Source: an uncultured Chthonomonadaceae bacterium (lineage in GTDB: Bacteria; Armatimonadota; Chthonomonadetes; Chthonomonadales; Chthonomonadaceae). Taken from it: DNA of 64,000 bases. The translations under genes and the position numbers were made by a program. Shown piece after piece: positions 1-64,000 of the stretch (positions are counted from its first letter, which is position 1; every line of letters begins with the position of its first letter). The notes beneath the pieces were generated by a model. The model did not search any database. It saw only the letters and a list, made by a program, of their open reading frames with translations, and was not told where the DNA came from. The stretch is taken from positions 288,001-352,000 of the forward strand of contig CAWFQB010000014.1 of the NCBI GenBank assembly GCA_963817895.1, written 5' to 3'.

Positions 1-1006
1 TCGCCATCGTTGAGCCAAGCGGTCATGCGATAGCGCATAGGCGCGTTCTCACTCCCCTGCGGCGTGATCGCGCCCTCGAAATTGCCGAACGTGAAACTTT
101 TGCCGCGCGACGTGATTGCCAGCGAGTGGCCTTTGGGATGAATGGCGTAGCTGTCCATGTATTTCGCCGCTTCAACAAACTTGCGCTGTTTGTGCGTCTG
201 CGGGCTGTGATACGCCACTTCTATCTTCTGTTCCACATTCGTTTGCGGGATCGAACACGAACAGATCGCCGCCCGCATGGTACGCGATTCGCTTGCCGTC
301 GCTGTTCGGGAAACGGACAAAATACTCGCGCTGATTGGTCAGACGCTGAATATCACCGCCCTCCAGATCGCACGAGTACAGATTGCCCATGCCCTCATGG
401 TCGGACAAAAATACAATCCGGTCGCCGTGCCACATCGGACGCGCCACATTGCCCTTGAGTTGCAGCAGGCGCTTGAACGTTCCCCCACCTGCCGCGTCTA
501 TCCAGATGTCGCCCGCCGTGCCGCCGCGATACCGTTTCCACCGCGCCGGGTCGTTGTTGTTGCGCCCGATAACCGTGCGGCTTTTGCTGTCAATGGAAAT
601 ACTCACCGCATGGCCTACGGGATAGGGTTCCGGTTCACCGCCCTTCGGGACTGACCGCAAACACAAACCCGATGCGGTCAATGGCCTGCCGGTAATCGCT
701 GGAAAACAGGATTTTACCGCCATCTGGCGTCCAGCCAATCACCGTGCTGCTCACGCCAAGATACGTGACGCGCTTCACCGGCCCGCCTTCAGCCGGCATG
801 ACATACACCTCATTATGCCCCTCTTCCCGCCCCGTAAAGGCAAGCGTTTTGCCATCCGGCGAAAAGAACGGGTGTGAAATGGTTCCCAGATTGGCGGTCA
901 AACGACGCGCAATGCCGCCCTCCGTAGAAACCGTCCATAAATCATCTTCCGATACAAAAACAAGCGTATTGTCGTGAATGGTGGGATAGCGATAATATCC
1001 GGGCAT
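1..1006 (-). CDS. Tricorn-type S41 protease, N-terminal part (frameshifted, runs off window)
   Basis: ORF 635-1006 MPGYYRYPTIHDNTLVFVSEDDLW...FSPDGKTLAF and ORF 172-738 ...WKRYRGGTAGDIW... are the typical tricorn beta-propeller N-terminus, split by frameshifts. Confidence 0.88.
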
Positions 1007-1118
1007 GGGTGTCTCCGAGGGAGTGGTGGAGTGGTGGTAGTAGGGATGTAGGAAAAGCGTTGTTCAACTCGCGTAATGGCCTAGCTCACCTACCACCTAC
1101 TACCAGCCACTCCCTTCC

Positions 1119-1671
1119 TCATTCCTCTTCTGGTAAAATAGCGGTGTAAAACATGCGGCGGCGGCGGCCGGGTCCGGGCTGATTCATGGACGCCAGATTG
1201 GATAAACTCTCCAGTGCGGCGCAAAAGTATTCGTATTCCTTGTCCGTCAGGTACAGCGCATTGGCGGAGATACATCCCGCCGCGCCGCTTTTCCGCTTCC
1301 GGCTGTCCGAAAAACTGACGCCCGGAACTCAGCAGAGCGCTGGCAAACGTGGTGAAATACCGTACCAATTCTTCCGGGGGGGCATTGGCAAGGTCGAGTA
1401 CGGTTTCCTGCTCCGGCAGCGCATAGTGCTTTTCCACAGTGCCGCGCAGCGTCTGTGTTTCAATCAACTGCACCACATCGGCATCCACCAGTGTCTTCAA
1501 ATGCCGATACAGCGAAGCGACGGCAACATCCGGCAGCAAAGCGCCAATTTGTGTCGCGGTCAGGCGGCGGTTGGGCGAAAGCGCGTTCATAATCCGCAAT
1601 CGAACAGGATGCCAGACAACATCCGCTTTGGAAGCAACGCTGTCAAACTCTTCTGCATCATCTCGCGTCAT
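1119..1671 (-). CDS. ArsR-like helix-turn-helix transcriptional regulator (frameshift near C-terminus)
   Basis: HPVRLRIMNAL...ASLYRHLKTLVDADVV...RGTVEKHY; the natural C-terminus (LYLTDKEY...RRRRMFYTAILPEEE*) lies in another frame ending at 1119. Confidence 0.8.
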
Positions 1672-1857
1672 GGTTTCTCGTTTCTATACGTTTCGCATTT
1701 CTGGAACGAGCACGGCAATCCACTTCGTCAATCAAACTCAATGCGTCCTGTAATCATACCGGATGCCGCCTATTATAGTCTCATTTTTGAGAATAGTCAA
1801 GATGTTTGCTTGCTATCCTTCGGCGCTATATACTTTGACTTCTGGTACAATACATGT

Positions 1858-2666
1858 ATGTTGATTCCGGCGGGCAAATCGCCATTTCTTGAACGCTACT
1901 TCCTGCTGTACACGCGCCGTTATCTTACAGCGCAGTTTTCATGCCGTCCGGCTGTTGGGGGACGCGCCGCAGTGGGAAGATGACGGACATACGCCCCTGC
2001 TCGTCTGCCTGAACCACAGCAGTTGGTGGGACGTGCTGCTCGGCCTGCTCGTGGAAACGGAGTTGTTCGGGTGGGAGTGGTACACGGTCATGGACGCGCG
2101 GCAGTTGGAACGCTACAAATTCTTTACCCGCATGGGCGTTATCGGCGTGGATCGCGCCAGCCTGAGCGGAGCCAGAGAATTCCTACGTTACAGCGAGAAC
2201 CTGCTGAAAGGCAAGCGGCGTTCTCTGTGGCTGACGCCGCAGGGCGCGATGCTCTCCAACTACGCCCGCCCCATCACTTTTCAGCCCGGTCTCGGCTATC
2301 TGGCTGCCGGCTTGGAAGATTTCTACTACACCCGCGTGGCGTTCCACTACGAGTTTTGGGATGAGCGCCTGCCGGAAGCGTTCGTATCCGTCGCGCCCGT
2401 CGAGCGCATCCAGACAACCCACCCCGATTTCAACCGCAAAACTTTCGTTCACGCGCAGGAACAGGCATTGGAAGCGCAAGTCGCCACACTACTTGAAGCC
2501 GTCCAGCAACGCAATGCCGACGCCTTCCACTATTTGCAGCGCGGGCATGTCGGCATCAGCCCCACCTACGACGCTATCCGCGCCGCTCGGAGCCAAACTG
2601 CGCGGCCAATCCTTCACCCCCGAACACAGCGAAATTGTCACCCCGCAATGGAAGAAAAAGAACTAA
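1858..2666 (+). CDS. Lysophospholipid/glycerol acyltransferase family protein (frameshifted)
   Basis: Starts MLIPAGKSPF at 1858, continues in ORF 1889-2740 with the NHSSWWD (HxxxxD) motif and LWLTPQG, and ends in the frame of ORF 2361-2666. Confidence 0.8.
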
Positions 2667-2861
2667 CCACCCGCTACGCTAGAGACACAGAGACACAGAG
2701 AGGGAACACAGAGGAAGAAGAGGAGAAGACTAAATCATAAGTCTGTCTTCTCGCCTTGTAATCCTGTTTAATCCTGAAAATCCTGTTAATTCTCCTCTCG
2801 TATCTCGTATCTTCTCTGTGTTCCCTCTCTGTGCCTCTGTGTCTCTAGCGTAGCGGGTGGT
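2666..2861. repeat. Long inverted-repeat (MITE/REP-like) element
   Basis: accacccgctacgctagagacacagagacacagagagggaacacagag (2666-2713) is the near-perfect reverse complement of 2814-2861; lies between convergent genes. Confidence 0.85.
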
Positions 2862-2870
2862 GAATTTTCT

Positions 2871-3930
2871 TCACGGTGTCCAGTCAATATCCGGGGTGAC
2901 GCGCTCGACGAAGCCGGCCATCAGGCGGGCGGTGTTTTCAATATCGTCCAGCGACATCACTTCGCAGGGCGTGTGCATGTAGCGGAGGGGAACGGAGATC
3001 AGGCCGGTCGCCATTCCCGCGCGGCTGATCTGCATGGCGTTCGCGTCCGTGCCGGTGCCGCCGCCAAAAGCCTCGATTTGGTAGGGAATTTCCAGGTCTT
3101 TAGCGGTTTGCACCAGCATGGCGAACACTTTGGGGTTGATGTTCGCCCCGCGCCCGATGACTGGCCCGCCGCCCAATTTGATGTCGCCCACTTTCTTCTT
3201 GTCCGCGCCGGGAAAGTCCATCGCGTGTCCCACGTCGGTAGCGATTCCAACAAGCGGGTCAATGCTGAAACTTGCCGTTCGCGCGCCGCGCAGTCCGATC
3301 TCCTCCTGAACGTTCGCCACGCCGTACACGCCGCACTGCAACTCCTTGCCTTGCAGCAGGCGCATGGCTTCGGCAACCACGAAACACCCCATTTTGTTGT
3401 CGAAACTGCGGGCAGTCGCGCGTTCGCCCTGCAAGCGTTGTAGTTCCTGCGCATACGTAATGCAGTCGCCGATTTGCACCAGTTCTTCAGCTTCCTTGCG
3501 GGTGGCAACGCCAATGTCAATCCACAGCTCATCGGTTTTCGGCACTTTATCGCGCTCCGCGCTGTCCAGCAGATGAATGGCTTTGCGTCCCAAAACACCC
3601 AGTATCGGGCCGCTTTCCGTATGGATATTCACCCGCTGCCCCACCGCGACAATAGCATCATGTCCGCCGATTTGCCCGAAGTAGATGCAGCCATCGTCGC
3701 TGATATAGCGAACGATAAAGCCGATCTCATCGGCATGTCCCGCCAGCATCACGCGGGGATGCGCATGTGACATTTTTAGCCGCAATCACGCTGCCCATAA
3801 TGTCCGTATGCACGTTATCCGCATACGGCTGTATCCGGTCACGAAAGACCTTTTGCACCTGCTGCTCATACCCGGAGGGTCCGGGTGTATTGACGATGCG
3901 CTGCAAAAACTCAAAGGAATCATCCAACAT
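2871..3930 (-). CDS. M42 family aminopeptidase (one frameshift)
   Basis: PGPSGYE N-terminus (ORF 3727-3930) plus AGHADEIG, FDNKMG, QEEIGLRGA, GTDA and RYMHTPCE motifs (ORF 2871-3785). Confidence 0.93.
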
Positions 3931-4103
3931 TCTACAGTTCTCTCCATTCAGAGGGAGGTTCTCCCCTGTTCTCTTTGCCGGGTCGCTGTTGGCGGCCTCG
4001 GTTTTTTCCTGACAGTAATGAAAATTCTACGAACATTTTCATCACGCTTCACAACCGGACACATTCTTTCAGGGTTAAAAAACCTGTCTGTATGGCCTGC
4101 GGC

Positions 4104-4217
4104 GTAGGGACATAACTTGTTATGTCCTCCTACGAACACCAATGCTTTTTAAACCTGAATTCGCGTCCGTAGGACGCTTGGCGGAACGCCACATAGACGG
4201 GTATTTTCAATACCCGG
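4104..4217. repeat. GTAG-type REP hairpin plus three-hairpin element (copy 1)
   Basis: gtagggacataacttgttatgtcc at 4104; gcgtcc-gta-ggacgc / tggcg-gaa-cgcca / cgggta-ttttcaa-tacccg at 4163-4217. Confidence 0.7.
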
Positions 4218-4246
4218 AAAATGGTGTCCGGTGGTGAACATCGCGT

Positions 4247-6343
4247 TTACAGCGTCACGCCCTCAAACGCAACGACTTGTTGTGTCAAAACAACGGGCAG
4301 GGTGACATGGCAGTAGGCGTCCTTCTGCTCAAACGCCAGTTCTTCGCCGGACGGAACCAAAACCACGCGAGACGGAGCTTTACCCGTCCGAACCGCGAAG
4401 GAAACATTGTTGGCGGGAGTGGCTTCCTCTATAAACTCGTTTGTTGCGGTGCGGCGTTGTGGCTGGAAGTTGACGACGTGCGCGACAAGCCGATTAGCCG
4501 CCTTTTGCTGCAATACGGCGATTTCCATAGCGGGCGACACGTTCTGCCCTGTCCGTACTATCGGTTCCGGCAATAGGCGGTTGAGCAGCTTGGCAATAAT
4601 GTCTTTATAAACGAAAAAAGCGTCCTCGCGATAACCTCGGAACGCGGCGGCGTAGATGTACGCGCTGCTCTCATCCCCGGCGAGAACGGCGACAGGGTAT
4701 TGCGTGGTTTTGTCATGCGGGGTTTGCGCGTGGGAGGAGAAGTGTTCGGGGGCGCGATTGAAGTAGGGTTCCAGCACGTTTCCCAATGCGGTTGCGCCGT
4801 CAACGGCCTCCACATACGACCCGGCGCGGTAATTCACGAACTCGCTGTCCGGCAGACCTGCCCCTAATACGTCGCCAAGTTTCATATAGGAGGGCGTATA
4901 GGGACACTCCTGAATATAGCGAACGGGAGTATTGGGAACGGTAAATTGACCGTCATGCAGACCAGCCTTGTGCGAAAACAGGAGTTTGCCGCCCTGCGCC
5001 ATATACGATTCCAGACGGGTACGCATATCTGAGGTAAGAAAGCCGTTATCGGGAATAATGACCACTTTATACTTGTGGAGGTTGTCGCGGTCGGGCGTTT
5101 CCCCGTTCCACTGATGCTTTAAGGCGGCAAGCGCGGCGGCAGCGCCCTCGATGTTGGTGTCCATCTTCACCATGCCGCGCGTGTCATTCTCTCCCGCTTC
5201 CGCCGTTTCCTGACTGTCGGGCAGCAGCAGCACGGCGATGTCGGCAAGCGGCTGCGCGTCCCGGCAATACTCCTCGACGGCTTCCACCTTCGCAAAAGTG
5301 TCGCCGATAACCTGATACGCGCCCCTGTCCAGCGTGCCGCGCGGATGCAGTTGGTCGCCGATGTTGATAACGCCGCCCGCCGCCAGAATCGTCGCTGCCT
5401 CGTAGTGCAATTGCGCGGTTGTTTTCAAGCCGCCGAAATCTGCCCACGACTTGTGAAACCGCGCGGTCATGCCTTGCAGCGGGCGATCATAACTGCGAAC
5501 CACGCGGGAATGGCACGGGAAAAACAGGTATCCCCAACCACCCGTCGTCAGCGATTCGATTTCCAGATGCGTAAGGGTGTCCAGTTCCCGATGCACATTG
5601 GGCGTCACGCGGGAGTTGAAAAAGGTTGTGGAGTTCGGGCGCAGTTCCCGACATAACGCGGCAAGCCGGGTCGTGTATTCGCGCAAAATCTGGAACGTTT
5701 GACGACGATGCGCTGCCTTGTCGTCGCGCCGATGCCCCTCTTTTTCCAATCGCGCAAGGCACTTTTCGCAAAAGCAGCCGGGATCGGGCGGATAGTAGCA
5801 CATGTCGTAAAAGATGCCGTCCGCGTCATAGTTCGTCAGCACTTCGCGGGTCTGCTCGGCCACATAATCAATGTACTCGGTGTTGTTCAGGCACACCTGA
5901 TACCATTTGGCCTCGTTGTACGCTGGCCCCCACAGTTTACCGTCTTCCAATCGGCACAGCAGGTCTGGGCGGGTCATGCCGATATGCTGATCTACACGTA
6001 CCGAAATGTAAACGGGCGTAGCGATCCCGCGCTTTTTGCAGGCTTCGATTTGCGCCCCAAGCAGATCGAACTTCAGGCCGGGGTGCATCATGCCCAAACC
6101 CGCTTTCGTCGGATAGTAGCTCATCCCGTGATGGCATTTGCCGAACAGCGTGACCCAGTTTACACGGGCATTGGCAAGCGTATCGGCAAACTGTTCCGCG
6201 TCAAACTCGGTTCCCACATCGGGTATCAGCGGGGACGTATGAAAATCCAGATGTATCTGGCGGTAGCGGTCAGCGACAAGCTGCGCGGCGGTCAACGCTG
6301 ACGCGGCGGAAGTTTCGGCAGGCATAACGTGAAAACTCCTCAT
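4247..6343 (-). CDS. Putative glycoside hydrolase (GHL6/alpha-fucosidase-like TIM barrel with beta-galactosidase trimerization-like domain)
   Basis: RQIHLDFHTS, FGKCHHGMSYYPT, YDADGIFYD, RFHKSWADFGG, GDQLHPRG motifs; intact 698 aa ORF. Confidence 0.8.
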   Translation of the reverse strand: MRSFHVMPAETSAASALTAAQLVADRYRQIHLDFHTSPLIPDVGTEFDAEQFADTLANARVNWVTLFGKCHHGMSYYPTKAGLGMMHPGLKFDLLGAQIEACKKRGIATPVYISVRVDQHIGMTRPDLLCRLEDGKLWGPAYNEAKWYQVCLNNTEYIDYVAEQTREVLTNYDADGIFYDMCYYPPDPGCFCEKCLARLEKEGHRRDDKAAHRRQTFQILREYTTRLAALCRELRPNSTTFFNSRVTPNVHRELDTLTHLEIESLTTGGWGYLFFPCHSRVVRSYDRPLQGMTARFHKSWADFGGLKTTAQLHYEAATILAAGGVINIGDQLHPRGTLDRGAYQVIGDTFAKVEAVEEYCRDAQPLADIAVLLLPDSQETAEAGENDTRGMVKMDTNIEGAAAALAALKHQWNGETPDRDNLHKYKVVIIPDNGFLTSDMRTRLESYMAQGGKLLFSHKAGLHDGQFTVPNTPVRYIQECPYTPSYMKLGDVLGAGLPDSEFVNYRAGSYVEAVDGATALGNVLEPYFNRAPEHFSSHAQTPHDKTTQYPVAVLAGDESSAYIYAAAFRGYREDAFFVYKDIIAKLLNRLLPEPIVRTGQNVSPAMEIAVLQQKAANRLVAHVVNFQPQRRTATNEFIEEATPANNVSFAVRTGKAPSRVVLVPSGEELAFEQKDAYCHVTLPVVLTQQVVAFEGVTL

Positions 6344-6466
6344 AAAAGGTAATCTATATCCACATTCCTAATATTTTCGACAACAGGCAGGCCATTCCCT
6401 GCAAACTCTTGTAATTGCAGGTTATTTGCATCTTTTCACTGAAAATTCGGCCCGTAGAAAACGATC

Positions 6467-7312
6467 ATGCAGCAGCAAACACAACAGGAAGAGGCGCAGT
6501 CATGGCAAGTTGCGCCAACTTCCACAACAACAAAGAGTGATGAAACGCTGGCGCAATCTTCCGAGACTTCAAAGCATAACTATGCCCGGATGAAAGCGAC
6601 AGTGCATGATTTACATCATCAGGCGCTAAGGCGACATATATACAGAATTACATCAGGATTGTCGCTATGTCTCATAGGGCTGATGGTTCTCGCATTCAGT
6701 TTGCTCCATTCTGCGTTTTACTTTTTAAATATTATTCTTCCTCTGTGTTTTCTTTTTTATTTTCGGGGCCTCGCAGGACGGCAGGAAGCAAAATCTCGTT
6801 CCATTTTGGAAAGCATTAAAGATTTACGTCTGGTTGGACCTTTGGCCCAGGCGCTGGATGCAGAAAAGACAACGCATCAGTCGTATATTGCAGGCGCGTT
6901 ATGCCGCCTGCTGCCCAGATTGCAAGCCTCAGACGCTTCGCTTCTTAATAAGGAACAACGCGCTTGCTTGAACAGCCTGCTCACGCGGCGACGCTTGCGA
7001 CACCGACACGGCGGTAAAGTGTTAATACTGGCTATACTGAAAGCGTTAGAGCAGATTGGCGATAAGGATGCTCTTCCTGCGGTGCAGAAACTGGCGCAAT
7101 GGTCGTCCGACAAAGACATCAGGCAAGCTGCCAACAATTGCCTGCCTTATCTGCATGATCGAGCCGAGGCTTATAAACGTGGAGCGATGTATTTGCGTCC
7201 TGCCGATGCGCGAACCTCTGGTTCCGACGTTCTGTTGCGCTCCTCCACAAGTATGACTCAGCCACAGCAGACGCCACCGGACCAGTTGCTTCGCGCCCAT
7301 AATGAGGAATAA
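6467..7312 (+). CDS. Hypothetical membrane protein with HEAT-like repeat
   Basis: Two hydrophobic helices, ALCRLLPRLQASDA, ILKALEQIGDKDALPAVQKLA and C-terminal LRPA...LLR repeats. Confidence 0.65.
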   Translation: MQQQTQQEEAQSWQVAPTSTTTKSDETLAQSSETSKHNYARMKATVHDLHHQALRRHIYRITSGLSLCLIGLMVLAFSLLHSAFYFLNIILPLCFLFYFRGLAGRQEAKSRSILESIKDLRLVGPLAQALDAEKTTHQSYIAGALCRLLPRLQASDASLLNKEQRACLNSLLTRRRLRHRHGGKVLILAILKALEQIGDKDALPAVQKLAQWSSDKDIRQAANNCLPYLHDRAEAYKRGAMYLRPADARTSGSDVLLRSSTSMTQPQQTPPDQLLRAHNEE

Positions 7313-7515
7313 GGCATTTGCCGTTCTGGTTTACTTCTCGCTTTATAGCGGCAAATAACCGTAAAAATATAAGCCGGGGAACACCATTCTTGCCTATTCC
7401 GTCTGCTACGCATGGATTAAGTTGTTAGTTGCTAGTTTATAATGTTGTCAGTTATCAAGTTGTTCAAACCCTATTTACTTGACAACTAACAACTTAACAA
7501 CCTACTCTTGGAGTT

Positions 7516-8883
7516 TTGCCAGTCATGTCAATGTGGGGAATTGGGGCGGCTATAGCGCTGGTGTTGCTAAACGCCTTTTTTGTAGCCGCCGAGTATTCGG
7601 TGGTGTCTGTCCGTCGCACCCGCATTGATGAGTTAGTTGAGGAGGGCATCCGCTCCGCGCTCATCGTTCAGCGCATCAAGAGCAACCTCGAAGCGTATTT
7701 AACGGCCTCGCAGTTAGGCGTCACGCTTGCAAGCCTCGGGTTGGGTTCTGTTGGCGAACCGGCGATTGCCCATGCGATTGAACCCTGGTTTCAGGAACAT
7801 CTCGGAAATCTCGCAGGCAAGGGCGCGGCAAACATCATCGGTGTCGCGGTTGCCTTCACCCTCATTACCTATCTGCATATTGTTTTCGGTGAACTGGGGC
7901 CGAAGTGGGTGGCTATCGGCAAGCCGGACCGTATCGCCCTCCTGACCGCCGTTCCTTTTGAACTGTTTTACCGCGCGTTTTATCCCCTTGTGCGCCTGAT
8001 AACCTCAACGGGTACGATGCTGCTCAAACCGCTGGGCGTAGAGCCTGTCGGGGAACATGAAACCGCTTATTCTGAAGATGAATTGCGCCGCATCCTGTCG
8101 AAATCGGAAGAAGCGCACACCATACCCGAAGTGGCAGGAGAAATCGCTGACCGCGCGTTCCACTTCGGCAGGGGCAAGGTGCGCGACGTGATGACTCCCC
8201 GCCCCGAAGTAGTCTATCTCACGCTGGAACAGCCGCTGGAACAGAGCCTTGCCCTCGTTCAGAAAACAAGCTACGCCCGGTTTCCCGTATGTCGGGGCAA
8301 TCTGGAAAACGTGATCGGGCGCGTCCATGTGCGCGATCTGATGTCGCTGGCGTGGGAGAGTGATCGAATCGCTTCGGCAGATTCCTCGGCGCGAATGGAA
8401 GCCCTTTGCGGCCCCGTCCTGTTCGTGCCGGAAACCAAATCTCTGGACGCCATGCTGGACGATTTTCGCGCCGGACGCATGGAGATGGCAATCGTGCAGG
8501 ACGAGTACGGCGTGACGGCGGGAGTGATAACGCTGGAAGATATATTAGAAGAACTGGTCGGTGAAATTCAGCAGGAGTTTACTCCGTCCCTGCCGGAGAT
8601 TCACCCCCTGCCGGATGGCTCGTATCTCGTTGATTATAAAGTGACGCTGGCGCGACTGGCGCGCGATTACAACATTGAAATCGAAGCGCCGGACATTGAA
8701 ACCATTGGCGGTTACGTCCTCGCCACGCTTCCCGGCAACCCCAAAATCGGCGACAAAACCCGGATCGTCGGCTGGCAGGCCGAAGTCGCGGAACTGGCGG
8801 GCCGCCGCATCCGCCGCGTCCGCCTCACTCCAATGGCCCCACAATCAAACGAAAACCCGCATGAACGCGCCACAAATAGTTAG
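7516..8883 (+). CDS. HlyC/CorC (CNNM-CBS-CorC) family transporter
   Basis: NAFFVAAEYSVVSVRRTR, QLGVTLASLGLG, FGELGPK, CBS pair, DEYGVTAGVITLEDILEELVGEI. Confidence 0.93.
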   Translation: MPVMSMWGIGAAIALVLLNAFFVAAEYSVVSVRRTRIDELVEEGIRSALIVQRIKSNLEAYLTASQLGVTLASLGLGSVGEPAIAHAIEPWFQEHLGNLAGKGAANIIGVAVAFTLITYLHIVFGELGPKWVAIGKPDRIALLTAVPFELFYRAFYPLVRLITSTGTMLLKPLGVEPVGEHETAYSEDELRRILSKSEEAHTIPEVAGEIADRAFHFGRGKVRDVMTPRPEVVYLTLEQPLEQSLALVQKTSYARFPVCRGNLENVIGRVHVRDLMSLAWESDRIASADSSARMEALCGPVLFVPETKSLDAMLDDFRAGRMEMAIVQDEYGVTAGVITLEDILEELVGEIQQEFTPSLPEIHPLPDGSYLVDYKVTLARLARDYNIEIEAPDIETIGGYVLATLPGNPKIGDKTRIVGWQAEVAELAGRRIRRVRLTPMAPQSNENPHERATNS

Positions 8884-8906
8884 CGCTACTCCCTTTGATT
8901 CGTCGC

Positions 8907-8944
8907 TAAACCGTCCTGCATGATTGTTCATGCAGGACGGTTTA
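8907..8944. terminator. Probable bidirectional intrinsic terminator
   Basis: taaaccgtcctgcatga-ttgt-tcatgcaggacggttta perfect hairpin between convergent genes. Confidence 0.7.
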
Positions 8945-8996
8945 TATTTGCCTCTATGCGCTTGTATCAAAACAGCGCAGTTGAAGCATGTTTTGT

Positions 8997-9881
8997 TTAC
9001 TGGCAGCCCAATTTGTACGGGTCCCAGATGCTGGATGAGCCGCCCGTTACAAGGTCAGGATCGAACACCAGACGGTCGTAGGGCATAAACTTGCTGTGTC
9101 CATCCAGAAACATCGCGTTGAGCTGCCCTGAATGTCGCGCTTTGCCGTCGGAAAGCACCCCGGCGTTTGAAGGGTCATCCGGGTTATTGCTGCCGGTCGT
9201 GAAGTTATACAGGCTGTTGCCCATGTTCTTCCAGTATTAGGGGTATGTGCTGGCCGTTGGGTCTACGGGTGATGTGGGCACGCCATACGTCTCCCCTTTG
9301 AGCTTGCAGGGGCCGGAAGTCTGTTTTGGGCCGTGTGGCAGCGTACTGTAATAGGTTGCGTCCACCATGCCAACAGTGCTGGCTGTTGCTGAAATGGAGG
9401 CGATACTCAGCCCGGAATTGGAACGGAACAAATAGTTGCTCATGCCGTAGGAGTTCTCGCCGCCATAGTTTTGGAACGCGCCGGTCGCGCCCGTTTTATT
9501 ATCAATGTTGACCCACTGCGTCACCCCGGACGGGCATTTCCAAACATCATCGTTCTTAATGTATGGATTCAGCAGTTGGTTGATAAAAATCATGTCTTTC
9601 GCCGATGTGCCAACGCGGGCATCGCCGGCGTAAGGGTTGATATTCGAACCAGCAGGGCCATTGAAACGATAGCCCGGCAGTTGCTCATCATAGTCCTGAA
9701 TGTACATTTGTACGGCTGTACCCATCTGCTTGGTATTGGATAGGCACGAGGTCTGCCGCGCTTTGGCGCGAGCCTACGCAAATACGGGGAACAGAATAGC
9801 GGCAAGAATGGCGATGATAGCGATAACCACAAGCAATTCAATCAGAGTGAAACCCTGACGGCGCAAGATAATTCGATTCAC
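8997..9881 (-). pseudogene. Prepilin-type N-methylation / DUF1559 / H-X9-DG protein with two in-frame stops
   Basis: GTG at 9881 after [45 protein letters not shown] (TAG 9774-9776), ...STYP*YWKNMGN (TAA 9237-9239), C-terminal RHSGQLNAMFLDGHSK; all one frame. Confidence 0.75.
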
Positions 9882-10098
9882 AGTGCGATCCTTTCAATCT
9901 CGTCATAGTGTCACGCGCAGATATGGCGCGACCCTGAGGAAAATGTAAGAACAGCATTGTTCTTTCGTCATACTCTCATACGGAACCGACCATCATGGTC
10001 GGCCTGCGTTACAGGCAAACTACTGTACCATCAACCCGGCGCAGGCGTCAAATTTACGATGAACACAACGCAAAGGGTCAATGATCGAAGATGCCCCT

Positions 10099-10404
10099 CT
10101 ATGCTTGCTTTTCAACTTCTTCACGAAACGGCAACGTCCATTGTCGCGCGTTCACGACATTTGCGCGAACGTGGGGCGCAAAATTATCAAGCAGACGGGC
10201 CAGAGTCCGTTCCCGGAACGCCGGGGTTGTTTCCGAAGCAGGCTCCGCCTCCCGCAGCATGGTTCGCGCCTGCTGCAAGGTGTGCAGTTCCGCCGCGCAA
10301 GCCTGACAGCGCAGCAAATGCCGCTCCATCTTGCGCGCGGTTTCCATCGGCAGTTCCCCATCCATGTGCAAATCCAACAAATCCCGCAGTTCGTCACAAC
10401 ACAT
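10099..10404 (-). CDS. Anti-sigma factor with zf-HC2 zinc finger
   Basis: CDELRDLLDLHMDGEL...ERHLLRCQAC (HxxxCxxC), directly downstream of an ECF sigma factor. Confidence 0.85.
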   Translation of the reverse strand: MCCDELRDLLDLHMDGELPMETARKMERHLLRCQACAAELHTLQQARTMLREAEPASETTPAFRERTLARLLDNFAPHVRANVVNARQWTLPFREEVEKQA

Positions 10405-10516
10405 AGATAGCTCCTTAGATACGAGATAGGAGATACGAGGAATTCAATTATACGTTTTCGTCAGATTGTGCTGGATACAATGTACTGAACTCGTATCTCG
10501 TATCTCCTATCTTCCT

Positions 10517-11089
10517 CTACTCTTCCCACAACTCCGTCAAATGGGCGCGGAGGGCGCGGCGAGCGCGGTACAGCAGAGATTTTGTGGCGGGCAGGGATTT
10601 TTCCATCGCCAATGCCACTTCCCGCGCGTCCCACTCTTCCACATCGCACAGCGTCAATACCAGACGGTGTTCCGGTTCCAGTTCGGACAGGGCGCGTCGT
10701 ACCAGCACACCGGTTTCCATCTGGCCCGCCTGCTGTCCGCCGTCCGTCAATCGCTCCGCCGCCTCCGGTTCAAGGAGCAGCAATCGTGGCTGCCGCAGGC
10801 GGTCCAGGCACAGGTTGCGCGTGATTGCAAATAGCCAGCCCCGAAACGGACACTCGCCCCGAAACGAAGCCGCGCGTTCAAAAGCCCGCAGAAACGCTTC
10901 CGAAGTGACCTCTTCCGCATCCTCACGGTTTTCCAGCAGATGCCGCGCAAAGGCAAAAACCCGTTCAACGTGCATCTCGAATAAAACCCCCAACGCTTCC
11001 GGTTCCCCGGCCTGCAAGCGGGCAATCAAACGCCGTTCATACGCCGTTTCGCGATGCTGACCATTCCTTCCGCTCCCCTCGCCCGCCAT
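10517..11089 (-). CDS. ECF RNA polymerase sigma factor
   Basis: DAEEVTSEAFLRAF, FRGWLFAITRNLCLDRLR, region 4 KSLLYRARRALR; start codon uncertain. Confidence 0.9.
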   Translation of the reverse strand: MAGEGSGRNGQHRETAYERRLIARLQAGEPEALGVLFEMHVERVFAFARHLLENREDAEEVTSEAFLRAFERAASFRGECPFRGWLFAITRNLCLDRLRQPRLLLLEPEAAERLTDGGQQAGQMETGVLVRRALSELEPEHRLVLTLCDVEEWDAREVALAMEKSLPATKSLLYRARRALRAHLTELWEE

Positions 11090-11209
11090 GCCTCTCCTCC
11101 AACCGACGCCCTGCGCGTTCAAAAAGTGTCGCGCCCATACAAAAATTTATTAAATCATTTTCAAATTGTTCAGAATTCATTGTGACACAAAATTTGTATG
11201 CAGCGGCGC

Positions 11210-11270
11210 CCCTTCTCCCGGGCTTTTTTGGAGAAGGGCAGTGTCCACAAGTGGACGCCCGGTTGAGGGC
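11210..11270. repeat. CCCTTCTCCC...GGAGAAGGG REP-like element with gtccacaagtggac hairpin
   Basis: Near-identical copy at 39934-39997; related copies at 43119-43166, 48672-48717 and 53677-53767. Confidence 0.75.
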
Positions 11271-11401
11271 ATCTTTGCATCATTGGAACATTTGACGTAC
11301 TCTTCTGCGTCCTTAAAAGAACAAGCGGCAGGTCAATTGCTGACACAACCCTGAACTTTCCACTGCCAACGCCTGTCAATCCATCCTTTGAGCGAATATC
11401 A

Positions 11402-11952
11402 ATGAACAAACTTGCAAAATTCTCCGACGCCGGAACAAGCCTGTCGCAGATGTCGTATCATCACATGCTGATGCTCCTGCTTAATGCCGTCGGCATTGGC
11501 TTGATTCTGGTAATTACCACGTTTCTGGAAATGAAGTATCTCAGCGGCTACGAGGCGCAATTCACCCCGGATGCGGACGATGATGACGACGACGGAGGGC
11601 GGCTCTCCTGTAAAAGTGAAAGCCGAAAAGCGCGGGCAAAGACGATACGCTGCAAATGTTTCTGGGAGCCTCCAACCTGCTCTTTCTATGCGTGGGCTTG
11701 ACGGGACTGATGCTGCTGGTCAACGACAATCTGGCCCGCGCCTTTGCCATTGCCGCTGCTATCGCCCTCGTCCGGTTCCGCGTCAAACTGGATCAGAAAA
11801 GCATCAACGCCTCCCTGCTGTTCGCCATTCTTGCGGGTATGGCCTGCGGCCTGGACGCGATCGAACTGGCGTGGACATCCACCGGCATCTATATCGCGCT
11901 GTTTGCGTTGCTTCTGCTATTCGTGCAGTTCATCAAGCCGAAAACGCCGTAA
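11402..11952 (+). CDS. DUF4956-like membrane protein (frameshifted)
   Basis: ARAFAIAAAIALVRFRVKL...LFAILAGMACG motif in ORF 11656-11952; N-terminus in ORF starting 11402. Confidence 0.65.
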
Positions 11953-12021
11953 GTCCACAGCAGCCGCCCACCTTCTCAAATCGACGCCTGACAAGTCATC
12001 TACAAACATAAGGAAGCCTAC

Positions 12022-13145
12022 GTGGAACTTTTGACGCAGCCTGGTTCCGGTATCAAGCCCCTTCTCAGCGGCATTGACCAGGCCAAAGAAACTATCCAGA
12101 TCGTTATTTTCCGGTTCGACAGGGGCGAGATCGAAGCCGCGCTTTCCCGCGCGGCGCGGCGCGGGGTGTTTGTCCATGCCCTTGTCGCGTATACCAGCAC
12201 GGGGCAGGGCGGTGAGCGCACCCTGCGCAATCTGGAAATGCGACTGCTTTCCGACGGCGTGAGCGTGGCGCGTACCGCAACCGACCTGGTTCGCTACCAC
12301 GACAAATTGATGATCGTGGATAAGCAGAAACTGTTCATGCTCGGCTTCAACTATACCTATATTGACATTGAGCGCAGCCGCAGTTTCGGCATTGCCACGG
12401 AAAAGTCCGAATGGGTAGAGGAGGCGGAAAAACTGTTCCTTGCTGACGCCACGCGCCAGACCTATACCCCGACGTGCGACACGTTTCTGGTCAGTCCGGG
12501 CAACTCGCGCGCGCAGCTTACCCAATTCATTCAGGCCGCAAAGAAACAATTGTTGATCTACGACGGCAAACTGTCCGATCCCGAAATGATGCGCCTGCTG
12601 ATGCACAAGGCAAAAGAGGGCGTTGAAATTCGCGTTATCGGCAAGGCAGGGAAACACTCGCCCGGCATCGTTGTCGCGCCCCTCGACATGCGCCTTCACG
12701 CCCAGGCGATCGTGCGCGATGGCGAACAGATGTATCTCGGCAGCCAGAGCCTCCGCGCTCTGGAACTTGATCAACGCCGCGAAGTGGGCTGTATTCTGGA
12801 TGATAAAGACATTATTCAGAAAGTTCTGTCTACGTTTGAAGCGGACTGGGGCCGCATCAAAAACCGGCAGGATGTGCCACTTAACGGAGGCGGAAATCGA
12901 GGCGGATGACTCCACGCCCAATGTTACTGAATTGCCGCCGCAGCCACTTCCTGCCGCTTCCCTGCCCCCGGCCACTGCTGGTCAAAGAGGCGGTCAAAGA
13001 GGCCATCAAAGACATTCTGCTGGAAAACCTGCCCGAAACCCCGGAAACCAAAGCCATCAAAGAGGCGGTCAAGGAAGCCGCCAAAGAAGCCGTGCGCGAA
13101 GTGACGGGAACGCTGGATATAGAGAATAGCGGAGTGGTGCAGTAG
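12022..13145 (+). CDS. Phospholipase D-like protein with two PLD domains (C-terminal tail probably frameshifted)
   Basis: YHDKLMIVD...GFNY and degenerate LHAQAIVRD...GSQS motifs; KEAVKEA-repeat tail in ORF 12906-13145 probably belongs to the same gene. Confidence 0.75.
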
Positions 13146-13217
13146 GAAGCCTTGTAACAAGTATGAACCTTGTTGCCCCTACATCCCAATAACCTACTCC
13201 TACTCCCCTGTTTCCTG

Positions 13218-13247
13218 TTGACTTCCCATAGCAAATTGTGCTAAACT
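13218..13247 (+). promoter_or_regulatory. sigma70-type promoter of rpsO
   Basis: TTGACT-18 nt-TAAACT with TG extended -10, upstream of AAGGAGG RBS. Confidence 0.6.
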
Positions 13248-13281
13248 GTGGGGTAATAGGTTCAATAAGGAGGTTTCACGA

Positions 13282-13557
13282 GTGCCGCTGAAGAAAGATA
13301 TGAAAAAAGACGTTATTGTTGGCAACGCCGTAACTGAAGGCGATACTGGTTCTGCCGAAGTGCAGGTCGCGCTGCTGACCGCCCGCATCAATCAACTGAC
13401 CGATCACCTGCGCGAACATAAGCACGATCACCACTCCCGCCGGGGCCTGTTTATGATGGTCGGACGCCGCAAGCGGATGCTGTCGTACCTGGTCAAGACC
13501 GACATTGACCGCTATCGCGCCCTGGTCGGCAAGCTGAGCATCCGCAGCAAAATTTAA
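13282..13557 (+). CDS. rpsO: 30S ribosomal protein S15
   Basis: [47 protein letters not shown]. Confidence 0.98.
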
Positions 13558-13979
13558 TCGCGCTTTGGCGCATTTTTCTGTGCCTTTGTACCGACAGGCA
13601 TACTATTTCGGACATTCGCTATTATCTGCTTGAATGTCCGGCAAGGTTGTCGGGGCGATTATTCCCGGCAAACGCCCTATCGGCAGTCGGCTATTCTTCG
13701 TATTCGGATGCTTTTTCGACGAGAACGCCAGGGTTCAGGGTAAGCGGATTTAACCGTCCGTTTTCCCTGACCCCTCCTATTTCTTTTCGGTCTCCTGCAA
13801 TCCTCCCGGAATGCCGACTGCCTTTGCTCACTTATGGCAGGGATGCTTCGGTGTCCGTCCTTTATCCCGCTTTGTCCGTTGTCCCGATTGCTGTACATTC
13901 GGGCTTTTGCCCGATGGACTGCAGAGCCGGCGGATAGCAGACTACGGGAACGTCCTGCCCTACCCTTCAGGAGAATACG

Positions 13980-16315
13980 TTGTCTATCACCGTCGAACGC
14001 GAATTGGCCGGACGGACCCTGCGCCTGGAAACAGGCAAAGTCGCCAAACAGGCCAACGGCGCGGTTTGGCTTTATCAGGGCGACACCATTGTTATGGCGA
14101 CCGCTACCATGAGCCAGGAACCCCGCCTCGGAACCGATTTCTTTCCCCTTACCTGTGATTATGAAGAGCGCAAATACGCGGTTGGTAAAATCCCCGGCGG
14201 CTTTGTCAAGCGCGGCGGCAGGCCCTCCGAAAAAGCCGTTCTCACTTCCCGTCTGATTGACCGCCCGCTTCGCCCCCTGTTTCCCGATGGCATGCGCAAC
14301 GATGTTCAGGTGATTGCCCTGCCCCTCAGCGTGGATCCCGATAACCTTTCCGACACCCTCGCGATGGTCGCTGCCAGCGCCGCCCTGACCGTTTCCAATA
14401 TCCCTTTCGATGGCCCCATCGGAGCCGTGCGCGTGGGACGCGTCAACGGCGAACTGATGATGAACCCACCCTGTCCCAACTCGCCGAGTCGGACATGGAT
14501 CTGGTCGTTTCGGGAACCAAAAAAGCCGTCCTGATGATCGAGGCCGGCACGAAGTTCGTCAGCGAAACCGATCTGCTGAGCGCCATTGACGCCGCGCATG
14601 AAATGATCGGGCTGCAGTGCGAAATGCAGGAAGAACTGGCAGCCAAAGTGGGCGTTACAAAGCTGGAAGTCGAACTTCACCTGCCCGCCGAAGACATTAT
14701 GCAGGCCATTCACGACCGCATGGACGCCAACATTCGCGCCACCATTCAGAACCCGGACAAAGCCGCCCGCGAGTCGGCTATCGGCGACCTGAAAAAAGAG
14801 ATTGTCGCGTCCCTGCTGGCGGATTTCCCCGACAAGAAAAGCGACATTGCCGAAGCGGCGGAAAAAGCCGTCAAGCACCAGATTCGCGCCCTCATCATCG
14901 AGGAGGGCATTCGTCCCGATGGCCGCAAGGTGGACGAGATTCGCCCGATTACGTGCGAAGTCGGCCTGCTGCCCCGCGTACACGGAACCGGCCTGTTCAC
15001 GCGCGGACAGACGCAGGTTCTGACGTGCCTGACACTGGGCGCGACCAGCGAAGCGCAGGTCGTGGACAACCTGGAAGTGGACGAGAAGAAGCAGTACATG
15101 CACTACTACAACTTCGCGCCCTATTCCGTTGGCGAAGCGCGCCCGCTGCGCGGGCCGGGACGGCGCGAAATCGGACACGGCGCGCTTGCCGAGCGCGCCC
15201 TGGTTCCCGTCCTGCCGCCCATCGAAAACTTCCCCTACGCCATGCTGCTGCAAAGCGAAGTGCTGGAATGCAACGGCTCCACATCTATGGCGTCCGTGTG
15301 CGGTTCCACGCTTGCCCTGATGGACGCGGGCGTGAAAATATCCGCGCCCGGTTGCGGGTATCGCGATGGGACTGATGACGCTGGATGATAAGTTCGCCGT
15401 GCTTTCCGACATTCAGGGCATGGAAGACTTTTCCGGCGACATGGACTTCAAGGTGGCCGGAACCGCCGAAGGCGTCACCGCCATTCAGCTGGACTGCAAA
15501 ATTCAGGGACTGCCCCGCGAAGTGATGGTGCAGGCGCTGGAACAGGCGCGCATCGGCCGCCTGCATATTCTGGGCAAAATCACGGACGCTATTGCCGCGC
15601 CCCGCGAACACCTGAGCAAGTACGCGCCCAGCATCTTCACCATCGAGATCAACCCGGAACGCATCGGTGAGGTCATCGGCCCAGGCGGCAAGATGATTAA
15701 GAAGATCACGGCCGATACCGGCGCGCAGATTGACATTCAGCAGGACGGCAAAATCTTTATCGCGGCTGTGGATCAGGAAGCGGGCCGGCGGGCTGCCGAC
15801 ATCATTCTGGGCATGGTCGGCGAAATGGAAGTCGGCGGACTGTTCACCGGCAAAGTGACCCGGCTTATCGGCATGGGCGCGTTCGTGGAAATTATGCCCG
15901 GACGCGAAGGGCTTGTGCATGTCAGCCATCTGCAAGAATCCGCCCGTGCGCCGTCCCGAAGAGGCGGTCAAGGTGGGCGACGAGATTCAGGTGCGCGTGA
16001 TTGAAGTGGACCAGCAGGGACGCATCAACCTGTCGGCCATCAATCTGGATCAGCCGTTCGACCCGAACATGGCGAAGCGCCCCGATGATGGACGCCCGCC
16101 CCGTGACCGCAACGACCGGGGTGGAGATCGTGGCGGCGGCGGACGCTTTGGCGACCGTGACAGAGGCGGAGACAGAGGCGGAGGTGGCGGCGGCGGACGC
16201 TTTGGCGACCGGGACCGAGGCCCGCGCCCGGAACCGCACCCCACAGCCGCAAGCCCCGCCGGACGAAGACGAAGGCGACGACGTGCCAAAAGCCCGCTTC
16301 CGTCCCCGCCGCTAG
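13980..16315 (+). CDS. pnp: Polyribonucleotide nucleotidyltransferase (split by several frameshifts)
   Basis: [52 protein letters not shown]-like [24 protein letters not shown] and S1 domains across ORFs 13980, 14495, 15366, 15913, 16001; follows rpsO. Confidence 0.96.
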
Positions 16316-16670
16316 GGAATACGGAATACAGAATATGGGAATATGAGACTTCAGCCAAATTCCTGAACCCCGAGACACCTGAATACCTGAACACCAAACT
16401 GCAGCCGACTGGATAGTCTGCTGCGGTTCATTTTATTTTGGAACAAGCCGTCTATTAAGGCCGTCCTTGCAGCGATAGCGGAAGATGACAGCAGGCTGGT
16501 TCCCGTTCAAACATTGAACGCTATACGCCAATCGAATTGTAGGAACAATCAGAAAGCACAGTCGCCTTTCTCTTGTCTCAGCGCATGAAAATGCCGGTAC
16601 GCATTTTGAAGCGGTTCGCTCCAGACGGCGAATCCCGTATCAGGCACAGTAACACAGAGGAGTTCCACCC

Positions 16671-17012
16671 ATGGCAGTCAAACGCGCGCAGGAAGCGAAT
16701 ACCGCCTCCCAACAGGAAACAGATAATCAACCCCGTGAACACGACTCGTCGCAGCAGGATGCGGGCGGACGAGGCTGGCACGGAAACCCGGAGGGCCACG
16801 CCGCTGCTGGACGCAAGGGCGGGCAGAAAGTGGCCCGTGACCGCGACCACATGGCCGCTATCGGACGCAAGGGCGGCGAAGCCGTTTCCCGCGACCGGCA
16901 GCACATGGCGGATATAGGCCGTAAGGGTGGGCAGTCGCGAGGGGAAGTGGCGACAGCCGGGGAACCGCAGCCGGTAATTCGTACGCCTCTCACAGGCAGG
17001 CGTAAGGAATAG
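16671..17012 (+). CDS. KGG-repeat general stress protein (YciG/GsiB-like)
   Basis: Repeated GRKGG motifs (DRDHMAAIGRKGG, DRQHMADIGRKGG). Confidence 0.85.
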   Translation: MAVKRAQEANTASQQETDNQPREHDSSQQDAGGRGWHGNPEGHAAAGRKGGQKVARDRDHMAAIGRKGGEAVSRDRQHMADIGRKGGQSRGEVATAGEPQPVIRTPLTGRRKE

Positions 17013-17290
17013 GTTTGAAGCCTGTTCCTTACGCCTGCTGTGATTTAGCCTGTTTCATGCCGACACGAAAAAAATATGGGTTTCCATGTCATTCCCGGCA
17101 AATATCCGCCCCAAAAGCAGGAATTCGCCGAGAATTGCTGTGTAATCTACCGGACAGTAGGCAAATTACGCGCGTTTCTCGCGCTATATTTGCCAGCAAC
17201 TCGAAATCAAACGCGGCGGAAAGCCTCGTGACTGGCTTTCCGCGCCATCGGTACGCCCCGACAGCGCCACGAGGTAGGAGTATTGCGTTC

Positions 17291-17878
17291 ATGGACCCAT
17301 TAAAAGCAGTGATTGCAGAAGATGAGCAACTGACCCGCACAATTATTCGCGCGCGTCTGGAAAAACTCGGCCATACCGTGATTGCGGAAGCAGGCGACGG
17401 CGCGCAGGCCATTGAAGCGGCGCGTATCCACAAGCCCGATGTCATTATCATGGACATCAAAATGCCGGTCATGGACGGCATCGAGGCGGCGCGGCGCATT
17501 TTGAACGAAACGCCCTGCGCCATTCTGTTCCTGAGCAGCTTCAACGAGCAGGAACTGGTCGAGCAGGCCAGCGATACCGGCGCGCTCGCGTACCTGATGA
17601 AGCCGTTCCGCAAAGAAGACCTCGCGCCCGCGCTGGAAATGGCGGTGCGCCGCTTCCGGCAGATCATGTCGCAGTCCAAAGAGATCGAAGAGCTGAAGGA
17701 GACGCTGGAAACGCGCAAACTGATCGAGCGCGCCAAAGGCATTCTGATGGATCGGCATCGCATGAGCGAAGAGGAAGCGTTCAAGCGCATCCACTTCCAG
17801 GCGCGTAACCAGAACAAGAAAATGCGCGAAATCGCCCAAAGCATCATCACGGCGGCAGACCTTGATCTAAATGGGTGA
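17291..17878 (+). CDS. ANTAR-domain response regulator
   Basis: IAEDE...PDVIIMDIKMP receiver plus RKLIERAKGILM...SEEEAF ANTAR domain; ATG at 17291 after GAGGTAGGAG. Confidence 0.92.
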   Translation: MDPLKAVIAEDEQLTRTIIRARLEKLGHTVIAEAGDGAQAIEAARIHKPDVIIMDIKMPVMDGIEAARRILNETPCAILFLSSFNEQELVEQASDTGALAYLMKPFRKEDLAPALEMAVRRFRQIMSQSKEIEELKETLETRKLIERAKGILMDRHRMSEEEAFKRIHFQARNQNKKMREIAQSIITAADLDLNG

Positions 17879-17960
17879 GGAGACAGTTCGCTGTTCCCTG
17901 TGTTCCAATCAACATAGAGAACGTATCAACTATCAACTACAGCAGGGATGAGGATAAAGG

Positions 17961-18625
17961 ATGAGGGATGAAGGCGTCACTTCCGAGGGGCCGCATTTGA
18001 TATTGGCGTCTGCTTCGCCGCGCCGGAAAGAGCTGATCGCGCTGCTCGGGCTGCCGTTCACGGTGGTTCCAAGCCGCTATGAGGAGCCGCCCGCGCCCCC
18101 GTATCGCTGTTGACCTGCCCTGCCTTCGTGATGCAGCTTGCGGCGAACAAAGCGCAGGAGGTGGCTTCTCGCGTTCCAGGCGGCCTGGTGCTGGGCGCGG
18201 ATACTCTGGTGACGGCGGACGATGGCGATTGGGGCGTTCCGCTTGGCAAACCCGCCGATGATCGGGACGCGTTGCGGATGCTGCAATTGCTGTCAGGGCG
18301 CGTCCATCGCGTGTATACGGGCGTCGCCCTCCTCACCGCAGGCCGCAACGATTGGAGCGCCCCTCATGCCACGTCTGCCGTCTGTACGCGCGTCCGCTTT
18401 CGCGAACTCTCCGAGCAAATGATAGTGGACTATATCGCAACCGGGGAACCACGCGACAAAGCGGGCGCATACGGGGCGCAGGGCTATGCCGCCCCGTTCA
18501 TTGAAAGTTTCGAGGGCGATTTTTTCAACGTGGTCGGCCTGCCGCTATGTGAAGTGGGCCGATTGCTGGAAAGCCTGAATATCCCCTGGTGGCAGCACCG
18601 AAAGTTTATGCCTGGCGGAAGTTAA
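17961..18625 (+). CDS. maf: Maf family nucleotide pyrophosphatase (one frameshift)
   Basis: [13 protein letters not shown] in the frame from 17961, then VLGADT, GKP, DKAGAYG, NVVGLP in ORF 18110-18625. Confidence 0.9.
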
Positions 18626-19162
18626 AACATCCTAAAACACCAGGTTTTTACAAAATTTGCTGACACTCTTGACAGAAGTTCGTAAAATCGAAAATAATGA
18701 ACTATAGTGACCTGACTGAACATAGCGGCAAAGCTGCCACGCCTGTGAAGAACACATCCTAACTCTGGATGGAATTCTTTTCCAGTTGCGTGGTTTTTCC
18801 TGTTTTCAGCTTTGAGTTCAGAGAGACAACAATAACAAGAAAGAGGGTGATTTCAACTTACATTGGAACATTTGTGTCAGTAATGGCGTCCATAAAGAGA
18901 GAATTCGCGTTTCGTCATATCTGCTCTTCTTAATATTTTCTTAAACATGAGTTATTCGACGAATAAAACAACGCATGTTCCGCGTTCCAGCCATCTTGAA
19001 GTCATGAGGAACCCATCCATCGCGTGACAATCAGAACCCTTGCGAATGTTTTCACAGGAAGTAATCCCCTGCTGTTACTTTCGCAATCGCCATAACGCTA
19101 GTTCTCGTTGTTCGCGCCCGGTTTTCCGCTGTCAGGAAAACCATTCGACCTACGGAGAAAAA

Positions 19163-20015
19163 ATGATGAAGCAAAACCGCAGATCAGGTTTTACCCTGAT
19201 CGAGCTGCTCGTCGTGATCGCGATCATCGCGATTCTCGCGGCAATTCTGTTCCCCGTTTTCGCGCAGGCTCGCGAAAAAGCCCGCCAGACCAGTTGTATC
19301 AGCAACAACAAACAATTGGGACTGGGCGTGATAATGTACCAGCAGGACTATGATGAATCGATGCCGCGTTTCATCACGACGACTGCGGAATCCACCCCGC
19401 TTACTATAACAAATCGTCAAACGGCCTTCATCTTCGCGCAACCGTACATTAAGAACAAACAGTTGCTGAAATGTCCGGATATGCCGGATGATGGCATCTG
19501 GAAAAACGCTTACGATTCCAATGTCGCGATCTGGGGGGGCTATGCCTTCAACGTAGACTACATGATGTACTCTGCCGACTGTAGCGATTTTGGCACCGCC
19601 GCTAATCCCAACTCGGGACCTCCGACGCCGATAGCGCTGATCCAGAAGCCTGCGGAAACGGTTATGTTCGGTGGCGCGGCGCTTGCCAATGGACCGGGTT
19701 CCTTTTCCGGCGCCAACTCTCTGTATCCCGAAGGTGGCGGTTACTACTTCCTCTTAGCCCCTGCCACGCTGACCACACCCGAAGGCTGCACCTATAGCAA
19801 CGGCGGTTGGGGAACAGGGCAGTTTCATGGGACCGTACGGCGGGTTTGAACAGCCTCGGCATGGCAGCATGGTCGGAACGATCACCTTCTGTGACGGCCA
19901 TAGCAAAGCCATGAACGCGGGCCGCGCCGCAGCCGGAACCAACTGGACGCCGACAACTCCCAACTCTTCCATCGTCGTCACGGATCGCAACCAATACATA
20001 TGGGACCTTCAATAA
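19163..20015 (+). CDS. Prepilin-type N-methylation / DUF1559 / H-X9-DG protein (one frameshift)
   Basis: [41 protein letters not shown]-terminal [17 protein letters not shown] in ORF 19827-20015. Confidence 0.88.
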
Positions 20016-20206
20016 TGAACAAAACTGCTCTTGCTCTTGCCGCTGTTCTCCTGTTGGCTATCTCCCTTACCGGATGTGGCTCTAAAGGCGATGACGACGC
20101 CAATAAACCCCCGCCCGTCAGCGCGAATGCGAAACCCGACCCGACAAATACTGGTAAAAAGGCCACGACAAAGACGCTTGCGCCAACCACGGAAATGGCT
20201 AAATAA
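20015..20206 (+). CDS. Small lipoprotein
   Basis: [21 protein letters not shown] lipobox; TAATG overlap with upstream gene. Confidence 0.75.
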   Translation: MNKTALALAAVLLLAISLTGCGSKGDDDANKPPPVSANAKPDPTNTGKKATTKTLAPTTEMAK

Positions 20207-20279
20207 CCTCTTCTACCTGTTAAGCAGCTATTGGAAATTTCGGTACTTCCAATAGCTGCTTTCCATTCCATTGACGACC

Positions 20280-20486
20280 ATGCGAAAATCCAGAATCAGT
20301 AATCGCGTCATTCTGTTTTCTTTTCTGTTGGGCTTGCTCCTGCTTGTAATTATAGCGCGCGTGTACTACATGCCACATACGGACGAGTACCAGTTCCGTA
20401 CTCCGCCCCCCGGCCCCAACGCCCGTCCGGATAAACCTAACGCGGAAAAGCTAAAGAAGTTGCCGGGCGCAACCCACGCAGGTTAA
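20280..20486 (+). CDS. Small single-TM membrane protein
   Basis: MRKSRISNRVILFSFLLGLLLLVIIARVYY followed by Pro-rich tail. Confidence 0.55.
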   Translation: MRKSRISNRVILFSFLLGLLLLVIIARVYYMPHTDEYQFRTPPPGPNARPDKPNAEKLKKLPGATHAG

Positions 20487-20526
20487 CCCCCACAGGACGG
20501 AAACCCGCCTATGTTTACGCCACATA

Positions 20527-20563
20527 AAACCGGGCCGCGAATGTTTCATTCGCGGCCCGGTTT
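20527..20563. terminator. Probable bidirectional intrinsic terminator
   Basis: aaaccgggccgcgaatg-ttt-cattcgcggcccggttt hairpin between convergent genes. Confidence 0.7.
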
Positions 20564-20624
20564 GCATGGGCTTGATAAATCAAGCCCCTACAAGTTGAGC
20601 TTTTCACGCGCAATATAGTAGCGT

Positions 20625-21672
20625 TTACGTATGCGCGTCGCTGAGTTTGGCGTCTTTGACGACGTTGACCCAGGTATGCACGTGAGGCGCGCCCCGGAAG
20701 TGCCAGACCAGCCCCGGCCCTTCCAGACGCCAGATGTCCCACACGCCGTCATTGCCCAGATCGTCCTGCTTGTAGAACGACAGATGAATTTTGTCCAGAC
20801 CGCCGTTCGCCGCAATGTCGCGCATCGCCTCATCGGCGTCGGAGGGGCGATAGGGTGACAGCAGATCGCGCATCACGGATTTGACGAGCGCCTTCTGGTC
20901 ACGGGACAGTTCGCCGATGGCGATGCCGGGGAACATGCCGTCCTTGCCCTGCAAATCAATCTTGCTTTCCGCCGGGAGCTTTGTCGAGCAGGGCAATAGC
21001 GCGCTGCTTGCCGTCGAGCGCGGTAAACACGGCGTTCGCCTTCTGGACTGCTGCCAGTAGATGTTGCCCGCGTGGTCGGGGTTTTCGGTCTCCTTCACCG
21101 CATGGCCGTAGAAGATCGGCCCGCCAAACGCCGCGTTCTGGTTGGAGTGTCCGTCCGCGCGCAGCGTGACATGCCGCCCGGTCAGCACGAACTCGAACTT
21201 GCCCGTTTTCGGCGATCCGAACAGCGCGGCGTAGTAGTTCTGCAATCCGCCCGCGTCGCCCTCCATCTGCTGCAGAATTTTGGGATACCACTCTTCGGTC
21301 GTCAGCCCGCGCAGAATCCCTTTAATCATCTCCTGCTGGTCGGCATTGAACTGCTTGCCGATGTTGTTTTTGACAATTCCCCAGTTGGCCTGCACCATGC
21401 TGCGTTTGGCGTGTTCCCAGGGCATGCACACGTCTGCCGTTTGCGCGGGCGTCAGGCTGTCGAACAGGGTTTTCACCAGCGTTTCCGGGCTGCGTCTTTG
21501 CCGCCACCGCGCTGCCTGCCCCGTGTTCCTGCGCGAACGCGGACGCGGTTCCTGCCAGCCCGCTTCCCACCGCAAGGCCGCCGAGCGTAATTCCCGCCGT
21601 CCGCAGAAAGTCGCGGCGATTCAACGGCGAAGCAGTCTGCAAACTCAGATTGTGTTTGAACTCTTTCGGCAT
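20625..21672 (-). CDS. Tat-exported DUF3500-like protein (frameshifted)
   Basis: LNRRDFLRTAG twin-arginine leader; YYAALFGSP, GRHVTLR, GGPIFYGH, WRLEGPGLVWHFRGAPHVHTW. Confidence 0.7.
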
Positions 21673-21704
21673 GTCAATTCCTTTTCCGATTGCGGCTCCG
21701 AGTC

Positions 21705-21734
21705 TTGACATTGCAGCGGCCGCTAATCTATACT
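21705..21734 (+). promoter_or_regulatory. sigma70-type promoter of clpS
   Basis: TTGACA-18 nt-TATACT. Confidence 0.55.
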
Positions 21735-21828
21735 TAACAGAGACAGTGTTCTCGCGCGCATGTTACCCGATTCTTGCCCCACGATGGAATCAATGCTTTG
21801 CAAGCAACGCTTTGAAGGAGAGTAAACG

Positions 21829-22140
21829 ATGCCCGCCAATGCGGAAGTTGCCGAACCGTTTATTGAAGAGCGCGTTCTGCCGGGATTTGAGGAGCAGGAC
21901 ACGCTCGACGATGGCCCCTACGTCGTAATTCTGTACAACGACGATTTTCACGAATTCGATGAGGTTGCTTCCCAACTGCAAAAAGCGACGGGCTACGACG
22001 CGCCCCATTGCGAACGCATCATGCTCGAAGCGCACACGCGCGGCAGAGCCATCGCCTATACGGGTTCTGCCGACGCCTGCGAACGCGCCGCCAACATCCT
22101 GCGCCAGATACGCCTTCAGGTGGAAACGGATAAATTTTGA
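21829..22140 (+). CDS. clpS: ATP-dependent Clp protease adaptor ClpS
   Basis: YVVILYNDDFHEFDEV...IMLEAHTRGRAI. Confidence 0.9.
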   Translation: MPANAEVAEPFIEERVLPGFEEQDTLDDGPYVVILYNDDFHEFDEVASQLQKATGYDAPHCERIMLEAHTRGRAIAYTGSADACERAANILRQIRLQVETDKF

Positions 22141-22227
22141 GGAGGTAGACGGGTAGGTAGGTAGATAAGTAGATGAGTAGTCTGATATTTATTGAGTTGC
22201 CGCCAATTTCTGAGTAGAACGGCATTT

Positions 22228-23428
22228 CTACCCATCTACCCATCTGCCTCCTCCAACTATCGTCTGCCGCACACTGCCATCCCCATTCAGCAGCGTCAGG
22301 TCGGCGTCGTAGCCCACGCGCAGCAACCCTTTGCGGTGCGCCAGTCCGAGCGCGAGGGCGGCGTTGTACGAGGTCATGCGGGCGCGTTCGGACAGGCTGA
22401 AAGGGACAGCGTTGGCAAAGGCGCGTTCCAGCGTCAGCAGGCTGCCAGCAAGGGTTCCATCCGGCAGCCGCGCCGAGCCATCTTTGACCACAATCTTCAA
22501 ATCGCCAAGAGTGAATTCGTAATTTTCGCCCATGCCCGCGCCGGGTATTCCGTCGGAAATCAAAATCACGCCTGCCGCGCCTTTCGCGTTGATGAGGGCG
22601 CGGCAGCTTGCCGGGTGGACGTGGATGTTGTCCCAGATCAGTTCCGCCGTTAGTTCCGGGCGGGCAAGCGTTGCGCCAACGACGCCCGGTTCCCGTCCCT
22701 CCAATGGACGCATGGCGTTGAAACAGTGCGTGACGTGCCGCGCCCCCGCATCTATGGCGGCCTCCATCTGCGCATACGTGGCATCCGTATGGCCTATGGA
22801 GGCGATAATCCCCTGCCCCGCCAGAAACCGCGTCAGTTCCAGCCCGCCCGGCATTTCCGGCGCAAGCGTGACAACCCGAACCACCTGCAAATTTTCGCCG
22901 CACCAGTAGCGCAGTTCCGCCACATCCGGTTCGCGCACAAATTGCTCCGGCTGCGCCCCTTTTTTCTTCGGATTGATGTACGGCCCCTCCAGGTGACAGC
23001 CCAATACCTGCGCTCCCTGCTATCCTCGCGTTCTCTCCCTGCTGCGGACGCTTCACTGCCTCTTTGCTCTGCGCGTCCATCCGTTGCGCCGTAACAGCAA
23101 GCGCCTGCGCCTGCTGTTCCCACGGCCCGGTAACAGTGGTTGCCAGAAACCCGGTAACGCCATGCGACGCCAGATGAACGGCAATCGCGTCCAGCGCGTC
23201 CGCCGTCCCCTCCATCACATACCGGCCCGCCCCGCCATGCACATGAATATCAATAAACCCCGGAACCAGCAACCCGTCGCGGGCATCTATATCCCCCGGC
23301 TGCGGCGTTGTCGCATCGTTCCACGTTTCCAGCCCGACGATTTTCCCCGCCGCAAAGGTAACGGCAAGGTTGGCGCGTTCCCCAAGCGCGTCGGCGGCGT
23401 TGCCGACCAGTATACGGCGCAATGACAT
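22228..23428 (-). CDS. nagA: N-acetylglucosamine-6-phosphate deacetylase (one frameshift)
   Basis: PGFIDIHVHGG, HLEGPYIN..KKGAQ, TLAPE, GHTDA, THCFNAM, GTLAGS. Confidence 0.93.
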
Positions 23429-23484
23429 ATCGGAGGTATTCGTGCAAAGGTGTCATCCTGTCATATAAGTTGGATATGCCTGAG

Positions 23485-23571
23485 CCGGGTATTGAAAATA
23501 CCCGGCACGAAAGTGCAAGCGTCCTGCGACGCGGGAAAGTTTAGAAGCGTAGGGACACAACATGTTGTTCC
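23485..23571. repeat. Three-hairpin element (copy 2, reverse orientation) plus GTAG-type REP
   Basis: ccgggtattgaaaatacccgg-gcacgaaagtgc-gcgtcctgcgacgc then gtagggacacaacatgttgttcc at 23549. Confidence 0.65.
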
Positions 23572-23645
23572 GCGTGAGCAGCGTTGTGTCCGCGTCCGAA
23601 GGAGCTTGCTTTGTCCAGACAGAGATTTTCAATCCTGTATTCGGG

Positions 23646-24428
23646 CTACGCCGCCGTTGCCGCCCGTCCATTATTGGCTTCCGCTTGCAGCGTCTTAATC
23701 AGGTCACTGGCCTGCGCCTGCGTCAGCGCGGACAGGGCATCCACGCCGAACTTATCCTTTGCCGCCGCGTCCACGTCAATGCTGCGGCGACGGCACAGAC
23801 TGCGAATGGCTTCCATCTGCGCGTCCGTGACCGGATTGGCAAGCGGGTTGCGCAATTCGGCGGGAATAGGAGTCGGCTCCGCCGGTTTCGCGGCAGGCTT
23901 GACGGCTGACGCTTTCACGGGCGCAGCATTGTCCTCATGATGTGATCCATTGCCGTTGCCGTTGCTTTCCATGCGCGGCGCGTTTCCACTGGCATACGCT
24001 GTTGCGGCGGGAACGCGGGCAGGCGTCTGGCGCGTGCTGCGCTGGTTGGTGGAATACCCCCGTTCCGGCGCGGCCTCGTAAATGTCATCGTCGCTGAGTT
24101 CTTCCAGCGCGGCCATGCCGATGTTGACGGCATCACGCAACGCCCGCGCTTTCGCCCGCGTTTCGGCAAGCCGAATCAAACAGGTCTGCATGGCCGGGGC
24201 CACGTTGTTGGGCGCGGCGTCCCCGATACCATGAAACTCCCGCAACGTCCCCTCCCTTTCCAGCGTCACCCGCGCCGTGCAAATCGCCACGCGGTTGTTG
24301 TTCTCGTTGGGAATCTGCACCAGTTCCGTTGTAATGGATTTCAGCCCCTGCTCATGGGCTAAAGATAAAAGCCCCGCGTATAAACAGAAGGTCTTTCCCT
24401 GTCGTTCTACTAAAAAATCTTTTCTCAT
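23646..24428 (-). CDS. Putative Rad52/Rad22-like single-strand annealing protein with low-complexity tail
   Basis: LYAGLLSLAH...AICTARVT...FHGIGDA...IRLAETRAKARALRDAVNIG; C-terminal TDAQ...LTQAQASDLI helical motif. Confidence 0.6.
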   Translation of the reverse strand: MRKDFLVERQGKTFCLYAGLLSLAHEQGLKSITTELVQIPNENNNRVAICTARVTLEREGTLREFHGIGDAAPNNVAPAMQTCLIRLAETRAKARALRDAVNIGMAALEELSDDDIYEAAPERGYSTNQRSTRQTPARVPAATAYASGNAPRMESNGNGNGSHHEDNAAPVKASAVKPAAKPAEPTPIPAELRNPLANPVTDAQMEAIRSLCRRRSIDVDAAAKDKFGVDALSALTQAQASDLIKTLQAEANNGRAATAA

Positions 24429-24774
24429 CGGTTTCCTTTCCCTGCGGCCAAACCGGTGTTCGCCGCGTGAGAGACAACCGACTTCACTCACTATGATAAT
24501 CTACTCCGCCATACTACACAAAAGCGGAAAGTTGAAAATTTTTCTGCACAAACTTCTTCATGCGCGTACTTCTTCCACTACTATTTTACCATATTATGTA
24601 GACGCATGTTGCCTTACTACGCGCTCTGCCTTCGGGCCGGAACACACTTTAAAACTATTTTTACGTGTTATTTTCACTTTTTTTCACCTGTGCATGTTTG
24701 ACAGGTAAGCGCAACGTTTGGCAGAGGGTTGCAAAAAGCGCGTATCTACTTACAGCAACAACAGCAGAGTCAGG

Positions 24775-24803
24775 TTGACAAATACGGCTATGCGCTGTAC
24801 ACT
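24775..24803 (+). promoter_or_regulatory. sigma70-type promoter upstream of G5/3D gene
   Basis: TTGACA-17 nt-TACACT. Confidence 0.6.
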
Positions 24804-25009
24804 TCCCCCGTGTCTAACGCGAAACCCACGTTTTAGACTGTTCTCATACACGCTGGCCGCGTGTTCGTTTTCTCGCGATCCCATCAAGCAGGCAACTAAT
24901 CGGTTTCTATTACCATAGATTCAGCCCGATTGGTTCAGGAGGTCCGTCAAAAGGCAACAGGCATCCGAACGGTGTCTACACAAATCGGAAACGGAAAGGA
25001 GGACAATCT

Positions 25010-25723
25010 ATGTCCTACATCTCCACTGTCCGCGCGGGACGTTATACCGCAGGACTGGTTGCACTGGGGTCACTCTCCCTGGCAACCGCTCTGGCGGGAG
25101 CGCCCCGGCAAACGGGCAGCCCCCAAAGTGCAGCAAAGCTCAAACCGACGGAACTTGCAACATCCTCATCGGTGACCCGCAAAGTTGTGCAGCGCAGTCC
25201 GATTCCTTATCCCACCTTAAGGAAACCCGCGTTCCAATTGCGAAGCGGCACCAGCCGCACTCTGCGCTCCGGCGTCAATGGCGTCAAAGAGGTCGTTTAC
25301 TCCGTCTCAGTTCGGCCTGACGGCACGGAACTCAAGCGCGAAGCCGTCAGCACCCGCGTTCTCAAACAGCCCCGTCCCGAAGTTGTTGAGGATGGGCGAA
25401 CCGCGCAACTCGCGTCGCGCGGGTATTTTTCCGGTCGGCGCGTCGTCACCATGAACGCAACGTGGTACGATCCGTATAACGATGGAAGCAATGATCACGG
25501 ACGCACCTATACGGGTGTTCTGGCCGGTTATGGCGTGGTTGCCGTAGACCCGCGTTTCATGCCGCTCGGTACGCGCCTGTACATCGAAGGCTACGGTTAC
25601 GCCGTCGCCGCCGATACGGGCGGAGCCATTAAGGGCAGCCGCATTGATCTTGCCATTGATTCGCAGCACGATGTGAAAAATGTCAAAGACATGAAACATG
25701 TGCGCGTACACATTCTCGACTAA
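25010..25723 (+). CDS. G5 + 3D domain cell-wall remodelling protein (YabE-like)
   Basis: Signal peptide, G5-like GVNGVKEVVY...PRPEVV..G, 3D motif VAVDPRFMPLGT...AADTGGAIKGSRIDL; directly upstream of rsmA as in YabE/RpfB loci. Confidence 0.88.
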   Translation: MSYISTVRAGRYTAGLVALGSLSLATALAGAPRQTGSPQSAAKLKPTELATSSSVTRKVVQRSPIPYPTLRKPAFQLRSGTSRTLRSGVNGVKEVVYSVSVRPDGTELKREAVSTRVLKQPRPEVVEDGRTAQLASRGYFSGRRVVTMNATWYDPYNDGSNDHGRTYTGVLAGYGVVAVDPRFMPLGTRLYIEGYGYAVAADTGGAIKGSRIDLAIDSQHDVKNVKDMKHVRVHILD

Positions 25724-25922
25724 TCGCGAACCTGTTCATTTTCAACGGTTCGTAATACCACTTTCGCGCGAAACTCGCGGCAGGACGGCGGATTTGCCTT
25801 GTTCGTTACCTGCTTGTTCGACAATCGCGCATGACTGATCGCCGTTCGGACTTCGCCGCCTCCCTGCCATCGGGATTGCCGCGCAAGCTGACGGTTGGAG
25901 AAAGGGGCGGGTAATTTTTCGT

Positions 25923-26804
25923 ATGGATTACGACCCGGTTTCTCCAAAACAGGCCAGCGAATTGCTTCAGACGCATGGGATTCGCGCCCAAAAGCGTTTG
26001 GGGCAAAACTTCCTTGTGGATCGCAACACTCTGGATCGGATCGTTCGGGCGGCGGACCTTCAGCCCCACGAACCGGTTCTGGAAATCGGCAGCGGCCTCG
26101 GCGCGCTTACGCTCGCCCTGGCTGCTGTTTCTCCTGTCGTTACCAGTGTCGAAATAGACCGCCATCTGGAACCTATTTTGCGCGAAGTGACCGCCAACAC
26201 CCCCAATGTTCGCCTGGTATTCGCCGATTTCCTGCAAAAAGACAGCACCGATGCATTATTTAATGACGCATTTGGCGACCAGCCCGGCGTTGTCGTCGCA
26301 AACATCCCCTATTACATCACCACGCCCATCATTGAACGCCTGTTTGAGCATAAAGCGCGGCTGCGTCGCGTCGTTCTGCTCGTTCAGCACGAGTTTGCCA
26401 ATCGCGCCGTTGCCCGCGCAGATACGGATGATTACGGGGCCATGTCGGTTTTTGTTCAGTACCACACGCGCCCGGAAATTGTCGGCACGGTTCCGCGTAC
26501 CGTTTTCCTGCCCCCGCCCGAAGTCGGCTCCGCCATACTCGCCCTCGACCCGGTTGTTCCCGGCACGGTTGAATTGCGAGACGAGCAGCGGTTTTTCAAC
26601 ATCGTCCGCTCCTCCTTCGCTCAGAGAAGAAAAACCCTCCTCAACGCCCTCCTACGCGCCCCCGCATCCTTCAGCCTGGGGTTCGGCATGGAAGACCGCG
26701 CCCGCGTCGAGGCATTGCTTGCCCGCGCCGAAATCAACCCCACCCGCCGGGGCGAAACCCTCAATATCGAAGAGTTCGCCCGCCTCGCAAATTTAGAAGA
26801 ATAA
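25923..26804 (+). CDS. rsmA: 16S rRNA dimethyltransferase KsgA
   Basis: KRLGQNFLVD, VLEIGSGLG, ANIPYYITTPI, FAQRRKTL. Confidence 0.97.
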   Translation: MDYDPVSPKQASELLQTHGIRAQKRLGQNFLVDRNTLDRIVRAADLQPHEPVLEIGSGLGALTLALAAVSPVVTSVEIDRHLEPILREVTANTPNVRLVFADFLQKDSTDALFNDAFGDQPGVVVANIPYYITTPIIERLFEHKARLRRVVLLVQHEFANRAVARADTDDYGAMSVFVQYHTRPEIVGTVPRTVFLPPPEVGSAILALDPVVPGTVELRDEQRFFNIVRSSFAQRRKTLLNALLRAPASFSLGFGMEDRARVEALLARAEINPTRRGETLNIEEFARLANLEE

Positions 26805-26966
26805 ACCACGGAGAACACGGAGGACACGGAGAGGAGAGAAGTGGAGAATATTGTTCTATTTTTGTCTTTCTCTGCGTCCTTTGCATCTTTGCGGTTTGCT
26901 TCTTCTTTCCTCTCCGCTTTTCTCCGTGTTCTCCGTGTTCTCCGTGGTTTATTCTTCTAAATTTGC
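26787..26966. repeat. Long inverted-repeat element overlapping the rsmA stop codon
   Basis: gcaaatttagaagaataaaccacggagaacacggaggacacggaga is the near-perfect reverse complement of 26921-26966. Confidence 0.85.
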
Positions 26967-27001
26967 TTTTCTGGCTTGTATTCGGTACAATAGCGGAAGT
27001 T

Positions 27002-28408
27002 ATGTCCGAAATTTTCCTCAAAAACGTAAATGCCCTCATTGTCACCGCAGTCGAAACGGGTTCCCCCTCAGAACGCGCGGGCGTTCGCGCGGGCGATATG
27101 CTTCAGCAGATCAACGGCAGGCCAATTCTTGATATTCTGGATTACCGCTTCCACAGTTCGGATGTTAAACTACAATTAACTCTACAGCGCGACGGGCAGA
27201 CGCTCATCGTGGATGCGCAAAAGCGCGTGGACGCCGATCTTGGCTTGCAGTTCGAGCATGATCTGGGCGATAAAATTCACACCTGTAAAAACAAGTGCGT
27301 GTTCTGCTTCATTCATCAGCAGCCGAAGAAAATGCGCAAGTCGCTGTACCTGATGGACGATGATTTTCGCCTGTCGTTTATGCACGGCAACTACGTCACG
27401 CTGACCAACCTTTCAGAGGAAGAATGGGCGCGTATTCTGGAACAGCGTCTTTCTCCGCTGTATGTTTCCGTTCATGCCACCAGCCCCGAACTGCGCCAGA
27501 TTCTGCTTGGCCGCAAAACGCCCACGCCTATTATGCCCCAAATTCGCGAACTAGCCGACAACCGCATAGATGTTCACGCGCAAATTGTCCTTTGCCCCGG
27601 ACTGAATGACGGCGCGAATCTGGATAACACGCTGGATGAACTGGCGCAGGAACACCGCGCTGTCACCAACAAACGCGCGGGCGTACAGTCCGTCGCCATT
27701 GTTCCCGTCGGCATGACCCGCTTTCGCGAACGCCTGCCCAATTTAACCCACGTTGAGCGCGACTATGCCCGTGACATGATTGCGCATGTGGAACAGATAG
27801 CGCAGGGTTTTGAAACCACGCTGGGCACACGCTTCGCCTGGCTTGCCGATGAGTGGTATCACATTGCCGGTCAGGACGTGCCGCCCCGCTCCCACTATGA
27901 AGATTTTCCGCAACTGGAAGACGGCATCGGAACCATCCGCCTGTTTCTGGATGACGCCAAACGTACCGGTTTGCGCCTGCCCGTTCGCGTACCCGTTCCG
28001 GTTACAGCTACGCTTGTCACGGCGGAAATGCCCGCGCAGCATGTGCAGACATTTGCAGACCGCTTAAACCGTATTGAGGGCGTGGACATCAACGTTTGCG
28101 TGGTGAAAAACGACTTTTTCGGCGGCGACATCCACATCGCGGGACTGCTCACCGCGCAGGACATTCTGGCGCAACTGAAAACCTTTTCCAACTGCTACCA
28201 GACGGTTTATATTCCGAAAATCTGCCTGCGTGATGAGGTTTTGTTTCTGGACGACGTAACACTGGAAGAAGCCCGCGTTTCCTCCGGGCTGGATTTGCGA
28301 GCCGTGGGCAATACGCCCCGCGAACTGGCGCAGGCGCTCGGCCTGACACGCTCTGCCACACCGCAACGCCCCGGCTCACGCTGGAAAATGGAAGAAACCG
28401 TATCTTGA
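27002..28408 (+). CDS. PDZ + radical SAM-like DUF512 protein
   Basis: N-terminal PDZ, CKNKCVFCFIHQ (CxxxCxxC), DDDFRLSFMHGNYVTLTN, QLEDGIG. Confidence 0.9.
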   Translation: MSEIFLKNVNALIVTAVETGSPSERAGVRAGDMLQQINGRPILDILDYRFHSSDVKLQLTLQRDGQTLIVDAQKRVDADLGLQFEHDLGDKIHTCKNKCVFCFIHQQPKKMRKSLYLMDDDFRLSFMHGNYVTLTNLSEEEWARILEQRLSPLYVSVHATSPELRQILLGRKTPTPIMPQIRELADNRIDVHAQIVLCPGLNDGANLDNTLDELAQEHRAVTNKRAGVQSVAIVPVGMTRFRERLPNLTHVERDYARDMIAHVEQIAQGFETTLGTRFAWLADEWYHIAGQDVPPRSHYEDFPQLEDGIGTIRLFLDDAKRTGLRLPVRVPVPVTATLVTAEMPAQHVQTFADRLNRIEGVDINVCVVKNDFFGGDIHIAGLLTAQDILAQLKTFSNCYQTVYIPKICLRDEVLFLDDVTLEEARVSSGLDLRAVGNTPRELAQALGLTRSATPQRPGSRWKMEETVS

Positions 28409-28482
28409 AAAGTTGATAGTTGATAGTTGATAGTTTCCGTCTCTCTATCAACTATTAATTGTTTAGCAAGGAGCAGGCATTT

Positions 28483-30669
28483 ATGCAGGAACCTACGCAC
28501 TCCCCCTCCCCAACGCCCTCCACCAACTCAGAAACAGTTGTCGCTCCCGATAAAGCCACTTCACCGCGTTCCAAACACCAGTCGCGCCGCGCGCCCGCAG
28601 CGAGTACGAACCATGCCGTTACCAACGCGCTGAAAGTCAAACAACATCTGTTTTTCGACCGCGAGTTAAGCTGGCTGGACTTCAACGCCCGCGTCCTTTC
28701 CGAAGCCCTTAACACCAACCATCCCCTGCTGGAACGTCTGAAATTCCTCGCCATTTACAGCAACAATCTGGACGAGTTTTTTATGATTCATGTGCCGGGG
28801 ATGCGCGAACGTTCCGATGAGGCGACCGGGCGACCGGCAACGCCCCGCACCATCGTTCGGCGTCTGGAAGCCATTCAGACCAAACTTCAGCCGCAGCTTG
28901 CCATGCTGTACCGCTGCCTTCAGGATTTGCTGCCCCGCCTTGCCGAATACGACGTGCGGCTTGTCGGATACGAAACCCTTTCCGAAAACGAAAAGCAGCG
29001 ATTGGAATTGTATTTCGAGAGCGAAGTGTTTCCCGTGTTGACGCCGCTTGCCGTTGACCCCGGCCATCCGTTTCCCTATATTTCCAATCTCAGCCTGAGC
29101 CTTGCCGTTGTGGTTCACGACCCGCGTTCGAACCAGAACCATTTCGCCCGCGTCAAAGTTCCCACCAAACCGGCCCTGCCCCGCCTGGTTCCTATTGCTG
29201 GCGCGCCCTGGAAGTTCGTCCTGCTGGAAGAGGTGATCGCCGCCCATATCGGCAGGCTGTTTGCCGGCATGGAAGTCCGCGCCTGCTATCCCTTCCGCCT
29301 GACCCGCAACGCCGACCTTGAGTTGCAGGAGGACGCAGCGGACGACCTGCTGGAAATGATCGAAGAAGAGCTTGCCAAGCGGCGATTTGGCGAAATTGAG
29401 CGGCTGGAACTGGCAAGCAACATGCCTCCCGACATACGCCAAACGCTCATAGAAGAACTGGAAGTCCCTGAACACGAAGTTTACACGCTGGATGGTATGC
29501 TCAATCCCGGGGACCTGATGCCCCTGACGGGCCTTGACGTTCCCGTTCTGCGCGACCCACCGTTCAATCCACCCATCACGCCTGCCCTGCGCAATACAAA
29601 TGATATTTTCGCCGCAATCCGCAAGCAGGATATTCTGCTGCACCATCCCTATCAATCGTTCAGCAGCGTGACCGATTTTTTGCGGGCGGCAGCCGAAGAC
29701 CCGAACGTTCTGGCGATCAAGCACACCCTGTACCGCACGAGCGGCGACTTGCCCATACTACCTGCCCTGATTGAAGCGGCAGACAACGGCAAGCAAGTCG
29801 CGTGTCTCGTAGAACTGAAAGCCCGTTTTGATGAAGCGAATAATATTACGTGGGCAAAACAGTTGGAGAAAGCGGGCGTACACGTTGTTTACGGGCTTGT
29901 CGGGCTGAAAACGCACTCCAAAGTAACGCTCGTGGTTCGGCGCGAGGAGGACGGATTGCGCCGGTATCTGCACATCGGCACGGGCAACTACAACCCCAAA
30001 ACCGCGACCGTGTATACGGATGTGGGTATTCTAACCTGCGCTCCGCAATTCGGCATGGACGCCACTGACCTGTTCAACTATCTGACCGGATATGCGCGGC
30101 AGGAACAGTATCGCGCGTTTCTGGTTGCGCCCATCACGCTCCGTCACCGCTTGCAGGATATGATAGACCGCGAAGCGGAAAAACACACGCCCGAAAACCC
30201 CGGACGCATCATCGCCAAAATGAACGCCCTGACAGACCCCGGACTTATCAAGTCGCTGTATGCCGCGTCACAGATGGGCGTACAAATTGACCTGATTATA
30301 CGCGGCATGTGCTGCCTGCGCCCCGGCGTGCCGGAACTGTCGGAAAACATTCGGGTAATGAGTATTGTGGGCCGTTTTCTGGAACACAGCCGCATCTTTT
30401 ATTTTCGCAACGGCGGACACGAGGAGATATATTTCGGCAGCGCGGATTGGATGTCGCGCAATCTGGACAGGCGCGTGGAAGTGGTGGTTCCCGTCATCAG
30501 CGAGGAGATACGCCGAACCCTGCGCCATGACGTTCTGGGAGTGCTGCTCGAAGACAACCAGCAGGCATGGGACTTGAACGCGGAGGGTCTGTACACGCGC
30601 CGCCGCCCCGCCCCCGGCCAGCACCGCGTCAACGCGCAGCAGCGGCTCTTGGAATATCTGGCAAAATAG
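28483..30669 (+). CDS. ppk1: Polyphosphate kinase 1
   Basis: RELSWLDFNARVL, NLDEFFM, HPFPYISNLS, LHHPY, ELKARFDE, KTHSK, GRFLEHSR, RNLDRRVE. Confidence 0.97.
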   Translation: MQEPTHSPSPTPSTNSETVVAPDKATSPRSKHQSRRAPAASTNHAVTNALKVKQHLFFDRELSWLDFNARVLSEALNTNHPLLERLKFLAIYSNNLDEFFMIHVPGMRERSDEATGRPATPRTIVRRLEAIQTKLQPQLAMLYRCLQDLLPRLAEYDVRLVGYETLSENEKQRLELYFESEVFPVLTPLAVDPGHPFPYISNLSLSLAVVVHDPRSNQNHFARVKVPTKPALPRLVPIAGAPWKFVLLEEVIAAHIGRLFAGMEVRACYPFRLTRNADLELQEDAADDLLEMIEEELAKRRFGEIERLELASNMPPDIRQTLIEELEVPEHEVYTLDGMLNPGDLMPLTGLDVPVLRDPPFNPPITPALRNTNDIFAAIRKQDILLHHPYQSFSSVTDFLRAAAEDPNVLAIKHTLYRTSGDLPILPALIEAADNGKQVACLVELKARFDEANNITWAKQLEKAGVHVVYGLVGLKTHSKVTLVVRREEDGLRRYLHIGTGNYNPKTATVYTDVGILTCAPQFGMDATDLFNYLTGYARQEQYRAFLVAPITLRHRLQDMIDREAEKHTPENPGRIIAKMNALTDPGLIKSLYAASQMGVQIDLIIRGMCCLRPGVPELSENIRVMSIVGRFLEHSRIFYFRNGGHEEIYFGSADWMSRNLDRRVEVVVPVISEEIRRTLRHDVLGVLLEDNQQAWDLNAEGLYTRRRPAPGQHRVNAQQRLLEYLAK

Positions 30670-30675
30670 CGCATA

Positions 30676-31905
30676 TCAGTTCAGCATCTCAAAACGATAG
30701 CCCTGCCCTTTTAGTCCATCTCGTACCAGCGCGATATGATCGGCGTCGCGCACTTCCAGCAGCACTTCTACACCCGTTTGCCCCAACGGAATCGAAGAAC
30801 TGATACGGTTATGGGTGACGGAAATGATGTTGCCGCGCAGTTCCGCCAGCAGGTCGAGCAGTCCCGCCAGTCCGCCGGGGCGATCTGACACGGCGGTAAA
30901 AAAGTGCAGATAGCGATCCGCCCGTATCATTTCGCGCTCAATTAAATCCGCCAGAAACTTCGCGTCCACATTACCGCCCGATACGGTTGCGACGGTCTTG
31001 CCCTTTGCCTTCACTTTGCCCGACAGCAGCGCGGCGACGGCTGCCGCGCCCGCCGGTTCCACAACTGTTTTCGCCCGTTCCAAGAGCAACAACATTGTTT
31101 GCGCCAGATCGCTGTCTTCCACTGTTACCATGTCGTCGGCATACTGTTGTATATATTGGAATGTGCGCTCACTCGGCGACTTGATGGCGATTCCGTCCGC
31201 GATGGTACGGACTTCGCTACGCGGCAGCAATTCGCCCGCTTTCCACAATTCGACCGCGCATGGCGCTCCCGCCGCCTGTACCCCGATAATTCCCGCTTTG
31301 GGACACAGGGCGCGTATCGCGGTTGCCACTCCGCTGAACAGTCCCCCACCGCCCACGCAAATCAGCACGGTTTCCAAATCCGGCACATCTTCCACGATTT
31401 CAATCCCGCACGTCCCCTGTCCCGTAATAATGCCATCATCATCGTAGGCGGAAACAAACGTCGCGCCCGTTTCCTCCGCCCGCGCTTTGCCCGCCGCCAC
31501 CGCTTCATCGAAGTTATGGCCCTCCAAAACCACTTCCGCCCCGTACCGCCGCGTGGCCTGTATTTTGGCGATGCTGGCGAACTCCGGCATGAATACGGTT
31601 GCCTTGATTCCCGTCAAGCGAGCGGCAAGCGCGATGCCCTGCGCGTGGTTGCCCGCGCTTGCCGCCACGACGCCAACCGCTTTCTGTTCCGCCGATAAAT
31701 GCGTCAGCCGATGGTACGCGCCCCGGATTTTGAAACTGCCCGTGCGCTGCATGTTCTCCATTTTCAGCAACAGTTGTTGCGGCGCAAGCCCGATACGCTC
31801 TTCCAGACTGCGGCAGGTAGTAACCGGCGTATGATGCACCGCCTTCCAGATTTCCACATACGCCGCCTCAATATCCGCAAGACTTACCATGCGCTCGTTA
31901 TTCAT
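30676..31905 (-). CDS. ilvA: Threonine ammonia-lyase with C-terminal ACT domain
   Basis: KMENMQRTGSFKIRGA, ASAGNHAQG, VGGGGL, SGGNVD, DRPGGL. Confidence 0.92.
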   Translation of the reverse strand: MNNERMVSLADIEAAYVEIWKAVHHTPVTTCRSLEERIGLAPQQLLLKMENMQRTGSFKIRGAYHRLTHLSAEQKAVGVVAASAGNHAQGIALAARLTGIKATVFMPEFASIAKIQATRRYGAEVVLEGHNFDEAVAAGKARAEETGATFVSAYDDDGIITGQGTCGIEIVEDVPDLETVLICVGGGGLFSGVATAIRALCPKAGIIGVQAAGAPCAVELWKAGELLPRSEVRTIADGIAIKSPSERTFQYIQQYADDMVTVEDSDLAQTMLLLLERAKTVVEPAGAAAVAALLSGKVKAKGKTVATVSGGNVDAKFLADLIEREMIRADRYLHFFTAVSDRPGGLAGLLDLLAELRGNIISVTHNRISSSIPLGQTGVEVLLEVRDADHIALVRDGLKGQGYRFEMLN

Positions 31906-32737
31906 CTTTCTCCTCATTTCCAATTTCAGAAAGGAACTCCTGAATACGCATGGCGACCTCTTGGGCGCGGTACCACGCCATCCAGTGTTCCGCGCCGTCA
32001 AGTATCTCCAGACGGGACCCGGCAATCGCGGTGTGCAGACGAGTGGCGTGTCCTACAGGGAAATGCCTGTCTGCCCCGCCCCAGAGTATCAGCGTGGGGC
32101 AAACGATCTGAGAATACAGAGCAGGTAACTTCGGCAGCGTACCCTGATAGCCCGCGCACATGCGCGCGATGCAAAGACGGACGGCGGCCCGCCGAAAACT
32201 CTCCCAAAGGTCGGATCGCAGCGCGGGAGGCAAAGCCACGCCACGCGGTAAGGAGGTATATTCGGCGCGACGGAACACCAGCCAGGGCAGTCGGCGCAGA
32301 ACCACGCGGTTCCATCGAAACCGGCGTAACACGCTAATTTCCCAGGATGTTTCCTCATCCGCGTAAACCAGCGAGTTCATCACCACCAGGCGGGAGATTC
32401 GATGCGGATGGCGCGCGGCAAATGCAAGCGCGGGCTGCCCTCCCATGTCCATTCCTACCACATCCACGCGCTCAAGCCCCCAGGCATCCAGCAGCGCCAA
32501 CAAGCGATCCGCCAGATGTGTCGGCGTAACGCCGCCCTGCCAGGGGTCGCTATAGCCCATACCGGGCCAATCAAAGGCAATCACCGAGCGCCGATCCGCC
32601 AGACGGGGCGCAAGTTCGCCCCATATCTGAAGATTGTCCGGGTAGCCGTGCAGGAACACAAGCGGCGGCCCACTTCCCATACGGGCAACGCGCACCCGGT
32701 TTCCGTCCGGCATCGTCTCCATTCCTGTTGTCAGCAT
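31898..32737 (-). CDS. Alpha/beta fold hydrolase
   Basis: LVFLHGYPD, DWPGMGYSD, VGMDMGG nucleophile elbow (Asp), C-terminal AEHW. Confidence 0.88.
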   Translation of the reverse strand: MLTTGMETMPDGNRVRVARMGSGPPLVFLHGYPDNLQIWGELAPRLADRRSVIAFDWPGMGYSDPWQGGVTPTHLADRLLALLDAWGLERVDVVGMDMGGQPALAFAARHPHRISRLVVMNSLVYADEETSWEISVLRRFRWNRVVLRRLPWLVFRRAEYTSLPRGVALPPALRSDLWESFRRAAVRLCIARMCAGYQGTLPKLPALYSQIVCPTLILWGGADRHFPVGHATRLHTAIAGSRLEILDGAEHWMAWYRAQEVAMRIQEFLSEIGNEEKDE

Positions 32738-34143
32738 CCGTTGAAATCCTCGCGAACGCAGTCCGCCGCCAGAATGCCGGAAAGCGCGCAGAAACTCACC
32801 CACTGGCCGGGATGCGTGGAACTGCCCGCCAGGTAAAGCCCCTTCACACACGCGCTCCGGTGCGCGAGGCGTCCGCTGCGCATGAATTTCGCCGTCATTA
32901 CCGGGTTCATGCTGTCACGGTAAAGGTGGAATTGCGCGCCCCACTCGCATGGAATACGTGTCGCCAGTACGCGAACGTCGGTAAACTGGTCGCGCCACCA
33001 GTCTTCAGCGAGCAGCCTGTCCAGGAACGCGCGCTGTCCGTCTGCGCCGCCACTTTGCGCCTCTTCATACCGCATGGGAGCCATCAGGCGAGCGGGCCAC
33101 CATCCCTCCCGTTCCCACTCCAGCCCCATCACCCCGGCGCGAATCAACAGTCGGCATAGTTCCTGCCCGCCGGGTAAATGGAAGCGCAGATAAGGGGGTG
33201 ACATACTCCCACGCACGGCAAGGTAGGCGCACACCCCCGGCGATTGCAGCGGCAGGCGCTCCAACCGATGCCGCTCCTGCGCAGGCGTTGCCTCCGCCAA
33301 ATCGAGATAGGTTCCAACCCCATGCGCGTTGGACACTACAGCATCCGCGCTCAGGAATGTCCCGTCTTCCAGCTCTACGCCGCTGACGCGGCCCTGCTCG
33401 CGCCGAATCGCGCGGACACGCACCCCATACTGGAACGTGACGCCGGCCGCCGTGGCCGCCTGCGCCAGAGCGGCAGGAATCGCGCCAATGCCGCCAACGG
33501 GATAGTAGGCTCCGACCTCATGTATCAGTGAGGGAACAAACGCAAGCGGACTGGGCGCTTCCGAAGCCTGCTGCCCCGCAATGTGCGTCCAAACCGAAAT
33601 GGCATCGCGTATTGGCTGCGGCAGTCCGGTACGGGCAAGAACACCTTTCAGGGAGCGAAGCAAAAAGGGCGCTGCGCGCCAAGCCGAATTTTGTATCAAA
33701 TTCAGTGGCCCCGGATGCGAAACATGCTGCAACGGGGCCAGTTGTTGATAAATCTCAAAGGTTTCGGCCACAAAACGCAGGTATTGTTTGCCGCTGCCCG
33801 GCCAAACGCGCTCGAATCCGTTCGCCGTAGCCTCCTTATCCGCCATGAACCGGCAGACAATCCCCTGAGCCGACGCGACCTCATACACGGAATCAATGCG
33901 GCGCAACGGCACATGCTCCTCCAAACGCAGTCCCACCGCTGCAAAGGCATATTCCAGCCCCGGCTTGTCCAGCAGAATATACGGGCCGGCGTCGAAGTGA
34001 AAGCCCTCCAATTCGTAAGGGGAGGCCAGACCGCCCGGAGTGTCCCGCGCCTCCACGACCTGCGCGTTCCAGCCGGATCGCGCAAGCCGCAGGGCAGCGG
34101 TCAATCCCCCCATACCCGCCCCGATTACAATGACGCTGCGCAT
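32731..34143 (-). CDS. FAD-dependent oxidoreductase, phytoene desaturase (CrtI)-like family
   Basis: VIVIGAGMGGLTAA, FHFDAGP, YPVGG, GLYLAGSSTHPG. Confidence 0.85.
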   Translation of the reverse strand: MRSVIVIGAGMGGLTAALRLARSGWNAQVVEARDTPGGLASPYELEGFHFDAGPYILLDKPGLEYAFAAVGLRLEEHVPLRRIDSVYEVASAQGIVCRFMADKEATANGFERVWPGSGKQYLRFVAETFEIYQQLAPLQHVSHPGPLNLIQNSAWRAAPFLLRSLKGVLARTGLPQPIRDAISVWTHIAGQQASEAPSPLAFVPSLIHEVGAYYPVGGIGAIPAALAQAATAAGVTFQYGVRVRAIRREQGRVSGVELEDGTFLSADAVVSNAHGVGTYLDLAEATPAQERHRLERLPLQSPGVCAYLAVRGSMSPPYLRFHLPGGQELCRLLIRAGVMGLEWEREGWWPARLMAPMRYEEAQSGGADGQRAFLDRLLAEDWWRDQFTDVRVLATRIPCEWGAQFHLYRDSMNPVMTAKFMRSGRLAHRSACVKGLYLAGSSTHPGQWVSFCALSGILAADCVREDFNGC

Positions 34144-36022
34144 TAGACATTGCCTGCCTTTTTATGGCCGCGCCGATGCCGCAAACCGAGCATCCCCTGC
34201 ATGATACGACGCCCTGCCCGCAGGTAGAACGTTGCTCGCGCCAGGCGCGGAAACGCGCGCTCATCCATTTCCGGCACGAACAGCGCGCCGCGCCCGCTTC
34301 CGAACTCATAAACGGGGTATGCCAGCAAACTCAGCAGCGTCGTCCACTCGCTGTAGTACGGCCCGCGCCAGTCTGAAATGGGTGTATCTTCGCCGATGAT
34401 CTCTGTTTCGGGAGTCGGATCGCCGAACCAGTGACAGGCCGCATTGAGCAAATTGGAGCGGCGTGGATTGGACAGTCCCATGTGACGCGCAGCCACCAAA
34501 TCCAGCGCCAGGGCATCTGTGGCGGAGTAGATACGATGCGGGGCGCGGGGGCGGGGACACCCCATAATGCCTGCCAGTCCGTCCGCAGCGGAATCGTAAG
34601 CGTCCAGCAACGCGAAATGAGCCGGAAATTCACTCATCAGCATCATCACGGCCGTATCGCGGTGCGCCTGCCGCTCCGCAAATAGAAACTCGTCACAGCG
34701 CGTCCCCATGCTGTCGAGATTGCCGACCGTCAGGTAGACCTGTTCCGTGGGATGACTGCGCATTTTGCCAAAGGTGATACGAAAATCCGCCTCTTTCCAC
34801 GTCCGCCCGACGGTATACTGCGCCAGGCCGCGAAAATAGGCGTGAGTAATCTGGTCTTCGGACATGTCAACGACCTCGAAGGCCGGAGAAGCGATCCCGA
34901 AGTATGCGGCGACATCCGCGACAGCGCGATTGGCGTAGAAGCGGTCGTAAAGGTTACGCGCTTCCACAACCGCGACATGGCCGCAGCCCATTTCGCGGAG
35001 GGTTTGCGCCAGCGCGTCGAGCAATTCCGGGTCCGTAATCATGGAACGGTCGCAGCGATCATAGCCCATCATGAACGCCGCTTTGATAACTACGCGCATC
35101 TCGTGTAGCGGCTTGCCAAGCGCCTGCGCCCGTCTTGCCAACTGTGTTTGCAGGTCGGCCTCATCGAGAAGTCGGCGGAACATCGGGAGTTTATCGGCGG
35201 CGTGTGTTCCCTGCCGTATCCAGACCTGTGGAGGCCGTCCCGACGGGCTGGAAGTCGCGGCGGCGCTGCGAAGCGAGCGGGGCAGGAAATACTCGGCAAC
35301 GCCACCAATCTGTTCGGCAAGGGTTTTCAGCGTAGTTCCTTCTGTGAGCCGGTCCTGCGTATCCAAAGCCGCCGCAATAATCTCGAAGATGCGGGTATGG
35401 CGCTCTTCGTCTTCCCACACCCTCCGCAAGTCATCCTCCAGCGCCGGGGGAACTGCACAGACAATTGAGGAATCAACGCCAGCATGCGCTCATAACATAA
35501 AGCGGCAGTCCTTTCAGCGTCAATATTGAAGATACAGAAGTCTCGAAAAGGCCGATAGCGCAAATACTCCTGCACGTCGCGGGGAATCTGCCCCATGAGG
35601 GAACCCATTCCGGTGATTCCCGTTGCCAGCGCGTAGGCGAACGGGGCCTGCGACCAGTGGATATGCTGCCGCACGGAACCGGCCCAGCCGCCAATCGCCC
35701 CTGTCATCTGCTTGCCAAAAGCGCGGACGCGCAATATCGGGCTGCCCATACGCAAAATAGCGCCGCGCAGATAAAGCGTGTGCATCTGCTCGTCTTTCCA
35801 AGCCCAAACGAGCGCGTGATGAATCAAATTCTGAGTCTGTGGCGATACAGGCATTTGCTGTAGACGCTGCAGCATCAGCGTTTCGCGATAGCCGACAGAT
35901 ACCACTTCTTCACGTTCGAGCGCGAGAAAGAGCAGGCGCAGCATCTCTTGCGCGGGCTGTCCGACATACCGGATTTTCCAGTTATCGAGTTCGCGCGCAA
36001 ACTCCTCAAAGACGTTGCTCAT
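34143..36022 (-). CDS. Ferritin-like diiron domain fused to DUF362-like domain (one frameshift)
   Basis: LEREE / DEQMH / DAERTA / DEERH carboxylate-His pattern across ORFs 35327 and 34143, then ITDPELLDAL, ADFRITFGKMRSH, DALALDLVAARHMG. Confidence 0.65.
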
Positions 36023-36033
36023 ACCCCCTCCTT

Positions 36034-37428
36034 TCACCACGGACAGGGCGCGTAGTCTTTCAAAAACACGCCATAGTACGGTTCTTTGTCGTCCGTGATG
36101 CCCTCCGCAATGGGGTGATAAATACGCGCCATGCCGTCGAAAATATCAAGGGGCGCGAAAAATCCGCCCTCTTCCTGATTGCGGGTGCGTTTGGGCATGG
36201 GGTTTTCGTCCGTGACCCAACCCGTATCCACGCTGTTCATGTAAATGCCGTCACGGGCGTAATCGTCGCCGCTGGTGCGCGTCATCATATTCAGCGCGGC
36301 TTTCGCCATGTTGGTGTGGGGATGATATACCGTTTTGTGCCGCTGAAACTGCCCCTCCATTGCCGACACGTTGACGATGAAGCGGCGCGCAAACGGCGAA
36401 CGCAGCAGCAGGGGCTTGCACCGACTGTTGAGCAGAAACGGCGCGACACTGTTCACCAACTGCACTTCCAGCATTTCCGGCGCGCTGACGGCATCCAGAC
36501 GCAGCAGCCAACTGTTCATATCCCGCGAATCAACCCGCTCCTCATTGTCCTCGAAAGCGTCAACGGGCAGTATGTCCATAATGCCGCCGGTAGCAGGAAG
36601 CAATGTGGATGAACCATCCGCGAGAGACGGCAGCGCAGACGATACCTGACGCACCAACCGCCGCGCTTCCAGGGAAAGCGTATCCTGCGGCGATTGCTCC
36701 TGCGCCAGCAAATCCTGATAAAATCCGCGCGGGCGGCGTATCGTCTGCGCGGCGTTGTGGATGATAATGTCTAAGGAGGGTTCTGTATCCAGCAGATGAT
36801 GCGCGAACGCCTCCACAGCCGGAATGTTGCGCAAATCCAGCCCGTACAAATGCAGGCGCTCCGCCCACTGCGCGGAATCCGCTTCGGCCTGAAAGCGGCG
36901 GGCGGCGGCATGGGGAAACCGGGTCGTGACAATCACCTTTGCGCCATCGCGCAGCAGCCGCAGCACGGTTTGAAACCCGATCTTGACGCGCCCGCCCGTG
37001 ACAAGCGCAACTCGTCCGGTCAGGTCGGCCCGCAGGTTCCGCATCCGGTAATTAAAGGCGGCGCAATCGGGGCAGAGCAGATGATAGAAAAAGTGAACGT
37101 CCGTATATGCCGCTTTACAGATATAACAATTTTCCGGCTGATTGAGTTTCCGTTCTGAAGACGCCCCTTCTGTTGACGACGCGGCAGGCAGCAACATTGG
37201 CGAGATCGCGTCGCGCTGTATCTGCACCATAGAAGTGGTCGCCTGCAAAGCGCGGTCTTCAATTGTCTGCCGCCATTTCTCGTCGCGCTTCAGGTCCCGG
37301 TTGCCCGCTTTATGCACTTTGGAGATCAAGCCCCGAAAACGCTCGTCGCCACGCACAATGCGCGGGTTATTCGCGACCCGCTGCAAAACTTGCAAACATG
37401 CTTCCATCTCTTCCGGCGTAATATCCAT
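36034..37428 (-). CDS. SDR family oxidoreductase with N-terminal CxxC...CxxC motif
   Basis: CYICK...LCPDC, ALVTGGRVKIG, IIHNAAQT, NVSAMEG, HTNMAKAALNM. Confidence 0.88.
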   Translation of the reverse strand: MDITPEEMEACLQVLQRVANNPRIVRGDERFRGLISKVHKAGNRDLKRDEKWRQTIEDRALQATTSMVQIQRDAISPMLLPAASSTEGASSERKLNQPENCYICKAAYTDVHFFYHLLCPDCAAFNYRMRNLRADLTGRVALVTGGRVKIGFQTVLRLLRDGAKVIVTTRFPHAAARRFQAEADSAQWAERLHLYGLDLRNIPAVEAFAHHLLDTEPSLDIIIHNAAQTIRRPRGFYQDLLAQEQSPQDTLSLEARRLVRQVSSALPSLADGSSTLLPATGGIMDILPVDAFEDNEERVDSRDMNSWLLRLDAVSAPEMLEVQLVNSVAPFLLNSRCKPLLLRSPFARRFIVNVSAMEGQFQRHKTVYHPHTNMAKAALNMMTRTSGDDYARDGIYMNSVDTGWVTDENPMPKRTRNQEEGGFFAPLDIFDGMARIYHPIAEGITDDKEPYYGVFLKDYAPCPW

Positions 37429-37519
37429 ACCAGTCCTTTTCCCGGCAAGCGCGATGCAAACGCCTGCCTATTTCGCTTATAGATTTCTGTTATCCTCTTT
37501 TAGATGCTAAACTAAACCC

Positions 37520-38797
37520 ATGAGACTCGCGACCATTCGTAAACAGACGGCCCGACGCTTTGTATTGGGAAGACAGGGATTGTGGCCGGGACGCCGGTAT
37601 ACCGGAAAAAGCGGCGTGGCGCAGGCTATACGCGCTTCCGAGTGCGTTCAGGTAGATACTATCAATATTATACAGCGCAGCCACGACCTGACGCTGTTTG
37701 CCCGCGTGTCCGATTATCAGCCCGAATGGCTGCATGACGTGTGCTACGGCGAGCGGCAGTTCTTCGATTACGGAACTATCCTGATGCTGTATCCGATTGC
37801 CGATCTACCCTGCTTCCAGACAGTGATGCAGCGGCTGCATCAGCGGCTTTCCCCTGCGGAAGAACAGGCTCAAACGGTACGCCAACACGTTCTGGAAGAA
37901 ATCGCGAAGCGCGGCCCGCTTGCCAACCGGGACTTTACAGAGAGGGAACGCATACCGGGCGGCTTCAATTATGTCAAAGACACAAGCAGCGCATTATACC
38001 ATCTTTATCTGAGCGGTCATGTAATGACACATCATCGGCGCAACTTCGAGCGTGTATATGATCTGTCGCACAATGTCAACGCGCAGTTAAACGAAACCCC
38101 GTCCTGCCCGCCTGTTTCGGCTGCGGATGCCGAGCGTTTCTTTGCCTTGAAAGCTATGCGCGATTTGGGACTGGCAACAGGCGCGGAATGGGCGCGGCGC
38201 GCATCCCTGATGCAGCATGAGCGAATACCCGCCAGAACCGCGACAAAGCGGCTGGACACACTAGTTTCAGAAGGTGCGCTTGCCACAGTGGAAGTCGAGG
38301 GGATACGCGAACCCTGCTATCTGCCTGCCGAAGACGCGCCCCTGCTCCCCATCCTCGCAGCAGGCGAAATCCCGAGACAATGGCAGACTGTCAATGCCAC
38401 AACCAACGAGGAAGTGACGTTTCTCGCGCCATTGGATAACGTGATATGGGATCGCGCTCGTACCGCGTCCCTGTTCGATTTTGAGTACGTGTGGGAAGTC
38501 TACAAGCCCGCCGCCACGCGCAAATGGGGATACTACACCCTTCCTATTCTGTATGGGGATCGTCTCGTCGCTCGCATGGCGTTCCGGCTTGAGCGCAAAG
38601 CACAAACCCTCTTCGTGGAGGGCTTCTGGCTGGAAGCAAATCAATCTGTAGACGACGTAAATTTTCAGCAGGCGCTTTCACGCGGCTTGTCTAACTTTGT
38701 GCGATTTCATAAGGCGCAGCAGGTTTCGCTTTCCCCAGAAGCGAAACTCGTTCCTGAATTGCGCGCGCTCCTGAACAGTTTGGTTCCTAACCTCTAA
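37520..38797 (+). CDS. YcaQ/AlkZ-like winged-helix DNA glycosylase family protein
   Basis: VQVDTINIIQRSH, FERVYDL, FLAPLDNVIWDR, FEYVWEVYKP..RKWGYYTLPIL. Confidence 0.9.
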   Translation: MRLATIRKQTARRFVLGRQGLWPGRRYTGKSGVAQAIRASECVQVDTINIIQRSHDLTLFARVSDYQPEWLHDVCYGERQFFDYGTILMLYPIADLPCFQTVMQRLHQRLSPAEEQAQTVRQHVLEEIAKRGPLANRDFTERERIPGGFNYVKDTSSALYHLYLSGHVMTHHRRNFERVYDLSHNVNAQLNETPSCPPVSAADAERFFALKAMRDLGLATGAEWARRASLMQHERIPARTATKRLDTLVSEGALATVEVEGIREPCYLPAEDAPLLPILAAGEIPRQWQTVNATTNEEVTFLAPLDNVIWDRARTASLFDFEYVWEVYKPAATRKWGYYTLPILYGDRLVARMAFRLERKAQTLFVEGFWLEANQSVDDVNFQQALSRGLSNFVRFHKAQQVSLSPEAKLVPELRALLNSLVPNL

Positions 38798-38947
38798 CGG
38801 CAGCAAAATAAGCCCGCCCGACAAATTCGAACAATTTCAACGTTTTTTACGTCTTTAGTCATATGGGCGGCTATAAGGTACCTAACTACGGGTACTTCCA
38901 CCAACGCCTGTCCTCATTTTCTGCTGTACTTCTTCTGGAATAAAATC

Positions 38948-39916
38948 ATGCCGGATACAATCGTTCGAGAATCTGAAAAACCTGCGCCCGCGCAGCAATC
39001 CCCTGCGCCGATGCAGACGGACTTGCGCCCCGCTGTTCTCATTGTTAATACCAAATCCCGCAAGGGTCAGGAGTGGTACGATCCTACCGTTGCTTGTCTC
39101 AAAACAAGCGGCGTTGAACTTCAGGAGGCTCACAAGCTGGAAGACCCTTCCAAACTCGATGATATGATACGCGCCCATATAAAGAACGGCGCGAAACTTA
39201 TTATTGTCGGGGGCGGGGACGGCACGTTCCGCACGGTTGCGGGATTGATGGCGCATACGGAGGCTACGCTTGGCGTTTTGCCGTTGGGAACCGTCAATGA
39301 CTTTGCCCGCAATTTAGGTATCGAAGCGAACGTGGAATCGGCCTGCACGGTTATCACCGAAGGGCATACCGCGCAGGTAGATATAGGGTGGGCAAACGAG
39401 GAACCGTTCATCATTACGGCCAGTCTGGGATTTTCGGCGCAGTCACAACTCTCGCTGAAGCCGCAACTTAAAAAGATGTGCGGGCCGTTCGGTTATCTGC
39501 TTGCCGGGGCGTTGGCGTTGCGCCGCCTGCGCGATTTGAAGGTGACGCTCAAACACGACGAAATTGAGGAGTGTATTGACGCGCTGCAAGTGGGGGTTAT
39601 CAAAGGACACTACTGGATGGGCGGCAAAGTAGAGATTCCCAATGTAAACCTTGCCGTTGACCAGTTCGCGTTTTATGCTATCCCTGCCCGCCATCGCCGC
39701 TCATTTATGAGCATTGCGCGACACCTTAAAAACGGCGACATTTTTCATACGCCTGAAGTGCGCGCCTTTACCACCCGCGATGTGACTATAGAAACTCCGA
39801 CCCCGCAGCCACTCGTGCTTGACGGCGACCTGTGCGGCAAAACGCCCGTTCGCCTGCGCGTGGACAGCAACGCCCTGCGCGTCTGCGCCGCCCCCGGCTT
39901 CCCAAACATGGAGTAG
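38948..39916 (+). CDS. Diacylglycerol/lipid kinase family protein (YegS/BmrU)
   Basis: VGGGDGT, LPLGTVNDFARNLG, LDGD. Confidence 0.9.
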   Translation: MPDTIVRESEKPAPAQQSPAPMQTDLRPAVLIVNTKSRKGQEWYDPTVACLKTSGVELQEAHKLEDPSKLDDMIRAHIKNGAKLIIVGGGDGTFRTVAGLMAHTEATLGVLPLGTVNDFARNLGIEANVESACTVITEGHTAQVDIGWANEEPFIITASLGFSAQSQLSLKPQLKKMCGPFGYLLAGALALRRLRDLKVTLKHDEIEECIDALQVGVIKGHYWMGGKVEIPNVNLAVDQFAFYAIPARHRRSFMSIARHLKNGDIFHTPEVRAFTTRDVTIETPTPQPLVLDGDLCGKTPVRLRVDSNALRVCAAPGFPNME

Positions 39917-39996
39917 CTCACATTGAATAGGTTCCCCTTCTCCCAGGCTTTTTTGGGAGAAGGGGTATGTCCACAAGTGGACGCCCGGGTTGAGGG

Positions 39997-41298
39997 CTAC
40001 AATCCCCGCGCCGCGCGAATGTCCTTTTGCGCGGTGAAAACGGCGGCACAGTAAAGGATGACAGCCACGATGACGTAGATAAGCGCGGTTGAGGAGATCG
40101 CTACGCTCATGGTGATGTGGTGGTCTACCGCCACGCCGATTGCCAGCGAACCAAGCCCCGCGCCCATCCAGCCGACGAGATTCATTAGCCCCGTCGCCGT
40201 GCCGCGCCGAATCGGAGTAATTACATCGTAATAGGCGGCGGTAAGGTTGGAATCATACACGCCCTTGCACAATCCGAACAGGGTCATGGCGAGAATCAGT
40301 ATACCGGGACTGCGAGTATAGCCGCAAAGGAAGATGAACGGCGCTCCGAGAAGCGCGGCTAATGCCTGCACCCGGATGCGCCCGTCAAGCCGCCATAACG
40401 CCCACCTGTCGGCCCATACGCCGCCAAGCAGCGAACCGGCAATACTCGCCATCTGAATGAAGAAGGATGCTCCCAACCCCGCCATCGCCAGATTCAGCCC
40501 GAACTTCTCTTTCAGGAATGTGGGCATCCATGTCAGGAAAACAAGTCCTACCATGTTCGCGCCGAAATACGCCCCAACCAGCAGAATGGCGGTAGGAGTG
40601 CGAGTCAACTCCAGCAGAAACGCTTGCATGGAGATCGGTTCCGGCTCCCGCTCTTCCACAAGCGCGCCCTGTTCCTCACGCTCCGCCTGATTGCGCTTCG
40701 GCTCCCGAATGAACACGCGCAGCAGAACCCCAAGACCGATACCCGCAATCGCGAGTACCCAAAACGGCGACTGCCAGCCGTAACGCTGTCCCATCCAGCC
40801 CGCAAGGGCGCTACCGCCAATGGTTCCGGCAAAGATGCTCGTCTGGTGCAGGCCGATAGCCCGCGAGCGCGTGGCGGGCGTATGGTAGTCGCTGATAATC
40901 GCCATCGAAGCCGGAAAATAAAACGCTTCTCCCAACCCCTCCGAGCCGCGAACCAGAACGAATTGCCATAACACCCGGCATTGCGCCGTCAGGCCGGTGA
41001 CAAGACTCCACACCCATAGTCCGCCCAAAATCACCCACTTGCGCGGATACCGATCCCCGATATGGCCCGCAAAAGGCGAAGCTAGCGCGTACACCCATGT
41101 AAAGGCCGCGCCGATCAAGCCAAGATCGGTTTTCGTGAAATGGTACTGCTTTTCGATAACAGGGAAAACGGAGAAGATAGCTAGACGGTCGGCATAATTA
41201 AAAAAGCAGATGAACCAGAGCATCCCAACCAGCGCCCACCGATAGGAGGAATTATGCGCAGCAGAAGATGTTGCCGTATCAGTGACAGGTTCCGGCAT
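39997..41298 (-). CDS. MFS transporter
   Basis: NYADR, GHIGDRYPRK, RGSEGLGEA; about 12 hydrophobic segments. Confidence 0.92.
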   Translation of the reverse strand: MPEPVTDTATSSAAHNSSYRWALVGMLWFICFFNYADRLAIFSVFPVIEKQYHFTKTDLGLIGAAFTWVYALASPFAGHIGDRYPRKWVILGGLWVWSLVTGLTAQCRVLWQFVLVRGSEGLGEAFYFPASMAIISDYHTPATRSRAIGLHQTSIFAGTIGGSALAGWMGQRYGWQSPFWVLAIAGIGLGVLLRVFIREPKRNQAEREEQGALVEEREPEPISMQAFLLELTRTPTAILLVGAYFGANMVGLVFLTWMPTFLKEKFGLNLAMAGLGASFFIQMASIAGSLLGGVWADRWALWRLDGRIRVQALAALLGAPFIFLCGYTRSPGILILAMTLFGLCKGVYDSNLTAAYYDVITPIRRGTATGLMNLVGWMGAGLGSLAIGVAVDHHITMSVAISSTALIYVIVAVILYCAAVFTAQKDIRAARGL

Positions 41299-41354
41299 CT
41301 CATTTCACCTGACAGTCTCCGGTACACCGTCCCGGCAGCACAAAGGAATAGGTT

Positions 41355-41578
41355 GTAGGGGTTCTGCTTGCTGAACCCTCCTCAGAATAGGCTGAACCCT
41401 CCTCAGAACAGGGTGGAACCCTCCTCAAAAGAGGGCGCAGCAAGCAGCGCCCCTACCTGTGTCATTTACCTTAGAGCCTATCCCAACAGGCGATTGCATT
41501 TGCGTCCGAAGGACGCTTGGCCGTAGGCCACTCAGACGGGTACGTTTTTGTACCCGGCCTATTGGGATAAGCTCTTAA
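41355..41578. repeat. GTAG REP doublet with internal tandem repeats, then three-hairpin element (copy 3) inside terminal inverted repeats
   Basis: gtaggggttctgcttgctgaaccct ... agggcgcagcaagcagcgcccctac (41355-41456) with three gaaccctcctca units; tagagcctatcccaa...ttgggataagctct flanks 41502-41557. Confidence 0.75.
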
Positions 41579-41585
41579 CGGTGTG

Positions 41586-43043
41586 TCAGGCCAGAATACC
41601 GGTGAGAATTTCGCCGTGTACGTCGGTCAGCCGGAAATCGCGCCCGCTGTAACGGTACGTGAGGCGGGTGTGGTCCAATCCCATCAGGTGCAGAACCGTA
41701 GCGTGTAAGTCGTGGACATGGACGCGGTTTTCAATGGCTTTGTAGCCGAACTCGTCTGTGGAACCATACGCCATGCCGCCCTTGACGCCGCCGCCCGCCA
41801 TCCACATGGAAAAACCCAGACTATGGTGGTCGCGCCCCTTGCCCTGTGAGGTTGGCGTTCGCCCGAACTCGCCGCCCCATATCACGAGCGTATCTTCCAG
41901 CATCCCCCGCGCTTTCAGGTCTTTTAGCAGGGCGGCAATCGGCCTGTCGCTTTTGCGGGCATGGTCACGGTGATTCTCGATGTCGCCGTGATCGTCCCAA
42001 GGCTGCCCGTCGCCATAATAAATCTGCGTGATGCGAACGCCGCGCTCTGCAAGCCGCCGCGCCATCAGGCAGGCATTGGCAAACTCGCCCTCGCCGTACA
42101 TTTTGCGCGTGGCTTCCGATTCCTTGCTGATGTCGAACGCGTCCTGCGCTTCCGTCTGCATCCGGTACGCCAGTTCCAGACTGGTGATGCGGGCTTCCAG
42201 TTGCGGGTCATGGTCGTGCTTGTTGAGATGTATGCCGTTCATCTGCTGCATCAAATCCAACTCCCCGCGCTGATCGGAGGCCGACAGGTAGCGGTTTTCC
42301 ACATTGCGCAGAATCTTCTTCGGGTCAATCTCCCGGTTGTTGATATGGGTTCCCTGATACACGCCGGGCAAAAAGCTATTGCTCCACAACTGCGGCCCAA
42401 CTACGGGCTTGCCCGGACACAAAGCCACAAAACCGGGCAAATCCTGATTGTCCGTACCCAGTCCGTAGGTAATCCACGAGCCGAGTGAAGGACGAATAGG
42501 CTGTATGTTGCCGGAATTCATCATCAGCAGGGCGGGTTCGTGGTTAGGCGTGTCCGTCCACATCGAGCGCACGATACAAATATCATCTATGCAGCTCCCG
42601 ACTTCGGGATACAACTCCGTGATTTCCAGCCCGCTTTTGCCATACCGCGCCGTTTTGAACGGTGACGCCATCAGTTTGTTGGGGTTCTTCTGATCGCCTA
42701 TCTTAATCGCGTCTGGCGACTGCCCCGCGTATTTCGCCAGCGACGGTTTGGGATCGAATGTATCCACATGCGACGGCCCGCCGTTCATAAACAGAAAAAT
42801 GACTCGTTTGGCGCGGGCGGGGAAGTGCGAGGCGCGGGGCGTCAGGTTGTAACTTCTCCCATGCGCCACAACAGGCGTTCCCGCATTTTTTACTGGAGAT
42901 GCCAGCGCGTCCGTCGACAAAATGCTGTTCAGCGCCAACGCCCCAAACCCGCCCCCAATTTTACACAACAGTTCCCGTCGCGAAGGCAGCGCGGAAAGAG
43001 TAGAAACCGTTTCGGATTGGTTGTCAGTTTGATTATCTTGCAT
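41586..43043 (-). CDS. DUF1501 domain protein (Tat leader)
   Basis: SRRELL, RAKRVIFLFMNGGPSHVDTFDPKP, WGGEFGRTP, GRDHH, HVHDLHAT. Confidence 0.93.
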   Translation of the reverse strand: MQDNQTDNQSETVSTLSALPSRRELLCKIGGGFGALALNSILSTDALASPVKNAGTPVVAHGRSYNLTPRASHFPARAKRVIFLFMNGGPSHVDTFDPKPSLAKYAGQSPDAIKIGDQKNPNKLMASPFKTARYGKSGLEITELYPEVGSCIDDICIVRSMWTDTPNHEPALLMMNSGNIQPIRPSLGSWITYGLGTDNQDLPGFVALCPGKPVVGPQLWSNSFLPGVYQGTHINNREIDPKKILRNVENRYLSASDQRGELDLMQQMNGIHLNKHDHDPQLEARITSLELAYRMQTEAQDAFDISKESEATRKMYGEGEFANACLMARRLAERGVRITQIYYGDGQPWDDHGDIENHRDHARKSDRPIAALLKDLKARGMLEDTLVIWGGEFGRTPTSQGKGRDHHSLGFSMWMAGGGVKGGMAYGSTDEFGYKAIENRVHVHDLHATVLHLMGLDHTRLTYRYSGRDFRLTDVHGEILTGILA

Positions 43044-43173
43044 CGTGTTATATCTCACTTCAGCGAATTTTTGGAGCAACTTCAATGTACATCGCCAACC
43101 ATCTTCAATCATCAGTCTCCCCTCTCCCAGCGCGTTGCGCGGCAAGGAGAGGGGCCGGGGGTGAGGTTCCCCA

Positions 43174-46100
43174 TCAGTCAATCACCATAAATTCGTTCGC
43201 GCTCAGAAGCGCCTGCGCGTACTGTTCCCATCGGGACAGCGAAGTGACGGTTACGGCGGGGGCTTTGTTTCCTGCCAGAACGGTGGTAGCGTTACCCGAA
43301 CTGCCCGATGAGGGCGGCTGTTGCAGGAACGACAGGCCCAACAACACTTCTCGCTCCTCTGGCGGTCGGCTGTACGCCAGCAGATAGGCGCGGCGGATAC
43401 GGTCGGCATCGCTTTCTGTCGGATTGGCGGTCAGGCGGGCGGCGAACGCCTTTGCCTGCCGAACCATGAAGTCGCTGTTGAGCACGAAAAGCTGCTGCAA
43501 GGGTACGGTCGTATTGGTTCGCGCGTCCGAAGTCACGTTCGGGTCGGGATAATCGAACAGGCGCAGCATAGGATCAAGGTCATGGCGGCTAACCGACGCA
43601 TAAAACGTTCGGCGGCGGTTGTCTGGCGAAGACAATGGAAGGGACGGCCCGCCAATCGTTCGATCCAGTTTATCGGTTACAGCCAGCATAGCGTCGCGCC
43701 ACGCTTCCACTTCCAGCCGATGCCCGGTCATGCGCCACAGCAGGCGGTTGTCGGGGTCAATCTCCTCATTCTTGCGGTTGTCCATACCGCTCTGCTTATA
43801 CGTGGCGGAAAGCATAATCATGCGGTGCATTTTCTTGATTGACCATGCTCCGGTAAAAGAGGAGTCAGGATTGGCTTCATCCTTCATCCTTCCGCCTTCA
43901 TCGTTTGCAACAAACTGAGTGGCAAGATAATCCAGCAGTTCGGGATGCGTGGGCGGTTCGCCCAGTAGTCCAAAGTTGCTTGCGGTGCGGACAAGGCCGG
44001 TTCCAAAATGATGCTGCCACAGTCGGTTTACCATCACTCGCGCCGTGAGCGGATTGCTCTTATCCGCAATGGCGTTCGCCAGTTCCAGCCGCCCGCTGCC
44101 AAGTTGGAAGGGTGGCGCGTTGTCGCCCGCCAATGCCCACAGGAAATGACGCGGCGCCTCCTCTCCCGGCGTATTCGGGTTGCCGCGCAGCAGGACTGGC
44201 ACATTGGCGATTTTCCCGCCTTCCGTCAGCGCGTGGATGAACGGTTCCGCCCTTACATGTTCCAGATCGGTTCTCAGCGCGGCAAGACGTGATTTACCCT
44301 CCGCAGGAAGTATCTTTTCAACCTGCTCACGCGGCACTGCCAGTACGCCCTCGTTGCTCACAAGCGCATTCAGCGTATCCGTTTCCGCTCTGTCGAGCGG
44401 CTGCGGTTTTGCCTGCCCTGCCGCAACGGTGACGATAACAGCGGTTTTCGGCGCGTGGCTGTCTTCGCGCCGCTTTTGCAGTGCCAACACAACTTCCTGA
44501 AACGCGGCAGCGGTCTTTTTCACTTCAATAAGGGCGGCTTCGTTTGAAGAAAGGTCGGTTTTGGCGTCCTCCTGCTGAACCATCCGCTTCCAATCGGCAA
44601 GCTGCGGGCGATTGTTGCCGCCGTTTTCCTGAGTTTCTTTAAGATACTTCAGCCAGCGTTCCAGTACCACGCTAACCAGATTTTCCGATGTGGCGACCTG
44701 CTCAACAGAAACCTTTGGGTTGGTTTTGCGCCGGTTGTTGAGTTTCCACGTCGCCACCATGTACCGCGCCGTATCCGACAGCAGGCGGGTTCGCGAAGCG
44801 GTTTCCTGCTCCGTCAACCATTTGTCTATCTGCTGATTCTGCGCGTCTATGCGCGAACGGTGGTTTATGTTCGCTTCCGCTTTTCCGAACTTCGTCTGCG
44901 CGTCTGTGGAACCAACAGGAACCTCAATATACGCCGTGCTTGCGAACACCCCCGCAAGCGCGTAATAATCCTTTTGTGTAATCGGATCGAATTTGTGATC
45001 GTGGCAGCGGGCGCAGGCAACCGTCAGGCCGAGAAAACCGCGCGAAAGGGTATCAATGCGGTCGTCGTACTGATCGTACATCTTCTCGTCGCCATAGTAC
45101 ACCGGCCCCAGCGCGAAGAAGCCAAGCGCGGGCAACTGTTCGCGCATATCCGGCTCATCAAGCAGGTCGGCGGCAATCTGTTCCTTAACAAAGCGGTCGT
45201 AGGGCATATCGCTGTTGAGCGCGTGGGCAAGCCAATCGCGATACCGGAACCCCTGCGGATACAGGCGCGGCTCAAAACTGTGCGCCTGATCTTCGCCATA
45301 CCGGGCAATATCCAGCCAGTAGCGCCCCCACCGTTCGCCATAATGCGGCGAGGCGAGCAGGCCATCAATCACCTTCGCCCACGCATCGGGCGATTTATCG
45401 GACAAAAAGGCGTTTACTTCATCCGGCGTTGGCGGCAGGCCAATCAGATCGAAATACGCGCGGCGTATCAGCGTTCGGCGATCAGCGGGCAGTGCAGGCT
45501 TCAATCCCTTCGCTTCCAGTTTCGCCAGAATAAACCGGTCAATGGGATTGATAACGCCCGACTTCGCTTTTACGACCGGCAATGGAAGTCTTCGTACCGG
45601 CTGAAAAGCCCAATGCTGCTTCCGCTGCTCCATAACGCTCAATCCGTTTCCTGCTGTCTCCTTGTCTCCTTTTCTCCTCTTCTCCTTTTCTTCCTCCGCC
45701 GGCCAGGGCGCGCCCCGCTTGACCCACTCTGCCATATCGGCAATCACCGAATCCGGCAGTTTGGTTTTGGGCGGCATTTGCAGCTCGGGCTTTGTATAGC
45801 GGACGGCTTCCAGCAGGCGGCTGCTTTCCGGGTGTCCGGGTACGAGCGCGGGGCCGGTCTGCCCGCCCTTCAGCAGTCCGCTCCGGCTGTCAAGCGCAAG
45901 CCCGCCCATTGTCTTTTTCGCGCTCGTGGAGTGGCACGCATAGCACTGCTGCGCCAGTACCGGGCCGTACCTTTTTCTCGAAGAATTCTATTCCCGCAAC
46001 ATCAACAGGCGCTTTCACGGCGTCAGGGGAGGCTTTGGCGTCAGGGGGCGGGTTGGCAGTTGTCTTGCCATCCGATTTCAGAACCGGCGCGTCGTTCTTT

Positions 46101-46468
46101 GCGCCCTCCGCGATCCATTTGCGGATTATGTCCACCTCTTCCGGTTTGAGCGGCAGGCTTCCTTTTGGCATCAGGGGGGTTGCGCCGGAGATATAGCGCA
46201 TGACAAGGCTGTTTTCAGGATGGGCGGCGACAAATCCTGTTCCCTGCCTGCCGCCCGTCTTGAACGCTTCAAAGGTGGACAAATCCAGTTTCCCGCCGAG
46301 AGAGGCGGGATGATGGCAGGCTTCGCAACGCCGTTTCAGTATTAGCTTTACCTGTGAAGTAAAACTAACAGGCGAGCTGTCCGAGGGTTTCGTCTGCGCG
46401 GTTGCCAGATTTAGAGAAATCAGACACAACAACGCGGGAAGGAAAAAATAGCAAAGTCGAAGCCGCAT
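43174..46468 (-). CDS. Planctomycete cytochrome c / DUF1549 (PSCyt2) / DUF1553 (PSD1) protein (frameshifted)
   Basis: CEACH, FFEKKVRP..CYACH, HWAFQP, YGERWGRYWLD, CARCHDHKFDPI, NPLTARVMVNRLWQHHFG. Confidence 0.92.
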
Positions 46469-46587
46469 AACACCGTTTTTCTGGCGACAAAACCGCCGGA
46501 CAAGAATTCAGAACTCGCAACTAACGCAAAGGAACTTGAAGTAACTTGCAGGTTTAGAGAGGGCGGGACAGGAAAAGTTGCAGAAGA

Positions 46588-48577
46588 TTAGCCGAAAAAC
46601 ACGGAATATCCCTGCACGGCATCCCCGGCCCAACCGCCCATCAACCCCCACATGATTCCCGCAACCGCGAAATGTCCCAACGCCAGCCCCAGGAAAAACG
46701 GGACGAGGCGACGATAAAAGGCCATACCGCCATAGCGCAGAGCAAGAGATTTCAGCATCCACACGACCAGAAACGAGAACCATATCAGGCTGCCGTAGCT
46801 GCACGTCATGGCAAAGCCCAGAGGATGCAGCAGAAATCCGGCGAATTGAAGGCGCAGCGCCCACAGCAGATACACGACCAGCCCGCCCGTTGCCGTCGCA
46901 TAGATGCGCGGAAATTGCGGATGCCGGGGCGTATTGGGGTACTCTGCCGCCGCCTTATACTCCGGCTGCGCGATCCAGGTTCCCCAGATACCGCGTAGGT
47001 TTTGCGCCCCGTAATGGTAAAACGGCGTCAGGTGATTGTACCAGCCGATGAGGAACCCCACCCCGACGGCAAGGCAAACGGCGAACACAAGACGGCGCGG
47101 GTTGATTTGAGCGCGACGCGCCAGTTCCATGCCCTCCACCTGATAACCCGTCATTGCCGGAAAATAGCCCCGCGCCAGAAAGGTAAACAAGGCCCACGTC
47201 GGCATTGTTGTCGCGCCGCTTGCCAGAAACGGCTGCGAACCGAACGTGAAAAGCAATACCTGCTTCTGCATGTAGTAGGGAAACAGCCAGACAAGCGGAA
47301 CCCCGGCCTCCGCCCGCAAACGCCCATACACGAGGGCAACCGCCAGCACGAGCAGGAGATACACAAACGCGACCCATGCCGCCATACCCGCCAGAGTTAC
47401 GAAACTCCATACCACAACAAACCCGCCAATCAGCCCCGCGAAAATCCAGCGGATTGATATGCCTTCCGGCCCCTCATTCCTGTCGCCGCGTATCGCCGCC
47501 CGCGCCAGAACGCGCAGCGAACGCCGCGAAATCCAGACGAGCATTGCCGCCAGAACAAGGTACGCGCCGATCCCCTGCTCTTGCGGATACGGCAACTGCC
47601 CCGGCGTCGCTCCCAACGACACGCCGAAGACTGCCGCCAGTTTCATAGGCGAAAAATGACAGCCACACGGTCAGGCTGATCTCCGTAGACACCAGAAAGC
47701 CAAGCCCGATCAGTTCCGGCCGTATCTCTATTTTCAGCGGGGCTATCTCGCTCCAGGGTGGGCTGCTGAACAACAGCGACAGGTCGAGTTCTTTTCCGGG
47801 CGCAGGAATGGAGGGATAAAAAGCGTGAAGGATGTTGGCAAGATTGTACAGAGCAGCGATTAGAAAACCGCTCCACATCAGCTTGTTGCGAAAAAAAGGG
47901 ATTGTGCCGCCCTCTTCCCCGGTCATGGCAAGCGGGATAAACACCTGTGGAAACGCGAGCCGCTCTTCCGACCAGACGCGGTAAAACAGCGCCATCAGGC
48001 AATACAGCGTCCACCACAGGGCAAGGAAAAAGACCAGCCAGCAGCCCATCGGCGCAAGCCAGTAACGCCAGGGAACCAGTCCGTCCGGGCTGCGCTCGTA
48101 CATCTGCCGGACAATTTCAAGGTCATGCGGCATCAGCCACTTCGGCAAAAAGGGACGGACAGCGGGAATACTGTCGGTCTTAAAATAAAAGGGCGCGCCA
48201 AGCAGGGCAAACAAAAACTGCGTGACGCCCACGCCCATCATCGTGCTGCTCAGGGTGACAAACAGGAAAATAACCAGCAGTTCGGCGCGGGTCAGGGGCC
48301 GGAAGCGTTTTGTTCGGCGCAGCAGGGCGTTCACGGGCAGCAGGAAAATCAGGGCGGCAAGGCCGGGAATAGCGGGGATGCTCTCCGTAATCTGCGTGGA
48401 CAGCACCATGATTTCAGACTGCCGCACCCACAGCCCCGCAAGAACCGTCAGCAGCAGAGCGATGACAAGAGAACGTCCCGTCAATCCGGGCTGTATCTCC
48501 TCTTCCGGCACTTCACCGCTGCCTTTCCGATTATTCTCAGGTAACGTATTTTTCCCGTTGTGGCGTGTAATCTGCAT
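46588..48577 (-). CDS. Large polytopic membrane protein, DUF6785/DUF6784-like (one frameshift)
   Basis: WSEERLAFP, IGLGFLVSTEISLTVW, LHPLG, LKSLALRYGG...PFFLGLALG. Confidence 0.7.
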
Positions 48578-48738
48578 GAACAGGAGTTCTTGACCGCCCT
48601 ACGGTATTCCTGCCTGCTTCCGGCTTTTCACTGCAATTGTTATAAACGCTGTCACCTGAGAACATTAAAAGCCCCTCTCCTGGCGCGTTGCGCGGCAAGA
48701 GAGGGGTTGGGGTGAGGTGAGGCACCTTCATCACAGGC

Positions 48739-51647
48739 TTACGAATCATTGGAACTGCCAACATGGTCATAAAGGACATGACGCCGATAGATACTGCGCT
48801 CAGAGTTCTGCATCTTCTGCAATTCCAATTGCGCTTGTTGCTGATTTCCGTGGGCGCCAAACCAACGCGCAAAGAGAAAATGGTACAAAGCGGAATCGCT
48901 GCTCACAGAGTTCTGCCAGAAACCGTAAACCCCTCTTGCCTGCTCCCCCATATTTTGCGATAGGAAATAGTCATACTCATCCGAGTACGCCAGCGCCAGT
49001 TTATCGTCTGCCACACGCGCTTCTTTATAGATGTCAATCATCTGTTGACTTGTAACACTCCGATTCAGTTTAAGTCGTTGCGCTTGCGCGAGATACGCAA
49101 GCGCGCGGCCTCGCCCACTTTGCAATCCTTCGGCAAGTCTCATTGCTTCCGTAATATCATCATCCGCCGACTGTCCCTTTTGCAGGTAAATCATGCCTCT
49201 AAGCGCATGAGCGCTCGCCAGAGTGTTTGCGTCCTGGGCCTGTAGCATAGCATCTATCAACGGCATAGCCTTGTCCGGGGCATTCATCGCGAACCACTCA
49301 TACGCGGTGAAGTCGTCCTTGTTCGCGCTGACCGGGGACGCTGTTGTCCTGCCGGTTCCTCTCGCGCCGCTTTTGGTAGGCCGTCTCCCAATGAACTTAC
49401 TGACCGGATGCGCTATCGTGGGTTGTACAGTCGCCGGGACGGTAAAGGTCGCCGTTTTGGGATTATTGCCTGCCCCCGGCAATACTCCAGTGTCACCGCC
49501 CTGCTGTGTTCCAGGCATTGTGGCTGTGGGGCCAGGCTTGCCTGCCAGTTCTGCTTCCTTACCGGGTGGCAATGGAAGATCACTGGCAGCGGGACGCGCC
49601 TCCCCTTCCTTTCCCTTTGACGGCGTTCTACTGTCCGGCGTCTTCGGGGCAGTTTTCACCGTATCGTGAGTCGTCGCTGTCCCACCAGGAGTCGCTTTCT
49701 CATCAGGCTTTGCTTCAAGCACGGTAATGGTTCCGGCAGGAAGCTGTTCGCCGCCTTCAGGCTGCACGATAATGGCAGCCGCGCCATGTGGCGTACTAAG
49801 CGGCAGCGTGAAGCTGACTCCTTTGGAAGACCACGCCGGATTTACCGGCAAACCCTGTCCGCCGACAAAAACCTGGCCCTTGTCGCCAAGCCCCTCGCCT
49901 GAAATCGAAACCGACTCCCCCAGGCCTGTAACTGCCTGAGACAGGATGTATTTTGGCTGGCGGCGGGAACGCCAGATGGATATTGTACGCATCCTCTCTC
50001 AACTCCACCTTCAGTATTTTGGACTCGGAAGCAACCTTGTCCACCACCGCATAAACTTTCAGCATGGTAGGCTTAAGGACATCCGTTGTGATGTCGTCCA
50101 GCACAACCTGCTTTTCGTATGGGAGTACCGGGCGGGCTTCGCCTTTTCCGTTTGCGCTCGGTTCCCAAATTACATTTACTTCCTTCTCCTGTCGCGCCGC
50201 CTGTTTTAACCGGGGATTGTCGTCAATAGTAACGTTCAAGCGAACGGCTTTGGCAATGGGAATGGTAGCTGTTGGACTCAACGTCCATTCACCGAGGAAA
50301 TGCCGATCAGTGGTAGAAATAGAAAATTGTGACGGATCGCTGGTACGCGCGGAATTTTTCTTATCCGCCTTCAGTTTTGTCAGTTTGTAGTCGTCATAAA
50401 CGACACTTTTGTCAGGGTCGTTTATAACGGCTACTTTATAATTCAGCGGCGTCGCGCCCGGACCACCAGTTAAACGGCCACCGACATCCGTACCACCTTT
50501 TGGGCAAATCCTGAAAAACAACAATGTTTCCGTTGGGTTCGCCATGAATAGGTTTCGACAATTGTGTACCCTCAATGGACACAATTTGAAAATTTAGATC
50601 GTCCCAATTACCTTTGCCATTCTTTGTCGGCAAATCACCCGGGGGCAAACCGGCGAACAGGACGGTCATATTTACCACAGGCGCCCGGCGCGTGGGAATG
50701 CCCCACACGAGCCACATCAGCGAGAAGAGCGATGCGCCGAGAAAAGCCCAGTCGCGGCCCATGCGCAGCCAGGGAACATAGCGCACATAAATCGGTTTGG
50801 GCAGGGCTACCGGAACCGTCTGATGTTCGCCGACTCGCACCGCCCCGCGTACTGACACCCAACACGAGGTTCGCAGTTGCGTGGGCGGCAGTTCACAACG
50901 CCATGTGCCGGACGCGCGGGCCTCCATGGATTGGCTGATGGTGTCTACCTGCTCGGCATGTTCGGTAAGCGCCTGTCGGGTCGGGGCGCGTAAAATGTGC
51001 AGATTGGCGACCGATGGCAGGAAACAGCGGTCGTCCAGCGACAGCAAAAATTTCGCGTTACGCCGCCAGGGGCGCAGGCGCAGTTCCCCCGCGTCCGAAC
51101 GTAGCGCAAAGTCGTTCGCGGAGGGCAGAGGAACCCATCGCGCCGAGTCTTCCCCCACGACCACACCCGGATCGTTGCGGCGGCGCGGATCAAAGCGCGT
51201 GAGCACGAAATGAAACGATTGGGGCGACAGATGTTCGCGCGCGATGGGCGGAAACCGCACTTCAAAAACAGTTTCCTCACCCGGCTGAAGCAGAACGCCG
51301 CCTTCGGGCTGCCGTTCCCCGCCCGTCGCAGGCATGACAATATAGTGGTCTGCCGGAAGGTTCGTAATAGTGAGATTGTAACGGTAGGCCAACGGCTCAT
51401 CATTGCGCAGTCCCATCGTGGTCGGCTTACCGGGCCATACCAAATCGGCTTCAATATCGTCGCCAATCTCCTTACGCGTGGCAGCCTCTTCAGGGGAATA
51501 CGGCGTCTTTGCGCCGCCCAGAAAGGTAATCTGCGCTTCACCCAGTGGCGCATCGGGCGCATCGGCGCTGCGGCTATCCATCCCAAAATCGTTGGCGCCG
51601 GGTATATAGCCCGACAGTCCCATTCGGCCCAGGAGTTTGCGTATCAT
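48739..51647 (-). CDS. Large single-pass membrane protein (Ig-like N-terminus, TM helix, IPT/TIG-like domain, Pro/Thr linker, TPR-like C-terminus), split by two frameshifts
   Basis: Overlapping ORFs 50436-51647, 49796-50584 and 48739-49992 read as one protein; TM WAFLGASLFSLMWLVWGI; GESVSISGEGLG...WSSKGVSFTLP. Confidence 0.55.
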
Positions 51648-51757
51648 GGCGCTTTTCTCACTTCTTTTTACAGCATGCCACAGCGTCTTGACTGCGGCGT
51701 AATCATTTTGAATCTATCACATAACTACCTGGCGTTCTCAAGCTCGAATCGCGCTTC

Positions 51758-52297
51758 TTACGGCGTTTTACCTGTGGTCTTTCGCTTCTCGAAAATCACG
51801 GGATAGTCGAACCTCGATTTGCCCACGCGCTCGGTACTCACGCGATAGCCACTGAATATATCATGCCAGCGCTGTTTCCGCTCAGGCGCGCGAAGTATCA
51901 ATTGCGCTTCCAGATGATCCAGCCACAACTGATGCTCCTTGTTGGAACGCCATTCGACCTCTTCCTGCTTCTTCTCGTATGGGCCTGATTTATCAGGCGT
52001 GAACATCAGAGTTCTCTTTGATCCTAACGTTTTTGTACTCTCGTAACCTGAGTTTGGGCTTAGAAGTATTCCATCCGCGTCTTTCGCGTTCACCGGATTG
52101 CCTTCAACGTCGAAACCGAAAAAGTCCAGTGTAATGTCTTTCACGGCAGGCGGCTTCACCAGAACAGGGGCCACCGGTTTTGGTTTATGGTTCAGGATGC
52201 CAAGTATTGTGCCGACTGCCAGCGCGACGGCGAAGAAAGCAAGCCACTTTTTGGCAAAGTGGGCAGGCCAGCAGGTATTGGTAATCAGCGTTCCCAT
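51758..52297 (-). CDS. Hypothetical single-TM membrane protein
   Basis: AAGGA RBS; KKWLAFFAVALAVGTILGIL TM then soluble domain. Confidence 0.55.
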   Translation of the reverse strand: MGTLITNTCWPAHFAKKWLAFFAVALAVGTILGILNHKPKPVAPVLVKPPAVKDITLDFFGFDVEGNPVNAKDADGILLSPNSGYESTKTLGSKRTLMFTPDKSGPYEKKQEEVEWRSNKEHQLWLDHLEAQLILRAPERKQRWHDIFSGYRVSTERVGKSRFDYPVIFEKRKTTGKTP

Positions 52298-52600
52298 AGT
52301 TTGCGCTTTCCTTCGCGTCAATACTGTCTCATACACTACGATCAATCGTATTGATGCGGAAACACATTTGCCTGTAACCAGCGGTTAACGAAGAGCCATC
52401 TCTCTGCACAAGCAGACGGCTAAATCTTTTGAATCGTTCCCATTATTCCGGTAAGTTGTAAAGGCTGTTCTTCTTACCATTACGCGCTCCGCTCCGTTAA
52501 CTCACTTCCTGTTAGGGCGTTCCAACAGGTAAAAAGTTCACGGATTTTGGGTAAATGTTAATTAATTCACACGCGGAGATTACAAAAGCCTCACAGCCTC

Positions 52601-53635
52601 CTATTTGCGCCAGAAGGAACGGGGTTTTTGACCATTCGCTTCCGAAGAGGGTACGGATACCGCCAGATCGTGTCCAAGCGTAATCGGCTCCGGCTCCTCG
52701 TCGGGCGCGTCAAGCCATTTCAGCAGGGGCGGATACAATTGGAGCAGGCGCTCGAAACAGCCGTGAGCGCGTTCCAGCGCCTGCCCCATCGTCCAGTCGC
52801 CGTTCATCAGGGTCAGGAACCCGCCCAGATCATCCACCGCCACCTGATACGAGGTCAAGCCGGGATCGGGAAGCGCCATCAATTGCGTTCGTTGCGCGGC
52901 AAGAATTCCTGCCAGCCGTTCCACATAAGCCTGCGGATGAACGCGGGTATCCACGCTGACGGCGGCAGGGCCGAGCGAACCCGCCAGCGTCAGCGCGACG
53001 GAAAACACGCGCAGATTATCGGCGGAGTGTTTTTGCAGCGCATCCAATCCCTGCGAAGCCAACTCCACAATGTTTTTGTGCATTTGCCACTGGTTGGCGT
53101 GACTTGACAGAAACATGGTATCAGGGATGTAATGCGCATCCGGCTTCAAGCCTTCGGGCGTTTTCTCAAACTGCGCGATTTGCAGCCACTCGTATCGAGG
53201 ATCGGCGCTATCCGAAGCCAGGATATACTCGCGCCGCCGCCCGCCGCATTGCAGCAGGCCCATATCTACGGAGGGATGCAGTTCCGGTTCGCGCAAACGC
53301 TCGGCCTTGCCCACGCCGAGGAAAAGCGGCACAACATTCTGAACGGCCTGAATATGCCCGCGAACCGCCAGGCGAATATCATCGGGAACCTCGTAAAAGT
53401 AGCCATTCGCCCCAATTGCGAAACAGCCATGCACCGATACGGAAAATGTCTGATACCCTTCCGGGCTGGGCCGGCTGACGCCATCATCGGAAAGATGCAG
53501 CAGGCCGTGAAAACGCCCGCGCTGCAGTGTCCAGCGCATCAGCTCTTCCAGATAGAACGTTTCCTGTTTCCATTGACCGGCCTGCATCAAACCTACGGTA
53601 TCCCAATCTACAGACACCAAATCAAACTCGCGCAT
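52601..53635 (-). CDS. tssK: TssK-like T6SS baseplate subunit (divergent)
   Basis: VDWDTVGLMQAGQW (cf. TssK VxWxxGM), HGLL, VHGCFAIGANG (CxAIxxxG), PDAHYIPDTMFLSSH (YIPP); downstream of TssF/G-like genes. Confidence 0.6.
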   Translation of the reverse strand: MREFDLVSVDWDTVGLMQAGQWKQETFYLEELMRWTLQRGRFHGLLHLSDDGVSRPSPEGYQTFSVSVHGCFAIGANGYFYEVPDDIRLAVRGHIQAVQNVVPLFLGVGKAERLREPELHPSVDMGLLQCGGRRREYILASDSADPRYEWLQIAQFEKTPEGLKPDAHYIPDTMFLSSHANQWQMHKNIVELASQGLDALQKHSADNLRVFSVALTLAGSLGPAAVSVDTRVHPQAYVERLAGILAAQRTQLMALPDPGLTSYQVAVDDLGGFLTLMNGDWTMGQALERAHGCFERLLQLYPPLLKWLDAPDEEPEPITLGHDLAVSVPSSEANGQKPRSFWRK

Positions 53636-53676
53636 TTTGTAGTTACTCCTTCACACATCCACTCCTCAAAATGCAT

Positions 53677-53767
53677 CCCTTCTCCCGATTTTGGGAGAAG
53701 GGCCGAGGATGAGGGCCAAAAACGCCTCCCTTCTCCCAACTTTGGGAGAAGGGCCGGGGATGAGGGC
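53677..53767. repeat. Tandem CCCTTCTCCC-TTTGGGAGAAGGG REP-like hairpins
   Basis: Two about 40-nt copies between the TssG- and TssK-like genes. Confidence 0.8.
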
Positions 53768-53779
53768 TATCTCCTTCAA

Positions 53780-55609
53780 TCATTCCACACTCTGCAATCG
53801 TACGCCACTCTGATACGGATGCCGGAGGTAGCTTCCCTGCCCCATACGGGCGACACTCTCTTTCCAGACCACATCAGCCCGCAGGCAAACCGGCAGAAAC
53901 AGCCGCAGCAGCAGGGTTAATCTCGCTTTGGCGGCAATGGCCGCGTCGTCGCCGTCTTCGATCAGCGGCATATAAATCGTTACGCCCGGATAGTGTACCT
54001 GCACCATGCCGCCAAGCGCGGCGGTTGCTCCCGGCTGGCTGAACAGCGTGTTGAACCCACCGCCCACATTCTGGTAGTGATCCCACTTCACTTCAATACC
54101 GGGATCAATCAAACGCTGCAAGGCGGTTTGCAGCAGCAGCAACGGATCGGGCGCTTCCCGCCGCCATCCCACCAGCGACCAGAGTTCCTGCCGCTCCTCC
54201 GCGCTTAACAGGTCGGTATCGCGAATATCCGACAAAGCCGCGTTTCCCGCAAGGTTCAAACCATCCAACGAGGAAATCTTGCCCCCATAGATTGCAGAAG
54301 CGCCAACGTCATGTACAGACAACATTTCCGGTGAGTTGGTTCTTTCGGCTGAAAATGGCCGGCTGATGACACCTAAAAACCCCTCTTCGTTAAGCCATTT
54401 CTGCATCAGCGTCAGCAGAAGCGTCCGTTGACTCAGCCCGCCCGTAAACGAGAGAAACACGCCTTTCGCGGGCATCTCTCCTGTCGGCAGCCGAAAGTCT
54501 TCCACCTGTCCATGTATCCAGCCAATGCCCCACAGATAATCCAGCACGGCCACACTGGTAAAAACCTCTGTTGTGAGTATTTCCACCAGTTCGCGCGCAA
54601 TCCGGTAGCGTTCTCGGACGGTTTCCTGCGCCAGCCGGTCAATCAGCATTTGCAGCAGCAGCCGTTGCCGCGCGATTTCCACATCCGACAGGGCGTTCGC
54701 CAGTTCCGCCATGTGAGCGGCGCGGTCATTCAGGGTATCCAGCAAAAGCGCCGCGCCCCATTCGCGCAGGCGCGCTCGCGCCCCCACAGCCGCTTGTTCG
54801 CCCCCCTGCTCTGCCGGAAGCGTCAACTTGCTCACCTGCATATCAAACCATTCCGCAAGGAGCGGCCTGTCCGCTTTTTCGGGTACCGTCTGAGCCGACT
54901 GACGCAGCCACCGCTGCCGCTCTTCCAGTTCCGTCGCTTCGAGGGCGCGTAACAGGCCCTCGCACCATGCGTTCAGGATGTTGCGGGTTTCCAACGGAAC
55001 AACGCGCATCAGTTCCGGGTAGGCTGCGGCTATCTGCCGCGTCAATCGAGCCAGCGGTTGATCCACGCGCTCACGGGAAACCTCATTGTCCGACAGAGCA
55101 GTGTCAGCGGATTCGCCGTCCGGGGCGCCCTCATTTTCGACCGGAAGCGGCGGCAGTCCGGCAAGCAGCGGCTCCATGAAATGCGCCAGTCGCCCCACCT
55201 GCCGCATGGTTACATTTTCCGGTTCGCCGGGGGCAGCCGTATCCTGCCAGATAATATCCGCACGCACGTTCACCTTTAAGCGCGGGCGAATGGCGCGGGG
55301 ATTCACTTCGGTCACGGTCGCGCGTTCCGTAGCAGGATCATATCGAGCGCCCTGCGGATGCCGCAAATCCATTGCGGCGGCATGGCGTTCCCAGTCCTCC
55401 AGCGGCTCCTCTTCAACCACTTCGGGCAGAGCGAAATGACCGATTTCCGGCAAAAATCGGATGTTCTTTTCCGGTACGCCCAGTTGGTGCAGCGTCAGCC
55501 ACACTTGCAGCAGGTAGCTCGGCCAGTTTGCGCCCGACAGTTGCGGATACGGCACAAGTTCATTTTCCGTCGCCTCCTGTCGCCTGTCGCCTGTCTCCTG
55601 TATCCTCAT
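53780..55609 (-). CDS. tssG: TssG-like T6SS baseplate subunit (enlarged, divergent)
   Basis: IRFLPEIGHFALPEV near the N-terminus and LLLRLFLPVCLRADVVW...RMGQGSYL at the C-terminus; ATGA-coupled to the TssF-like gene. Confidence 0.5.
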   Translation of the reverse strand: MRIQETGDRRQEATENELVPYPQLSGANWPSYLLQVWLTLHQLGVPEKNIRFLPEIGHFALPEVVEEEPLEDWERHAAAMDLRHPQGARYDPATERATVTEVNPRAIRPRLKVNVRADIIWQDTAAPGEPENVTMRQVGRLAHFMEPLLAGLPPLPVENEGAPDGESADTALSDNEVSRERVDQPLARLTRQIAAAYPELMRVVPLETRNILNAWCEGLLRALEATELEERQRWLRQSAQTVPEKADRPLLAEWFDMQVSKLTLPAEQGGEQAAVGARARLREWGAALLLDTLNDRAAHMAELANALSDVEIARQRLLLQMLIDRLAQETVRERYRIARELVEILTTEVFTSVAVLDYLWGIGWIHGQVEDFRLPTGEMPAKGVFLSFTGGLSQRTLLLTLMQKWLNEEGFLGVISRPFSAERTNSPEMLSVHDVGASAIYGGKISSLDGLNLAGNAALSDIRDTDLLSAEERQELWSLVGWRREAPDPLLLLQTALQRLIDPGIEVKWDHYQNVGGGFNTLFSQPGATAALGGMVQVHYPGVTIYMPLIEDGDDAAIAAKARLTLLLRLFLPVCLRADVVWKESVARMGQGSYLRHPYQSGVRLQSVE

Positions 55610-57270
55610 CGTTCGCCCTCCGCGCCGACAACGCGCCCGTCAATGCGGAAACAGGATAAGACAAAATACTGCGACACGACGGACGCGAGATAGTTGGCGA
55701 CATCAGACAACAGCCATGGCGCAGTGCCGCTTGCTGCCGGAGTTGGCGCGAAAGCCAGATGCAGGCTCTGAAGCAGGGGCACAAAACCTGCCGTCAGGCC
55801 ATCGCGCGACAATTCAAACCCGTCTTCGTTGCCCAGAATCGAAGGCCACAGGTAAGATTTCCAGTGTTCCGCCGCGCCGCTCGGCTCCTGGGCAATGCCC
55901 CGGCTCGCGCTTTGCAGGCGCAGCCACTGGCCGAACGCGCCCTGACTGCGCTGCCGAACAATCTCCATCAGGTCGCCTTCGGTAAGCAGGGGCGGGCGCA
56001 ATGTACTCTGATACCACGCGGTTCGCGCCCATTCCGCCCGGTCTTCGGGGCCGCCCACGCTCAGGCCGCCAATGGCAGGCAGGGGAACGGTAAAGCGGGC
56101 ATTGGCGCGTTCCAGTCGGGCGGGGGTATCGCTTCCATCCTCGCGCTCCTGCCCGAAAGAATCGTGGTACAGCTTGACGCGGGCGATACTGGCATTGCCC
56201 TGCGCGAAGCGCACCTCTACATCGTCGTACTTCGCGCGGGGGTCATGGCTCGGCAATCGCTGCATGGACGCGGGAACAACGCTGTTGTCATTGTAGGTAA
56301 CGGCGGCGAAAATGTTGGGCAGTCCGCTCAGACGCAGCCCGTATTCCTGACCGATTCGGGGAAACGGCGCGGGAATGATGCTGTCGACAACAGCAGTCTG
56401 CGCGAGGGGAATGGGGTTCAGCAGCAAACGGGAACTGTCAGGAAGGGCGGCAAACTCCTGCGCGGCGCGGCGAACGGCAGGCGTGGCAAGAGGCAGGCGC
56501 GCGGTGAAGCGCAGGCCGTCCGTTGCGGACGGCGCGCTCGGAACAGGCGGCGTGTCCCTGCGGTCGGCTCCCCCATCGCTTTGCAGACAAATAATTTTAC
56601 GGGCATAAGGATGGCAGGGCGGCAGCCAAAAATCCAATTGCCGCTGATTAAGGCGAGCGGTCTGCATTTCGCGCTCAAAAGCGAGAAACCCCTCATAGCG
56701 TGTCAGGCGGGCGGGGCGGTTTTCCCCGGTTCCAATCTGTACCCACCAGTTCGCGCTTTGCAGGACGCCGAGGAGGGATTCGTTTCCGGCAACAAAAGCG
56801 AGTTGCCCGCGCTCTAACAGAGAAACAGAATTGGATTGACTGCTCAGAAGCGTAATATCCAGCGTCACTATCGCCTCGCGCTCCTGAATTTGCATGGATA
56901 GTGACTGCAACTGCGTGGGGTGCAGCCAGCCGTCGCCACAGGCCATCCACGGGCGCTTGCCGACCTCGGTAAAGGCGGTTCCGAAAGGAACATCGGTGGC
57001 GCGTTCCACAGGAGATTGGGGAACAGCAAGAGTTTGCGCGGGGAAATTCCAGTTTCCGAGGGGGAAGAACTGCTCCTGCAGGCGGGCGATAGCGGCATTC
57101 TCGCCCATCGCGTAGTGTGTTTGCACCGCGTTTTTCCATCCGGCAAGCATCGCGAGAAAAGGGGCGTAATGCGTGTCGTAATCGGCGAGGACGCGCTGCC
57201 GCATGTCACGGGGCATGTACGCGAGTATGTCGCGGACGTTTTCAGGTACTTCGCTCTCATCAAACGCCAT
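55606..57270 (-). CDS. tssF: TssF-like T6SS baseplate subunit (divergent)
   Basis: ARLQEQFFPLGNWNFPAQTLA...VPFGTAF, LLNPIPLAQ (cf. LNCxPxxN), LRPPLLTEGDL (cf. RIVTxxD); 554 aa. Confidence 0.55.
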   Translation of the reverse strand: MAFDESEVPENVRDILAYMPRDMRQRVLADYDTHYAPFLAMLAGWKNAVQTHYAMGENAAIARLQEQFFPLGNWNFPAQTLAVPQSPVERATDVPFGTAFTEVGKRPWMACGDGWLHPTQLQSLSMQIQEREAIVTLDITLLSSQSNSVSLLERGQLAFVAGNESLLGVLQSANWWVQIGTGENRPARLTRYEGFLAFEREMQTARLNQRQLDFWLPPCHPYARKIICLQSDGGADRRDTPPVPSAPSATDGLRFTARLPLATPAVRRAAQEFAALPDSSRLLLNPIPLAQTAVVDSIIPAPFPRIGQEYGLRLSGLPNIFAAVTYNDNSVVPASMQRLPSHDPRAKYDDVEVRFAQGNASIARVKLYHDSFGQEREDGSDTPARLERANARFTVPLPAIGGLSVGGPEDRAEWARTAWYQSTLRPPLLTEGDLMEIVRQRSQGAFGQWLRLQSASRGIAQEPSGAAEHWKSYLWPSILGNEDGFELSRDGLTAGFVPLLQSLHLAFAPTPAASGTAPWLLSDVANYLASVVSQYFVLSCFRIDGRVVGAEGER

Positions 57271-57331
57271 CCGCGTATTCTCCTACTCCCCTGCTCCTTA
57301 ATAACCTGATAATCTATTAACCCATCCGCTC

Positions 57332-57991
57332 CTATCTATTCTCCAGCCACTGCTTCACTTCCTGCCGGGATTGCGCTTCAGGACTCTGCTCATTCATCAG
57401 AATGGTATCCGTCACCTCTTTTAGCGTGATGCCCTGCGCGTTGGCGGCAGCCGGGTTTGCGCCCCGTTTCAGCAGCATTTGAACTGTTGAGAATTGGCGC
57501 AAAATCGCCATTTTGAGCAGCAGCGTGTTGCCGTTCGCGTCCCTTGCTTCGATGTCTGCGCCATGTTTGAGCAGCAGTTCAATATTTTCGCGGCGCAGTT
57601 CGTTTGCCGCAATAAATACAATCGGTTCTCCTTCCGGCCCCTTGCCGTTGGGATTGCCTCCGTTCTCCAGTAAAATTTGCAGCAGTTCCGGGTCGTCCGC
57701 GCCTGCCCCCAGAGCAACGGGAGATTTTCCCGCTTCCGCGTTCCAGTTCGGGTCGGCTCCCCGTTGCAGCAGCAGGCGCATCCACTCTTTTCGGCGGTAT
57801 ACCATGGCGACAATGAGCGGCGGAGCGCCTTCCGAACCGGGAGCGTTGGGGTCAACGCCCGTGTTCAGCAATGCCTGCGCATTCTGCGAATGGTCTTCTG
57901 CAATAGCGGCAATCAGTTGTTCCGTGGCGGCGTTGCCCACAGTGGGCACAGCCACTTGAAAGGCTGAATTAAGGGGCGTATTCGAGGACAT
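57332..57991 (-). CDS. Ankyrin-repeat protein, probable lipase immunity/accessory protein
   Basis: ATG overlaps the lipase TGA at 57991; repeats GVDPNA, LLLQRGADPN, LLENGGNPN, LLKHGADIEARDANGNT. Confidence 0.8.
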   Translation of the reverse strand: MSSNTPLNSAFQVAVPTVGNAATEQLIAAIAEDHSQNAQALLNTGVDPNAPGSEGAPPLIVAMVYRRKEWMRLLLQRGADPNWNAEAGKSPVALGAGADDPELLQILLENGGNPNGKGPEGEPIVFIAANELRRENIELLLKHGADIEARDANGNTLLLKMAILRQFSTVQMLLKRGANPAAANAQGITLKEVTDTILMNEQSPEAQSRQEVKQWLENR

Positions 57992-58882
57992 CAGAAGCAA
58001 CCTCCTCCCAAAAGTTCCTGTTGGCGTTGATAATCCAGCGCACTTGTAACCGAACCCATTTTGTGCAGAGTGCCAGGATTGCTGGAAAGCGGCTCCCCGT
58101 TCGCGCTTCGCGCGGCAAGGTCTACCTGACAGCCGAGCGCGGCGGGGATGCCGGAGCCGACGGCAGCGCCGATTCTGGCTCCCACTCCCGCGCCGCTGCC
58201 GCCACTCGCGATAGCCCCGATAACTCCGCCGGCGGCCCCCAGGTAGGCGGCAGGGTGTTTCTGGAAACCGGTCAGGACTTCGCCCTCCACACGGTAGTTG
58301 GTAATCAGGTTGTTCAAATTGGACGTGTCCAGATTCATGCGGGCGAGTGTTGCGGGGTTTACGCCCGCCGCATTGAACGTCGTGGTAGGCACATGCAGAA
58401 CCGCCGCGCCCACGCCTGCGAGTTCCTCCGCCCAGCGAGTGTCCCGTCACCACAATATTGTCGTTGGGAAACTGGCGCTTCACCTCATACGCCGCTTCCG
58501 CCGCCTGATTGTACTGCGCGGTTTCAAACCCCAACCCCTGCTTTGCGTTAGCCCACCAGTCTTTAGCGCTGGTCACTTCGGTTCCCCGGTAAGCAAGCAC
58601 AATGTTGCCGGTACGCAGATCACGATATGTAGCCGCGAAAAATCCGCTGTCCGGGTGGTTAAAATTGGGCAGAACTCGTTCCGAATCAGGGGGATGGCCG
58701 GTGTCATTATACGCGGCGGTCGAAAATTCGGCCATGCGCTGCGCGGTTGCGGTATCGGTAGGACACTTACTTTTTGAGTTCGCGCCTCCTGCGCCCGCCG
58801 CAGCAACTGCGCCCTGAGCGTGCTGCGCGATAATAGGAAGCAAATCTTCAACAAAGCGATTTCGGTTTAGCAGGGAAGCCAT
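57991..58882 (-). CDS. Lipase class 3 / DUF2974-like phospholipase effector (one frameshift)
   Basis: SGFFAATY, VLAYRGTE, DWWANAKQGLG, VTGHSLGGG, then TFNAAG and GTLHKM in the frame of ORF 57991-58413. Confidence 0.82.
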
Positions 58883-58937
58883 AACTTCACAACCCCTTCA
58901 CTTTCTACAGCGTTCAAGCAACCCATCGTAAGGATAT

Positions 58938-60230
58938 TTATGTTTGCACCCTATTTACGCTAATAAATAAGATTCGTTTGCAACGGTGTGTCCGGCAGGC
59001 TGATAGTTGTATACCTCTTAATTTTACTTCCGGCACAGAGTAGAAGCCGCTGTACGCCGCCGCTTTCTTGCCGCCGTCATGCCCACCCCCATACGGCGTC
59101 ACCTGATGCAGCCATGCCCGTTCGCCAGAGGGCTGCGGGTCCAGATGTTCCCACTCGAACTCCACCTGAATACGTCCCTGTTGCAGCGGGTCATGCTCAT
59201 TCGCCGTGACATGCCCCCACACCGCCCGGCTCGGCCACTCAGGTCGTTCTTTGTGCGGCGGCAAGGGCAGGGTCAAGGGTTGCAGCCACAACTCCTGCGT
59301 TCCCGTCGTTTGTTCCGGATGTCCCACAATGCGCGTCTGGTAGATGAGATGCTGCTGCCCCTCAAAAGAAACCACCTGCCCCGGTTGAAACGGCAACACC
59401 ATGCCTTCCAGACGCAAATAGTAGCCGCTGATGTCGTTATGCCCTTTGGTGTGACTCACGTTGCTGGTAATATCAGGACGCTCGGGAGCCTGCATGTAGT
59501 CTGCTGTGGCGCGGCTGAGTTGCCCAAGATGCTGACTGGCCTGCTGACGCGCCTGAGCCGTGGGGCCGCTGCCGCCGCTCGGAGGTTCGGGCAGAGTATG
59601 CAGACTGCCGCCGAAACTCACTTCCGCCCACCCGAAGTTGATGTCGGGGAACGTTTCACTCGCTTCCTGTCCTCTGGCTCCTAACTGCACATCCCCGGTT
59701 CTGTCCACAACCGCGACAGGAACGCTCCACGCATGGCACATTCTTGCGAGGTACTGGTAGTCGGTTTCGAGGTACTGCAAACTCAGGGGAATGGGCTTGG
59801 CAAGATCGCCCGCGTTGACGATCTTGAAGCGCGGCTCGGTTTTGGCAACCTGCTGCGCGATGTCGAGGAGGGTTGTGGCCTGAAACGCTCTGTGCCGCGG
59901 CACAAGATCGGTGCGCTTGCTGTAACTCACTCACGAGAGTGTCAGGCGCGAACTGTTGGCGTCGCGCTGTCCCGATGTGTTCTCCACGTATCCGTGAAAG
60001 CAGTTGAGCGCTTCGACGAGATCGTTGTCTTTCCAGTTCACATCAACGGGGCAGTTGAGCGCTTTGCCCGCAAACAGGGCGGTCGGACGCTCGCCATAGT
60101 GGTTGTGTTCCTGCCAGCGCCACGTCAGATGGGCGCGCGTATGCTCGTACAGATGGCGTTCCACCACCATCTCACTGAGAAACTATTTGGTATAATTTTT
60201 CAGTTTTGTTACCGATACGGTGGCTGTGTA
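58938..60230 (-). pseudogene. vgrG: VgrG/phage late-control D-like spike protein with in-frame stops, truncated inside the gp5 OB-fold
   Basis: FHGYV, RHRAFQ, LQYLETDYQYLARM, GHVTANEHDPLQQGRIQVEF, AWLHQVTPYGG, GFYSVPEV; TAG at 60183-60185 and TGA at 59931-59933 in frame. Confidence 0.8.
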
Positions 60231-61252
60231 TCAGAAACGTTTTCTGATTGAACAGCATTCTGTAGTGTGCTTTGATAGATTTGCGCAGTGGCGGCGAATG
60301 TAGCGGCGCGATCTGTGCCGTTGACAACACGGCGGGCATTAGCAAAGTCTGTTGCAGTATCATTGACGTAATCGGGCAAGGCGCGTCCGGTAAACGTACC
60401 CTGCATCATACCCTGTGCCAGAATACGCGCGGCTGTCTGAGGATTAGTTGCTTGCTCGGGATGGGCGACAAGATTGATGGCTGCGTTATCGGGTTGCAAA
60501 CGGTTTGTCCAGTCTTGATAGTTGTTGCGGCCTGTAACCTGCACATACCCGCGTCCACGAAAATCATAGCCGTCGCTAGTACCCGCCTGATTGCCCAAGT
60601 CTGCATGTCGGGGCATATTGTAGCGAGAATCGAAGTAGTCCTGCGGTGTCTGGCTCTGCGCGAGGTGCCAGGGAACTTCCTCCAGCGCGGGATACTCTAT
60701 GCCATGCCAAGTGTGAGGAGAACCAAAATCCGATTCATGCTGTGCGGTTGCGAGCATGTAAGCTGTTTGCGGCAAGTTCGCGTTCTGCTGCGCTGCGGCC
60801 TGCAAAATCGCAGGAACGGCCGTTTGCGCGTAAGGGCGGAGGTTGGCAGGCACAGCCTGTACTATCACATCGGCAAACCGAGTGAAGTTATTGGCCGCCC
60901 GCTGCACAGCCTGTCCTCCTATCTGCGCCGCGCCTTGTGCGATAGGCCCTGCAAAGCCAGGTGTAGCTCCCGGCAGACCTTGCGTGGACTCAGCTAAAAT
61001 AGGTCCCGCAAATCCGGGCGTAGCTCCCGAAAGCCCACTTGATTGCGCTGATTGGAACGGAGGCGTCATTCCCGTTGTTCCCTGGCCTGTCATCTGCGCA
61101 ATGCTGCCGATAGCCGTCTGTACTGCTGTCTGCGCAACACTGCCGCCGGGAAGCAAGTGAGATACCGCCTGATTTGCTTCCTGCGTGGTAATAGAAAGAA
61201 CCTCTTCTACGAAGCGGTCCCGTTTTAGTGGTTCGGAAGGATTAGGGGACAT
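60209..61252 (-). CDS. GH19/lysozyme-like protein with long N-terminal extension (candidate effector)
   Basis: AYMLATAQHES, FRGRGYVQVTGRNNY, NLVAHPEQA, GTFTG, ARRVVNGTDRA. Confidence 0.8.
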   Translation of the reverse strand: MSPNPSEPLKRDRFVEEVLSITTQEANQAVSHLLPGGSVAQTAVQTAIGSIAQMTGQGTTGMTPPFQSAQSSGLSGATPGFAGPILAESTQGLPGATPGFAGPIAQGAAQIGGQAVQRAANNFTRFADVIVQAVPANLRPYAQTAVPAILQAAAQQNANLPQTAYMLATAQHESDFGSPHTWHGIEYPALEEVPWHLAQSQTPQDYFDSRYNMPRHADLGNQAGTSDGYDFRGRGYVQVTGRNNYQDWTNRLQPDNAAINLVAHPEQATNPQTAARILAQGMMQGTFTGRALPDYVNDTATDFANARRVVNGTDRAATFAATAQIYQSTLQNAVQSENVSDTQPPYR

Positions 61253-61409
61253 TTTGAAAAACGTAGCTCCTTGTTTCAGCGATGAAAGCGCAAACTATAC
61301 AGTAGTTGCTGAAAGGTAAACTTATACTTGCTTTGCAGTTCTTCCAGTGTCGTGATCGTAATTACTCGACCCGGTGTGGCTGAAAAAGCCGATTATACGA
61401 CGATGTCAA

Positions 61410-61595
61410 CTACTTGTTCCAAGTACGACAGTGGAGACAAGGGTTTGATAATTTCAGACGTAACTTTTCACACACCGGACAGGCATAACGAAGTTCCTGT
61501 TCATATTCTGCTGGCGATATTTCGAAATGCGCATCCCACGTTGTATCTTCTGCACAATGCGGGCATAAAATCGTTTCCGTTAAAATGTGTCCCAT
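61410..61595 (-). CDS. Small Cys-rich (zinc-ribbon-like) hypothetical protein
   Basis: Three CxxC motifs (CPHC, CPVC, CLHC) in 61 aa. Confidence 0.4.
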   Translation of the reverse strand: MGHILTETILCPHCAEDTTWDAHFEISPAEYEQELRYACPVCEKLRLKLSNPCLHCRTWNK

Positions 61596-61722
61596 GATGT
61601 CCCTTTGTATTGTTCACGTAACTCGTGATGTCGGGACGCTCGGGAGACTGACGGGTGACGACATTTATGGAAATGTCGTCATCGTCAGTTTCCACTCAAG
61701 GTGCTTCTATTTCGTGATAAAC

Positions 61723-62208
61723 TCAAGAGCGGCGGAAGGAAAAGGAGTAGAGTATCTGTTCAAATATGAAAGCGTACTTCTCCTGTATGCTCTCCAGCGT
61801 TGTTGCAGTAATTATCAGTCCTGTGCGAGAAGATTCACCTGTCGCTGAATCGCTTGGCAAGGGACAAATTATATACGCCTGACGTTGCCGCATGACCTGA
61901 CGATCCGACTTCCAATTGTATTCCGCAGTGACAACACCAACTCCATCCACTATTGTTTCGCCACGTAGTATTAACCGATAGCCCGGTAGCTTTTGCGATA
62001 ATACTTGCAGCCCTTTACTGGCAAAGCCTTGCGCAGACTCATCTATGCCTACATTTTCACGACTGACGACAAAACTAAATTCCGGCGGCACCTGACTCTT
62101 GGGAGCCATAACTGCTTCCAAGTTTGCTATAGCAAAGATGTTGACGCTTTGATCTTGAGATTGGTAAGGAAGCACAAACTCGGCTTCGTTAATACGGTAC
62201 AAGTTCAT
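61723..62208 (-). CDS. DUF1795/DcrB-like (EagR-type) effector adaptor
   Basis: YRINEAEFVLP...DQSVNIF, FSFVVSRE, YNWK...MRQRQA, LIITAT, ILYSFSFR. Confidence 0.75.
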   Translation of the reverse strand: MNLYRINEAEFVLPYQSQDQSVNIFAIANLEAVMAPKSQVPPEFSFVVSRENVGIDESAQGFASKGLQVLSQKLPGYRLILRGETIVDGVGVVTAEYNWKSDRQVMRQRQAYIICPLPSDSATGESSRTGLIITATTLESIQEKYAFIFEQILYSFSFRRS

Positions 62209-62318
62209 TAGTCTCTCCTATGCAGGATGTGAGCGTAACCGAATTGTGACTACGGCACTTCTGTAAACAGATGCGCTATACGTAGGCAAAAGAACTCTGC
62301 ATACAAATCGAGCAATCT

Positions 62319-63299
62319 TTACTGTTGAGCACCTGCCGTACGCAGTAGAAGAACCATATCCTGAAAGCCTGCTGCCACCGCCAGAGTCAGGGCTGTATCA
62401 TTCCCATTGTCAACAGCATTCACCCGCGCACCCTGGTTCATTAATAGGCGAGCCATTTCCTGGTAGTCGAAAGTGACCGCCCACATCAGAGGCGTCCACC
62501 CATCTTTGTCGCGAACATTCACGTTCACGCCGGCGTTCAGCAATTCTTGAACGTTTTCAATCTGATTGCCCATCACGGCCTTAATCAGTTTTTCAACGTC
62601 AGGAGATAAAGCATGCAAAGGCGCGGCCACATTCGCAAAGAGGATTTCCGCTGCTTCCTGCGGTAAGAAATAGGCGTAATCCGCTATCGCGCTCACCCAG
62701 TTTTGAGAGTGGGATTGCTCCGGCGCTTGTGTCCTCGAAAGTGAGGGTTCGCGTGACCGAAGCGCCCCATTTTGCACAGCCACCGGATAGAGCAGGTAAG
62801 GCTCAACATGCAGTTCCTGCGCCAGCAGTAGCAGGGGATAGGATTGCTTCTGAAAAATGGATTCTTGTACGGATTTACCAAGTTCCGGCGTGTCAGCAAA
62901 ATTAAGATTATAATCGTGTCGTATGGCAATCAAGTAGCCGCCATTGCAAGAAACCGATTGATAAAGCTCATTGTCAGTAACTGTTTGCGTCCAGCCATCC
63001 TTGCCAATCAAGCGCGTCTCTTTTGTGCGATCATGGCGATACATAATATAAGTATCATTCTCGAACAGCATGGGACTGCGTTTGACTCGCGCTTCGTGCC
63101 TCGCCATGCATTGCGCCCAAAAACCGCCATAGGGAGACTGGATCAGGCAACGCAGATGGCAATTTCCGAACGCGCGGCGCGTAATCACCTGACGGGCTTC
63201 CGGCGTATTGTTGTCAATCAGGTAAGTATCCATAACGGCATCCTGACCAACCAATCCTAACACCACATTGCCACAGAGAAAGCACAGCGTTTCTTGCAC
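62319..63299 (-). CDS. Hypothetical protein with C-terminal ankyrin repeats (possible immunity protein)
   Basis: LLNAGVNVNVRDKDGWTPLMWAV, GARVNAVDNGNDTALTLA; Cys/His-rich N-terminus (CFLC, CHLRC). Confidence 0.7.
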   Translation of the reverse strand: MQETLCFLCGNVVLGLVGQDAVMDTYLIDNNTPEARQVITRRAFGNCHLRCLIQSPYGGFWAQCMARHEARVKRSPMLFENDTYIMYRHDRTKETRLIGKDGWTQTVTDNELYQSVSCNGGYLIAIRHDYNLNFADTPELGKSVQESIFQKQSYPLLLLAQELHVEPYLLYPVAVQNGALRSREPSLSRTQAPEQSHSQNWVSAIADYAYFLPQEAAEILFANVAAPLHALSPDVEKLIKAVMGNQIENVQELLNAGVNVNVRDKDGWTPLMWAVTFDYQEMARLLMNQGARVNAVDNGNDTALTLAVAAGFQDMVLLLRTAGAQQ

Positions 63300-63343
63300 T
63301 TGAAATTTACCTCCATCGGACGCATTACGTTCCGCAGAAAATC

Positions 63344-63829
63344 CTATGGTTCGGTACGCAGCATCTTTAAGAACTCTATGAAGTTACTTGCAACGGGAAT
63401 CATGGAGGGCTGGCCTTCCTGTGACCCTTCATGATTCCACACGACTACGCGTGGCACGGCCTCTCCACCAGATTGATCAAAGCAGAGCATATCGCCCGCG
63501 AACAGCTCTGCGAACGGAACTTGACTGTCTAGGAGACGATCAAATATTTGTGACAGAACGACACCTACATCATAACCCTTATGACTCGGGTCTGCGCTGA
63601 GATTATCAATCATGCACAGAAAGCGTGTGATCACCTTTGTGTTTCCAGGCATGTCGAAGTACCGCTTTCGTGGCTTGCCGCCATTGCATCGCTGTAGGTG
63701 TGTCAAATAAGCAGGTTCGTACCGGATGCCATACATCTTTTCGGTGGAAGAAAAGATGCGCATAGATACCGGCCCGGCGCAACTGCCGTCTTCGTATTCT
63801 ATATCCACATAATCGTCAGCGTATGTCAT
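63344..63829 (-). CDS. SMI1/KNR4 (SUKH) family immunity protein
   Basis: ATG after AAGGA; YLTHLQRCNGG, VPFAELFAGDMLCFD, PRVVVWNHE, VASNFIEFL. Confidence 0.85.
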   Translation of the reverse strand: MTYADDYVDIEYEDGSCAGPVSMRIFSSTEKMYGIRYEPAYLTHLQRCNGGKPRKRYFDMPGNTKVITRFLCMIDNLSADPSHKGYDVGVVLSQIFDRLLDSQVPFAELFAGDMLCFDQSGGEAVPRVVVWNHEGSQEGQPSMIPVASNFIEFLKMLRTEP

Positions 63830-63875
63830 GCGTTTTCCTTTTCTAGGCACTCCCTCTAGTTCCCCCTGCTGCTCT

Positions 63876-64000
63876 CTATCTTGGTCCTTCAGCCCAATTG
63901 CCTTCTTTTCTGCCGCCATCATGGTTGTAGATGCGGTGAGTACCATATGGAACTTGCTGCATTGTGCCGTCTGGTCGGCCTTGCCCTGCCGGACCATGAT
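63876..64000 (-). CDS. C-terminus of a WHH-type HNH nuclease toxin (partial)
   Basis: Not in ORF track; reads (H)HGPAGQGRPDGTMQQVPYGTHRIYNHDGGRKEGNWAEGPR*, matching WHH...GTMQLVP...H...H.GG...W. Confidence 0.75.
   Translation of the reverse strand, partial: HGPAGQGRPDGTMQQVPYGTHRIYNHDGGRKEGNWAEGPR

Follow-up and report, generated by a model that had tools for sequence, protein, structure and literature searches.

The locus described here probably encodes an antibacterial, cell-anchored contractile injection system that is a T6SS by its mode of action and lies outside subtypes i-iv. The downstream half of the locus is within the window, the 64,000-nucleotide stretch of DNA that was analysed, and the remainder is located directly past base 64,000. 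A sheath, a TssF-like wedge, a TssK-like connector, VgrG, a PAAR effector, a DUF1795 chaperone, and effector and immunity domains were identified by fold or profile. These parts are a mosaic relative to the described T6SS subtypes. The co-occurrence of membrane proteins with the machine suggests envelope attachment and contact-dependent delivery, and the system's own membrane proteins probably provide a novel kind of anchor to the cell.

Locus organization, effector cassettes and gene breaks

All the genes named in the preliminary description, from the WHH nuclease to the membrane protein genes, are present on the minus strand, at the coordinates and in the order reported there. The sheath, tube and PAAR genes, for which it had pointed to the contig beyond 64 kb, were found just outside the window, together with a full vgrG. 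The proposed host in Armatimonadota, a phylum little studied so far, fits the names carried by the relatives (Chthonomonadaceae, Capsulimonadaceae and Armatimonadales). In the order of the genes, the features are:

C14:359669-360365, same strand, outside the window: tandem ubiquitin-like protein with a C-terminal TM segment (Ubl-TM)
C14:356953-359611, same strand, outside the window: single-chain sheath gene, in pieces here
C14:356160-356642, same strand, upstream, outside the window: Hcp-like tube gene
C14:354179-356015, same strand, upstream of the WHH effector, outside the window: full vgrG, with one frameshift
63876..64000 (-): 3' tail of the prePAAR-PAAR...WHH nuclease effector gene; the whole gene is C14:351876-354051, two ORFs
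63344..63829 (-): SUKH/SMI1-KNR4 immunity protein, 161 aa (PF14568, E 3.7e-14)
62319..63299 (-): candidate immunity protein, ankyrin repeats at the C-terminus
61723..62208 (-): DcrB/DUF1795 (EagR-type) effector chaperone (PF08786, E 3.2e-15)
61276..61650 (-): decayed cassette, with relics of vgrG (53 nt, 85%) and of the DcrB C-terminus (35 aa)
60209..61252 (-): GH19-like endolysin whose N-terminus is of low complexity, candidate effector
58938-60182 (-): vgrG duplicate, truncated and stop-containing; a silent cassette head or relic
57991..58882 (-): class-3 lipase / Mbeg1-like effector candidate with a GHSLGG motif, frameshifted (PF01764, PF11187, E 6e-4)
57332..57991 (-): ankyrin-repeat protein, 219 aa (Ank_2, E 2.5e-16), candidate lipase immunity protein
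55606..57270 (-): TssF/gp6-like wedge subunit F, 554 aa
53780..55609 (-): putative TssG/gp7-like wedge subunit G, 609 aa
52601..53635 (-): TssK-like baseplate connector K, 344 aa
51758..52345 (-): small membrane protein, 150-200 aa, TM segment at the N-terminus, hydropathy 2.08
48739..51647 (-): MEM900, large single-pass membrane protein, here three overlapping ORFs

The full ORF of the WHH effector matches Pfam families PF05488 (E 6e-10), PF25799 (E 1e-4) and PF14414 (WHH, E 3e-6). The GH19-like endolysin, which has no Pfam match, is similar to the endolysin family PHROG_181 (E 1.1e-21), and its homologue in the G001 locus matches GH19 (E 2e-4). The 516-aa ORF at 57332-58882 consists of the lipase N-terminus and the separate 219-aa ankyrin gene, fused by a frameshift. 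By inspection, arrays of DUF1795-like, PAAR-toxin and immunity genes are located downstream in three of five relatives read, and the loci of the other two end after MEM900.

VgrG is about equidistant from its best T6SS-i, T6SS-iii and Bacillota references (59.9, 57.3 and 54.2 bits, respectively), and its longest continuous alignment is with a T6SS-iii VgrG. Over 1145 nt, the vgrG copy in the window shares 91.4% identity with the full gene. It has no start, an in-frame stop that arose by substitution, and a 3' end inside the OB fold. This truncated copy and the relics downstream of the main vgrG may be traces of recombinational cassette exchange.

Frameshifts are present in at least six locus genes, and the second vgrG, whose stop arose by substitution, is a genuine pseudogene. 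Both observations would fit a family that is functional elsewhere and a copy here that is decaying, with a broken sheath, vgrG, PAAR toxin and MEM900. However, housekeeping-type genes are equally broken, with a ClpC-like gene of C14 and the dnaK of C6 likewise in pieces, and genome completeness is 81%, as an indel-prone assembly would give; a single DNA run covers 6 of 30 bins. Moreover, F, G and K are unbroken across 4.6 kb, and 16 of the 18 other carriers encode the sheath in a single intact ORF, so that decay of the copy is very unlikely.

Baseplate, sheath and tube

Searches of Pfam, NCBIfam, PHROG and PDB sequences gave no meaningful match for F or G. The best Foldseek match of the AF2 model of F (pLDDT 84.8) is TssF (6n38_H/I, E 5.9e-16, TM 0.40). 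By VIA, the best nine rows are all baseplate entries (Z 6.6-9.6), and eCIS wedges rank above TssF (6giy_A, Z 6.0). The model places F in the gp6/TssF/Afp11 superfamily, with TssF as the best match by Foldseek and eCIS proteins by VIA. G follows F in all 18 loci that reach F (the G002 copy was assigned by eye). Weak Atlas leads for G are Tail_P2_I and Baseplate_wedge (0.77-0.78), no match of G to TssG was obtained in Pfam, PDB or hhalign, and G is a putative TssG by its position. K directly follows G in 14 of the 18 loci. Its orthologues match the Pfam TssK family PF05936 in 3 of 13 members (best E 3.7e-9), the best PDB hits of its profile are TssK 6n38_A (E 0.03) and 5mwn_A (E 0.07), and hhalign aligns it to a T6SS-i TssK over 186 columns (E 1.8e-4). 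K has 344 residues compared with about 445 in canonical TssK, and therefore the C-terminal head is apparently missing.

The preliminary description had read these three genes as coupled and as carrying remote TssF, TssG and TssK motifs in F-G-K order. The coupling holds for F and G, which overlap by ATGA, but not for G and K, which are separated by 144 nt. The TssF assignment is borne out by fold and that of TssK by sequence, but that of TssG has its position to speak for it.

The sheath is a single chain of about 850 aa, encoded in intact loci by one ORF of 840-900 aa in place of the T6SS-i-type split TssB and TssC. It matches no sequence family in Pfam, NCBIfam, PHROG or PDB sequence searches. 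All of the best 27 VIA rows for the model of the G038 orthologue (pLDDT 69.6) are contractile sheaths, and the protein aligns end to end with single-chain sheaths in VIA-align. Phage, archaeal and eCIS sheaths reach Z 16-18, slightly above the T6SS sheaths (Z 15-16). P. aeruginosa TssC1 aligns over 370 residues, starting from model position 364, and T6SS entry 3j9o over 341 residues, compared with about 200-325 for most phage and eCIS sheaths. The chain may be built from an N-terminal arm of phage type, an insertion that is helical and acidic, and a body resembling TssC. In the Atlas the sheath lies near VipB by features (0.90) and, by structure, near a cluster with both VipB and VipA. The nearest Atlas clusters consist of hypothetical proteins from Bacillota (0.91 by features) and of a 'transcriptional regulator' from Fusobacteriota (TM 0.40/0.46; Atlas model pLDDT 0.43), comparisons with shared-feature counts below 170 that serve as a lead only.

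The tube protein fits Hcp in position and size, its matches to T4_gp19/TssD profiles are all below threshold, and it is nearest to T4-gp19/eCIS tubes, with weak TssD matches in 5 of 15 members. Its Hcp-like nature is weakly shown by sequence. In the proposed mechanism, F, G and K would assemble a baseplate around VgrG-PAAR, on which the Hcp tube and the one-piece sheath would polymerise.

Membrane proteins, distribution and components searched for

MEM900 comprises a conserved N-terminal beta region of about 300 aa, one TM segment, and a variable exported region with a Pro-rich linker; the orthologue of locus L017 carries fn3. No meaningful PDB sequence match was found for it. Since its orthologues are single ORFs of 680-940 aa, the ORFs at 50436-51647, 49796-50584 and 48739-49992 are most likely one indel-broken gene. 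The small membrane protein is placed between K and MEM900 in most loci, and in 20 of 23 loci the sheath gene has the Ubl-TM gene immediately upstream of it. A role of Ubl-TM in ubiquitin conjugation is disfavoured: each of the 16 aligned members terminates in a TM segment and none in a free Gly-Gly, and no E1/E2/JAB family was seen by inspection among the conserved clusters. No outer-membrane component was identified.

Bongiovanni 2024 (PMC10781749) describes TssK as the link between baseplate and membrane and proposes that TssN docks TssK via a ubiquitin-like domain. By analogy with TssN, the candidate docking sites for TssK on the cytoplasmic side are Ubl-TM and the N-terminal part of MEM900; a complex prediction for K and this part of MEM900 returned an uninformative score of 0.03. 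The three locus-specific single-pass membrane proteins would stand in for TssJLM/TssNOPQR.

Of 401 Armatimonadota genomes, the same 19 contain the sheath, K and MEM900, including cases where they are unlinked (G038, G040, G364 and G255), and Ubl-TM is found in those 19 carriers and in one contig-edge fragment; the profiles derive in part from these genomes, and one genus accounts for 12 of the carriers, so that these occurrences are not independent. Plasmids contained nothing relevant for Hcp, the sheath or K.

TssL and TssM (PF09850, PF14331) were found in none of five genomes, of which four have a completeness of 92% or more, with a positive E. coli control. TssA (PF06812) was found in none of the five, and a remote analogue is conceivable. 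TssN (PF17555) was likewise found in none, with a control set that gave no positive over the cut-off, and no profile match to TssN/O/P/R was obtained with one T6SS-iii reference set. TssE/gp25 is absent from every locus read and gave nothing over the cut-off in three of five system-bearing genomes tested. It exceeds the cut-off in G231, in G284 and, within a separate eCIS, in G000, and not in G001, G038 or G143. The genome studied here also has a separate, ordinary eCIS-type locus on contig C1. No Clp ATPase is linked to any locus; the Clp ATPases encoded elsewhere in six genomes reach at most 841 bits, below the cut-off of 885, and one of them could act as ClpV/TssH in sheath recycling.

The one-piece sheath, the structural scores of sheath and wedge, which are at least as high against eCIS, phage and archaeal proteins as against T6SS, the tube nearest to T4-gp19/eCIS tubes, and the lack of linked ClpV or TssA would all fit a single-use eCIS or cytoplasmic CIS. 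Such a particle would be lysis-released or loosely tethered to the membrane and would have borrowed TssK and T6SS effector cassettes. This explanation is unlikely, because TssK is a T6SS part, DUF1795/prePAAR loading is accompanied by cognate immunity genes, and the membrane proteins strictly co-occur. Furthermore, when 23 loci were clustered, inspection revealed no conserved gene for an ATPase, a tape measure, a cap, a fibre or gp25 and no such counterpart of Afp15, Afp16, Afp7, Afp9 or Afp11/12 (of these, an eCIS HMM was used for gp25), and the genome has a separate eCIS-type locus on C1. The earlier preference for a T6SS over an eCIS is thus probably correct, given TssK, the loading and immunity genes, and the co-occurring membrane proteins. 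Contraction of this cell-anchored T6SS would send the PAAR-linked WHH DNase, the GH19-like cell-wall hydrolase and the lipase into neighbouring bacteria, and the SUKH and ankyrin proteins would shield kin.

Comparison with known injection systems

The system shares with T6SS-i of Pseudomonadota (EAEC TssKFG 6n38; P. aeruginosa TssB1C1 5n8n; V. cholerae VipA/B) the TssF fold, the N-terminal and neck region of TssK, a TssC-like sheath body, the F-G gene order, and prePAAR-PAAR effectors with DUF1795 chaperones. In contrast to T6SS-i, it has a single-chain sheath of about 850 aa with a large insertion and a short TssK, TssL, TssM and TssA were not found in the five genomes, and no TssE or ClpV is linked. 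Identity in structural alignments with T6SS-i is about 8-13%.

As with T6SS-iii of Bacteroidota (TssNQOPR; PMC10781749), TssJLM appear to be lacking and the system's own membrane set adjoins tssK. A membrane-anchored ubiquitin-like domain reminiscent of TssN, the weak TssD matches of the tube, the short TssK and the longest continuous VgrG alignment could be explained by a very divergent T6SS-iii in which Ubl-TM is a reduced TssN. However, the membrane proteins are single-pass, whereas TssN is polytopic; PF17555 was found in none of the five genomes, no similarity to the one TssN tested was seen, and TssO/P/R are unmatched in the one reference set. K scores better on one T6SS-i TssK (13.4 bits; the values for a second T6SS-i TssK and for a T6SS-iii TssK are 1.0 and 1.8). 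TssE and a Clp ATPase are both present in the T6SS-iii reference locus, the only one compared, and neither is linked here. The sheath is fused. A T6SS-iii origin is accordingly highly improbable, and the closeness to T6SS-iii that had been suggested by eye was not upheld by the K scores, the equidistant VgrG, the T4-gp19/eCIS-like tube or the search for TssN.

The one-piece sheath is common to the eCIS-derived anchored systems (Amoebophilus T6SS-iv, haloarchaeal T6SS 9ezm and Streptomyces CIS 9gtp), which provide a precedent for anchoring by a lineage-specific membrane protein (PMC11566945). Unlike these, the present system has TssK and a TssF-sized wedge, and no Afp11/12-type cage, cap or AAA ATPase gene was seen in the locus.

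The suggestion of an undescribed T6SS subtype is probably right, considering that TssL, TssM, TssN and TssA were not found in five genomes, that the sheath is fused and that the membrane proteins are the system's own; identity across the subtypes is about 10%. The system would represent a structural intermediate between split-sheath T6SSs and the one-piece sheaths of phages and eCISs, and would show another solution for docking a TssK baseplate to the cell envelope.

A broader proposal is more tentative. The system could be an additional T6SS subtype whose envelope anchor (Ubl-TM and two single-pass proteins) is the third to have been recruited independently, with a fused sheath and no TssE, TssA or ClpV; in some branches a dedicated Hsp70/J-domain pair may recycle the sheath. 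It would then form the Armatimonadota arm of a large lineage, so far overlooked, to which Bacillota and Fusobacteriota also belong. Standard profiles miss the sheath, wedge and tube, and surveys would therefore score carrier genomes as T6SS-negative. If the proposal is true, T6SS-like weapons are present in phyla scored in this way.

The system is possibly kin to unannotated Bacillota/Fusobacteriota loci. It has in common with their VgrG-DUF4280 loci the nearest Atlas clusters of the sheath and the 54-bit Bacillota VgrG match, but differs in that the loci read here mostly pair PAAR with DUF1795, not DUF4280. The Bacillota loci examined were auxiliary vgrG-DUF4280 clusters, an isolated vgrG fragment or ordinary eCIS, and no core locus was among them. 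Zhang et al. 2021 (PMC8651086) speculated that the VgrG-DUF4280 loci belong to a phage-like translocation system as yet unknown. If the link holds, the system described here would supply the core machine to which the orphan VgrG-PAAR toxin clusters, left unassigned in that study, belong.

Organization of the locus

As judged from its sequence, the locus encodes a T6SS-like machine that is real and cohesive, carries antibacterial cargo, and is unclassified; it is likely a new T6SS subtype. The genes of the preliminary description and their order on the minus strand were all recovered, and following the contig beyond 64 kb added the sheath, an Hcp-like tube, a full vgrG, a toxin, and a membrane protein, so that the locus runs approximately 8.4 kb past the window edge.

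Genes of the locus in reading order (C14 is the contig, of which the window covers 288001-352000)
C14:359669-360365, minus: tandem ubiquitin-like membrane protein (Ubl-TM), first gene
C14:356953-359611, minus: sheath, second
C14:356160-356642, minus: Hcp-like tube, third
C14:354179-356015, minus: vgrG, full copy, fourth
C14:351876-354051, minus: prePAAR-PAAR-WHH toxin, fifth, followed by the window genes
Window genes, in order, minus: SUKH, ankyrin, DUF1795, relics, GH19-like enzyme, truncated vgrG (58938..60182), lipase, ankyrin, F (55606..57270), G (53780..55609), K (52601..53635), small membrane protein, large single-pass membrane protein MEM900 (48739..51647)

A repeat of approximately 50-65 nt at the locus end (window 48653-48733) has dozens of genome-wide copies with 85-98% identity, and a second short dispersed repeat is positioned between G and K (window 53676-53770). 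Downstream of the locus, a Planctomycete-type cytochrome c / DUF1549-DUF1553 and DUF1501 gene pair was recognized by eye (window 41586-46468).

Most gene breaks in the locus are probably assembly errors, because indels are frequent across this assembly and also affect dnaK and a clpC-like gene. The in-window vgrG is different from the other breaks: it shares 91.4% identity with the full copy across 1145 nt, has no start, contains a stop caused by a substitution, and breaks off within the OB fold. Close to it are two relics, one of vgrG (53 nt) and one of DUF1795. The truncated vgrG and the relics may be traces of effector-cassette exchange. Toxin-immunity arrays with vgrG or DUF1795-PAAR are positioned downstream in three of the five relatives read.

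Sheath, tube, and baseplate proteins

Sequence searches with the sheath provided no match. The structure of its intact 863-residue orthologue from another Armatimonadota genome (G038) was modelled with a pLDDT of 69.6. The best 27 rows of the VIA-align comparison were all sheaths (Z 18.2-10.9; next row Z 8.8), and the best Foldseek matches were sheaths too, but weak (E 0.007 and above). The model aligns with one-piece sheaths from approximately residue 20 to 855, and with TssC1 over 370 residues starting at residue 364. These spans of the model suggest that the sheath is similar to TssB and TssC fused into one chain, with an insertion that is helical and acidic. Members of the tube family match T4 gp19 (11 of 15) and TssD (5 of 15), in both cases weakly. 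In the G038 locus (L008, contig C2), Hcp is present as three tandem paralogues, and the C-terminal extension of one of them is similar to the VgrG tail; genes for LysM/PG-binding, OmpA-like, and caspase domains occur in L008 and in a further related locus, L055.

F, G, and K had been proposed to be TssF, TssG, and TssK, and the proposal is supported for F by fold and for K by profile. The AF2 model of F (pLDDT 84.8, built from 46 sequences) is most similar in Foldseek to TssF of the T6SS baseplate 6n38 (E 5.9e-16, TM 0.40, 11% identity), followed by wedges of Streptomyces CIS, phages, and eCIS. VIA-align places F in the same superfamily, but ranks TssF below eCIS and phage wedges. The F family is small, with 40 clusters at 50% identity among 1.84 billion representatives. 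PF05936 is matched by 3 of 13 members of the K family (best E 3.7e-9), the two top PDB matches of the K profile are both TssK, and hhalign aligns it with a T6SS-i TssK over 186 columns. Given the domain layout of TssK, K (344 aa) appears to be without the C-terminal head; the fetched TssK references have 445 and 382 aa. G found no support in Pfam, PDB, or hhalign comparisons, and its putative reading as TssG derives from position, coupling to F, and Atlas leads below 0.8.

Candidate envelope anchor and missing components

The Ubl-TM profile matches di-ubiquitin-type chains (best E 0.007) and, weakly, YukD, and all 16 members have a hydrophobic segment at the C-terminal end. According to Bongiovanni et al. 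2024 (PMC10781749), TssK binds TssN, which is proposed to dock the baseplate via a ubiquitin-like domain. Because no sequence similarity between Ubl-TM and TssN was found, the parallel would be one of analogy or of very remote homology. In MEM900, a single transmembrane segment follows a conserved region of approximately 300 residues; no outer-membrane part was identified. The machine is rather likely to be anchored and to act in a contact-dependent manner.

None of the TssL, TssM, TssN, and TssA families was found in the five genomes searched, two of which consist of a single contig and are 96% complete. The loci contain no gp25, and three of the five carriers have none over the cut-off; the gp25 of this genome sits in a separate eCIS-type cluster. 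This second, ordinary cluster (contig C1:288000-312200) contains, by inspection, tube, LysM/Afp7-like, VgrG, gp25, baseplate J-like, and DUF4157-like genes. Two other carriers (L041 and L013) have eCIS-like genes close to the T6SS-like locus.

No Clp ATPase is linked to the loci. The unlinked ones all score below the ClpV cut-off, despite which the system may use them. In the Armatimonadota genome G001, bacterium HR15, and six metagenome loci (five closely related), the Ubl-TM gene lies between dnaK and a J-domain gene; in G001 and HR15, the two genomes checked, this dnaK is an additional copy or paralogue.

Positions of the dnaK - Ubl-TM - J-domain triplet
L035:1108-4331, L054, L056-L060, G001:C3:316439-319700: next to the sheath or at the end of the locus

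Sheath recycling driven by Hsp70 is speculation, because the flanking pair is absent from the locus described here and from Capsulimonadaceae loci. In L056-L060, the genes after the sheath encode caspase-like and large exported proteins and not Hcp or VgrG, and the system is therefore distributed among several sites.

Distribution and comparison with known systems

Relatives carry the names Chthonomonadaceae, Capsulimonadaceae, Armatimonadales, Abditibacteriales, and bacterium HR15. One MAG with the title Janthinobacterium lividum (L024, JBPBQB010000014.1) has a Capsulimonadaceae-type locus that groups within the Capsulimonadaceae clade, and its label is probably wrong. The sheath was found in 19 of 401 Armatimonadota genomes sampled, K and MEM900 in the same 19, and Ubl-TM in these and in one contig-edge fragment. 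The co-occurrence indicates cohesion, not statistical independence, because these genomes were among the sources of the profiles and a single genus accounts for 12 of the 19 carriers. The gene immediately before the sheath is Ubl-TM in 20 of 23 loci compared; F and G are adjacent in all 18 loci that reach F, with K directly next in 14.

The sheath of this genome is 73-75% identical to those of the Capsulimonadaceae clade and only 44% to those of its two congeners, from which a 100/100 split separates it in the sheath tree (with a long-branch warning for one congener). This suggests horizontal exchange or old paralogy.

Comparison with single reference loci of T6SS-i (two), T6SS-iii (one), an eCIS, and Bacillota vgrG clusters places K nearest to one T6SS-i TssK and the tube nearest to the eCIS tube, with VgrG approximately equidistant; no scores against any of them were obtained for F, G, or the sheath. 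Because of these mixed affinities and null results, the earlier leaning towards the Bacteroidota-type T6SS-iii is unsupported. An undescribed subtype is otherwise likely: the system is unclassified, and no description of it was found in the literature searched, mostly open-access, although survey tables in subscription journals could list these genomes. One preprint scores Bacillota as T6SS-negative and leaves Armatimonadota unmentioned (bioRxiv 10.64898/2026.06.16.732483). On Paenibacillus and Clostridium plasmids (L073, L075, and L076), vgrG-DUF4280-toxin clusters occur as orphans, and these replicons lack TssK.

The nearest Atlas entries of the sheath are Bacillota hypothetical proteins, a Fusobacteriota 'transcriptional regulator', and VipB. 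They fit a putative, unannotated VgrG/TssK locus type of Bacillota and Fusobacteriota. They also fit the speculation in Zhang et al. (PMC8651086) on a phage-like system for translocation that is not yet known. Kinship with the Bacillota and Fusobacteriota loci is a lead.

Follow-up and report, generated by a model that had tools for sequence, protein, structure and literature searches.

An N-terminal leader shared by unrelated toxin-like proteins as a candidate spike-docking tag of a divergent T6SS-like machine

Two proteins encoded in the window, the 64,000-nucleotide stretch of DNA analysed here, begin with copies of one homologous motif that has been grafted onto unrelated toxin-like domains, outside their catalytic folds. 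VgrG proteins that have a C-terminal extension carry the same motif core in cis, immediately after the needle tip. The best explanation as a whole, to which a probability of about 0.55 can be given, is that the leader would act as a short linear spike-docking cargo tag, kin to the VgrG tail. It appears highly probable that the motif serves to deliver cargo effectors through a divergent T6SS-like machine in the first place; that the partner of the tag would be the VgrG-PAAR spike has slightly better than even odds.

The first-pass annotation described a gapless 22-residue segment at the start of both proteins, with a different catalytic domain behind each. The N-termini are as it quoted them, 12 of the 22 positions are identical, and the segment precedes a GH19 muramidase domain in one protein and a Tle-like lipase domain in the other. 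The pair scores 55 (BLOSUM62); of 8,328,998 six-frame positions in the genome, none but the query and the lipase attain this level, and the next-best position scores 38. At the nucleotide level 46 of 69 positions (67%) are identical, and for six of the 12 residues that agree the two genes use different synonymous codons. A purine-rich stretch precedes the ATG of each gene. The lack of a signal peptide on either protein was also borne out: there is no h-region, and the best 11-residue hydropathy is 1.14 and 1.22, compared with 2.40 for a signal-peptide control.

AlphaFold2 predicts an isolated helix followed by a disordered linker. The helix spans residues 11-33 of the GH19 protein (pLDDT 65-75) and residues 5-28 in the model of a lipase orthologue, P0121 (pLDDT <50). 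Of the linkers noted earlier behind both leaders, the one in the GH19 protein is long (residues 56-108 have pLDDT <50), but that of the lipase comprises only about 16 residues. The idea of a short amphipathic helix as the tag needs a comparable amendment: the leader is kept across toxins, but the conserved core is its N-terminal half and not the whole helix. In the GH19 protein this core starts a few residues before the 9-30 segment, at the Pro-rich N-terminus. Between the two GH19 proteins conservation is stronger in the leader (16/22) than in the linker (47/85).

Table 1. Features of the locus within the window
Feature	Coordinates	Strand	Remarks
Structural genes of the machine	48739..57270	-	TssF-like, TssG-like, TssK-like, membrane/TPR proteins
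Ankyrin-repeat protein	57332..57991	-	overlaps lipase stop; no signal peptide seen
Tle-like GxSxG lipase, putative cargo effector	57991..58882	-	frame change near 58414-58421 in assembly
Leader copy 2	58805..58870	-	residues 5-26 of lipase
vgrG2 remnant	59016..60182	-	91% nucleotide identity to vgrG1; truncated at both ends
GH19-family muramidase, putative cargo effector, 347 aa	60209..61252	-	leader, disordered linker, catalytic domain
Leader copy 1	61163..61228	-	residues 9-30 of GH19 protein
Decayed cassette	61279..61650	-	dcrB 3' fragment 61279-61383 and vgrG fragment 61594-61650
DcrB/DUF1795 (Eag-type chaperone)	61723..62208	-	in relatives accompanies prePAAR-PAAR effector
Ankyrin protein and SUKH/SMI1 immunity gene	62319..63997	-	behind prePAAR-PAAR-WHH nuclease

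The GH19 protein has both catalytic glutamates, E173 and E192, which are invariant in 87 sequences, and its Foldseek matches are GH19 endolysins; a Pfam scan of the protein gave no match. The reading frame of the lipase shifts just past GHSLGGG. This is likely an assembly error, because the orthologues P0121 and P0122 have intact frames and the sheath and vgrG1 genes of the same assembly are likewise frameshifted. The single DNA sequencing run for the assembly has low coverage and does not span the frame change, and no RNA run is listed. The best fold match of the lipase orthologue is the E. cloacae Tle/Tli structure 9CYS (E 4e-11), and the ankyrin-repeat protein encoded next to the lipase is likely, by analogy, a Tli-like immunity protein or activator. 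The leader genes had been said to flank vgrG. One vgrG does lie between them, but it is a truncated pseudogene remnant, lacking the start and the entire C-terminal part and carrying an in-frame TGA at 59931-59933.

What kind of machine does the locus encode? Judged from its proteins, it is a divergent T6SS-like contractile machine. VgrG and PAAR have family matches and the tube matches gp19 weakly, while the likeness to VipB of a sheath-like protein of about 860 aa, from genome G289, comes from language-model features only (0.92). Neither the TssJLM membrane complex nor ClpV was matched among the locus proteins scanned, and a PDB sequence search gave no match. The names TssF-like and TssG-like express position and size only, with no family match, and the TssK-like protein has a weak VasE match (E 0.099). 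The prePAAR-PAAR-WHH nuclease, the full-length vgrG1, the tube and the sheath are encoded beyond the window, at G000:C14:351879-359611 (G000 being the genome of the window).

Further copies at the N-termini of proteins with varied toxin-like C-termini had been anticipated, and iterated profile searches gave 12 N-terminal copies, nine in five genomes and three in metagenomic proteins (P0002, P0121, and P0122). The C-terminal domains are GH19 (two), lipase (three), GH108, an HExxH domain (two), and DUF2515; the remaining carriers are an unknown domain followed by an FGE-sulfatase gene, together with its truncated orthologue, and one truncated ORF. At least six unrelated domains thus stand behind the leader. 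The family core, of about 20 residues, reads (R)P(M)xP[LIV]xRxx[FL][VA]E[ED][VL][LM]P, and the '-Q-A--AV' half of the leader is lineage-specific. An immunity-like gene lies directly downstream of six of the seven complete genomic ORFs (the window lipase, G356, two in G371, G296, and G326 C152), where the call rests on position and mostly a signal peptide, not on family, two further ORFs run off their contigs, and the three metagenomic proteins come without genomic context. No immunity gene follows the GH19 gene of the window. As also proposed, the leader is confined to genomes with the machine among those searched, a small sample of related genomes (5/21 with the machine versus 0/11 without a tube gene, E<1e-3). 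A third copy in the window's own genome was sought by regex, HMM, and PSSM and not found (the genome is 81% complete).

The g80 copies and those of the window clade can be linked by profiles built from one side only. A profile from the six g80 copies only gives the GH19 leader of the window 38.7, a level reached by five of 12,856,033 six-frame genome positions, and gives 50.8 to the in-locus GH108 leader of G356, with no genome position at 40 or above. The profile of the window clade scores the six g80 copies at 16-31, as do 0-6 of 3000 shuffles; alone it is not genome-wide significant for these copies, since eight of 12.86 million positions other than self score at least 25. The initial choice of the g80 copies was made among sub-threshold matches (E 0.15-0.67). 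The link between the lipase leaders and the g80 group is weak (16.8-20.7; 0-11 of 3000 shuffles), and the lipase leaders join the family mainly via the GH19 leader.

Wider searches added little. A two-leader HMM gave weak matches (E 0.001-0.1) in 24 other genomes among 401 of the phylum, one of which, G296:C142, is a true copy cut by the contig end; a five-leader HMM had no match in the 67 other genomes that represent the class. Against 1.84 billion representatives, the five-leader profile recovered two of its training sequences and, beyond these, just a repeat-like protein of 114 aa, with no match outside the lineage. The leader query had no usable match in the ESM Atlas and matches at E>1 only in the PDB sequence search, and the N-terminal 158 residues of the GH108 protein gave low-complexity noise only against the 401 genomes. 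Six DNA-pattern matches in GTDB genomes and 33 in JGI metagenomes were all judged on reading to be chance, and a region search with a word index did not recover even P0002. One helix in the TssG-like protein that matched the five-leader profile (hhalign P 0.002) was rejected as a relative, because the match vanished with the family core (206/500 shuffles, retested on the copy of the G000 genome only) and DNA identity is low (23-24 of 60).

The leader had not been recognised from any named family. Among the models that the two libraries contain, no Pfam family was matched by any of the 12 leaders, and a single NCBIfam match was irrelevant. The leaders do not match prePAAR (PF25799), which the locus's own prePAAR effector matches weakly. 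In the literature, four motif strings had no match in the main text of open papers, and Armatimonadota combined with type VI secretion brought up nothing relevant. The same was true of a Gram-positive look-alike, and the motif PFCEEC had no match among the papers listed. On the sequences and texts searched, the leader tag is probably undescribed.

Which component of the machine would read the leader? VgrG, Hcp, and DUF1795 had been named as candidate partners; the evidence favours the VgrG spike over Hcp and DUF1795. Scans of whole VgrG proteins peak at the segment behind the tip, with scores of 32.6 in G326b (0/500 shuffles), 19.2 in G112 (1/500), and 15.8 in G433 (2/1000); the VgrG tails of G289 and G268 match weakly (60 and 76 of 500 shuffles) and that of G261 not at all. 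All five leader-bearing genomes have a tail-less or short-tailed VgrG, whereas none of the 15 genomes in which only long-tailed VgrG was seen has a leader gene, a correlation that spans few lineages of kin (two changes on the trees) and incomplete assemblies. G237, where the VgrG end is missing, was left out of this count, and the VgrG types of G428 and G433 were classed after the absence of leaders was known; both fitted. G326 has both kinds of VgrG, and G371 has a second, truncated VgrG resembling the extension type.

A tag that instead loads cargo into the tube lumen, in the manner of PVC N-terminal signals or Hcp-bound T6SS cargo, is unlikely. Such loading would suit the short leader and long unfolded linker, which resemble PVC effectors (PMC9054023), and the place of the G356 effector between tube and vgrG. 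It would also suit the tubes of G000 and G356, which are the most similar pair (79%), unlike the sheath or baseplate genes. Against the spike reading, the G000 needle shares no more than 35-37% identity with the needles found in the other genomes that carry leaders. However, leader presence does not track tube type, and near-identical tubes occur both with and without leader cargo: those of leader-bearing G371 and G296 are 98-99% identical to those of leaderless G218, G157, and G331, while the needles are 24-35% identical. Lumen loading would also leave the cis motif in VgrG tails unexplained, and PVC signals are reported to have few conserved residues (PMC9054023), whereas the leader motif is conserved.

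That VgrG and cargo have the motif in common could mean that both bind one third partner, no less than that both use one site. The motif might then be read on VgrG tails and cargo by an adaptor or assembly factor, whether DcrB/Eag or another, with no docking on the spike; immediately upstream of the GH19 gene there are indeed an intact dcrB and the remnant of a second. The probability of this is low. Among relatives dcrB goes with prePAAR-PAAR effectors, and in G326 it also stands at the end of the cassette, so that its place needs no tie to the GH19 gene; moreover, dcrB is present in many leaderless loci, and no DcrB-like gene adjoins the orphan pairs within their 3-kb loci.

It is improbable that the leaders are recombination relics, pieces of vgrG tail carried along in toxin shuffling with no targeting role. 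Fragments of vgrG and dcrB abound in the locus, and two-thirds of the leader nucleotides are common to the pair, but the synonymous differences fall at conserved residues, the leader is better conserved than the linker, its N-terminal position is fixed, and three genomes keep it in orphan genes that have no vgrG nearby. Very improbable is a helix with a role in enzyme function or in a different export route (as a degenerate Tat signal with R-N-R-F, a membrane-binding amphipathic helix, or a lipase N-terminal helix copied to GH19). The hydrophobic moment of 0.44-0.69 speaks for it, as does the resemblance to RPSFADEV, a stretch that precedes the first core helix in XVIPCD-type lipases. However, the resemblance to these lipases lacks significance (hhalign P 0.2), the model does not place the helix on the lipase with confidence (pLDDT <50), and polar Pro/His-rich linkers with no h-region follow the g80 copies.

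If the leader docks on the spike, the segment in extension-bearing VgrGs would fold the tail back against the spike, and an effector with a free N-terminal copy would use the same site in trans on a tail-less VgrG. The effector would hang by its flexible linker and be fired along with the spike. In the simplest history, a VgrG-tail-toxin fusion would have split, and the tag would then have been shuffled onto new toxins, orphan toxin-immunity pairs included. With odds somewhat below even, the peptide of about 20 residues may stem from VgrG's own tail-folding segment and now be a free, swappable spike-docking tag, in a machine that would be an undescribed contractile subtype with a single long sheath-like protein. 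Were this so, we would know of no shorter conserved address for T6SS cargo, and the tag would show evolved VgrG-toxin fusions turning into cargo effectors.

The leader already serves as a marker for toxin-like genes, having exposed six orphan ones in three genomes, some with unknown domains. Recognition of cargo effectors is reported to be open for most named T6SS motifs (PMC13323088), and a tag of 20 residues that has its counterpart in cis on VgrG would allow the site and mode of cargo docking to be tested directly and at low cost. Should the leader alone suffice for loading, RIX and PIX would be far larger delivery tags by comparison.

Like MIX, FIX, RIX, PIX, and WHIX, the leader is N-terminal and fused to several unrelated toxin domains. 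RIX, on Vibrionaceae T6SS cargo, is likewise a lineage-restricted N-terminal segment on polymorphic toxins, with conserved arginines, but it has about 55 residues and is found only in Gammaproteobacteria (Vibrionaceae and kin), whereas the leader belongs to another phylum's divergent machine (PMC10435454). PIX, of Enterobacterales, also tags orphan toxin-immunity pairs at the N-terminus and binds VgrG; it is a folded 140-residue domain described as never inside T6SS clusters (10.1101/2023.07.16.549128), while the leader, a short motif of linear or helical form, occurs inside the locus, in orphan genes and in VgrG tails alike. With its core of about 20 residues, the leader falls outside the length and host range of both. 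PVC signal peptides are also short N-terminal additions to ordinary toxin domains, but are about 50 residues long, show little conservation, and act in Pvc15-dependent tube loading (PMC9054023); the leader is conserved and tracks VgrG type, not tube type. E. cloacae Tle/Tli (PDB 9CYS) likewise has an ankyrin-repeat partner, but the likeness bears on the toxin domain only; Tli is an ankyrin protein with a lipoprotein form (PMC11470151), whereas the ankyrin protein of the window shows no signal peptide. Finally, EAEC Tle1 and AIEC Tle3 are lipase effectors with an N-terminal extension for VgrG loading, through which EAEC Tle1 binds VgrG. That extension is effector-specific and binds the TTR domain at the VgrG C-terminus (PMC9860674), whereas the leader is common to unrelated effectors and goes with VgrGs that lack a TTR-like domain.

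The GH19-type protein and the Tle-like lipase of the window carry a common N-terminal leader, as the first-pass annotation had proposed, with 12 of 22 residues identical in an ungapped alignment. Of the 8,328,998 positions in the genome's six reading frames, only these two leaders attained the pair score of 55; the runner-up scored 38. The leader is one motif on many toxin-like domains, lies outside the enzyme folds and is tied to one machine, a divergent T6SS-like contractile system. It would act as a delivery tag, a reading to which we assign a probability of about 0.8.

The operon starts approximately 8 kb outside the window, which spans G000:C14:288001-352000 of the source genome. Its first gene presumably encodes a ubiquitin-like membrane protein, followed by a sheath-like protein, the tube, a full-length vgrG (vgrG1) and a prePAAR-PAAR-WHH nuclease. 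SUKH and ankyrin genes, dcrB and a decayed vgrG/dcrB cassette occupy the middle, while the last part holds the GH19 gene, a vgrG remnant (vgrG2), the lipase, an ankyrin gene and baseplate-like genes. The remnant is 91% identical to vgrG1, lacks the start and the C-terminal part, and contains an in-frame stop. The baseplate-like genes have no sequence match in Pfam, NCBIfam or PDB, and no recognised membrane complex was found in the locus. Of 401 genomes from the phylum, 19 carry the VgrG of this machine; the tube is present in two further genomes. In one relative (G289), the sheath-like protein has language-model features akin to unnamed Bacillota clusters and to VipB/TssC; the machine could represent a T6SS/CIS subtype not described so far, with kinship to a Bacillota cluster. 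Throughout the relatives' loci dcrB comes after prePAAR effectors, and in the window an almost perfect inverted repeat of 51 nt lies just past the dcrB stop and overlaps the decayed vgrG fragment; it could be a terminator or the scar of a deletion.

Features of the window and of stretches (L) from relatives
Feature	Location	Strand
GH19-type ORF, 347 aa	60209-61252	minus
Lipase	start at 58882	minus
Divergent machine, one single ~860-aa sheath-like protein	48739-57270; G000:C14:351879-360365 (L001)	
51-nt inverted repeat	61594-61693	
Short intergenic repeats, dozens of copies genome-wide	48656-48724; 53660-53770	
TssG-like protein	53780-55609	
Leader-bearing gene behind atpG	L198 892-1578 (G371:C2); L250 (G296:C142)	
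PAAR and GH19-Ntox46 effector	L039 11998-14993 (G261)	
DnaK-like, ubiquitin-like membrane and DnaJ-like genes	L039 16439-19746 (G261)	
Three tandem tube paralogues	L034 15691-17415 (G289); L036 (G268)	
Stand-alone extension domain	L158, L159 (G389, G261)	
eCIS-like cluster	L178 17434-20000, L179 (G066)	
vgrG fragment arrays	L165 19061-20000, L166 (G371); L172-L173 (G270)	

What are the two enzymes? On sequence and structural modelling, the 347-aa protein is a predicted GH19 muramidase: its homologues contain PF00182, two catalytic glutamates are invariant among them, and the model resembles GH19 endolysins and a T6SS effector domain. The lipase is of the GxSxG type, and the top structural match of its intact metagenomic orthologue P0121 is the Enterobacter cloacae T6SS lipase 9CYS. 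An ankyrin protein gene directly follows the lipase gene, and the E. cloacae enzyme also has an ankyrin protein partner (PMC11470151). The reading frame of the window lipase shifts just past GHSLGGG; this is probably an assembly error, because the sheath-like gene and vgrG1 are likewise broken in this assembly and intact in most relatives.

Profiles built from two or five leaders gave no convincing match elsewhere, and the loci of 17 relatives were then read. In G356, the gene of a GH108 lysozyme (P0167) lies between tube and vgrG, with a signal-peptide gene behind it. The P0167 N-terminus is the top non-self leader match among 559,230 positions, and none of 5000 shuffles equalled it; over the first 155 residues of both proteins, P0167 aligns to P0002, a metagenomic GH19 relative, with a score of 89 vs 51.5 +/- 7.8 (0 of 1000). 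Adding P0167 to the profile gave sub-threshold N-terminal matches in G371 and G296, in orphan genes that encode an HExxH or unknown domain; behind each of them lies a gene for a signal-peptide protein, a lipoprotein or an FGE-sulfatase. The next round returned three non-training matches (E 2.5e-14, 1.5e-9 and 4.1e-6): an orthologue whose gene runs off its contig, an Ala/Ser-rich ORF that is truncated, and a DUF2515 protein. One more round added no copies. In both G371 and G296 a leader-bearing toxin-like gene, without a Pfam match, lies directly behind atpG, and in G371 the next gene encodes an FGE-sulfatase whose N-terminus includes a hydrophobic segment.

Because the copies were found iteratively, they were cross-validated. 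A profile from the six further copies alone ranked the window GH19 leader within the five best of 12.86 million positions in the source genome and scored the G356 leader above all of them; the link to the lipase leaders was weaker. The first half of the leader forms the conserved core; the Q-x-A-x-x-A-V half is limited to members of the window's clade and, in loose form, to G356. In the TssG-like protein, a helix (residues 331-354) is similar to the long form and not to this core, and was set aside as chance. Where the machine is present, 5 of 21 genomes yield matches with E < 1e-3; where it is absent, 0 of 11 do. None of 12 leaders matches Pfam, and NCBIfam gave one irrelevant match. Four leader motif strings were absent from the literature searched, although effector tables in supplements could hold these proteins. 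The effector leader is real, apparently undescribed and narrow in range, and has a specific, testable link to the VgrG tail, the extension behind the needle tip.

In three extension-domain VgrGs (G326b, G112 and G433), the leader core occurs in cis straight behind the last strand of the needle; G289 and G268 show a non-significant peak at this place, and G261 shows none. Each of the five genomes with leaders has a VgrG that stops at the tip or just past it, and a leader gene was seen in 0 of 15 genomes where only long-tailed VgrG was found (G237 left out). Between leader-bearing and leaderless members of one genus, tubes are 98-99% identical and needles only 24-35%. From these sequence patterns, docking on the spike has slightly better than even odds: the tag would occupy the place of the missing tail and tow the effector on a flexible linker. 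Tle1 and Tle3 are a precedent for docking on VgrG through the N-terminus (PMC9860674). Against a spike site, the lineages are few, and needle identity is low between the source genome and other leader-bearing genomes. On both VgrG trees the leader label requires 2 changes vs about 4.6 for shuffles, which indicates clustering among kin, not independent co-evolution.

Tube identity between the source genome and G356 is high, which also speaks against the spike, and loading into the tube lumen has a precedent in PVC signals (PMC9054023); such loading is nevertheless unlikely here. Reading by an adaptor is slightly more doubtful. It is less probable again that the leader is a relic. Its DNA is identical at 46 of 69 positions between the two genes, half of the conserved residues having synonymous changes, so the leaders are of common descent and constrained as protein. 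P0002 and the lipase orthologues P0121 and P0122, all full-length, retain it, and only P0002 among 119 other listed GH19 homologues matched the leader model. Least probable is an enzyme-related or Tat-like element. In AlphaFold2 models of the GH19 protein and of the lipase orthologue P0121 the leader is a single helix separate from the catalytic core, and both window proteins lack a hydrophobic stretch of signal-peptide type, in agreement with the initial annotation.

Other loci of relatives show further arrangements. In G261, PAAR and a gene we take to be DUF4123-like adjoin an effector that combines GH19 and Ntox46 domains and differs at its N-terminus, apparently the same GH19 domain on another loading route; DnaK-like, ubiquitin-like membrane and DnaJ-like genes (labels by sequence reading) end this secretion locus. 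One tandem tube paralogue of G289 and G268 is fused to the C-terminal extension domain of VgrG, and the stand-alone extension domain of G389 and G261 adjoins LysM/peptidoglycan-binding genes. In G066, presumed phage-type sheath and tube and eCIS-core-like proteins directly follow the T6SS-like locus. The G371 and G270 arrays combine orphan vgrG 3' fragments, prePAAR effectors, toxin tips and immunity genes, which suggests cassette swapping akin to that in the window.

The molecular working of such T6SS cargo motifs has not yet been examined, according to PMC13323088. The leader would work like RIX and PIX, N-terminal tags that are likewise restricted to particular lineages and borne by polymorphic T6SS cargo (PMC10435454; 10.1101/2023.07.16.549128), but it is assigned to neither family: it is far shorter, differs in host range and gave no match to the models tested.
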